Below are positions 1 through 29,854 of a stretch of 29,854 bases of DNA, piece after piece; within the stretch, counting starts at the first letter, position 1; the number at the start of each line of letters is the position of its first letter. Location: the NCBI GenBank assembly GCA_036262195.1, contig DATAJI010000151.1, positions 1 to 29,854 on the forward strand, given 5' to 3'. Under the pieces are notes generated by a model. It saw only the letters and a list, made by a program, of their open reading frames with translations. It had not been told where the DNA came from and searched no databases. The position numbers and the translations under genes are program-made. The DNA is from Solirubrobacteraceae bacterium (lineage in GTDB: Bacteria > Actinomycetota > Thermoleophilia > Solirubrobacterales > Solirubrobacteraceae).

Positions 1-120
1 AAGCCAGGAGAGCTCACGGTTGATGTACAGCGCCGGATCGGCAAAGCGCGTCAACTCTCCGAGCTCATCACCGCCGTCCGTGCGCGCGATCGCGTCAGTG
101 CTGCTCATTCGAGCACTCAT
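1..120 (-). CDS. ppk1: Polyphosphate kinase 1, 5' end (runs off the window edge)
   Basis: Not in the ORF track. Manual translation from ATG at 120 gives MSARMSSTDAIARTDGGDELGELTRFADPALYINRELSWL; NRELSWL is the conserved Ppk1 N-terminal motif. The start overlaps the upstream CHAD stop (TAATG). Alternative ATG at 108. Confidence 0.9.
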   Translation of the reverse strand, partial: MSARMSSTDAIARTDGGDELGELTRFADPALYINRELSWL

Positions 121-596
121 TATGCGCCGACGGCGGTGCCGTTCGGTGAACAGTCCGTTGCGGCAAGAATTCGTTCGCGAAGAGCGCTCGTCTCGATCGT
201 CCACCACAAAACCCCGACCTGCTCGAACAGTGTGCGGCGGCGCCTGCTCAGCCGCGCTGCCAGCCGGCGTATGCCCTTGCTTTGCGCCTGCTCGTGCTGC
301 CCGAGCCGTGCCAGCAGGACGTCGCAGTCGTGGACGTCGCCGATCAGCGTCTGTAGCTCGCGCATGCGTGTCTCGGCCTCCCCGGCGACGTCGCCCAAGC
401 AGAAGCCGACCAGCTCGAGCACGTAGCGCAGCCGCTTTGCAGCGATCCGTAGGGCGTGGAGGGCCGTGGCGTCCGCGCCGGCGAGCGCGCTCGGTGCGAG
501 CGAGAACACCTCTCCGGTGCGCACCGCGACGATTCGGCGCGCCGCCTGGGCGAGATCCATGTGCGGGTCGAGTCCACTGATGTCTTGTGCCTTCAC
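120..596 (-). CDS. CHAD-domain protein, half-length (C-terminal-type half)
   Basis: LHALRIAAKRLRYVLE and LQTLIGDVHDCDV are CHAD second-half motifs. 158 aa; GTG start overlaps the upstream stop (GTGA); directly upstream of ppk1. Confidence 0.85.
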   Translation of the reverse strand: MKAQDISGLDPHMDLAQAARRIVAVRTGEVFSLAPSALAGADATALHALRIAAKRLRYVLELVGFCLGDVAGEAETRMRELQTLIGDVHDCDVLLARLGQHEQAQSKGIRRLAARLSRRRRTLFEQVGVLWWTIETSALRERILAATDCSPNGTAVGA

Positions 597-1048
597 GGCG
601 CAATCCTTCGCAGTCGACGCTCGAGGTCCGCGTCCTCGACATGTGCGAGCGCCTTCCGCAGGCGCTTGTTGGCCTGGACCTGATCGCCGCGCAGGTCGTT
701 GACGACTTGGTCGATTGCAGCTCGCTCTGCCCTGCTGCGGGCGTCGCGGCGCAGCGAGTTCAGCAGGTCGATCTGCACGTCGCAGTCGCGGCGTTCCCCG
801 AGCACACTGGCGAGCTTCTTCACGTCGGCGAGCGCCGCACTGGTCCGCTTGCGCGCAAGGCCGGCACCGAAGACCTCGAGCGCTGCCCGCAGGCGCCGGG
901 TTGCGACGCGCATCTTGTGCACTCGCCCAGGGTCGTCAGTGTCGAGCACCCCTTCGGCGCGGGCGAACATCTCGCGAGCACGCGCGGCGACGACCGCCTG
1001 TCCGGCTGCGCGATAGGACTGATCGGCCCGTAGCTCGATCTCGGTCAT
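593..1048 (-). CDS. CHAD-domain protein, half-length (N-terminal-type half)
   Basis: VHKMRVATRRLRAALEVF and LGERRDCDV are CHAD first-half motifs. Start placed at ATG 1048 (MTEIEL, 151 aa) because GGAGG lies at 1060-1056. Confidence 0.85.
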   Translation of the reverse strand: MTEIELRADQSYRAAGQAVVAARAREMFARAEGVLDTDDPGRVHKMRVATRRLRAALEVFGAGLARKRTSAALADVKKLASVLGERRDCDVQIDLLNSLRRDARSRAERAAIDQVVNDLRGDQVQANKRLRKALAHVEDADLERRLRRIAP

Positions 1049-1107
1049 CGCCACGCCTCCCAACCGGCGGCGATCAGCGAAGCGATGTTGATGCACGCAC
1101 AGATCAC
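1045..1107 (-). CDS. Putative 20-aa leaderless upstream ORF (MICACINIASLIAAGWEAWR)
   Basis: GTG at 1107 lies 6 nt after a TAGCCT -10 hexamer. Its TGA overlaps the CHAD ATG (ATGA). Third codon positions are mostly G/C. An in-frame TAG just upstream excludes a longer ORF. Confidence 0.5.
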   Translation of the reverse strand: MICACINIASLIAAGWEAWR

Positions 1108-1113
1108 CCGCTC

Positions 1114-1125
1114 AGGCTATAGCCT
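1114..1125. promoter_or_regulatory. Palindromic back-to-back -10 elements (AGGCTATAGCCT), bidirectional leaderless promoter
   Basis: Perfect 12-bp palindrome giving TAGCCT on both strands, each followed 6 nt later by a start codon (ATG 1132 on +, GTG 1107 on -). Confidence 0.6.
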
Positions 1126-1131
1126 CAGCTG

Positions 1132-1605
1132 ATGGCGAAAACACTTTGGCTGTTACGCCATGGTGAGGCTGAGGACCCCGGTAGGGGTTCGGATTCCGAT
1201 CGCCGCCTGACCAAGCGTGGTGAGGATCAAGCGCGCGCGGCGGGTCGCGCGCTCTCGCGGCTTGGGGTCACCTTCGAGCTCGTTTTTGCGAGCCCGCGAG
1301 TGCGCGCCCTCGATACGGCGCGGATCGCCTCCGTCGAGCTTCGACTCGAGCCGATCCTGCACGAGCCGCTCGGCGGCGACTTTGGAGCCGATGACGCCGC
1401 TGAGCTTGTCGCGGCCACAAGCGACGGTGGCGCGCTCCTGCTCGTCGGGCACGAGCCAGACATGTCTGGGCTCGTAGCGGCGTTCACCGGAGGCCACGTC
1501 GCGATGAAGAAGGGAGGCCTCGCCGCGATCCGTCTTGCGGGCCGGCGCGGTGAGCTCGCGCTGCTCCTACGTCCGCGCGAGATCGAGTTCCTCGCTGCGG
1601 GTTGA
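1132..1605 (+). CDS. sixA: Phosphohistidine phosphatase SixA family (histidine phosphatase superfamily)
   Basis: LLRHGEAE, DRRLTKRG, SPRVRALDTA and LVGHEPDMS motifs; 157 aa. Confidence 0.85.
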   Translation: MAKTLWLLRHGEAEDPGRGSDSDRRLTKRGEDQARAAGRALSRLGVTFELVFASPRVRALDTARIASVELRLEPILHEPLGGDFGADDAAELVAATSDGGALLLVGHEPDMSGLVAAFTGGHVAMKKGGLAAIRLAGRRGELALLLRPREIEFLAAG

Positions 1606-2409
1606 CAGGTCGCCGAGGGCCGCCAGCTCGCCGGCTGTTGAAAGGCCACCGATGGGCTCCGCAGCGAAGCGGTAGCCGATCCCGAAATGCGTGTGGATGT
1701 AGCGCCAGCCCGGCGAGACCCGCTCGAGCTTCTGGCGCAGCTTCCGCACGAACACATCGACGGAGCGATCGCCGCGGACCATCGAATAGCCCCATAGGCG
1801 CTGATAGACAAACTCGCGCTCAAGCACGCGTCCACCCGAGCCGGCCAGCAGCTCGATCAGCTCGAACTCGCGGCGCGTCAGGTCGATGCTGACGCCGTTC
1901 ACAAACGCCTGGTATTGGTCACGGTGGATCTCGACCTCGCCGGCGAGGATCGGCATGCTGTCCTGGGGCGACTCGAGCCGGCGGCGGCGGCGCACGACCG
2001 CCTCGACGCGGGCGATCAGCTCTTCCGGGTGACACGGCTTCGTCAACCAGTCGTCGGCACCGAGTCGTAGCCCGCGGACGCGCTGCGCGACCGTCGAGGA
2101 GCCGGTGCAGACCACGACTGGCAGCTCGGGTAGCTCACCACAGAGACGCTCGAGCCACTCCCAGCAAGCCGGTCCGAGCACTGCGAGATCGACGATCACC
2201 GCGCTCAGGCGCATCGGCACGATCGTCTGCGGCGAGACTGAGGAGGCGAGCACGCGGCGTTCCCAGCCAATGCGCTCGAGGCGCTTGTCGAGTACCTGCA
2301 GGAAGCCGGAGTCGCGGTCGAGGATCGCGATCCGCAGCGGTGCAGCCGTCGGATCAACGAGGAGTCCCTCCCCCTGAAGCGCCCTGGCGGCGGAAGCGTC
2401 TTCCGTCAT
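1567..2409 (-). CDS. OmpR/PhoB-family response regulator with atypical receiver
   Basis: Receiver (VIVD, CTG, GADDWLTKP) plus winged-helix domain (LTRREFELIELL, RSVDVFVRKLRQKL, IHTHFGIGYRF). Start placed at ATG 2409, downstream of TACAAT. The 3' end overlaps sixA convergently by 39 nt. Confidence 0.88.
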   Translation of the reverse strand: MTEDASAARALQGEGLLVDPTAAPLRIAILDRDSGFLQVLDKRLERIGWERRVLASSVSPQTIVPMRLSAVIVDLAVLGPACWEWLERLCGELPELPVVVCTGSSTVAQRVRGLRLGADDWLTKPCHPEELIARVEAVVRRRRRLESPQDSMPILAGEVEIHRDQYQAFVNGVSIDLTRREFELIELLAGSGGRVLEREFVYQRLWGYSMVRGDRSVDVFVRKLRQKLERVSPGWRYIHTHFGIGYRFAAEPIGGLSTAGELAALGDLSTRSEELDLART

Positions 2410-2418
2410 CTGCGTTCG

Positions 2419-2448
2419 ATTGTAGTGGCGCGGCGGCGCGGCGTGTAA
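2419..2448 (-). promoter_or_regulatory. Primary-sigma-type promoter for the response regulator (TTACAC-N18-TACAAT)
   Basis: TTACAC at 2448-2443 and TACAAT at 2424-2419 on the minus strand; 9 nt from the -10 to the ATG. Confidence 0.5.
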
Positions 2449-2463
2449 GCGTACGCCAGCCGC

Positions 2464-2485
2464 GGTCACAGGATATTCACACGTG
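2464..2485 (+). promoter_or_regulatory. PHO-box-like pair of 11-nt direct repeats
   Basis: GGTCACAGGAT ATTCACACGTG, just upstream of the regulator's -35 and in the opposite orientation to the gene. Resembles the actinobacterial PhoP repeat unit (GTTCACC / GGTCA core). Confidence 0.45.
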
Positions 2486-2514
2486 AGACGTCGCTAGGAG
2501 CGGGATTCCGCCGC

Positions 2515-3225
2515 TCAGGCTTTGGCGGCCGGGAGCTGGGAGGAGTCGGAGAACTCGCGGAACAGACCCGTTACCACGAACGCCGTTTGCTCGCCGATAT
2601 CAACGGCGTTGTCGCCGACTCGCTCCAGTGCTCGCGCGACCATCGTCATGCACATCGCCCATTCCCTGGTGTCGATGTCGTCGCCGACCGCGACCGCGAG
2701 CTGAAAGATGTCGCGCTGGATCTGGTTGACCTCGCTGTCCTGCCGCACCAAGTCCTCCGCAAGCTCGACGTCGCGATCCGCGAATGCCCGCTTTGACTGG
2801 GAGACCTCGGAGCGCACAACCTCTCCCATCCGAGCAAGCTTGGCCAGGATTTCCGGCCGTGTTGGCGGCTCGTTGCCGGCCAACGGCAGCAGCTTGCAGA
2901 TGTTCACGCACTGGTCGCCCATCCTCTCGACGTTGCGGATCACGTGTAGCAGCGCCGCGACGACGCGCAGGTCGCCGGCTACGGGGCTCTGGCGCGCTAG
3001 CAGCGACAGGACACCCTGGTGAATCTCGAGATAACGCCCGTCGACTCGGTCATCGTCGGCGATCACCATCGATGCCAGCTCGACGTCCTGGTGGGCGACG
3101 GCTTCGAGCGAGCGGTCGAGCTGCTCGAGGACGAGGTCGATGCCCTCCAGCGTGCGCGTCTCGAGTTCGCGCAGCTCGTCGTGGAAGTGCGGCCGGGCGG
3201 GGTGTGTATGCGACGTCGCTGACAT
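2515..3225 (-). CDS. phoU: Phosphate signalling complex protein PhoU
   Basis: FHDELREL, VIADDDRVDGRYLEI, PVAGDLR, NVERMGDQCVNI and LERVGDNAVDIGE match the two-repeat PhoU pattern. Confidence 0.95.
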   Translation of the reverse strand: MSATSHTHPARPHFHDELRELETRTLEGIDLVLEQLDRSLEAVAHQDVELASMVIADDDRVDGRYLEIHQGVLSLLARQSPVAGDLRVVAALLHVIRNVERMGDQCVNICKLLPLAGNEPPTRPEILAKLARMGEVVRSEVSQSKRAFADRDVELAEDLVRQDSEVNQIQRDIFQLAVAVGDDIDTREWAMCMTMVARALERVGDNAVDIGEQTAFVVTGLFREFSDSSQLPAAKA

Positions 3226-3262
3226 TTGGCTCGCTTCGCTTGCCTACGGGACCGAGGGGAGG

Positions 3263-3688
3263 CTACGCCGTTGCCGCGCCGTCCGCGTCTGGCGGCCTCG
3301 TCGTATCGTCGCCAGTCTCGGGCCTCGGCGAGGTGCCGGTGTCAATTTCTCGTGAAAGCTGTGCCTGGAAGCGGTAGCCGAAGCCGGGGTGGGTGTGGAT
3401 GAAGCGGCGGCCCGGAGCGGCTGCCTCCAGCTTTGCGCGCAGCTTGCTCACGTACACGTCGACCGAGCGGTCGCCGGGGCGAAGCTCCCGACCCCAGACG
3501 GTGCGGCACAGCTCGTCACGGCGCACGATCCCGCCGGCGCGGTCGACCATCGCCACGAGCAGCTGGAACTCGCGCATCGAAAGCGTGAGCGCTTCTCCGC
3601 CTGCGAGCACGAGCCCCTCGGATGTTCTGATCTCGAGATCGTCGATGCGGATCGTTCGCGGCTCGTCCCGATGCGCTTGAGCGACCAT
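3263..3688 (-). CDS. Stand-alone OmpR-type winged-helix DNA-binding protein (no receiver domain)
   Basis: LSMREFQLLVAM, RSVDVYVSKLRAKL and IHTHPGFGYRF. Start placed at ATG 3688 (141 aa); the longer ORF extension runs through the promoter/repeat region and has no receiver motifs. Confidence 0.85.
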   Translation of the reverse strand: MVAQAHRDEPRTIRIDDLEIRTSEGLVLAGGEALTLSMREFQLLVAMVDRAGGIVRRDELCRTVWGRELRPGDRSVDVYVSKLRAKLEAAAPGRRFIHTHPGFGYRFQAQLSREIDTGTSPRPETGDDTTRPPDADGAATA

Positions 3689-3720
3689 CTCCCTGGGCAG
3701 CCTCCCGCCCAGCGCGCAGG

Positions 3721-3764
3721 ATCGGGTTAACATGCGGTGACGTAGCGGTGAACAACTCGTGAAA
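3721..3764 (-). promoter_or_regulatory. Array of four 11-nt PHO-box-like direct repeats
   Basis: The minus strand reads TTTCACGAGTT GTTCACCGCTA CGTCACCGCAT GTTAACCCGAT with exact 11-nt periodicity, between the divergent wHTH-phoU and DUF47 genes. Unit 2 contains GTTCACC, the Streptomyces PhoP core. Confidence 0.7.
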
Positions 3765-3804
3765 CAAGGCCAACGCAGTGCGCGGCTCTCTACGCTGAGG
3801 TTCA

Positions 3805-4437
3805 ATGGCGCTGCTGCGTAGGTCGATAGACGAACCGCTGCTCGCGCTCCTCGAGGAGTCCGGACGCAACGTTCAGCGAACGGCGCTGCTGCTGCGCGAC
3901 ATGCTGGCCGACTACCCGGAGCGGGCGACCCTCGCTCAAGATCTCCGGCTCTGCGAGCAGGAGGGCGACCGGATCACGCACGACCTGATTCACAGGCTGA
4001 ACAGCAACGGTCGGGTGCGCGCGCCGTTCGACGCGGGCGACGGCTACCGCCTGGCGACGGCGCTTGACGACATCGTCGACGAAGCCGAGCAGGTGGCAGA
4101 CACGCTCGGCCTGTACGCGGTGGAGGCCACGATGGAGGCGGCTGTCGATCTCGCCGACGTGCTCGTCGGCGCGTGCGAGCAGGTCGCGCACGCGCTTCGC
4201 TGCTTGCGCATGGGTAGCGGGCTGGCACCGCACCTCGTCGAGATCCATCGGCTCGAGAACGAAGGCGATCGCATTCGCCGCGACGCCGTCGCATCGCTGT
4301 TCGTTGGTGGTACGGACCCAATGGTCGTGATCCGCTGGCGCGACATCTTCGAGTCACTTGAGGCCGCTGTAGACGCTTGCGAGACCGTCGCGCACATGCT
4401 CGAAGGCATCGCGCTGCGCGACCGCCGTCGCCGCTGA
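3805..4437 (+). CDS. DUF47-family PhoU-like phosphate transport regulator
   Basis: CEQEGDRITHDLIHRLN, ALDDIVD, IHRLENEGD and IRWRDIFESLEAAVDACE follow the DUF47/YkaA pattern. TACGCT -10 at 3791-3796. Confidence 0.9.
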   Translation: MALLRRSIDEPLLALLEESGRNVQRTALLLRDMLADYPERATLAQDLRLCEQEGDRITHDLIHRLNSNGRVRAPFDAGDGYRLATALDDIVDEAEQVADTLGLYAVEATMEAAVDLADVLVGACEQVAHALRCLRMGSGLAPHLVEIHRLENEGDRIRRDAVASLFVGGTDPMVVIRWRDIFESLEAAVDACETVAHMLEGIALRDRRRR

Positions 4438-7083
4438 TCAGGCCCGCTTCTTGCGGGTCTGTTTGCTCGCGAGCGACTTGCTGCTCAGCGCTGTCGTCGA
4501 GATGACCGTCGGAACACGCGGCTCGGGGATCGAGAGGAGACGGGCGTCGAGCTGCACCCAGCGCTTCGGGCTGAGTCCGAAGTGACCAGCGACGCTGGCG
4601 GTGCTGGCGAGCGCAAGCTGAGCCGGCTCCGGGGTGAAGCTGACGACGATCTGGCCTGCATCGTTCGGGTCGGCGACGCTGCTCGCCGCGCCTTGGATCG
4701 CCTCGGGGCCGGCGATCCGCGACGGCGCGTTGTCACCGGTCAGCATCAGCAGCGCCTTGATCGTCGAGTCAGTGGGCGTGCCCGTGCCAGCTCCCGCCCC
4801 GACGGCGACCGAGTTGACGGCGGTGATCGTGATGCTGTCGGCGTTCGTCGCTGACGGAGCTCCACCGGTGGCGCACTGCGCGCCGCCGATCGTCGGGTCG
4901 AGTCCGTTATCGACAAGGAACTCGACGCTTGCGAGTACGCGACGGTCGACGTCTCCCGCCGCGATTGCGTCTCGCTCGCAGAGCGACATCTTCAAATGCA
5001 CGTTCTCGAGCACGACGCGTTCGAGGTCGATCTGGCTCATCAGGCCTGCCTCGCCGGCGTCGTTGCTCTGCAGGCCGGCTCCGTAGAGCGGCTCGCTCAG
5101 AGGCTTGCGGTGCAGTTCAACCGTCGCGAGCTGAGTCCAAGCGTCGAGGAACGGTCGTGGGTCGATCCCCGCCCGACCGGTGCCCGCCGGACGAAGCTCG
5201 AAGGTCAGATGCGGCTCACGACCGGAGCCGCTTGCCCGGAGGTAGCCGAGGATCGTGCCGGCGAGGACGCGCGACCCGACGCGTAGCGCGCGGGGCTTGA
5301 GCTGGTCGCGCGGCAAGCCCAGGGCGCTCGTGTAGTAGCGATCGACGATCTTGTGCGCTTGCGAGGAGCGCAGCGCCTTTTCGGCTGCCCGGTGGCTCGA
5401 GAGCGGTGGACCGCCGAAGATCGTGACGTCGTCAGTGAGACCTGGGCGGAAGTCGAAGGCAGCGAAGGGCGACGCCGTATCGGCGGTGGCCGACGCCTCG
5501 CTCGTCTCGCTTGGTGTCGCGAGCGCCTGTGCCTCCGCCTCTGCGGCTACGACGCCCGCGATGCCGTCCGACGTCTGCGCGCCGGCGCTTGCCGGCGCAG
5601 TCGGAGCCGGTCCGCTCGCGAGTTGACTGGGGGTCGCCAGCGAGGACGTGGCCGCCGTGTCCATCGGCTTCGGGACTAGGTGATAGGCGGCGACCGAGCC
5701 GAGGTTGCCATAGGTGTAGGCATTGCCGAACGCGTCCCGCACACGGACATAGGTGCCGAGGCGACGGCTGTGCCCGATCGCGACGACCGTCGCGTCTTGT
5801 ACTGCAACAGCAGCGGCGTGCGCTTTGGCGAAGATGTCTACGGCCTGCGAGCCCGCGCCCTCGATGGCGGTCTTCGCCGCCGCGCCGACCGCAGCTGGTG
5901 GCGGGGCCTGGCCCTTGCTCGCCGCAACCGCGTTGACCGCGTGCGGAGCGTCGCTTGAGGACGCGGCACGTTTGTAGCTCGGGTGGTAGCGAAGCTCGAT
6001 CGGGAAAAGGCCCTCGGAGAGCTGGCTGACCGAGTTGACGAGCGTCGCCGGCACGCCGCTCAACAGCTCGGCGCGTAGGAGCACCGACTCGACGTAGGAC
6101 GTCGAATGGTTGTAGGCAAAGATCGCCGCCGGCAGATTCGTCGACGCGCCGGCAGCGCTGAGATAACGGGCCGCCGAGAAGATCGCGTCCGCGGCGTTGT
6201 ACGGGTCCGCCACTCCCGCCCCGGTCGCGTCTAGGCCATAGCTCTGCCACGTGCTGGGAAGGAATTGCATCCATCCAATCGCGCCTGCTGAGGAGACGTT
6301 GAGATCGCTGCCGAAGTTGGTCTCGACCTGGTTGATCGCGGCTAGAACCTCCCAGGGCACGTCGTAGGCGGCTCCGGCCGACTGATAGATCGGCAGGAGG
6401 AACGACGGTACGTCGAAGTGCGCGATGTACCACTCCGGCACGTCGGCTCCGATTGCGGCGGTGACCAGGGGGTCGAACACCGAGCCGGGTAGCACGCCCG
6501 CGAGGGGATTCCTATCCGAGAAAAGGCTCGGCGCCGGCGCGAGCGCGCCGCCGGCAAGGCTGACGTTTGTGCCACCGCTCCCTGTGGAGTTGAGACGGTC
6601 GTTCCCGCTCTCGGGTTGGGTCGTTATCGAGGTCACCACCGGCTCCCCGCCGCTGCCCGTTGCGCCGGTCGGCCCGCTCGAGCCACTCGGCCCGCTCGTG
6701 CCGGTAGGACCGACCGCGCTAGGGGGGGTAGGCGCGGTCGGCGCCGTTGGCGACGTCGATCCACTCGAGGACGTCGAGCCGGTGCTGCCGCTGGCGCCGC
6801 TCGTGCCCGTGCTGCCGCTCGTGCCCGTGCTGCCGCTGGCACCGCTTGCCCCGCTGGCGCCCGTCGTTCCGCTGGCGCCGCTCGCGCCGCTTGTTCCCGT
6901 GGCGCCGCTGGCGCCCGTGCTGCCGCTCGCAGAAGTGCCGCCGGTGGCGCCGCTGCTGCCGGTGGCGCCGGTGCCCGAATCGTCAGCGGCACCGGCGAAC
7001 CCAAGCTGCGGGCCGGCACCGATGGCACTCAGGACCAACACTGCAAGTGCCGTTTGCGGCACTCGGGAGATCTGCATGGCCAC
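4438..7083 (-). CDS. Secreted multidomain lytic transglycosylase (SLT-like domain, Gly-X-X stalk, degenerate M23-like domain)
   Basis: N-terminal signal-like segment; VPWEVLAAINQVETNFG (catalytic Glu), SSAGAIGWMQFLPSTW and DAIFSAARYL; M23-like strands LGTYVRV..YTYGNL and PHLTFE..IDPRPFL. Start is GTG 7083 or ATG 7077. Confidence 0.8.
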   Translation of the reverse strand: MAMQISRVPQTALAVLVLSAIGAGPQLGFAGAADDSGTGATGSSGATGGTSASGSTGASGATGTSGASGASGTTGASGASGASGSTGTSGSTGTSGASGSTGSTSSSGSTSPTAPTAPTPPSAVGPTGTSGPSGSSGPTGATGSGGEPVVTSITTQPESGNDRLNSTGSGGTNVSLAGGALAPAPSLFSDRNPLAGVLPGSVFDPLVTAAIGADVPEWYIAHFDVPSFLLPIYQSAGAAYDVPWEVLAAINQVETNFGSDLNVSSAGAIGWMQFLPSTWQSYGLDATGAGVADPYNAADAIFSAARYLSAAGASTNLPAAIFAYNHSTSYVESVLLRAELLSGVPATLVNSVSQLSEGLFPIELRYHPSYKRAASSSDAPHAVNAVAASKGQAPPPAAVGAAAKTAIEGAGSQAVDIFAKAHAAAVAVQDATVVAIGHSRRLGTYVRVRDAFGNAYTYGNLGSVAAYHLVPKPMDTAATSSLATPSQLASGPAPTAPASAGAQTSDGIAGVVAAEAEAQALATPSETSEASATADTASPFAAFDFRPGLTDDVTIFGGPPLSSHRAAEKALRSSQAHKIVDRYYTSALGLPRDQLKPRALRVGSRVLAGTILGYLRASGSGREPHLTFELRPAGTGRAGIDPRPFLDAWTQLATVELHRKPLSEPLYGAGLQSNDAGEAGLMSQIDLERVVLENVHLKMSLCERDAIAAGDVDRRVLASVEFLVDNGLDPTIGGAQCATGGAPSATNADSITITAVNSVAVGAGAGTGTPTDSTIKALLMLTGDNAPSRIAGPEAIQGAASSVADPNDAGQIVVSFTPEPAQLALASTASVAGHFGLSPKRWVQLDARLLSIPEPRVPTVISTTALSSKSLASKQTRKKRA
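6652..6975 (-). repeat. Imperfect 9-nt periodic coding repeats (Gly-X-X, X = Ala/Ser/Thr)
   Basis: Encodes GATGSSGATGGTSASGSTGASGATGTSGASGASGTTGASGASGASGSTGTSGSTGTSGASGSTGS, then GPTGTSGPSGSSGPTGATGSG. An exact 18-nt tandem duplication lies at 6799-6834. Confidence 0.85.
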
Positions 7084-7192
7084 GCGTTTCTATCACGCAT
7101 CACGTGCCGCGCGCGCAAACATCTTGGCATTCGCGGTGTGCGCAGGCAAAGCGTCGCTCAGCAGCTATCGCGTTGTCGGGACACGGCGGCCT

Positions 7193-7933
7193 TCAAACGA
7201 GTCCGGCGGCGGCGAGCTCATCGTAGGTAACTGCGCGGCGGCGCTTGACCGAGTGACGGAGCACCCAATCGAGGGTCAGCATGTGGCCGGGGAGCGCGAG
7301 GTCGCTCGGGTGCACGTCGAGACGCAGGGTCCCGCCGGCCAGCAGCGTTGCCGCCCGCAGGACGCCTGGAGAGATCGCGCGGCGAGCGACCGTCCCGCTG
7401 GCGAGTCCGATCGCCGGGGCCGTGCGAGTCGAGGAGGCAACTCCGGTCGCGTGCAGGCCCCACGAGCCGGCCCACCAGCGAAAGCGCGTGTCGAGCATCT
7501 CGCGCAGAGCTGGCGTGTACGCATATGCGGGGGCAACGAAGCCGTGCGGCTCGATCCCTGCGAGCTTTAGCACGCGCCGTCCCGCATCGAGCGCGCGCTC
7601 GGTTTCGGGCCCGTTGAGGCCGATGAACTCGGCGGCCTCGGTGTGCAGTCGCGGTCGCAGCGACTGCGACCAGTGCGTTGGGCGCGACCGGAAGTGCTGG
7701 AAGCCGTGTTGAGCTATTGCATCGCCCGCCCGGCGGCGTTCGTCAAGCCAGATCGCTATCTCGGGGCGGCGATCAGACAGATGGTGCAGATCGCGCGCGG
7801 GGATCACGAGCAGCGTCACGCGATCGATTCCGTGATCGTCAAGCCAGTCGCGAATCAGGGCGCAGCGGTCGAACGTCGCGGGTTCGATGTCGTGGAGCGC
7901 CACGGCGATAGTTGCCGGCCCGTTACGCGGCAT
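7193..7933 (-). CDS. DUF2334 / NodB-like polysaccharide deacetylase family protein
   Basis: IAVALHDIEP, VTLLVIP, QHGFQH, AEF and GFVAPAY. True start is ATG 7933 (MPRNG, 246 aa), overlapping the upstream GT stop by 11 nt. Confidence 0.75.
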   Translation of the reverse strand: MPRNGPATIAVALHDIEPATFDRCALIRDWLDDHGIDRVTLLVIPARDLHHLSDRRPEIAIWLDERRRAGDAIAQHGFQHFRSRPTHWSQSLRPRLHTEAAEFIGLNGPETERALDAGRRVLKLAGIEPHGFVAPAYAYTPALREMLDTRFRWWAGSWGLHATGVASSTRTAPAIGLASGTVARRAISPGVLRAATLLAGGTLRLDVHPSDLALPGHMLTLDWVLRHSVKRRRAVTYDELAAAGLV

Positions 7934-10208
7934 CGCGCATCGTGTCTGGGGTTGCGAGCGCGGTCGCGTAACCGGCGCCGAGACAACCGAGCGCCCGCCC
8001 CCATGTACGTTGGGCGGCACTGCGTACCGCGGCCTGGCCGAGCCGCCGACGCAACAGCGGTGAGGCCGCAAGGGCGAGCATTGCGGACGCGAAGGCCTCG
8101 GGAGTCGGCTCACGCAGCAGGCCGTCGACCTCGCCGCTAAGCAGGTCGCGCGGGCCTCCGGCGTCTGCGGCGAGCACAGCAAGCCCGCTCGCCTGCGCCT
8201 CGAGTACCACCTGACCGAACGTGTCGGTGACGCTCGCGAAGCAGAAGATGTCGGCGCTCGCATATGCGGTCGCGAGATCCTCGCCCGCGAGCCAGCCGAG
8301 CCATGTGGCCCGCTCGCCGAGTCGGTTGCGCAGTCGTGGCGCCTCGGGCCCGTCGCCGGCGATGACGAGGTGGAGGCGAGGATTGCTCGCGTGTGCCTGC
8401 TCGAAAGACTCGGCGAGCAGGTCGATGTTCTTCTCCTGCGCGACCCGTCCCGCGTACAGCACGTTGATCCGATCGCTGAGCAGTCGCTCGTCGCGCCGCT
8501 CGGGGCCGAAGCGGGCCGTATCGACCCCGCGATCCCAGCGGGCGACCCTGCTAGCCGGTATGCCGAGCGCCGCAAGCGCGGCGTCCGCGGCGCTGCTGGG
8601 GGAGAGGATTAGTCGGCACTGGCCGTAAAAGGCGCTGAGAGCCATCGACGCCGCGAGCTCGAGCGCCGCGCTACCCGAGCGCAGACCGGCGTACGTGGCG
8701 AGCTCGGTGTGGTAGGAGCCGACGAGGGGCGTTTCCATTGCGCGCGCTACCAGCACGGCAGCGATTGCGCTCGGCCCCGGTGAGCAGACGTGAATCAGGT
8801 CGTATCGCCCGGCGGTGATCGCCTCGACCGCGGCGGGCAGACTCGGAACCCCCACCTCGATTCCCGCGTAGTGTGGAATCTCGATCTCGGCGACTGAGGT
8901 CAGCCTGCGATCGACGTTCGCGTCGGTGCCGATTACGTCGATCTCGAAACCTTCGACGCCGCGTTCGCGGATCTCCTCGATCGTGCGTGTGACGCCATGC
9001 ATAGCGCCGATCCCGTCGGCAACGATCGCGATCCGCGGCGGTTCGCTGCCCCGGCTGGCGAGCTTCGCGCGCTCGCGCGCTACGAAAGCCGCCGAGGGAC
9101 CGTAAGGGATGGCCGGAAGACAGGCGTCGAACAGCAGCGGTCCGATCGTCGTCAGCTCGCCACGTCCGGCGGCGGCGAACGCGAGCTCGACTGCGCCGCG
9201 CAGACGGCGTTCGTGGGCGCGTCGCGCCCGCCGGTAGAGATCGGCGTGGTTGAAGCTGTCCTGTTGCATGTAGGCGACGAGATCGCGCTCGCAAAGGTCG
9301 CCTAGACCGACGGCCTCGAGCCACGCGTGGAGTAGCGCGCGCGCGTCGGCCGGCCGCAGGTCAGTCTGTGCCCCACCTTCGCGTGCGTCGCCTTCGCGCA
9401 GCAGCCGCTCGGCGATCTCGAGCACCCTCACCGGGTCGAGCTCGGAGACCTTGCCGTCGCGACCGAGAGCGCGCACGGTCAGCGCCATCGCCGCGTGCGC
9501 CCACTTCTCGACGCTGCCCTGCTCGCCGCCGGGAGCGACGCGGCCGGCGCGTAGGTGGTCCAGGAACTCACGCGGGCTGCCGGCCGTCGGCGCCTGGGTG
9601 AAGGTCCGACCGATGTCGACCCCGGCGTGGTCGTCGCTGCCGCCTATCGCGATACCGCCGTGCGTCTCGACGTAGATGCTTGCCGGCAGGTTGAGCTCGG
9701 GCGCGCGCGAACCGTTGCGGGTCTCCCAGACGGCGAAGAGCTCGGCGAGACGCCGGCGGTGGCGGCTGCGCAGCGGGGCGCCCACCGCGTAGAACGGATG
9801 GGCCAGCGCGCTGGCGATCCCATTGGCGTCCAGGTACTCCGCGCAATCCTCGACGTCGCCTCGATGCAGCTGGAGCCACTCGTGATCTGCCGGCGTGATG
9901 TCGAAGCAGAGGACGTGGACCGCTTGCGGCTCACCGCGGAAGTGAGCGGTGAGCTCCTCGGAGACGAACACGTCGTCGCGGTCGGCGATCTCGAGGACGC
10001 CGTCGATCGTGTCGTGATCGGTGATCGTCACGAAATCCATGCCGCGTTGCTTCGCCAGCTGATAGACCTCGTCGGGCGGAGTTGCGCACTCCGGTAGGCC
10101 GAGCGCGCGCTGCACGCGCAGGCGCGAAACCGCCGAAGCTGTCGAGTGGCAATGCAGGTCGACGCGGGCGCCGCCTCGATCTTCTCTGGTCTCTTCTCTG
10201 TTGGTCAT
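7923..10208 (-). CDS. PHP phosphoesterase-domain / GT4 glycosyltransferase fusion
   Basis: N-terminal PHP motifs DLHCHS, TDHD, SEELT, AHPF, ETRNGS and GGSDDH. C-terminal GT4 motifs IAIVAD..HGVTRT, DLIHVCSPGP, SYHTE, WDRGVD..RF, YAGRVAQEKN and DTFGQVVLEAQASG. Start ATG 10208 (alternative TTG 10229). Confidence 0.88.
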   Translation of the reverse strand: MTNREETREDRGGARVDLHCHSTASAVSRLRVQRALGLPECATPPDEVYQLAKQRGMDFVTITDHDTIDGVLEIADRDDVFVSEELTAHFRGEPQAVHVLCFDITPADHEWLQLHRGDVEDCAEYLDANGIASALAHPFYAVGAPLRSRHRRRLAELFAVWETRNGSRAPELNLPASIYVETHGGIAIGGSDDHAGVDIGRTFTQAPTAGSPREFLDHLRAGRVAPGGEQGSVEKWAHAAMALTVRALGRDGKVSELDPVRVLEIAERLLREGDAREGGAQTDLRPADARALLHAWLEAVGLGDLCERDLVAYMQQDSFNHADLYRRARRAHERRLRGAVELAFAAAGRGELTTIGPLLFDACLPAIPYGPSAAFVARERAKLASRGSEPPRIAIVADGIGAMHGVTRTIEEIRERGVEGFEIDVIGTDANVDRRLTSVAEIEIPHYAGIEVGVPSLPAAVEAITAGRYDLIHVCSPGPSAIAAVLVARAMETPLVGSYHTELATYAGLRSGSAALELAASMALSAFYGQCRLILSPSSAADAALAALGIPASRVARWDRGVDTARFGPERRDERLLSDRINVLYAGRVAQEKNIDLLAESFEQAHASNPRLHLVIAGDGPEAPRLRNRLGERATWLGWLAGEDLATAYASADIFCFASVTDTFGQVVLEAQASGLAVLAADAGGPRDLLSGEVDGLLREPTPEAFASAMLALAASPLLRRRLGQAAVRSAAQRTWGRALGCLGAGYATALATPDTMRDAA

Positions 10209-10237
10209 ATGGTCATGATTCGCCTGCAAACCTCAGC

Positions 10238-10259
10238 TTTCTGTGACCAGACGGTGAAA
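10238..10259 (-). promoter_or_regulatory. PHO-box-like pair of 11-nt direct repeats upstream of the PHP-GT4 gene
   Basis: Minus strand TTTCACCGTCT GGTCACAGAAA, followed in register by GCTGAGGTTTG; same orientation as the gene, 30 nt upstream of the ATG. Confidence 0.55.
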
Positions 10260-10422
10260 TCTCCTCCGCGCTATCAGGATCTTCACGACTTGCGGTTGCG
10301 CGACTGCTGAAGTGCCAGTCGCGAGCCTGACCATCTCGCTAGCGAGCTCTCGAGCCCCCGAGCAGCGATCAGGGGGACGGCGATCCCCATTTGGGTCGCG
10401 CCCGAGGGCCACAGCCAGCCGG

Positions 10423-10456
10423 TGTCCCGGGCTCAGGAGATGAGCCCGGGACATTT
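10423..10456 (+). terminator. Strong hairpin (terminator/attenuator-like) upstream of egtB
   Basis: Perfect 13-bp stem TGTCCCGGGCTCA / TGAGCCCGGGACA with a 5-nt loop, followed by TTT. Function uncertain. Confidence 0.45.
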
Positions 10457-10508
10457 GGCGTGCACCTAGCGAGCCAACCCATCCAGGCCGCTAGGATGGG
10501 CTCTGGCC

Positions 10509-11774
10509 ATGGCGCTACTCGAGACCGATCGCCTCGAGCGAGCTCGCGAGCAGACGCTCGCCTTGGTGGCTGGCGTCGCCGACAGCGATCTGGAGCGCGC
10601 GCATTCTTTGCTGATGAGCCCGTTGGTCTGGGATCTCGGCCACATTGGCGCGTTCGAGGATCTTTGGCTCGCGCATCGTCGCGGGGGCCTACCCCTGTTG
10701 CGTCCTGAGCTGCTCGGTGTCTATGACGCCTTCGAGACGCCGCGCTCGCAGCGCGGCGAGCTCGCCTACCTCCGTCGCTCCGAGGCCGAGCGGTTTCTGG
10801 GCGATGTTCGCGAGCGTGTCCGCTCACTCGCGCTCGGAGCTGACGATCCGTTGGTCGAGCTCGTGCTGCGCCACGAACGCCAGCACGCGGAGACAATGCT
10901 CCAGACGCTCGCCCTCGCTGCGATAGGGGGTTGGCAGCCTCCGGTCGCTGCCGACTCGAGCTCGTACGGCTTGGGGGTGACCCGCAGCGGTCTCGATCTG
11001 ATCGAGGTGCCAGGGACGAACATGCTGCTCGGCGCCGGCGCTGGCGGCTTTGCCTACGATAATGAGCGCTCCCAACACCACGTAGAGGTTGAGTCTTTTC
11101 GGATCGGCCGCGTGCCTGTTACAAACGGCGACTGGCTCGAGTTCATCGACGATCGCGGCTACAGCCGCCGCGACTGGTGGACGGCAGCTGGTTGGAGCTG
11201 GCGCAGCGAGGAGCAGGTGGAGCGGCCGCTGCAGTGGCTATCAGAGGGCGCCGAGCGCCGGCTCGAAGGAGTCGAACTGCTTGATCTGTCCGCACCGGTC
11301 TTGCATGTCTCCTGTCATGAGGCGGACGCGTTTGCGCGCTCGCGCGGCTTGCGCCTGCCAACCGAGGTCGAATGGGAGACGGCCGCGAGTTGGGACGCCG
11401 ACGCCGGGGTAAAGCGCGCCTGGCCGTGGGGCGATGAGGCACCCGAATCCCGCCACGCCAACCTCATCGAGTCCGGCGTGTTCGCGCCACTGGCGGCCGG
11501 GGCGCTCCCCGACGGCGCCGCGCCGTGCGGCGCGCTTGGCATGATCGGCGACGTCTGGGAGTGGACCGCGAGCCGCTTCGGCGCATACCCGGGCTTTCGC
11601 GCGTACCCCTACCGCGAGTACTCGGAGGTTTTCTTCGGCTCCGAGTACCGCGTGCTCCGCGGCGGCTCCTTCGCAGCGAGCGCGGATGTCGTCACGCCGA
11701 CGTTCCGCAACTGGGACCTGCCGCAGCGACGTCAGATCTTCGCCGGCCTCCGAGTCGCGGCGGATCTGACGTGA
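10509..11774 (+). CDS. egtB: Ergothioneine sulfoxide synthase EgtB (DinB_2 + FGE-like domains)
   Basis: MSPLVWDLGHIG, YDAFETPRSQR, HERQHAETMLQT (Fe-binding His), DVWEWT, YPYREYSEVFF and FRNWDLPQRRQIFAG; coupled to egtD. TAGGAT -10 at 10492-10497. Confidence 0.9.
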   Translation: MALLETDRLERAREQTLALVAGVADSDLERAHSLLMSPLVWDLGHIGAFEDLWLAHRRGGLPLLRPELLGVYDAFETPRSQRGELAYLRRSEAERFLGDVRERVRSLALGADDPLVELVLRHERQHAETMLQTLALAAIGGWQPPVAADSSSYGLGVTRSGLDLIEVPGTNMLLGAGAGGFAYDNERSQHHVEVESFRIGRVPVTNGDWLEFIDDRGYSRRDWWTAAGWSWRSEEQVERPLQWLSEGAERRLEGVELLDLSAPVLHVSCHEADAFARSRGLRLPTEVEWETAASWDADAGVKRAWPWGDEAPESRHANLIESGVFAPLAAGALPDGAAPCGALGMIGDVWEWTASRFGAYPGFRAYPYREYSEVFFGSEYRVLRGGSFAASADVVTPTFRNWDLPQRRQIFAGLRVAADLT

Positions 11775-12769
11775 GCCCGCGGACGCCGATCGCAGCGCCG
11801 CAGATCACGATCGACCACGCGTTCGAGGACTCCGCAACGCGAACGCTCCCCGAGGACGCGCTCGATGGATTGACGCAGCCGTTTAAGGAGCTTCCGCCGA
11901 AGCACTTCTACGATGCACGCGGCGCGGCGCTGTTCGAGCAGATCTGTGAGCTTCCCGAGTATTACCCGACGCGCACTGAGCGCGCGATCCTCGAGCGAGC
12001 GGCCGACGCGATCGTCGCCAGCACGGGCGCCGGGGAGCTTGTCGAGTTGGGGTCCGGGAGCGCGACCAAGACGCGCGTGCTGCTCGACGCGATGGCGCGC
12101 GCCGGAACGCTCGAGCGGTACGTCGCGATCGACGTCACCGAAACCGCGGTGCGCGAGAGCGGCATGCAGCTGATCGAGGAATACCCGGGCCTTTCGGTCC
12201 ACGGGCTGATTGGAGATTTCGAGCGCCACCTCGACCGGCTTCCGCCGCCTCGCGCGCGGCGGCTCGTCGTGTTCCTCGGCGGCACGATCGGGAACTTCCG
12301 CCCCGGCGCTCGGCGTCGCTTCCTGCGCGCCATCTGTGCGCTGCTCGAAGACGACGACCGCCTCCTTCTCGGGACCGACCTCGTCAAGGATCGAGCCACG
12401 CTCATTGCGGCCTACGACGACCCGGCTGGGATCACTGCGCTTTTCAATCGCAACATGCTGCACGTCCTCAACCGTGAGCTCGGTGGCGATTTCGCGCCCG
12501 ATCAGTTCGACCACGTTGCCCTGTTCGACGATCGCAACGAGTGGATCGAGATGCGTTTGCGGGCGCGCTCGCGTCAGACCGTCACGCTTCCGGCGATTGG
12601 CCTCCAGGTGGACTTCGCGACCGGCGAGGAGCTGCGCACCGAGATCAGCGCGAAGTTCACCCGTAGCCGCCTCGACGCTGATCTCGCCGCCGCTGGACTC
12701 GCGCTCGACGGCTGGTACACGGATCCGCGCGACTGGTTCGCCGTTTCGCTCGCGCGCCGCGCGCGTTAG
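11771..12769 (+). CDS. egtD: L-histidine N-alpha-methyltransferase EgtD
   Basis: KELPPKHFYDARG..LF..I..LPEYYPTRTE, ELGSGSATKT, FLGGTIGNF, AYDDPAGITALFN and TEISAKF. The GTG start overlaps the egtB stop (GTGA). Confidence 0.93.
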   Translation: MSPRTPIAAPQITIDHAFEDSATRTLPEDALDGLTQPFKELPPKHFYDARGAALFEQICELPEYYPTRTERAILERAADAIVASTGAGELVELGSGSATKTRVLLDAMARAGTLERYVAIDVTETAVRESGMQLIEEYPGLSVHGLIGDFERHLDRLPPPRARRLVVFLGGTIGNFRPGARRRFLRAICALLEDDDRLLLGTDLVKDRATLIAAYDDPAGITALFNRNMLHVLNRELGGDFAPDQFDHVALFDDRNEWIEMRLRARSRQTVTLPAIGLQVDFATGEELRTEISAKFTRSRLDADLAAAGLALDGWYTDPRDWFAVSLARRAR

Positions 12770-13395
12770 AGACCCAGGTCCCTCACACCCAGCTCGTCGA
12801 AGCCGACGTGGTGGGCGAGCTCGTGACGCACCGTGCGCGTCACCTGCTCGCGCAGCGCGTCGCCATCGCCGCCGAAGTCGCGCCGCAGCGAGTCGCGGAA
12901 GATCACGATCCGATCAGGATGGTTATCGCGACGGCCGCCATCACCCTGATAAAGCCCGTAGAGCCCGGCCTTGCGCCCGCCGGAGGAGATCACCACGGCG
13001 ACGTGGCGTAGCGCGTTCTGCAGCAGGTCGGGCAGCTCGTCGAGGGCATCGCGCACCAGCTCCTCGAAGTCGCTGTCATCGAGCGGGTCGAGCTCCATGA
13101 ACTCGACCTCGTCCGGGTCGGCCGCCAGGTTGCTGCTCGCGAGACGCTCGCTGCGCTGCACCGTCAGCTCGAACTCCTGCTCGCTCTCATGCCAGCCGGC
13201 GAGGCGGGCGCTGATCAGCTCTACGATCGCGGCCAACACGATCAGGCCGAGCACGACGATCGCGACAAGCTCGAGCACCCGCAATGCCGTCGAGTGGCTC
13301 GGCGGGCTCGCGATCACCGCGACCAGCAGCGCGACGAAGAACCCGCCGGCGAGCGCGCGACCGATCGTCTTCAGGTTCGCCTGGGCTGGTGGCAT
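12766..13395 (-). CDS. Minimal zincin metallopeptidase-family protein (Zincin_1/DUF1025-like) with two N-terminal TM helices
   Basis: FEELVRDALDELP, LYGLYQG, PDRIVIFR and TVRHELAHHVGF (HEXXH). Two hydrophobic segments at the N-terminus. TACTTT -10 lies 6 nt before ATG 13395. Confidence 0.8.
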   Translation of the reverse strand: MPPAQANLKTIGRALAGGFFVALLVAVIASPPSHSTALRVLELVAIVVLGLIVLAAIVELISARLAGWHESEQEFELTVQRSERLASSNLAADPDEVEFMELDPLDDSDFEELVRDALDELPDLLQNALRHVAVVISSGGRKAGLYGLYQGDGGRRDNHPDRIVIFRDSLRRDFGGDGDALREQVTRTVRHELAHHVGFDELGVRDLGL

Positions 13396-13457
13396 CCTCG
13401 AAAAGTAAAGTAGCTGGCGCTGCCTTCGGGGCGTGCACTGTGCGTATTCTGGTGGCC

Positions 13458-13805
13458 GTGAGCGCATTCGAGAACCCGCAGATCGAGGTCAGCCCCGAGC
13501 GGGCCAAGCAGCTTGCCGCCGAGGGCGCCACGTTCATCGATGTTCGCGAGCCCTACGAGCGCCACGCCGGCTACATCCCTGGCACGCGCCACATCGAGCT
13601 CGAGCGGCTCGCCTCCCAGGCGGATCAGATCGATCGCTCCGCCCCCGTCGTCTTCCACTGCCGCCTAGGCGTCCGCTCGGCGATGGCGGCAAGCGCATTC
13701 CGCTCCGCCGGCTTCGACGCGTACACGATGGCGGGTGGGATCCAGGCCTGGGTCGAGGCGGGACTGCCGATCGAGCCGGAGGACGGCTACGTAGCGGAGC
13801 ATTAA
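13458..13805 (+). CDS. Single-domain rhodanese (sulfurtransferase)
   Basis: FIDVREPYE..GYIPG, active-site loop CRLGVRS and MAGGIQAW. GTG start 7 nt after TATTCT. Confidence 0.9.
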   Translation: MSAFENPQIEVSPERAKQLAAEGATFIDVREPYERHAGYIPGTRHIELERLASQADQIDRSAPVVFHCRLGVRSAMAASAFRSAGFDAYTMAGGIQAWVEAGLPIEPEDGYVAEH

Positions 13806-13866
13806 CTGCGGCGGCGGCGCCGTGCGGGCCGTCGGCCTCGGTCAGTTTCGGTCAGATCGACGCTGC

Positions 13867-15516
13867 TCAGAAGAGCAGCGCGTGGAGGAAGCGCTGATTC
13901 GCGCGACCGACGATCGTCGTGTTCGGGTGCAGGCCGATGGCGCGCTCCACGGTGGTCGAGTACGGCATCGCCACCATGAACATGTATACGCCGAGGACAA
14001 TCGCGGCGATTCTTATGCGCCGCCCGCGAGCGAGTGCCGCAAACGGGAGCAGCCAGATCAGGTACCAGGGAAGCTCCCAGCTCAGCGTCAACAGCAACGC
14101 GAGAATCGCAACGCCGCAAGGCAGCATCCAATCGTGGCTGCGCCAGGCCCAGATCGTGCAAACCACGACGACCGCCGCGAGCGCGATCGTAAAGGCCAGC
14201 CGGACCCCGGGCGACGCGCCGCCGTCGCCGATGAGGTAGCCGACGACGTTGGGAACGCTGCCCGGTATCACGAGCGCGTCCTGCTGGCTCAAGTCGGGCA
14301 CGTTCAGACCAAACGCGGCAATCGAGGCTGCGGCAAGGCCGGCCGCACCGATCAAGAAGCCGGTCGCCAGTCGCAGCCTGCGGGCGCTGCCTGCCAAAAC
14401 GATCGGGATTAGAACTACCGCGGACGCCTTGATCGCGACTGCGCCGATGAGCAAGATGCCGCCGCTCACCGCCCACCACCAGCCCGGCTGGCCTGGGCCG
14501 AGCGGACGGGGCGCGCCATCGATCCACGAGAGAGCTCGCCGCCAGGCGGAGCCGAGCTTCGCGACGGCGCCGCCACTCGCGGCCACCGGGCCCGGCGGCC
14601 CGGCGCGCGCCGAACGCACGCGCGCCTGGATCAGCAGGTACATGCCAAGCGTGACCAAGAAGATCATCAGGAAGTCGCTGTGGTCGGCGCCGAGTCCCCA
14701 GACGAGCACGATCGGGTTCAAGCCGACGAACAGTGCCGCACTGAGGCGGTGGCGCCCGAGCAGGCCGGCCGACCCCCAGACCAGCCAGACGCTACCCAGA
14801 CTGGTCAGTAGCAACGCGGTCTTCAGGATCCAGTAAGAGCCGGCGATGCCCAATGGCACGACCGCCATCGTGATCAGCGTCAGCAGCGGGCCGTACGGGC
14901 TCTCGAGCCCGTGCCAGTTGCTGAGCGAGAAGACCGGGTCGTTGTGTGGCTCGAGGGCCGGGATCGTCGTGTAGGGGTTGAGGTGGTAGAGGACCTCCAT
15001 CCGGCCGTAGTTGAGGTAGTTGAAGATGTCGGTCAACGGCAACGGTGGCGAGAGAAAGAAGATCACCTGAAGCACGACGACGGCGCTCAAGGCAAACGCC
15101 GGCCGGACGCGCGGGGCGCAGATCAGCACGGCGATGTAGGCCAGGTACATCGTCGCGATGCCGGCTGTGAAAACCGCTTCGAGCGTGGCGGAGCTGAAGC
15201 TGACCCAGCTTGTCAGCGCCGCCAGCGGGCCGGCCAGCCAGGTTGGGTAGTCACCGGGGCGAGCGGTCGGCGAGAGGTAGTCACGGGGGACTTGCGAAGC
15301 CGCGAGGGAGACGATGATCAGGCTGATCAGGATCATCGCCGTCAGCGCCGCGGACGACGCGGCTGCGGCGGCGCCGGACTTCACCGCGTCACGGCGATCC
15401 GGGGCCAGCCACTCGCCGCCCAGTGGGGGCGCAGGACGGCCGCCACGCGCACGGGGCAGACGCTGGGTGCCCGCGCTCACGTCAGCAAGCACCGTCCCGG
15501 AGCCGTCAGCCGTCAT
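13867..15516 (-). CDS. GT-C polyprenol-phosphate-sugar-dependent glycosyltransferase, MptA/MptB (alpha-1,6-mannosyltransferase)-like
   Basis: Many TM segments; TDIFNYLNYGR, HLNPY, W..LESPYGPL, LNPIVLVWG, H.DFLM, AIKASA and PWYLIWLLP. Start ATG 15516 or 15528. Confidence 0.7.
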   Translation of the reverse strand: MTADGSGTVLADVSAGTQRLPRARGGRPAPPLGGEWLAPDRRDAVKSGAAAAASSAALTAMILISLIIVSLAASQVPRDYLSPTARPGDYPTWLAGPLAALTSWVSFSSATLEAVFTAGIATMYLAYIAVLICAPRVRPAFALSAVVVLQVIFFLSPPLPLTDIFNYLNYGRMEVLYHLNPYTTIPALEPHNDPVFSLSNWHGLESPYGPLLTLITMAVVPLGIAGSYWILKTALLLTSLGSVWLVWGSAGLLGRHRLSAALFVGLNPIVLVWGLGADHSDFLMIFLVTLGMYLLIQARVRSARAGPPGPVAASGGAVAKLGSAWRRALSWIDGAPRPLGPGQPGWWWAVSGGILLIGAVAIKASAVVLIPIVLAGSARRLRLATGFLIGAAGLAAASIAAFGLNVPDLSQQDALVIPGSVPNVVGYLIGDGGASPGVRLAFTIALAAVVVVCTIWAWRSHDWMLPCGVAILALLLTLSWELPWYLIWLLPFAALARGRRIRIAAIVLGVYMFMVAMPYSTTVERAIGLHPNTTIVGRANQRFLHALLF

Positions 15517-15630
15517 ATCGCCTTGCATTACGACTTGGGGCGCTATCTGGCCGAGCTGGCGCGGGTCAACGTGCGCCGAGAATAGCGCCCGACAGGGCTG
15601 CTTTTGTCATTTCCCGCAGCGAACGCGCGG

Positions 15631-15657
15631 CGGAGCCCGTCACGCGGACGGGCTCCG
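15631..15657 (-). terminator. GC-rich hairpin downstream of the cold-shock gene
   Basis: Perfect 11-bp stem CGGAGCCCGTC / GACGGGCTCCG with a 5-nt loop, 35 nt after the csp stop. No U-tract, which is common in actinobacteria. Confidence 0.6.
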
Positions 15658-15691
15658 TAGCGTCGTACTGCGGTGAGTGGTGCGCCGAGTG

Positions 15692-15895
15692 CTACAGCGG
15701 TACGACGTTGACGGCCTTCGGGCCCTTGTCGCCAGCTTCCGCATCGAAGGACACTTTCGCGCCCTCCTGCAGAGAGCGATAGCCCTCGCCGACGATTCCT
15801 GTGTGATGGACGAACAGATCCTTGTCGCCATCGTCAGGCGTGATGAACCCGAATCCCTTGTCGTCGCTAAACCACTTCACGGTGCCCGTAGGCAT
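15692..15895 (-). CDS. csp: Cold-shock protein (CspA family)
   Basis: GTVKWF..KGFGFI (RNP1) and DLFVHH (RNP2); 67 aa; GGAGGA SD at 15906-15901. Confidence 0.97.
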
Positions 15896-16066
15896 TGCGT
15901 TCCTCCACTGTCTTGATCGTGCTGCGACGCGGAGGACGCTTTGAAAGCTTCGACTGCGAGCGCTCGCACTACTTGGCCGGACCTTCCGGCATCTTGCACC
16001 CGGTCACGCTAGCAGGTCGGTGGCGTTGTAACTCGCCGCGATCAGCTGAGCGGTACGCTTTGTGTC

Positions 16067-16471
16067 GTGGGCAGCAAGGTGGACAAGACGGATGACGAGT
16101 GGCGGACGACGCTCACGCCTGAGCAGTTTGAGGTTCTCCGCCGCAGCGGCACCGAGCCCGCGTTCAGCGGCGAGCTGAACGCAAACAAGGAGCTCGGCGA
16201 GTACTACTGTGCCGGCTGCGGGACCGAGCTGTTCCGCTCCGACACGAAGTTCGACTCGGGCACCGGCTGGCCGAGCTTCTGGCAGCCGGCAGATGGCGAC
16301 GCCGTTCGCACTGCCGAGGATCACAGCCTGCTGATGCGCCGCACCGAGGTGCTCTGCGCAACTTGCGAAGGCCATCTTGGTCATGTCTTCGAGGATGGCC
16401 CGCAGCCGACCGGGATGCGCTACTGCATTAACTCCGCTGCGCTCGAGTTTTCGCCGGAGCCCTCGGAATAG
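16067..16471 (+). CDS. msrB: Peptide-methionine (R)-S-oxide reductase
   Basis: GTEPAF, CAGC and CATC zinc pairs, KFDSGTGWPSF, HLGHVFEDGP and RYCINS. GTG start 7 nt after TACGCT. Confidence 0.96.
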   Translation: MGSKVDKTDDEWRTTLTPEQFEVLRRSGTEPAFSGELNANKELGEYYCAGCGTELFRSDTKFDSGTGWPSFWQPADGDAVRTAEDHSLLMRRTEVLCATCEGHLGHVFEDGPQPTGMRYCINSAALEFSPEPSE

Positions 16472-16554
16472 CGCCGTCCGGGGGACTGCGCCCGTCCTCC
16501 TCCTGCGATCTGCGCGGGTCTACGTTGCCTTCTCCGCGGCACTGACGTCTGCTG

Positions 16555-17301
16555 ATGGGTAGCGACGCCAACTTTCAACGGCTGATTCCGCCCGGCGGGG
16601 AATGCGGTGCTCGCGAGGCGCTCGCGGGGTGGCGCGAGGAGCCGGCGCGTGGCGCTCGCCGGCCGCGGCTGGCTTTGAACATGGTCGCCAGCGTCGATGG
16701 CCGAGTGACGATCGGCGGCCGTTCGGCGCCGCTGAGTGCCCCCGCTGATCGTGAGTTGTTCCATGCGCTGCGGGCTGAGGTCGACGCCGTGATGGCCGGA
16801 GCGGGCACCGTGCGGCTCGAGCGCTACGGCCCGATCGTGCGTGACGCGGACGTGCGCGAGCGGCGACGCGCCGCGGGGATCCGCGAGCAGCCGCTTGCCG
16901 TGATCGTCAGCCGCTCGCTCGACCTTCCCCCGGACGTGCCCTTGCTTGCTGACCCGGACTCACACGTGGTTGTCGTCGGCTCGGGGACCGCTGAGCTCAA
17001 GGGGGCGCGGGCAGACGTCTCCTATATCCGCTGCGAGACGCTGGCCGACGGCCTCGCCGAGCTGCGGTCCCGCTTCGACATTGGGCTCGTTGTCTGCGAA
17101 GGCGGACCGAGGCTTGCGGCGTCGCTGGTGCGAGAGCGCGTCGTCGATGAGTTGTTCCTCTCCTTCTCGCCTCAGCTCGTCGGTGGAGATCCGGGTCCCA
17201 CGATGCTTGCCGACACCGGCGAGCCGGCGCCGACGCCGCTCGAGTTGCGCCAACTGCTCGCGGCTGGTGGTTCGCTGTTCGCGCGCTACGTCGTCGGCTG
17301 A
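16555..17301 (+). CDS. RibD C-terminal domain / dihydrofolate-reductase-like oxidoreductase
   Basis: NMVASVDGR, LRAEVDAVMAGAGTVRLERY, VCEGGPRL and VDELFLSFSP. No deaminase domain. Confidence 0.85.
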   Translation: MGSDANFQRLIPPGGECGAREALAGWREEPARGARRPRLALNMVASVDGRVTIGGRSAPLSAPADRELFHALRAEVDAVMAGAGTVRLERYGPIVRDADVRERRRAAGIREQPLAVIVSRSLDLPPDVPLLADPDSHVVVVGSGTAELKGARADVSYIRCETLADGLAELRSRFDIGLVVCEGGPRLAASLVRERVVDELFLSFSPQLVGGDPGPTMLADTGEPAPTPLELRQLLAAGGSLFARYVVG

Positions 17302-18287
17302 GCCGCGCCGCTGACGCGCGCCGAGACGGCTTCGAGGAGCTCGCTGGCGAGCGCGCCGCCGTCGGCGGGGTTCATCGGTGTGGCGCTGATCTTGACCACG
17401 ACGTTCGGACCGTCGAGCTCCTCGAGCGTTATCGACGGTCGTCTGCGGAGTGCCACGGTTAGCCGATCCTCGAGCAACTGCTGCACCTCGAGGGGCGTGG
17501 TACCCGGGCGTAGCCGTGCCCGCAGGCTTACGGCGGTCGGCTCGCGCAACGGCATCACAGCCACGTTCAGCACCACGCTGTTGGGTATCAGTAAGTGGTC
17601 CTCACCCGTTGTGAAAGTCGTGTAGAGCAGGCCCAGGGAGAGGGCGGTGCCTTCGATCTGCCCCGCCAGAGCGCCGCCCTGCAGCCTTACGCGCTCGCCA
17701 ACGCGGAACGGACGCGCGCTCAGGAGCACGAGGCCGGCGATCAGGTTTCCGAGCGTTTGTTGCGCCGCGAGGCCGAAGACAACGGCCGTGAAGGAGGCGC
17801 CGATGGCGATTGTCGTCGTGTCAATGCCGGCAAAGCGCAGCGCGATGATCACCGCTCCAAGCAGCGTCGCGAGCCGTACGAGGAACCCGATCGTGCCTGC
17901 GTTCGCCGGATCGACATGCTTGCCAAGCGTCGGTGACAGGACGCGGCCGACCTCCCGTGCGATCGCCCAGCCGAGGATCACGAGCAGGATTACGGTCACG
18001 ACCTGAGCCGTGGTCGTCGCGGTTGTCGATCGCAGGCACAGGGACCCGAGGCACCCGGGCGGACGCCGAGAATGGATCCCGAGCAGGGCCCCGCGATGGT
18101 CGTAGACCACGATTACGCCGACGAAGAGCGCCGCCAATCCGAGCATCTCGGCGCGCGCCCGACGGAGCGCCCCGCCGGTGAGTTCAGGTACTGCTTCGCG
18201 CCAGCTCTCGATCCGTCCTGGGAGCCCGCTCCAGCGGTCGGGACGATCTGGCGGTGACGGTGGTGGTGAGTTCGATTCGGGGCTCAT
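17286..18287 (-). CDS. mscS: Small-conductance mechanosensitive channel (MscS family)
   Basis: TM helices, then FGLAAQQTLGNLIAGLVLLSARPFRVGERV and LIPNS. Confidence 0.9.
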   Translation of the reverse strand: MSPESNSPPPSPPDRPDRWSGLPGRIESWREAVPELTGGALRRARAEMLGLAALFVGVIVVYDHRGALLGIHSRRPPGCLGSLCLRSTTATTTAQVVTVILLVILGWAIAREVGRVLSPTLGKHVDPANAGTIGFLVRLATLLGAVIIALRFAGIDTTTIAIGASFTAVVFGLAAQQTLGNLIAGLVLLSARPFRVGERVRLQGGALAGQIEGTALSLGLLYTTFTTGEDHLLIPNSVVLNVAVMPLREPTAVSLRARLRPGTTPLEVQQLLEDRLTVALRRRPSITLEELDGPNVVVKISATPMNPADGGALASELLEAVSARVSGAAQPTT

Positions 18288-18422
18288 GCGTTACAGCAGG
18301 CGGTGCAATGCCGGCGCGGGCGACGATAGCGCCGTGCGCGGCGCGAGCCGCAGCGCGGACGGTTGAACAGCCTGGCTGTGGTAGCCTGCGGCGCCGGTTT
18401 CAAAGTTATGACCCGGCCAATC

Positions 18423-18443
18423 TAAAGCTCAACCTCAGCTTTA
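18423..18443. promoter_or_regulatory. AT-rich inverted repeat TAAAGCT-N7-AGCTTTA (candidate operator or RNA hairpin)
   Basis: Perfect 7-7-7 inverted repeat in an unusually AT-rich divergent intergenic region. Confidence 0.4.
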
Positions 18444-18495
18444 TACAGAGCAGATAAATGCCTGCAAACGGGGCTGGTGACATAAACCTCGGCTT

Positions 18496-18738
18496 ATGAA
18501 TCGCTCGCGAATCATCGTCGTGCTTGCAGTGCTCGCCGGCATCGTGCTGCTCGTAGTGGCGGGCATCTACTTCGCCGACAAGGCCGAGTCGTTGCCGTCG
18601 TTTTTCCCGGGGCACCAAGCCGGCTCCGCGACGCACCACGTCAAGCATGGGATCGCAGCGGTCGTCGTCGGACTGGCGCTGTTTGCGTTTGCGTGGTTCG
18701 CGAGCGGTCCGCGCAAGGACGCCGCGAAAGCGTCTTAG
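18496..18738 (+). CDS. Small two-TM membrane protein with a His-rich loop, unknown function
   Basis: 80 aa; hydrophobic helices flank SLPSFFPGHQAGSATHHVKH; fills the gap between mscS and uppP. Confidence 0.75.
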   Translation: MNRSRIIVVLAVLAGIVLLVVAGIYFADKAESLPSFFPGHQAGSATHHVKHGIAAVVVGLALFAFAWFASGPRKDAAKAS

Positions 18739-18744
18739 GCCAGC

Positions 18745-19614
18745 TCAGAGCGCGAATGCGACGAGGCAGACCGTCCCGAGAGCGATGCAGTAGACCCCGA
18801 ACGGTTGCAGGCGATTGGTCGTGAGGTAGCGCAGCAGGAAGCGCACGGCGACTACGGTCACCGCCGCCGCGCACAGCGCGCCAACGAGCGCCTGCCCGCG
18901 TACGTCGTTGCCCTGATGGCCGAGCAGGTCGGGAAGCTTGAGAATCCCCGCGGCGGCGATGATCGGCGTCGCGAGGAGAAACGCGTAGCGAGCCGCATCC
19001 TCGTTCGAGAGGCCGAACAAGAGTCCGCCGCCCATCGAGAAGCCCGAGCGCGAGATCCCCGGGACGAGCGCTGCCGCTTGCGATAGACCGACAGCCCCGG
19101 CGCGCAGAAACGAGAGTCGCGCGATGCGCGCGTCCGAGTCCCCCTCCCAGTCGCCCGGCGCCGGCGGTCGCGCCCGAAGGCGCTCGAAGACGAGTAGCGC
19201 GAGGCCGTTCACGATCAAGAAGCAAGCCGCCGCGACCGCCGATGCGAAAAGCTTTTGCAGCGGGCTCTGTAACGCCAGGCCGACCAGTCCGACGGGGATC
19301 GTGCCGGCCACCAGCAGCCAGCCAAGACGGGCGTCTGTGTCCTCGGGGCGGATCTCACGCGCCGCCAGCGAGCGCAGCATCCCGCGCACGATGCGGACCC
19401 AGTCGCGCCAGAAGTAGACGAGCAGGACGATCGCCGTCGCGAGGTGGAGCGCCACCAGGAAGCTCAGGAAATAGCCGTCGTTCTGGTGGATGTTCCAGCC
19501 GAGCAGGCGCGGCAGCACGACTGCGTGGCCGAGGCTTGAGACCGGGAACGGCTCGGCTACGCCTTGGATGATGCCGAGGATCACTGCTTGGAAGTAGCTG
19601 ATCGGATCGTGCAC
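18745..19614 (-). CDS. uppP: Undecaprenyl-diphosphate phosphatase (BacA/UppP)
   Basis: LGIIQGVAEPFPVSSLGH, HLATAI and PGISRSG motifs; polytopic membrane protein. Confidence 0.92.
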   Translation of the reverse strand: MHDPISYFQAVILGIIQGVAEPFPVSSLGHAVVLPRLLGWNIHQNDGYFLSFLVALHLATAIVLLVYFWRDWVRIVRGMLRSLAAREIRPEDTDARLGWLLVAGTIPVGLVGLALQSPLQKLFASAVAAACFLIVNGLALLVFERLRARPPAPGDWEGDSDARIARLSFLRAGAVGLSQAAALVPGISRSGFSMGGGLLFGLSNEDAARYAFLLATPIIAAAGILKLPDLLGHQGNDVRGQALVGALCAAAVTVVAVRFLLRYLTTNRLQPFGVYCIALGTVCLVAFAL

Positions 19615-19626
19615 GAGCCGCGCAGA

Positions 19627-20187
19627 CTAGCCCAGTGACGACAGCACGCGGCGGTCCCGCTCGTGCGTGAGGACGCCGATTCTCCCCGGTGCGAGCAGGA
19701 ACAGTGCGCCTCGAGCCGGCTTGAGCGCGAGCCAGCGCGCAATCAGGACGCGCAGGAGATGACCGTGCGAGAAGACGAGAACGGTGCCTGTTTCGGGCAG
19801 CTCCGCGAGCACCTGATCGGCGCGAGCGCCGACGGCCGCCGCATCCTCGCCACCAGGACAGCCGTCCCGCCACAGGTCCCACCCCGGCCGCTGCTCGTGA
19901 ATCTGCTCAGTCGTCAGCCCTTCGTAGGCGCCGTAGTCCCACTCGACGAGTTCAGCCCGCTCGCGCGCCAGCCCGCCGAAGCCGGCTAGCTCGGCGGTCT
20001 GCGCCGCGCGGCGCAGCGGGCTGCACCAGACCGCCACAAACGTGTGTCCGGCGAGGCGCTCGGCGAGCGTTGTCGCTGCGGCACGACCGTCCTCGTTCAG
20101 CGGCATGTCGGTGCGGCCGGTGTGTCGGCCGCTCTCCGACCAGTCGGTGTCTGCGTGGCGGACGACGACCAGCTCGCCTGGGCTCAC
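19627..20187 (-). CDS. Histidine phosphatase family protein (Rv3214/Gpm2- and Shb17-like)
   Basis: VVRHADTDWSESGRHTGRTDMPL, SPLRRA..TA, EWDYGAYEG, LWRDGCPGGE and SHGHLLR. The GTG start at 20187 overlaps the pgl stop (GTGA). Confidence 0.85.
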   Translation of the reverse strand: MSPGELVVVRHADTDWSESGRHTGRTDMPLNEDGRAAATTLAERLAGHTFVAVWCSPLRRAAQTAELAGFGGLARERAELVEWDYGAYEGLTTEQIHEQRPGWDLWRDGCPGGEDAAAVGARADQVLAELPETGTVLVFSHGHLLRVLIARWLALKPARGALFLLAPGRIGVLTHERDRRVLSSLG

Positions 20188-20900
20188 GCGATGCCCGTCT
20201 CGGATAGGGCGTCTGCATCGGCGATCACTGTCAGCCGCTCGCGCGCGAGCAAGCTCGATGGGACAGCCGCCGTCGGCTCGCCGAGGGCCTTGGCCAGCGC
20301 GCTCGCCTTGCCCGTCCCGCTCGCCAGCAGCACGCATGAGCGAGCGGCGCGCAGCACCTCGAGTGACAGCGATACGCGATCAGGCGGAGGCTTCGGCGCG
20401 TCGTGCACGGCCACGCAGGCAACGCCGCGCGCGTCGAGTGCCGGGTTGCCCGGGAAAAGCGACGCGGTATGTCCGTCCTCGCCGATCCCGAGGAGCACAA
20501 GGTCAAAGACCGGCACTGCGTCCGAGCCCGCCGGCAGCCGGCTGCGTAGCTCCTGCTCGTAGGCGCTCGCCGCGGCCTCGCCGCCAAGCTCACCGACGAT
20601 CCGGTGCACGACGGCTCCGCGTGCGTGCCCGAGCAACGTCGCCGCGACCATGCGATAGTTGGAATCCGGGTCCTCAGGCCCGACGCAGCGCTCATCGCCG
20701 AACCACAGCTCGACGCCCTCCCAGCTCGGCAGCGAGATCAACACATACGTCCGCTCCGGCGTCGTCCCGCCGTCGAGAGCCACGTGGGCTACGCCGCGTT
20801 CGGCGAGCGCGCCGCCAACCCGCTCGGCGAATAGTGCGGCGGCGGCAACCGACACCGCGCTGTAATCAGCCTCACGAATGATCGTCGGCGCGGCAGTCAT
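20184..20900 (-). CDS. pgl: 6-phosphogluconolactonase
   Basis: ALDGGTTP, WFGDERCV, SNY, LLGIGEDGHTASLFP and PKPPPDRVSL; located in the zwf operon. Confidence 0.93.
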   Translation of the reverse strand: MTAAPTIIREADYSAVSVAAAALFAERVGGALAERGVAHVALDGGTTPERTYVLISLPSWEGVELWFGDERCVGPEDPDSNYRMVAATLLGHARGAVVHRIVGELGGEAAASAYEQELRSRLPAGSDAVPVFDLVLLGIGEDGHTASLFPGNPALDARGVACVAVHDAPKPPPDRVSLSLEVLRAARSCVLLASGTGKASALAKALGEPTAAVPSSLLARERLTVIADADALSETGIA

Positions 20901-21949
20901 TCGAGCAGCGCGCTCGCGCAGCGGAGCGCCTCGCGATAGACGGGGTCGCCGACCAGCGACTGGCGGATCCCCTCGCCGAGGATGCCGCCCTCGCCTCGTG
21001 ACGCGCCGAGCAGGCGCCAGGTCCGCTCCGCGCCGTCGGCGTCGCGCTCGCTCGCCTGCAGGCCGCCCGGCCCACGGTCGAGCGACAGCGAGCTGCCGTC
21101 GCGAAGGGTCAGCGTCAGTCCGGCGAGCCCGGGCACGTTCTGGCCGACCGAGTCGAGCGTCACGTCCACGTCGCCCAGCCGGCCACCGGCGTGGCCCCTG
21201 CCGTCGCGGTGCAGCGGCGCGGCCGGCCAGCTAAGGCGCGAGCCGAACCAACCGCAGATCAGCAGCGCCGCCGCGCCCGAGGCGAAGTGGTGGCGCACCG
21301 CGACGCCTGAGATCTCGCGCAGGCGGACGCGCTTCGCGGGCGGATCGAACATCGTCGCGACCCGTTCGCGCCACGGCGTCGTGCGCAGCCAGGCGAGATC
21401 GACGACATCGCGTGACTCGAGTAGGCCTGCGGCGCGACGCAGTGCCGCCGCGACCTCGGGATCCTCGACAGAGTCGAGCAGCACGCACTGCGAGACGGCG
21501 CGCAGCGCATCAACCGCGTCCCAGTGACCATGAGGGGCCCAGACGAGGGTCGGGATGTCGGTGACGACGAGCGGGTCGATGATCGAGTCCAGGTAGAGCA
21601 GGTGTTCACGACCGACGTCGATCACGATCGTCTCGAACGTCAGCGCCAGCTCGCCGTCGGACGGCGTCGAGTCTGCGGCGACGGTAGCGACCGCGTCGAG
21701 TGTCGTACGCCGCTCGCTCACCGCGCAGACGATCGTGCGCGAGGCGTGGTTACGCCCGACCCGCCGCAGCCGGTTGGCGATCTCGCCGCTCCACTGGCGA
21801 TCGACGATACAAACCAGATTGAGCACCCGCGCGGGAACGTAGGCCGCGCTCTCCGCGTGACGCTCGGCCAGCAACACGCGCAGCGCCGCCTCGATCTCTG
21901 CGGGCGAGGTGTTCTCGGCGGTCCAGACGGTGTCGTTGACCGCAGGCAT
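20897..21949 (-). CDS. opcA: Glucose-6-phosphate dehydrogenase assembly protein OpcA
   Basis: ARVLNLV, H.SRTI, LVVTDIPTLVW, VLLDS, DLAWLRTTPWR and LLICGWFGSRL.W; lies between zwf and pgl. Confidence 0.85.
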   Translation of the reverse strand: MPAVNDTVWTAENTSPAEIEAALRVLLAERHAESAAYVPARVLNLVCIVDRQWSGEIANRLRRVGRNHASRTIVCAVSERRTTLDAVATVAADSTPSDGELALTFETIVIDVGREHLLYLDSIIDPLVVTDIPTLVWAPHGHWDAVDALRAVSQCVLLDSVEDPEVAAALRRAAGLLESRDVVDLAWLRTTPWRERVATMFDPPAKRVRLREISGVAVRHHFASGAAALLICGWFGSRLSWPAAPLHRDGRGHAGGRLGDVDVTLDSVGQNVPGLAGLTLTLRDGSSLSLDRGPGGLQASERDADGAERTWRLLGASRGEGGILGEGIRQSLVGDPVYREALRCASALLE

Positions 21950-21959
21950 CAGCGCGGCC

Positions 21960-23489
21960 TCAGATCGCCCGCCAGCGGTGACCCGGGAGCAGCAGCTCGT
22001 CGGCCTCGTGGGGGCCCTGCGCGCCGCTCGGGTATTGCGCCAGGGGTTTGCGCTGGCGCTCCCACGAGGCGAGGATCGGATCGCAAATCCGCCACTGCGC
22101 CTCGACCTCGTCGTTGCGAGTGAACAGTGTCGCCTCGCCGCGCATCGCGTCGAGGATCAACCGCTCGTAGGCTTCTGGTGACTGCGAGAGGAAGGCGGTG
22201 TTGTAGAGGAACTCCATGTTCACCGGGCGGATCCGCATCCGGGCTCCGGGGACCTTTGCGCCGAGTGATAGCGAGACTCCCTCGTTCGGCTGGAGCGTGA
22301 GCACGAGCTGGTTGGGGCGCACACCGGCCGCGCCGTCGCGTTCGAAGGCGAGATGGGGGACCGGACGCAGCGTCACCGCGATCTCCGTCACCTTGCGTGC
22401 CAGGCGCTTGCCCGTACGCAGGTAAAAGGGGACGCCGGCCCAGCGCCAGTTGTCGACGATCAGGCGCAGCGCGACGTAGGTCTCGGTCCGCGAGTCGGGA
22501 GGCACACCGTCCTCCTCGAGGTAGCCGCGCACGCGCTCGCCGCCGCTGACGCCGGGGGCGTACTGGGCGCGAACGCTCATCTTCGAAACCTCGTCGGGCC
22601 CTGGGGGCCGGATCGCGTGCAGCACCTTGACCTTCTCGTCGCGGACGTCGTCGGCCGCGAACGTGACCGGCGGTTCCATGCTCAGCAGCGTGAGCAGCTG
22701 CAGCATGTGGTTCTGGACCAGGTCGCGCAGCGCACCGGCGTGGTCGTAGTACCCGGCGCGGCTGCCGATGCCGAGGTCTTCGGCGGCGGTGATCTGCACG
22801 TTCTCGATGAAGTTGCGGTTCCACAGCGGCTCGAACATGCCGTTGGCGAAGCGAAACGCGAGCATGTTCTGCACCGTCTCCTTGCCCAGGTAATGGTCGA
22901 TGCGGAAGATCTGCGGCTCGCTGAACACCGACAGCACCTCACGGTTGAGATCCCGCGCTTCGGCAAGCGAGGTGCCAAAGGGCTTTTCGATGATGCAGCG
23001 GACGTCCGCCGTGCTGTTCTCGGCCAGCCCAGCCGCCCCCAGCGCATCGACGATCACGGGGAAGAACTCAGGAGCGGTCGAGAGATAGAAGGCGCGCGCC
23101 ATCGGCTCGCCGGCCGCTGCGTCGAGCTCCTCGAGCGTGCTGGCTAGCTGGCTGTAGCCGGCGGTGTCGTCAAAGGCGAGCGTGACATACCGAAGCCCCG
23201 TCAGCAGGCCCTCGAGCACGCTGTCGTCGGGCGGCGTGCGCGAGAACGCGCGGATCGCCTCCGCAGCCTCGTCGCGGTATTCGGCGTCGCTGAGCTCACC
23301 GCGAGACACGCCGACGAGGTTGAAGCGCTCGGGCAGCGCCCCCTCGTGGGCGAGGTTGTACACCGCGGGCAGCAGCTTGCGCCGCGCGAGATCCCCGGTC
23401 GCTCCAAAGATGACGAGGTTCGTCGGGTGGACGGGCAGCCGCTCGAGACCCTCAGCGAGCGGGTTGTCGAGCTCGACCGCGCTCGCCAC
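21960..23489 (-). CDS. zwf: Glucose-6-phosphate 1-dehydrogenase
   Basis: [33 protein letters not shown] and [13 protein letters not shown]. Confidence 0.98.
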
Positions 23490-24431
23490 CTAAGTGCCTG
23501 CCTTTTTCACCGCGTGGCCGCCGAACTGGTTGCGCAACGCGGCGAGCACGCGGGCCGCATAGTCGCCGTCCTCGCGCGAGTAGAAGCGGCTGAACAGGGC
23601 CGCGCTGAGCGCCGGCGTTGGGACGTCTCTGTCGATCGCGTCCTGGAGCGTCCAGCGTCCTTCGCCCGAGTCATCGACCCAGCCCTCCAGCTCCGCGAGG
23701 TCGTTGCCGTCGGCATCAAACGCGCGCGCAGCCAGTTCACAGAGCCAGGAGCGGACGACCGATGCCTGGTTCCAAAGGTGGGCGATCTTCGCGTTGTCGA
23801 GCTCGTATTCCGAGGCGTGAAACAACTCGAACCCCTCGGCGTAGGCCTGCATGATCCCGTACTCCACCGCGTTGTGGACCATCTTCACGTAGTGCCCGGC
23901 ACCGCTCGGACCGAAGTGGTGCCAGCCGTACTTGCCGATCGAGTGCAGGCTGTCCTCGCTCGTCGGCGGCGCAAGCACGTCGAGGATCGGCGCCAGCCGC
24001 CGGACCGCCTTCGCCGGACCGCCGACCATCATGCAGTAACCGTTCTCAAGACCCCACACGCCGCCACTGGTGCCGACGTCGATGTAGTGGATCTTGCTCT
24101 TGCGCAGCGCTGCGGAGCGGAGCTTGTCGTCGGTCCAGCGCGAGTTGCCGCCGTCGACGATCGCGTCATCCGCCGACAGCAGCTTGGCGAGCTGATCGAC
24201 CGTCGATTGCGTGGCCTCGCCAGCGGGGACCATGATCCAGACGGTGCGGGGGGCTGACAGCTGCTTGACGAGGTCCTTGAGCGTCGACGCGCCGCTCGCG
24301 CCGCTCTTCTCGGCCCGCGCCACCGCTTTCGGGTCGAAGTCGAACGCCACGACCTCGTGCTCGGAGTCCCGCCGGATTCGCGTGACCATGTTGCCGCCCA
24401 TCTTGCCGAGGCCGACTAAGCCGATCTGCAT
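23490..24431 (-). CDS. gnd: 6-phosphogluconate dehydrogenase, decarboxylating, short (YqeC/Gnd-related) type
   Basis: GLGKMG, DGGNS, DVGTSGGVWG, GAGHYVKMVHNAVEYG, DSGEGRWT and LRNQFGGH; 313 aa. Confidence 0.93.
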   Translation of the reverse strand: MQIGLVGLGKMGGNMVTRIRRDSEHEVVAFDFDPKAVARAEKSGASGASTLKDLVKQLSAPRTVWIMVPAGEATQSTVDQLAKLLSADDAIVDGGNSRWTDDKLRSAALRKSKIHYIDVGTSGGVWGLENGYCMMVGGPAKAVRRLAPILDVLAPPTSEDSLHSIGKYGWHHFGPSGAGHYVKMVHNAVEYGIMQAYAEGFELFHASEYELDNAKIAHLWNQASVVRSWLCELAARAFDADGNDLAELEGWVDDSGEGRWTLQDAIDRDVPTPALSAALFSRFYSREDGDYAARVLAALRNQFGGHAVKKAGT

Positions 24432-27151
24432 CAGAGAGTCTCCTTGATCTGGTTGTGGAGCTTGCGCAGAGCACTAGCGGGATCGCCTTCGAGGCGAACG
24501 ATCTCGGCCGGTAACTTGTGCGCGCGGAGCGTCTCGAGGTCCCCCAGGGCCTGCGCGTTCTTGAGCGTGCGGAAGCTGAACGGCTCGCCTGGTATCTCGA
24601 CGTCCTCGTCGGAATCGCAGATCAGCGACAGGAAGCGACCGATCGGCGCTCCGCCCTTGTGGAGCTGGCCGGTCGAGTGCAGAAAGCGCGGGCCGTAGCC
24701 GAAAGTCGTCGCGAGCTTCGTGCGCTCCATCAGCGTTGCGCGCAGCTCGGCGACAGCTTCGTCGAACTCGACCGAGGGTGTGACGTAGGCCATCAGCGCG
24801 ACGTAGTCACCAGGCTTGCCCCCGCCGAGCAGCGCTGTGATGGCGTCCGCGCTGGCAACCGGCAGCTCCGGCAGCGCGCCTTCCGCCAGCACGCGTTTGG
24901 TCGCGGCTTTGGCCTCGGCGACGTTCGGCTGGTCGAACGGGTTGATCTCGAGCACCCAGCCGGCGACCGCGGTAGCGAACTCGAAACTGAAGAACAGTCG
25001 TCCGAGGTCCTCGGCGGCGCTGACGGTCAGCGTCAGCGTCGGGTGTCCGGAGTCGGCGAGGGCGGCGAGCCGCTCATCAGCCTGCGCGTCGGGCTGCTCC
25101 TCATCGCGCAGCTGGAGGAAGACGCGGTCCAAGCCGTAGGCGTCCGGAGCCAGCAGCGGCTCCTCGGCGACTGGCAGGATGCCGCGGCCGTGCTTGCCGG
25201 TGCTCTCTGCGACGAGCTGCTCGACCCAGAGCCCGAAGCTCGCGACCGCGTCGCCGACGATGAACGTCAGCTTGTCGCGGCCGTGGCGTGCGAGCTCGCC
25301 AAGTGCGAGGCCTAGCCAGAGGCTGGGGTTTGAGGCACTCGAGTCGAAGTGGGCGCAGGGCTGCTCGGCGATCACGGCGCGTTCGAGCAGCGCGTGGACG
25401 GGCGCGCCGATCAGCGCCGCGGGAACGAGTCCGAACAGCGACAGCGCCGAGTAGCGCCCGCCGATATTGGGGTCGTTCTCGAAGCAGGCCCTGAAGCCGT
25501 GCTCCCTCGCCAGCTCAACGAGCGCGCTCCCCGGGTCCGTGACCGCGATGAAATGCTTGCCGTCGGGGACGAGCGCGTGGAAGTGCGCAAACAGCGACAG
25601 GGTCTCGATCGTGCCGCCGGATTTCGTCGACACGACGAACAGCGTGCGCTCGAGATCGATCTGGCGTTGAACATCGAGGATCGCGTCCGGATCGGTCGAG
25701 TCGAGCACGTGGAGGTCGAGCGCATCGTTCGGCGCCCCGAAGGTCCGCCAGAGCACCTCGGGGGCGAGGCTCGAGCCGCCCATGCCGAGCAGCACGGCGT
25801 CCTTGAAGCCGTCGGCCGCGACGCCGCGGGCGAATTCGACGAGCTCGTCGGCGCGTTCGAGCATCGAATCGGAGATTGTCAGCCAGCCGAGCCGGTCGCC
25901 GATCTCCGGCACGCCCGGGCCGCCCCAGAGCGACTCGTCCTTGGCCCAGAGGCGGCGTGCGACGTCTGCTAGCCCGGCCTGCTTGACGCGCTGCGCGATC
26001 CCGCCAGCGAGCTCGCTCGGGATCGAGGCGGCGATCGCGTCGGGGCGTCCCGTGAGCACCGCTTGGCGCGCATTTTCGATTCCGGCGAGCAGCTCGTTCA
26101 TCGGCGTGACGAAGGCAGCGATGCCCTGCTCCAGCAACGTCTTCGTGACGTCGCTCATATCGATTCCCGCCTCTGCGAGCGCGTCGAGGGCAGGACCAGG
26201 GTCGCGTTCGGCGCTGCCGGGCTCGATCTGCCCGCGCTCGGCGACGGCGAGGAGGGTCTTCATCGGCATCGTGTTGACCGTGTAAGGCGCGACGAGATTG
26301 TCGACGTACATCGTCTCGGAGTAGGCCGGATTCTTCGTCCCGGTCGATGCCCAGAGCGGCCGCTGATAGAGCGCGCCGGCCTCGCGCAGGACGGCAAAAC
26401 GGTCGCTGTGGAAGATCTCCTTGAAGCGCTGGTAGGCGGCGCGCGCATTGGCGATCGCCGCCGTAGCGGCGAGGTCGCTGCGTCCGAGCGCCTCCAGTCG
26501 CTTGTCGACCTCCGTGTCGACGCGCGAGACGAAGAAGCTAGCGACCGAGTGCACGTCGAGTGGGAGTCCCTCGGCGTGGCGGCGCTCGAGCCCGCGGATG
26601 TAAGCCTCGGCGATCTCGGTGTACTGCTCGACGGCGAACAACAGCGTGACGTTGACGTTGATGCCTTCGTAGATCGCCTGCTCGATTGCCGGCACGCCGG
26701 CGTCGGTCCCGGGGATCTTGATCATCACGTTTGGGCGGTCGAGCCGCTGCCAGTAGTCGCGCGCCTGGGCAAGGGTGCGCTCGGTGTCGTGAGCGAGGTC
26801 CGGCGCGACCTCGAAGGAGACAAAGCCGTCGCCCTCTTCGTCGTAGACCGGTCGCAGGATGTCGGCGGCGTCCACGACGTCGGCGACCGCGATGCGCTCG
26901 TAGAGCGCCACCGCGCCGAGCCCTTCGCCCGCCAGCTCATGCAGGGTCTCGTCGTAGTCCGTTGAGCCGAGGATCGCCTGCTCGAAGATCGCCGGGTTGG
27001 ACGTGACGCCTTTCAGCGAGCACTCATCGCGCAGCCGACCCAGCTCGCCACTAGTCAGGAGACCACGACGGATCTGATCCAGCCAGGGGGCGGTTCCGGC
27101 GGCGGCGAGTGCCGCGAGGTTCGCGTTTTGGGTGTGGGGGAGGCTTGCCAT
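24431..27151 (-). CDS. tal-pgi: Bifunctional transaldolase / glucose-6-phosphate isomerase
   Basis: N-half: WLDQIRR, GVTSNPAIF, NVMIKIPGT, SVASFFVSRVD and RPLWASTGTK. C-half: LGMGGSSL, STKSGGTIET, GGRYSALS, EQLVAESTGK, PFDQPNV and GPRFLHSTGQLHKGG. Confidence 0.95.
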   Translation of the reverse strand: MASLPHTQNANLAALAAAGTAPWLDQIRRGLLTSGELGRLRDECSLKGVTSNPAIFEQAILGSTDYDETLHELAGEGLGAVALYERIAVADVVDAADILRPVYDEEGDGFVSFEVAPDLAHDTERTLAQARDYWQRLDRPNVMIKIPGTDAGVPAIEQAIYEGINVNVTLLFAVEQYTEIAEAYIRGLERRHAEGLPLDVHSVASFFVSRVDTEVDKRLEALGRSDLAATAAIANARAAYQRFKEIFHSDRFAVLREAGALYQRPLWASTGTKNPAYSETMYVDNLVAPYTVNTMPMKTLLAVAERGQIEPGSAERDPGPALDALAEAGIDMSDVTKTLLEQGIAAFVTPMNELLAGIENARQAVLTGRPDAIAASIPSELAGGIAQRVKQAGLADVARRLWAKDESLWGGPGVPEIGDRLGWLTISDSMLERADELVEFARGVAADGFKDAVLLGMGGSSLAPEVLWRTFGAPNDALDLHVLDSTDPDAILDVQRQIDLERTLFVVSTKSGGTIETLSLFAHFHALVPDGKHFIAVTDPGSALVELAREHGFRACFENDPNIGGRYSALSLFGLVPAALIGAPVHALLERAVIAEQPCAHFDSSASNPSLWLGLALGELARHGRDKLTFIVGDAVASFGLWVEQLVAESTGKHGRGILPVAEEPLLAPDAYGLDRVFLQLRDEEQPDAQADERLAALADSGHPTLTLTVSAAEDLGRLFFSFEFATAVAGWVLEINPFDQPNVAEAKAATKRVLAEGALPELPVASADAITALLGGGKPGDYVALMAYVTPSVEFDEAVAELRATLMERTKLATTFGYGPRFLHSTGQLHKGGAPIGRFLSLICDSDEDVEIPGEPFSFRTLKNAQALGDLETLRAHKLPAEIVRLEGDPASALRKLHNQIKETL

Positions 27152-27177
27152 CGCTGTTGTCCTCTCGAGTCTCTGCG

Positions 27178-29187
27178 TCAGGTTGTGAGTAGCTCGTGCG
27201 CCCGCGTGACGATCGCCTCGGCGGTGATGCCGAAGTGGCGGTAGACGTCGGCGGCTGGGGCGGACGCCCCGAAACTGTGCATTGCGATGATCGCGCCGCG
27301 CTCACCGACGAATCGATCCCAGCCGATCGGGCTAGCTGCCTCGACCGCGATCCGTGGTGTGCCGGCGGCTCCGATCACGCGCTCCTGCTCGTCGATCGCG
27401 AGCTCCGCGAATCGGTCCACACAGGGCATGCTGACGACGCGCACCGCAACGTCCTCGCGACTCAGCTGCTCGGCCGCCTCAAGGCACAGCGAGACCTCCG
27501 AGCCGGTGCCGATCAGCACGACTTCGGGCTCGCCCTCGCAGTCGACCAGCGCGTAGCCGCCGCGCTCGATCGCATCGTCGGGGATCGCCCGAGGGTCGAG
27601 CACAGGTAGGCCTTGGCGCGACAGCGCGAGGACCGTCGGCGTCTCTGTCGCCAGCAGCGCGAAGCTCCATGCGAGGGCGGTCTCGTGCGCGTCGGCCGGT
27701 CGCACGACGTTCACGTTCGGCGTCGCGCGCAGCGCGACCAACTGCTCGATCGGCTGGTGCGTCGGGCCGTCCTCTCCGAGGCCGATCGAGTCGTGGGTGT
27801 AGAGGAAGATCGCGGGCAGTCTGCTCAGCGCCGCGATCCGGACCGCGCCCTTCATGTAGTCCGAGAAGACGAGGAAGGTCGCGCCGTAAGCGCGCAGTCC
27901 GCCGAGCGTGAGGCCATTGACGGTCGCTCCCATGGCGTGCTCGCGTATGCCGAAGTGGAAGTTCCGCCCGCTGTAGTCCGAGCGCGTCACGCTGCCGCCG
28001 TCGGCGATCAGCGTCAGCGTCGAAGGTGAAAGGTCAGCAGAGCCGCCGACGAGTTGCGGCACGAGTGCAGCCGCCACCTGAAGCACCGATTCGGAGGCCT
28101 TGCGCGTCGCGATCTTCTCGCCCGGCTCAAAGCGCTTCAGCAGCCCCTTCGGCAGCTTCGGCACCCGCCGCTCGAAGATGCCCTCGAGCTCGGCGGCTTC
28201 GTTCGGATGGGCGCTCGCGTAGTCGGCGCGCTTTGCCTCCCACTCACGTTGCAGCGCCTCGCCGCTCGGGATCGTGGCGCGGAAGTGTGCGAGCGCCTCC
28301 TCGGGAACGAGAAACGGAGGCTCCGTCGGCCAGCCGTAGAACTCCTTCGTCAGACGTACCTCCTCCTCGCCTAGGGGGGAGCCATGAGCCTCACCAGTGT
28401 CCTGCTTGTTCGGCGAGCCGTAGGCGATGTGGGTGCGGCAGACGATCAGCGACGGGCGGTCGGTGACCGCCATCGCGGCACGTCCGGCCTCCTCGATCCG
28501 TTCAACGGAGATGTCCTCACCGAGGTGCTGCACATGCCAGCCGTAGGCCTCATAGCGCCCGCCGACGTCCTCGCTGAACGCCACGTCGGTATCGCCCTCG
28601 ATCGAGATGTGGTTGTCGTCGTAGTAGGCGATCAGCCGACCGAGCCCGAGGTGGCCGGCAAGCGAGCTCGCCTCCGATGAGATTCCTTCCTCGAGGTCCC
28701 CGTCGGAGCAGATCGTGAACGTGTAGTGGTCGATCAGGGCGTGGGCTGGGCGGTTGTAGCGCGCCGCGAGCATCCGCTCGGCGAGCGCAAGCCCGACGCA
28801 GGTCGAGATGCCTTGGCCGAGCGGGCCTGTCGTTGCCTCGATGCCGGCGGCGTGGCCGTATTCGGGGTGACCGGCGCAGGGCGAGCCAAGCTGGCGGAAG
28901 TTCTTCAGATCGTCGAGCTCGAGGCCGTAGCCGCAAAGGTAGAGACAGCTGTAGAGCAGCATCGAGGCGTGCCCGGCCGACAGCACGAAGCGATCGCGAT
29001 TAGGCCAGGCGGCGTCGACCGGGTTGTGACGCATCAGCCGCGTGTACAGCGTGTAGGCAACCGGGGCGAGTGCCATCGGCGTGCCTGGGTGGCCCGAGTT
29101 GGCCTTCTGCACCGCGTCCATCGCGAGCGTGCGGATCGTGTTGATGCACAGCTCGTCGAGCTCTGCGTCGCGAGCGACTGTTGTCAT
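27178..29187 (-). CDS. tkt: Transketolase
   Basis: [48 protein letters not shown] and [15 protein letters not shown]. Confidence 0.98.
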
Positions 29188-29854
29188 CGCGTTTCCTTCT
29201 CGTAGGGGTCGAAGTGTGGATGGAGCTCACTGCGTGCAAGCAGCGCAGCGCCGCGGACGCCGGCCTTTGGTCCCGAGCGGGCGAGACGGATCTCGGTCTT
29301 TGTCCCCAAGCCCTCACGGACGTACTCCCAAGCCGCCTGCTTGGCTGGTTCGAGCAGCAGCTCGCCGGCCGCCGACACGCCGCCTCCGATCGCGACGACG
29401 TCGGGATCGAAGGTGTTGATCGCGTTGGCGACGCCGATTCCGACGCGCCGGCCGAGCAGCTTGAGTAGGCCGATCGCGACATCGTCGCCGGCGCGCGCCG
29501 CGGCCACCGTCTCCGGTCCCGCGATCTGCCCCGACGTTGCAAGCCGCTCGCCGATCGTTGAGCGCGGGTTCGTCGCGGCGGCCTCGCGCGTCAGGCGGTC
29601 GAGCTCGTGGCCTGCAGCGAGCGCTTCGAGTGACCCGGGTTGGGGGGAGCGCTCGGTTGCCGGAGGGATGTCGTGTTCGATGCCGATCAGCGTGTGGCCG
29701 ATTTCCCCCGCGCCGCCGGTTGCGCCGCGGTAGGGACGGCCACCGATCACGATACCGCCGCCGACGCCGGTGCCGATCGTAAGCATCACGAGGTGGCGCA
29801 CGTCGAGCCGTCCCTGCTCGTCGTGGGCCTCGGCGAGCGCGGCTACGGTGGCGT
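29184..29854 (-). CDS. ROK-family sugar kinase (probable glucokinase), 5' end outside the window
   Basis: The frame continues upstream of the ORF call: (D)ATVAALAE..., [26 protein letters not shown] and AGVRGAA. The stop overlaps the tkt start (ATGA). Confidence 0.88.

Follow-up and report, generated by a model that had tools for sequence, protein, structure and literature searches.

PhoB, PhoP (of Streptomyces and Bacillus) and RegX3 (of mycobacteria) are OmpR-family regulators of the Pho response. The receiver of PhoB reportedly silences the output domain, and the alpha2–alpha3 loop contacts sigma-70 in PhoB. OmpR-type regulators that act independently of phosphotransfer are also known, namely ChxR, HP1043, JadR1 and GlnR, in which a degenerate receiver serves as a dimerisation or ligand module. 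PspF and HrpR/HrpS are receiver-less sigma-54 AAA+ activators with an intrinsically active output that is controlled in trans; PspF, for instance, is held in check by PspA. Truncated paralogues of transcription factors are often antagonists. TrlR/TraS, for example, counteracts TraR, of which it is a truncated paralogue; it has kept the dimerisation/ligand domain while missing the DNA-binding domain.

The protein considered here, called W in what follows, is likewise of OmpR type and belongs to a pst–phoU locus. It is encoded in a stretch of 29,854 nucleotides from a Solirubrobacteraceae bacterium (assembly GCA_036262195.1, contig DATAJI010000151.1), the whole of which is referred to as the window. 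Whereas the PhoB and PhoP proteins that consist of a DNA-binding domain only were made in the laboratory, W is natural, separately encoded and conserved, and coexists with a full-length regulator. It resembles the ChxR-type regulators in its predicted independence of phosphorylation, but has no receiver-like sequence at all, and is a paralogue that is probably under the control of the very regulator from which it was copied. With PspF and HrpR/HrpS, it shares a stand-alone output domain whose control has moved to expression or to a partner, although the protein family is different. ToxR/CadC and the SARPs also carry an OmpR-type winged helix without a receiver, and the CadC domain is among the structural matches of W. 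W, however, has neither a transmembrane/periplasmic part nor a BTAD, as PF00486 is its only Pfam domain. Like TrlR/TraS, it is a natural truncated paralogue, but the domain that was kept is the reverse one, and its action within the same regulon is predicted. Full-text literature searches turned up no published account of a Pho-regulator paralogue that lacks a receiver and is encoded at a pst operon, in keeping with the impression of novelty gained from the sequence alone, and nothing on Pho regulation in Thermoleophilia.

A stand-alone effector domain and its full-length paralogue

The W open reading frame runs from an ATG at 3686–3688 to a TAG at 3263–3265 (Table 1). The Shine-Dalgarno-like element upstream of it recurs at equal spacing in a second locus of the same genus (L012). 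A longer reading of 180 aa, from a TTG at 3805, adds no further domain and overlaps the box region; the ATG at 3688 was therefore kept.

Table 1. Features of the W locus and Pho boxes elsewhere in the assembly. Positions refer to the window unless a contig is given; RR is the neighbouring response regulator.
Feature	Position	Strand	Remarks
RR, orphan OmpR-family response regulator	1567..2409	-	280 aa from ATG 2409; PF00072 + PF00486
Two-unit box (GTCACAGGATA TTCACACGTGA)	2465..2486	+	phoU–RR intergenic region, points away from RR; 17.1 in genome-wide two-unit scan
phoU	2515..3225	-	236 aa; PF01895, 129.9 bits; 37 nt downstream of W
W gene (receiver-less OmpR/PhoB-type winged-helix protein)	3263..3688	-	141 aa; from ORF and translation
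W effector domain	residues 12-111		residues 112-141 are a low-confidence tail, probably disordered
Shine-Dalgarno-like GGGAGG	3701..3706	-	12 nt 5' of W ATG; sequence reading
Four-unit Pho box (W promoter box), 11-nt direct repeats TTCAC/TTCAC/GTCAC/TTAAC	3720..3763	-	points to W; in the 116-bp region shared with DUF47; 38.8 bits
DUF47 / PhoU_div gene	3805..4437	+	PF01865, 71.9 bits; divergent from W, shares the box-containing intergenic region
5' end of ppk1		-	other window gene
CHAD genes		-	other window genes
sixA		+	other window gene
Four-unit box upstream of pstS	C237:1400-1443		35.0 bits
Three- to four-unit box upstream of TAT-signal phosphoesterase			24.1 bits

Pfam profile PF00486 (Trans_reg_C) matches W with 77.5 bits, against a cutoff of 26.2, over residues 31–107 and along the entire profile (positions 1–77 of 77). 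It is the sole match in the Pfam scan, from which PF00072 (Response_reg) is absent. The effector domain is preceded by only about 10 residues, and since no more than 116 bp separate the W start from that of the divergent DUF47 gene (3805), no receiver is hidden upstream. In an AF2 model built with 30 orthologues, pLDDT exceeds 90 at residues 11–110 and confidence is low over the last 30 residues. The model places strands at residues 12–15, 18–21, 26–29 and 32–34, helices at 38–49, 57–65 and 75–90, and two further strands at 94–100 and 104–111. As modelled, W is thus a complete OmpR/PhoB effector domain, in which a sheet of four strands is followed by three helices and a hairpin wing. Its last 30 residues form a hydrophilic tail that has no structure in the model and whose length is not conserved.

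Foldseek matched the model to PrrA, RstA (DNA-bound), SaeR, YycF, the PhoB effector domain and Mycobacterium tuberculosis PhoP, all with a probability of 1.00, and TM values on target were about 0.85–0.89 for the PrrA, RstA, YycF, PhoB and PhoP domains. The fold is the same as that of the Escherichia coli PhoB effector on pho-box DNA (1gxp; TM 0.87, rmsd 2.2 Å), while the wing has His-Thr-His where PhoB has Thr-Val-Arg, in an alignment by eye. The family profile, built from an alignment of 30 orthologues (A1), retrieves the VicR, YycF and PhoB effector chains with E values of 1e-22 to 1e-20 over positions 8–108. Profile and fold thus both place W in the OmpR/PhoB effector-domain family, but as the receiver with its phospho-acceptor aspartate is missing, W does not qualify as a response regulator.

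The neighbouring regulator, RR, carries the receiver that W lacks. BLASTP aligns the two at 38% identity over 124 aa (E 2e-24), and the C-terminal block of 36 residues singled out by the sequence-only reading is present in W, with 26 of the 36 identical to RR. Within the assembly (2.17 Mb, 86% complete), RR is the best paralogue of W (E 2e-22), the next OmpR-type regulator following at 1e-13. A quick IQ-TREE phylogeny on about 100 columns unites the W and RR domains in one clade (99% SH-aLRT) against nine other OmpR-type domains of the genome, with W (90%) and RR (84%) on opposite sides of one branch; W evolves faster than the RR domain. The reading of W as a receiver-less paralogue of its neighbour's DNA-binding domain, made from the letters alone, is therefore upheld by pairwise comparison, genome-wide search and tree, just as ORF analysis, Pfam and BLASTP agree with its description as a receiver-less frame between a repeat array upstream and phoU downstream.

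The match had been said to include the recognition helix, and the helix and wing are indeed nearly identical in the two proteins. A recognition helix of the form DRSVDV(Y/F)VxKLRxKL and a wing of the form IHTHxGxGYRF are common to W and RR and occur in none of the other OmpR paralogues of the genome. Two helix positions differ. Position 82 is S, H, R, G or A in W and an invariant Arg in RR, and Tyr79, invariant in W, is Phe in RR. These substitutions, together with the faster evolution of W, would be expected if its specificity had diverged, that is, if it bound another motif or acted elsewhere, for example by docking in trans on the RR receiver and taking the place of RR's own DNA-binding domain, the Pho box controlling its expression only. 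We consider this improbable, as W and RR agree at every other position of the recognition helix and wing; these positions do not vary across three families of the order, and the TTCAC core of the box is unchanged there too. Outside the DNA-reading elements, the alpha2–alpha3 loop reads WGxxLRxGDRS in W and an invariant WGYAMAHGDRS in RR.

Of 151 genomes of the order Solirubrobacterales, 141 have an orthologue of RR, at 51–86% identity. The receiver has conserved Asp, Thr and Lys residues, and LDRDSG replaces the usual acidic pair. No kinase gene adjoins RR at the locus in any family, and the genome has further OmpR-type regulators that are paired with kinases. In the window's family (f1), the convergent neighbour of RR is sixA, a gene of the phosphohistidine-phosphatase type. 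NCBIfam equivalog models do not name either protein. W scores 51.4, 59.9 and 43.5 bits with TIGR02154, NF053854 and NF007546 (cut-offs 296, 270 and 471), values that a domain-only protein cannot raise to the PhoB/PhoP cut-offs. RR reaches 101.7 bits with the PhoB equivalog (cut-off 296.2), so that both, unlike PhoB, fall below it. Nor could the true PhoP be picked out in this way, every OmpR-type regulator of the genome falling short of all the equivalog cut-offs.

The repeat array and the layout of the locus

The four-unit array upstream of W, first noted as a set of direct repeats, proved to be a conserved element. It takes the form TTCAC-N6-TTCAC-N6-(G/T/A)TCAC-N6-(G/A/T)TAAC and faces W at 29 of the 30 W loci examined. 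A position weight matrix built without the window's own locus and compared with shuffled controls found only three sites above every shuffle in the 2.17-Mb assembly: those upstream of W, pstS and a phosphoesterase with a TAT signal. The last of these genes (C401:10428-12511) encodes a protein of about 650 aa, typed from its sequence as of the phospholipase C/acid phosphatase type, with a twin-arginine-like signal; it is likely to be a Pho-regulon phosphatase. Since in this genome only W, pstS and the secreted phosphoesterase have the same array, it is recognised as the Pho box of the clade, and by this promoter box, common to core Pho genes, W would itself be a member of the Pho regulon. The clade's box resembles the direct repeat units of Streptomyces, G(G/T)TCAYYYR(G/C)G, in consisting of head-to-tail 11-nt repeats with a similar TTCAC core (PMC2275107).

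Three units of the W box match the TTCAC consensus, while the third unit of pstS boxes is degenerate, a difference that would suit an earlier or stronger induction of W. Shorter elements are less distinctive. A genome-wide scan for two-unit boxes gave 46 matches against 27–34 in shuffled sequence, such that only the top matches are usable. The two-unit box between phoU and RR has an equivalent about 55–60 nt 5' of the RR start in the eight f1 loci that were parsable. Two further matches in the window, at 10237–10258 (-), upstream of a PHP-glycosyltransferase gene, and at 17605–17626 (-), score 15.2 and 14.5 bits, near the shuffled background. No such boxes were found at the genome's other, kinase-paired OmpR regulators.

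Most relatives have a second four-unit box, located between W and pstS (L074:7297-7340, L076:3385-3428, L075:3918-3961 and others). Within f1, this box overlaps the 3' end of W. There, two box units, TCACATCCTTTTCACACG, translate in frame to the conserved W tail SHPFHT, and unit 4 (GTAAC) contains the stop codon TAA. As a protein motif, SHPFHT was accordingly set aside, being largely explained by the DNA as an in-frame reading of the pstS Pho box; the 3' end of W in relatives appears to be coding sequence shaped by an operator. The window's W has neither the pstS box at its 3' end nor SHPFHT, and its tail is different and longer. A handful of singleton calls (P0129, P0131, P0132, P0135 and P0137) join Trans_reg_C to the PstS-type domain PF12849, and probably result from read-through or a frameshift at the W stop inside the pstS box.

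Across families, W typically lies directly 5' of pstS-pstC-pstA-pstB-phoU and next to RR, which is taken to be its ancestral position. In f1, the DUF47 gene is divergent from a W-pstSCAB-phoU-RR series, with sixA convergent; the divergent W/DUF47 arrangement recurs in many loci of this family. In f3, RR is divergent from W-pstSCAB-phoU-DUF47, and in genus g2 and part of f4, RR is followed by W and then by pstSCAB, all in the same direction. One genome (G116) has a group II intron reverse transcriptase/maturase gene (RVT_1 + GIIM; L071:8778-10154, +) between W and the DUF47 gene.

The window departs from the common layout. A genome of the same genus (G028) has pstSCAB between W and phoU, while in the window and in G128, these genes are absent from that position, and the comparison indicates that both genomes lost pstSCAB from the W locus. 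The pstS gene of the window's genome lies on another contig (C237, positions 1–2662), with a divergent pstC(-like) gene and pstA probably next after pstC. Conservation of a regulator–phoU–winged-helix triplet, which the sequence-only reading had put forward as a check, does not hold beyond the window and G128. G028 and other genera have pstSCAB in between, and because G028 keeps these genes, the triplet appears to be a recent local derivative. No terminator-like site was found between W and phoU, which are probably co-transcribed. A sigma-70 promoter scan of positions 1400–4600 found nothing.

Across families, DUF47 and phoU invariably belong to the RR/W/pst locus. In the window, W is flanked by both, the DUF47 gene being divergent with the box region in common, and the locus has no kinase gene. 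It is therefore conceivable that the PhoU and/or DUF47 protein binds W and gates its access to Pho boxes independently of a kinase, much as the receiver-less PspF has its output set by its partner PspA. In that case, proteins of the PhoU family could act on transcription with no need of PhoR. Such regulation in trans is nonetheless unlikely. None of the longer relatives of W contains PF01865 or PF01895, the linkage of DUF47 and phoU to the locus is not specific to W, since genomes without W show it too, and RR keeps its phospho-acceptor residues.

Distribution, selection and origin

Thousands of short relatives of W (115–180 aa, with PF00486 as the sole domain) are present in the protein database, the best-named coming from Solirubrobacteraceae. 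The few longer relatives are singletons, and none of them has a receiver. The single W protein, used as a query against 151 genomes of the order, matched 85 of them at E ≤1e-25, a count that includes RR-domain matches. With profile A1, the best E values over 401 genomes of the order are bimodal, W scoring about 1e-42 or better and RR domains 1e-36 to 1e-41, and W is present in roughly half of these genomes. By family, W was found in about 98 of 122 genomes of f1, 73 of 122 of f3 and 45 of 122 of f4, and in none of f2, f5 and f6; these counts are approximate, having been read from a table by eye. The tallies over 151 genomes (W and RR) and 401 genomes include the unpublished G036, G057, G464, G514 and G549, on which no specific locus or claim rests. 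Beyond the order, no short W gene was detected among 300 genomes spread over the phylum, and the class's other orders gave matches of RR length only.

W-like genes may be more widespread than counted, since a more divergent receiver-less winged-helix gene in genome G080 (L108:6827-7228, +) scores below an RR domain with the W profile. This gene lies inverted between RR and pstS, convergent with the former and divergent from the latter across the box.

Alignment A1 has 22 invariant columns, including the core of the recognition helix and the wing. The closest pair of W genes has a dN/dS ratio of 0.12, and the median ratio is 0.41; these values are of limited use, since dS is compressed by extreme GC3. 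With these columns and a ratio below one, W appears to be under purifying selection. An intact receiver in orthologues, which the sequence-only reading had named as the finding that would make W a truncation remnant, is absent, as the orthologues are all short and the longer relatives have none. The short length of W is the one feature that would suit a wrongly called gene or a truncated response regulator that has lost its function, and there is next to no chance of either. The thousands of similar short proteins, the occurrence in about half of 401 genomes, the invariant residues and dN/dS, the gene's own conserved promoter box and the lack of any relative with a receiver all stand against it, and these conservation data have already refuted it.

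Genomes that lack W show what the locus looks like without it. In f4 genomes of this kind, RR is followed by a four-unit box and pstSCAB-phoU, while in those of f2 and f5, RR and then DUF47 are read in one direction from the box and pstS in the other. A genome of another order of the class has the same kind of boxes at pstS. Because the box is thus found at pstS in genomes without W and in another order, box and RR would predate W, and RR is, from its context, likely to be the primary Pho-box binder. Five loci (L082, L083, L085, L086 and L107) have the layout RR, box, W, box, pstS. This fits an origin of W by partial tandem duplication of a DNA-binding domain together with its box: the 3' half of the RR gene and the adjacent Pho box would have been duplicated in tandem, giving RR–box–W–box–pstSCAB-phoU.

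Possible effects of W at the Pho boxes

Taken with its conservation, the context of W tentatively suggests a functional, lineage-specific, receiver-less protein of OmpR/PhoB type that joins phosphorylated RR (RR~P) on the boxes and reinforces activation in a coherent feed-forward loop. As the W promoter has the best four-unit box of the genome, RR~P should switch W on through this box when phosphate is limiting. Since the recognition helix and wing have been kept and the inhibitory receiver is missing, W should then bind the same TTCAC 11-nt repeats without phosphorylation. On multi-unit boxes, W and RR~P would sit head to tail, leading to higher occupancy, and the reinforced occupancy would activate the W promoter itself, pst and other Pho genes.

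A precedent comes from Streptomyces, in which the isolated DNA-binding domain of PhoP binds PHO boxes better than full PhoP does, ‘constitutively’, and binds cooperatively along multi-unit operators (PMC2275107). Reinforcement is preferred because isolated domains are active in model systems, because the W promoter box is the best one and because the alpha2–alpha3 loop is conserved within W. Several points weigh against it. A self-activator that is independent of phosphorylation risks a self-sustaining loop with no off switch. Its loop is unlike that of RR, so that W may not contact RNA polymerase as RR does, and W evolves faster than the RR domain. Equally long four-unit boxes exist in W-less genomes, which implies that W is not needed to fill them. 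Finally, binding by RR is itself deduced from context in a genome that has other kinase-paired OmpR-type regulators.

Some of the same observations would suit an opposite sign. W, induced by RR~P, might fill boxes unproductively or break up RR~P dimers on the DNA, and so cap the Pho response independently of the state of the kinase or phosphatase. Its specificity for boxes is presumably the same as that of RR, while its putative transactivation loop differs from RR's invariant one. W is in an operon with the classical negative arm, Pst–PhoU, and is here probably co-transcribed with phoU. Negative feedback would avoid the runaway loop of a signal-independent activator, and antagonism is a common fate of truncated transcription-factor paralogues in general. 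On the other side, isolated PhoB and PhoP domains have proved active, not inert, where they have been studied, the strength of the W promoter box means that an antagonist would come first and blunt induction, and conservation of the loop within the W family suggests that a contact has been retained. A role as competitor is possible, and nearly as likely as reinforcement.

Whichever sign applies, W probably gives phosphate control a further level that does not depend on phosphorylation and of which no published account was found. Removal of the receiver from PhoB or PhoP in the laboratory frees the DNA-binding domain from phosphorylation, and Solirubrobacterales have made such a construct naturally. 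It has long been kept, apparently placed under the regulator from which it was copied, at the head of the phosphate-uptake operon. W would thus exemplify a regulatory layer arising from partial gene duplication of a domain and its operator, and lends itself, as a natural system, to the question of what a two-component circuit acquires with a copy that is independent of the signal, be it memory, amplification or damping. The analysis also provides a defined Pho box and core regulon for the Solirubrobacterales, which are abundant in soil and barely studied, and bears on PhoU-type signalling in a locus without a sensor kinase gene.

Follow-up and report, generated by a model that had tools for sequence, protein, structure and literature searches.

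The two-gene module described here, in which a PHP phosphoesterase-like domain is fused to a GT4 glycosyltransferase and followed by a DUF2334 predicted de-N-acetylase, is probably a route to an amino-sugar membrane lipid at low phosphate. It lies in a 29,854-nt stretch of Solirubrobacteraceae DNA (hereafter the window), and its features are collected in Table 1. Our best explanation from the sequence evidence, which we place close to but just short of an even chance, is a Pho-regulon membrane-lipid pathway in which an N-acetylhexosamine (HexNAc) is attached to a glycerolipid and then deacetylated, with the PHP domain carrying out a phosphoesterase step in the same pathway. To our knowledge, no member of this widespread PHP-GT4 fusion family has been studied experimentally.

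Gene organization and promoter

The host is a soil actinobacterium of the order Solirubrobacterales. A 761-aa PHP-GT4 fusion had been described in the initial annotation, and the open reading frame, the Pfam matches to GT4, and the PHP fold all bear this out; each of the motifs quoted there (SYHTE, WDRGVD..RF.P, and DTFGQVVLEA) was found in the protein. Fusion homologues of 760 to 764 aa share the same start position, Conexibacter sp. CPCC 205762 is among the cultured bacteria that carry the fusion, and the full-length AF2 model of the fusion reached a pLDDT of 88.7 and a pTM of 0.82. No signal peptides or TM segments were found in either the fusion or the DUF2334 protein. The previously noted 11-nt overlap between the two genes, which arises because the stop codon of the fusion lies just past the start codon of DUF2334, was likewise present, and it recurs between the called genes of close relatives L031, L032, and L033. 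Such an overlap implies that translation of the two genes would be coupled.

Table 1. Features of the module and comparison sites in the window
Feature	Position	Strand	Basis or remark
PHP-helical-GT4 fusion gene, 761 aa	7923-10208	-	ATG at 10208; ORF and homologues
DUF2334/GpgD-like predicted de-N-acetylase, 246 aa	7193-7933	-	ATG 7933; PF10096
Fusion/DUF2334 overlap, 11 nt	7923-7933	-	TAA 7925-7923 versus ATG 7933-7931
PHP metal-phosphoesterase barrel, aa 14-232	9513-10169	-	AF2 and Foldseek, metal-ligand columns
Helical bundle, aa 233-384, restricted to fusion family	9057-9512	-	AF2 model
GT4 (GT-B) domain, aa 392-752, MgtA/SQD2/GpgS-like glycerolipid clade	7953-9035	-	Pfam, NCBIfam, Foldseek
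PHO box, two 11-nt direct-repeat units (TTTCACCGTCT, GGTCACAGAAA)	10238-10259	-	29-50 nt 5' of fusion ATG
TCAC-N7-TCAC	10243-10257	-	5' of fusion, within the PHO box
-10-like hexamer AATCAT	10215-10220	-	6 nt 5' of ATG
Four-unit PHO array, phoU locus	3722-3765	-	Three exact TCAC units at 3737-3762; comparison site
Two-unit TCAC site	2466-2480	+	Between phoU and OmpR-type response-regulator gene, 5' of the latter; comparison site

The fusion promoter has the make-up of an actinobacterial PHO box, with at least two direct repeats of an 11-nt unit whose core, G/T-TCAC, also occurs at pstS. The initial annotation had pointed to TCAC repeats common to the fusion and phoU, and both sites were recovered. 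Four TCAC-N7-TCAC sites occur in the window against 0.57 expected, with no shuffle giving four, and all are associated with the fusion or with pho genes. Among Solirubrobacterales, 61 of 80 species-level loci have an exact site on the gene strand 5' of the fusion and none of the 80 has one on the opposite strand (background, 0.006 per 270 nt), and the repeat units of orthologous promoters follow a fixed four-unit architecture. The pstS promoters of the host genome and of G035, G071, G107, and G119 carry four to five TCAC/TAAC units at an 11-nt period. When a PWM trained solely on fusion promoters of other species was scanned across the host genome, the two intergenic matches above 12 bits were the phoU-locus array, which ranked first, and pstS; a further site lies 84 nt 5' of a gene for a PF04185 PLC/AcpA-family phosphoesterase. 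The box is missing from the fusion promoter in one family of the class. Between the box and the start codon, the four closest GTDB relatives (L056 to L059) have a hexamer AATCT(T/G) followed, after 6 nt, by the ATG, with the same 49-nt spacing from the first TCAC as in the host (58 nt in L058). From this arrangement we infer a leaderless fusion mRNA.

The neighbourhood of the fusion is also rich in phosphate genes. The order in the host lineage is fusion-DUF2334-SLT / DUF47 / wHTH-phoU-RR-...-ppk, and in 25 of 80 relatives a co-oriented phoU lies no more than 3 kb 5' of the fusion. One of these phoU-linked relatives, L062, was confirmed to have the order pstB-phoU-ppx-fusion-ppk. In L061 ppx alone was confirmed; two others, L072 and L084, have ORFs of fitting size. 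Another family shows pstB-phoU-...-fusion. Together with the pstS motif and the conserved box, this clustering with pst, phoU, ppx, and ppk strongly supports the Pho control that had been proposed earlier, and we regard such control of the module as very likely. As for other neighbours, a large SLT/M23 protein is encoded 3' of DUF2334 on the same strand in the host and close relatives, a linkage to the fusion limited to the host lineage and G071, and uppP adjoins the fusion in one family. No flippase gene adjacent to the module was found within the window; the host genome has four to five LPG_synthase_TM genes elsewhere, and in G032 a flippase-like gene of this kind (GpgF/HexF family) lies 700 nt 5' of the fusion.

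Predicted activities of the three domains

Pfam places Glyco_transf_4 at residues 408-566 (61.8 bits) and Glycos_transf_1 at residues 571-727 (101.4 bits), both well past threshold, and the donor-site region (GR..EK and E-x7-E) has the near-invariant residues of a GT4 enzyme (G587, R588, E592, K593, and E670). The top Foldseek matches in Swiss-Prot were MgtA, SQD2, and the M. tuberculosis MgtA (28-33% identity, E ~1e-24), with TM scores by hit of 0.65-0.84 and rmsd values of 2.6-3.3 over ~370 residues; the nearest reviewed proteins are MgtA of C. glutamicum, M. smegmatis, and M. tuberculosis and Arabidopsis SQD2. SQD2 uses DAG as its acceptor. The acceptor of MgtA is GlcA-DAG (PMC2480597). Of the NCBIfam models, GpgS (NF053787) matched best, with 120 bits over residues 431-739 (positions 46-348 of 361 in the model) and a lead of 46 bits, and it was also the best model for three divergent variants of the fusion and for an extra GT4 gene (range with the fusion, 116-136 bits). 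The fusion remains below the GpgS equivalog cut-off of 480 bits. Grouping of the domain with lipid glycosyltransferases, as the initial annotation had assigned it, is strongly supported, its nearest characterised relatives being membrane glycerolipid enzymes, and a glycerolipid acceptor is predicted with good confidence. A role in mycothiol synthesis was rejected: the MshA model scored 66 bits against 462, and MshC was above its cut-off in none of the 121 genomes of the class.

The DUF2334 protein scored 77.3 bits against PF10096, above the threshold of 26, and its sole NCBIfam match was its closest relative, GpgD (NF053788, a GlcNAc-PG deacetylase), which covered it at near full length with 92.9 bits, below the equivalog cut-off of 280. 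Because both this score and that of GpgS fall far under their cut-offs, substrate identity cannot be transferred from either model. Catalytic-type residues H14-D15, H76/H80 (HxxxH), and D206/H208 (DxH) are invariant down to 34% identity. A second family has the arrangement fusion-GT4-DUF2334, and in a third and fourth an unrelated PIG-L deacetylase occupies the DUF2334 slot beside the fusion. Both this replacement and the likeness to GpgD strongly support the earlier suggestion that DUF2334 modifies the sugar headgroup, with de-N-acetylation as the predicted reaction. The same annotation had treated the two genes as one system; DUF2334 lies directly 3' of the fusion, however, in only 23 of 80 Solirubrobacterales loci, so the deacetylase is better seen as an optional accessory than as a fixed part. 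DUF2334 was not found anywhere in six of the seven same-family genomes with the fusion, and three distant fusion homologues had no neighbouring deacetylase. Given the glycerolipid glycosyltransferase relatives, the GpgD-likeness, the PIG-L exchange, and the one flippase neighbour, transfer of HexNAc onto a membrane lipid followed by de-N-acetylation appears likely.

The N-terminal domain fell short of the Pfam gathering scores for PHP (PF02811, 17.2 bits versus 26.4) and PHP_C (PF13263, 18.1 bits versus 21.3), and a profile search against PDB sequences gave E = 0.009. Its AF2 model (pLDDT 88.5) matched the PHP domain of RNase AM, TM0559, and Cv1693 in Foldseek (7ug9, 2anu, 2yb1, 3o0f; E 1.7e-7 to 1e-5). 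Across 32 aligned homologues of 24-89% identity, D17, H19, H21, D64, H65, E85, H98, H137, D192, D193, and H194 are fully or almost fully conserved, a pattern in which the predicted metal ligands are under purifying selection. Model and alignment confirm a PHP fold with conserved His/Asp/Glu ligands. The initial annotation had called this an intact metal-binding PHP domain, and fold and ligands agree with it, but the canonical 'SD' aspartate is Ala26 in the host clade (Asp in 6 of the 32 homologues), so the site is not a textbook-complete PHP site. The PHP and helical module is also fused to GT4 in several phyla (TM 0.66-0.89), namely Actinomycetota, Thermodesulfobacteriota, Kiritimatiellota, and Acidobacteriota, which argues that the two predicted activities serve one pathway. 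We know of no PHP-family enzyme that acts on lipids.

Proposed pathway and competing explanations

In the proposed pathway, Pi limitation would lead the response regulator to switch the operon on. The GT4 domain would transfer an N-acetylhexosamine, probably GlcNAc from UDP-GlcNAc, to a glycerolipid on the cytoplasmic side of the membrane, and DUF2334 would take off the acetyl group to leave a cationic amino-sugar headgroup. For the same pathway, the PHP domain would cleave a phosphate ester; its most likely substrate would be phosphatidic acid or a phospholipid, from which Pi and the diacylglycerol acceptor would be set free, as PlcP does beside Agt in proteobacteria. The net outcome would be phosphorus-free GlcN(Ac)-diacylglycerol in place of phospholipid; a swap of phospholipids for glycolipids under Pi starvation has been described in actinobacteria (PMC12722247). 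This PlcP-like supply of diacylglycerol, first put forward in the initial annotation, is plausible, and we give it less than an even chance. Several observations weigh against the pathway as a whole. The structural neighbours of the PHP domain are nucleotide and RNA phosphoesterases, a cationic GlcN lipid would be an odd surrogate for anionic phospholipids, most close relatives with the fusion are without the deacetylase, and both the family whose fusion promoter has no PHO box and the window without an adjacent flippase gene fit it less well. The GpgSD precedent, moreover, acts on phosphatidylglycerol, retains phosphorus, and does not require a phosphoesterase.

That precedent underlies the main rival to a phosphorus-free lipid, a GlcN-phospholipid product, which we consider unlikely while giving it real weight. 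The GT4 domain would place GlcNAc on the headgroup of PG or PI, DUF2334 would convert the product to GlcN-PG or GlcN-PI, and the PHP domain would strip the terminal phosphate of a PGP or PIP precursor, either ahead of glycosylation or once it is complete. Such a lipid would serve to tune membrane charge as anionic phospholipid drops, not to save phosphorus. Such a pathway would give a phosphatase an obvious task in the phosphorylated precursor, and it would agree with GpgS and GpgD as the best-scoring curated models of both proteins (PMC12713373), with the substitution of DUF2334 by PIG-L deacetylases, which are named after GlcNAc-PI, with structural matches to PIG-A and MshA, enzymes that recognise inositol or its phosphate, and with the PG, PI, PIM, and 'unidentified aminophospholipid' reported for Solirubrobacter (PMC10722151). 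The scores are nevertheless far under the equivalog cut-offs, MgtA and SQD2 take DAG-based acceptors, dedicated PGP phosphatases are normally present already, and a phospholipid product suits Pho regulation and placement between ppx and ppk less well than phosphorus saving does. A rather improbable alternative leaves the amino-sugar lipid to GT4 and the deacetylase and has the PHP domain act, with no lipid contact, on the UDP released by GT4 or on pAp or another nucleotide, which would relieve product inhibition and return Pi in starvation. NDP is a product of every Leloir glycosyltransferase, RNase AM and the pAp/nucleotide phosphatase Cv1693 are the solved PHP structures nearest to this domain, and weak NCBIfam matches to 3',5'-nucleoside bisphosphate phosphatase and CehA/McbA point the same way. 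Identity to those enzymes is only 15-19%, however, and the PDB-sequence profile search gave E = 0.009; with NDP kinases and NDPases free in the cytoplasm, a fused domain dedicated to this task is difficult to explain, and the conserved helical bundle and cross-phylum fusion suggest a specific common substrate.

Two explanations that dispense with a membrane lipid product are very unlikely. The soluble one, a synthase-phosphatase, follows the logic of sucrose-phosphate or trehalose-phosphate synthesis or of the MshA/MshA2 pair, with GT4 glycosylating a phosphorylated small molecule, PHP dephosphorylating the glycosylated product, and the deacetylase giving a GlcN-glycoside, e.g., a compatible solute or thiol precursor. 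Solute pathways often contain GT-phosphatase fusions, the top PDB sequence matches include MshA, sucrose-phosphate synthases, and GlgM, which have phosphorylated acceptors, and a GT4 beside a PIG-L deacetylase recalls BshA/BshB and MshA/MshB. In contrast, the neighbours of the whole domain in structure and sequence are lipid transferases, scores of 43-87 bits leave the MshA and BshA models below their cut-offs (462 and 274), only CysRS-level matches to MshC occur in the class, one genome has a flippase-like neighbour gene, and it is not obvious why a solute pathway should be induced through Pho. Marginally less probable still is a cell-wall polymer switch, in which GT4 would build a phosphate-free wall glycopolymer for DUF2334 to deacetylate, PHP would cut back a phosphodiester or pyrophosphate linkage, and the SLT/M23 wall hydrolase would take part in the same process. 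Bacillus changes from teichoic to teichuronic acid under PhoP, and a weak TuaC match (46-66 bits), the SLT/M23 gene on the same strand, the resemblance of the DUF2334 fold family to polysaccharide deacetylases, and the uppP neighbour of one family could be read this way. Neither the fusion nor DUF2334, however, has signal peptides or TM segments, the neighbourhood is without a polymerase, Wzx flippase, or priming transferase, the SLT linkage is confined as described above, and lipid transferases are the nearest characterised relatives.

Comparison with known systems

The PHP domain shares the distorted TIM-barrel fold and His/Asp/Glu metal-ligand set of COG0613-type phosphoesterases (RNase AM/YciV, Cv1693, TM0559), whose known substrates are nucleotides and RNA; it differs in its low identity (15-19%), sub-gathering Pfam score, replaced 'SD' aspartate, and added helical bundle and GT4. 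MgtA (Rv0557/NCgl0452) and SQD2, the nearest reviewed relatives of the GT4 domain, act on DAG-based glycerolipids, and SQD2 products stand in for phospholipids under P starvation (PMC3586718). Their donors, however, are GDP-Man, UDP-sulfoquinovose, or UDP-GlcA rather than an N-acetylhexosamine, and they have neither a PHP module nor a deacetylase partner.

The PlcP-Agt lipid-renovation operon of SAR11, roseobacters, rhizobia, and Pseudomonas (PMC4796936, PMC8528852) likewise has a Pho box in front of a phosphoesterase and a GT4 glycolipid synthase (PMC4796936), the logic being that diacylglycerol and Pi are freed and the diacylglycerol is then glycosylated. Pho-box control is supported for the present module by sequence and comparative evidence. 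PlcP, in contrast, is a calcineurin-like metallophosphoesterase and not a PHP protein, PlcP and Agt are separate proteins instead of a single fusion, and Agt, whose donor is UDP-Glc or UDP-GlcA, is not partnered by a deacetylase. In Clostridioides difficile HexSDF, HexNAc is added to a glycolipid and deacetylated to an amino sugar, with an MprF-like flippase (PMC10128005), and the fusion-GT4-DUF2334 arrangement of relatives could similarly build a HexN-Hex-lipid. The annotation given to HexS is monogalactosyldiacylglycerol synthase and that given to HexD polysaccharide deacetylase (PMC10128005), and their regulator is the two-component system HexRK (daptomycin and bacitracin resistance; PMC10128005), not Pho.

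The closest characterised two-gene system is GpgS/GpgD. In Pseudomonas aeruginosa, GpgS, GpgD, and GpgF are the GlcNAc-PG synthase, GlcNAc-PG deacetylase, and putative flippase (PMC12713373); GpgD was described in 2025, and GpgSD decorates phosphatidylglycerol without replacing phospholipid (PMC12713373). The present module differs in that its scores reach only a quarter to a third of the equivalog cut-offs, no PHP or helical module is present in GpgS, Pho control is not known for GpgSDF, and the window has no adjacent flippase. What the two share is an operon in which a cytoplasmic GT4 precedes a COG3233/DUF2334 deacetylase, with GpgS and GpgD as the best curated models for both proteins. A gpgSDF- or hexSDF-type operon would combine synthase, deacetylase, and an MprF-like flippase gene; the predicted synthase and deacetylase are coupled here, and in relative G032 a GpgF-family gene lies near the fusion.

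Organization and conservation of the fusion operon

The window corresponds to contig C151 of a metagenome-assembled genome (MAG) of 2.17 Mb and 86% completeness, and the gene for the PHP-helical bundle-GT4 protein (the fusion) lies on its minus strand with the features collected in the table. The names carried by close homologues and by 80 related loci assign the genome to Solirubrobacterales, class Thermoleophilia. Homologues of 760 to 764 aa begin at the same position. As initially annotated, the fusion and the DUF2334 gene overlap by 11 nt, with the fusion stop codon (TAA, 7925-7923) lying within the DUF2334 gene that opens at ATG 7933, and relatives at 89% and 73% identity show the same overlap in their gene calls.

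Several neighboring genes were also compared with those of relatives. The SLT/M23 gene that follows DUF2334 is kept in close relatives, a CpsB/CapC-type PHP phosphatase gene stands in place of the egtB/egtD-like genes at one related locus (L033), and relatives carry a receiver-less OmpR-type gene immediately upstream of pstS. The relatives' orthologue of the 553-aa open reading frame (ORF) is recorded in a family of mannosyltransferases, a hint that this clade may have lipomannan-like glycolipids.

Features of the window and of related loci (locations without a prefix refer to the window)
Feature	Location	Strand	Remarks
PHP-GT4 fusion	7923-10208	-	761 aa; ATG at 10208
DUF2334 gene	7193-7933	-	246 aa
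PHO box of the fusion	10238-10259		two TCAC units 11 nt apart, 29-50 nt upstream of the fusion ATG
Four-unit array	3722-3765		between DUF47 and the receiver-less OmpR-type gene preceding phoU; three exact TCAC units and a TAAC unit
Regulator site	2466-2480		two-unit TCAC site; upstream of the response regulator
OmpR-type winged-helix DNA-binding protein without receiver	3263-3685	-	directly downstream of the PHO array, upstream of phoU
Protein with matches to SLT lytic transglycosylase, to M23 peptidase and to collagen-like repeats	4438-7083	-	881 aa; 110 nt downstream of DUF2334
egtB-like (DinB_2 and FGE-sulfatase) and egtD-like (histidine methyltransferase) genes, ergothioneine synthesis	10509-12769	+	divergent from the fusion promoter
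553-aa ORF without Pfam match	13867-15528	-	relatives' orthologue recorded as MptA_B family (GT-C mannosyltransferase)
906-aa ORF, transaldolase and phosphoglucose isomerase domains	24431-27151	-	inside a tkt-tal/pgi-gnd-zwf-opcA-pgl pentose-phosphate operon
Fusion loci with phoU upstream	L061, L062, L072, L084 and about 20 more of L056-L135	same strand	about one-third of species
PF04185 phosphoesterase (phospholipase C/acid phosphatase family)	host genome (G000) C401:10428-12401; L143:1429-3402	-	658 aa; TCAC-N7-TCAC 84 nt upstream
PIG-L deacetylase after the fusion	L046:8071-8961, L048, L049, L023-L030, L044:10406-10726		other families of the class; best NCBIfam match BshB1, 51 bits
Small alpha/beta (Ser_hydrolase-type) hydrolase after the fusion	L045:10318-10956, L047:7303-7926		further family; 46% identity between two genomes

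In the host window, the one SLT/M23 gene is all that separates the fusion operon from DUF47, wHTH-phoU, the regulator, CHAD-CHAD, and ppk. Among relatives, phoU is found no more than 3 kb upstream of the fusion and co-oriented with it at 25 of the 80 species-level Solirubrobacterales loci. Where neighbors are annotated, the order pstB-phoU-ppx-fusion-ppk is present in L062 (its ppk being ppk1) and partly in L061, and another family has the order pstB-phoU-...-fusion. The fusion itself was found in 51 of 121 sampled genomes of class Thermoleophilia, and a scan of GTDB species representatives returned at least 599 fusion loci.

A Pho box upstream of the fusion

The initial annotation had described the same TCAC repeats, spaced 11 nt apart, at the fusion promoter and at the phoU locus, and our counts agree, since the window holds four TCAC-N7-TCAC sites against 0.57 expected. 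Genome-wide the motif is not enriched (52 matches, of which just 14 are intergenic; other spacings not divisible by three give similar counts), and because of this we relied on comparison across genomes to understand its meaning. The significance of the motif lies in its position and its conservation between species rather than in bulk counts. The pstS gene of the host genome has four units with an 11-nt period, and those of four relatives have four or five. In promoters of fusion orthologues the repeats are retained while the flanks have diverged; the 260 nt upstream contain an exact pair on the gene strand at 61 of the 80 Solirubrobacterales loci and on the opposite strand at none, the background rate being 0.006 per 270 nt. 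The architecture of these sites is a fixed set of four units, TCAC-N7-TCAC-N7-(TTxCC)-N7-TCAC, of which the host lineage keeps two units only. These are followed by an AATC(A/T)T hexamer, conserved in the host lineage, 6 nt before the ATG, and the sequence suggests that the fusion mRNA is leaderless.

A 44-nt weight matrix trained only on the fusion promoters of other species gave two intergenic matches above 12 bits in the host genome, namely, the phoU-locus array and pstS. The two-unit site of the window's own fusion promoter scores below 12, and the matrix is too promoter-specific for listing a whole regulon. The PF04185 phosphoesterase, which also has a TCAC pair upstream, is likely a further regulon member and possibly a scavenger of extracellular or lipid phosphate. 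Other intergenic pairs, near an alpha/beta hydrolase, a 5'-3' exonuclease, and NucS, look like chance occurrences, and PhoD was not found in the 86%-complete host MAG. Membership of the fusion operon in the Pho regulon is the best-supported prediction of this analysis, and the synteny with pho genes also agrees with Pho control.

Domain relationships and partner enzymes

Pfam places a complete GT4 enzyme at residues 408-727, and its best curated model is NF053787 (GpgS, GlcNAc-phosphatidylglycerol synthase; 120 bits against a cut-off of 480), which is also the top model for three divergent fusion variants and for an extra GT4 gene in some relatives. Among reviewed proteins the domain is nearest to MgtA of Corynebacterium glutamicum, Mycobacterium smegmatis, and Mycobacterium tuberculosis and equally to Arabidopsis SQD2 (28-33% identity, E ~1e-24), with PimC, MshA, BshA, and PIG-A ranking behind them; its nearest characterized relatives are therefore all membrane-glycerolipid enzymes. 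MgtA mannosylates GlcA-diacylglycerol (PMC2480597).

The N-terminal part is more divergent. Pfam gives only sub-threshold PHP and PHP_C matches (residues 32-224), and an ESM Atlas feature search returned only unnamed PHP clusters. A profile of the module scarcely detects solved PHP proteins among PDB sequences (best E = 0.009), which makes it a divergent PHP subfamily. An AlphaFold2 model of residues 1-400 (pLDDT 88.5, pTM 0.87; full length, 88.7 and 0.82) nonetheless forms a PHP barrel (14-232) followed by a helical bundle (233-384), and in Foldseek the barrel aligns with the PHP domain of RNase AM, TM0559, Cv1693, and BAD_1165 (E 1.7e-7 to 1e-5) at an identity of just 15-19%. The domain had been called an intact metal-binding PHP domain. 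The barrel and most ligands fit that description, as D17, H19, H21, D64, H65, E85, H98, H137, D192, D193, and H194 show no or almost no variation across 32 homologues of 24-89% identity, but the canonical "SD" Asp ligand is Ala in this protein and variable throughout the family. The near-invariance of the metal-ligand residues implies that the phosphoesterase site is under selection. Fusions of the PHP-helical module to GT4 occur in Actinomycetota, Thermodesulfobacteriota, Kiritimatiellota, and Acidobacteriota, which points to an old and specific link between phosphoesterase and transferase; in Verrucomicrobiota the module is free-standing.

The DUF2334 protein scores 77 bits on PF10096, and its sole curated match is NF053788 (GpgD, GlcNAc-PG deacetylase; 93 bits against a cut-off of 280), with no meaningful match among PDB sequences. 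Both Gpg models go back to gpgSDF, an operon reported in 2025 (PMC12713373), of which hexSDF of Clostridioides difficile is a functional analogue (PMC10128005). As expected of a metal-dependent deacetylase, which the protein is predicted to be, residues H14-D15, H76/H80, and D206/H208 are invariant down to 34% identity. DUF2334 lies directly 3' of the fusion at 23 of the 80 Solirubrobacterales loci, and a second family and one relative (G071) have the order fusion-GT4-DUF2334. A third family and another relative (G032) have, after the fusion, a deacetylase of the unrelated PIG-L family in place of DUF2334; G032 also carries a flippase-like LPG_synthase_TM/TIGR00374 gene (GpgF/HexF family) just upstream. 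That one deacetylase fold takes the place of another beside the fusion is the main argument for an N-acetylhexosamine donor, with the acetyl group lost afterwards. The surroundings of the PIG-L genes also include a conserved 717-aa protein without family match and a trehalose-phosphatase-like gene.

The deacetylase is an optional partner, and of the seven same-family genomes that have the fusion, six yielded no DUF2334 anywhere. The small hydrolase that follows the fusion in a further family could be a lipid esterase. Three distant homologues (P0248, P0259, and P0244) lack deacetylase, flippase, and pho genes in their neighborhoods, which makes the couplings specific to certain lineages.

A putative route of lipid remodeling

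Phosphate limitation would switch the promoter on through an OmpR/PhoP-type regulator, the GT4 domain, working at the cytoplasmic face of the membrane, would attach GlcNAc to a glycerolipid, and DUF2334 would then remove the acetyl group to leave a glucosaminyl lipid, with the PHP domain cleaving a phosphate ester of the same pathway. The fit with Pho control would be best if phosphatidic acid or a phospholipid were the substrate, with Pi and diacylglycerol as products, an activity that we regard as possible but less likely than not. The fusion would then be a fused, non-homologous counterpart of the PlcP-Agt pair (PMC4796936), with phosphorus-free GlcN(Ac)-diacylglycerol as its product. Phosphate-starved mycobacteria do swap phospholipids for glycolipids (PMC12722247). 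In its fullest form, which we consider doubtful, this reading makes the PHP domain the first lipid-active member of its superfamily, a phosphatidate phosphatase or phospholipase C that passes diacylglycerol straight to the fused GT4, so that one polypeptide would convert phospholipid to GlcNAc-diacylglycerol and the deacetylase would make it cationic glucosaminyl-diacylglycerol. Soil Thermoleophilia would use such a converter under phosphate starvation and, given the cross-phylum fusion, so would several other phyla.

The main rival is a GpgSD-like aminophospholipid, GlcN-PG or GlcN-PI, with the PHP domain acting on PGP or PIP, and Solirubrobacter does contain an "unidentified aminophospholipid" (PMC10722151). 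To judge by its structural neighbors, the PHP domain could also dephosphorylate UDP or other nucleotides. A soluble synthase-phosphatase is made less likely by the GT4 domain, whose relatives are of the lipid type, and by MshC, which is above its curated cut-off in none of the 121 sampled genomes, so that the class appears to be without mycothiol. For the same reason we rejected a mycothiol pathway in which the fusion supplies MshA and the missing MshA2 phosphatase alongside MshB; here MshA reached 66 against 462 bits. A switch in wall polymers is unlikely.

Thermoleophilia (Solirubrobacterales) count among the most abundant actinobacteria of soil and are scarcely cultured. The fusion is one of few non-transport genes that appear clearly and conservatively wired into the Solirubrobacterales Pho regulon, often between ppx and ppk. 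Were its product a phosphorus-free or amino-sugar lipid, an enzyme of phosphate-starvation lipid remodeling would be named for a whole bacterial class, the newly discovered GpgSD aminolipid chemistry would extend to Gram-positive soil bacteria, and the PHP superfamily would gain a substrate of a new kind; the fusion would also serve as a marker gene for phosphorus stress in soil metagenomes and metatranscriptomes. The role of the fusion is open to direct testing in a cultured carrier, Conexibacter sp. CPCC 205762, where the locus lies on NZ_JAUTDN010000006.1. The family has generic annotation only, and our literature search found no paper naming a PHP domain together with GT4. Compared with known systems, the fusion is best described as a putative Pho-controlled glycolipid synthase of the GpgSD or PlcP-Agt type, with an uncharacterized phosphoesterase fused to it.
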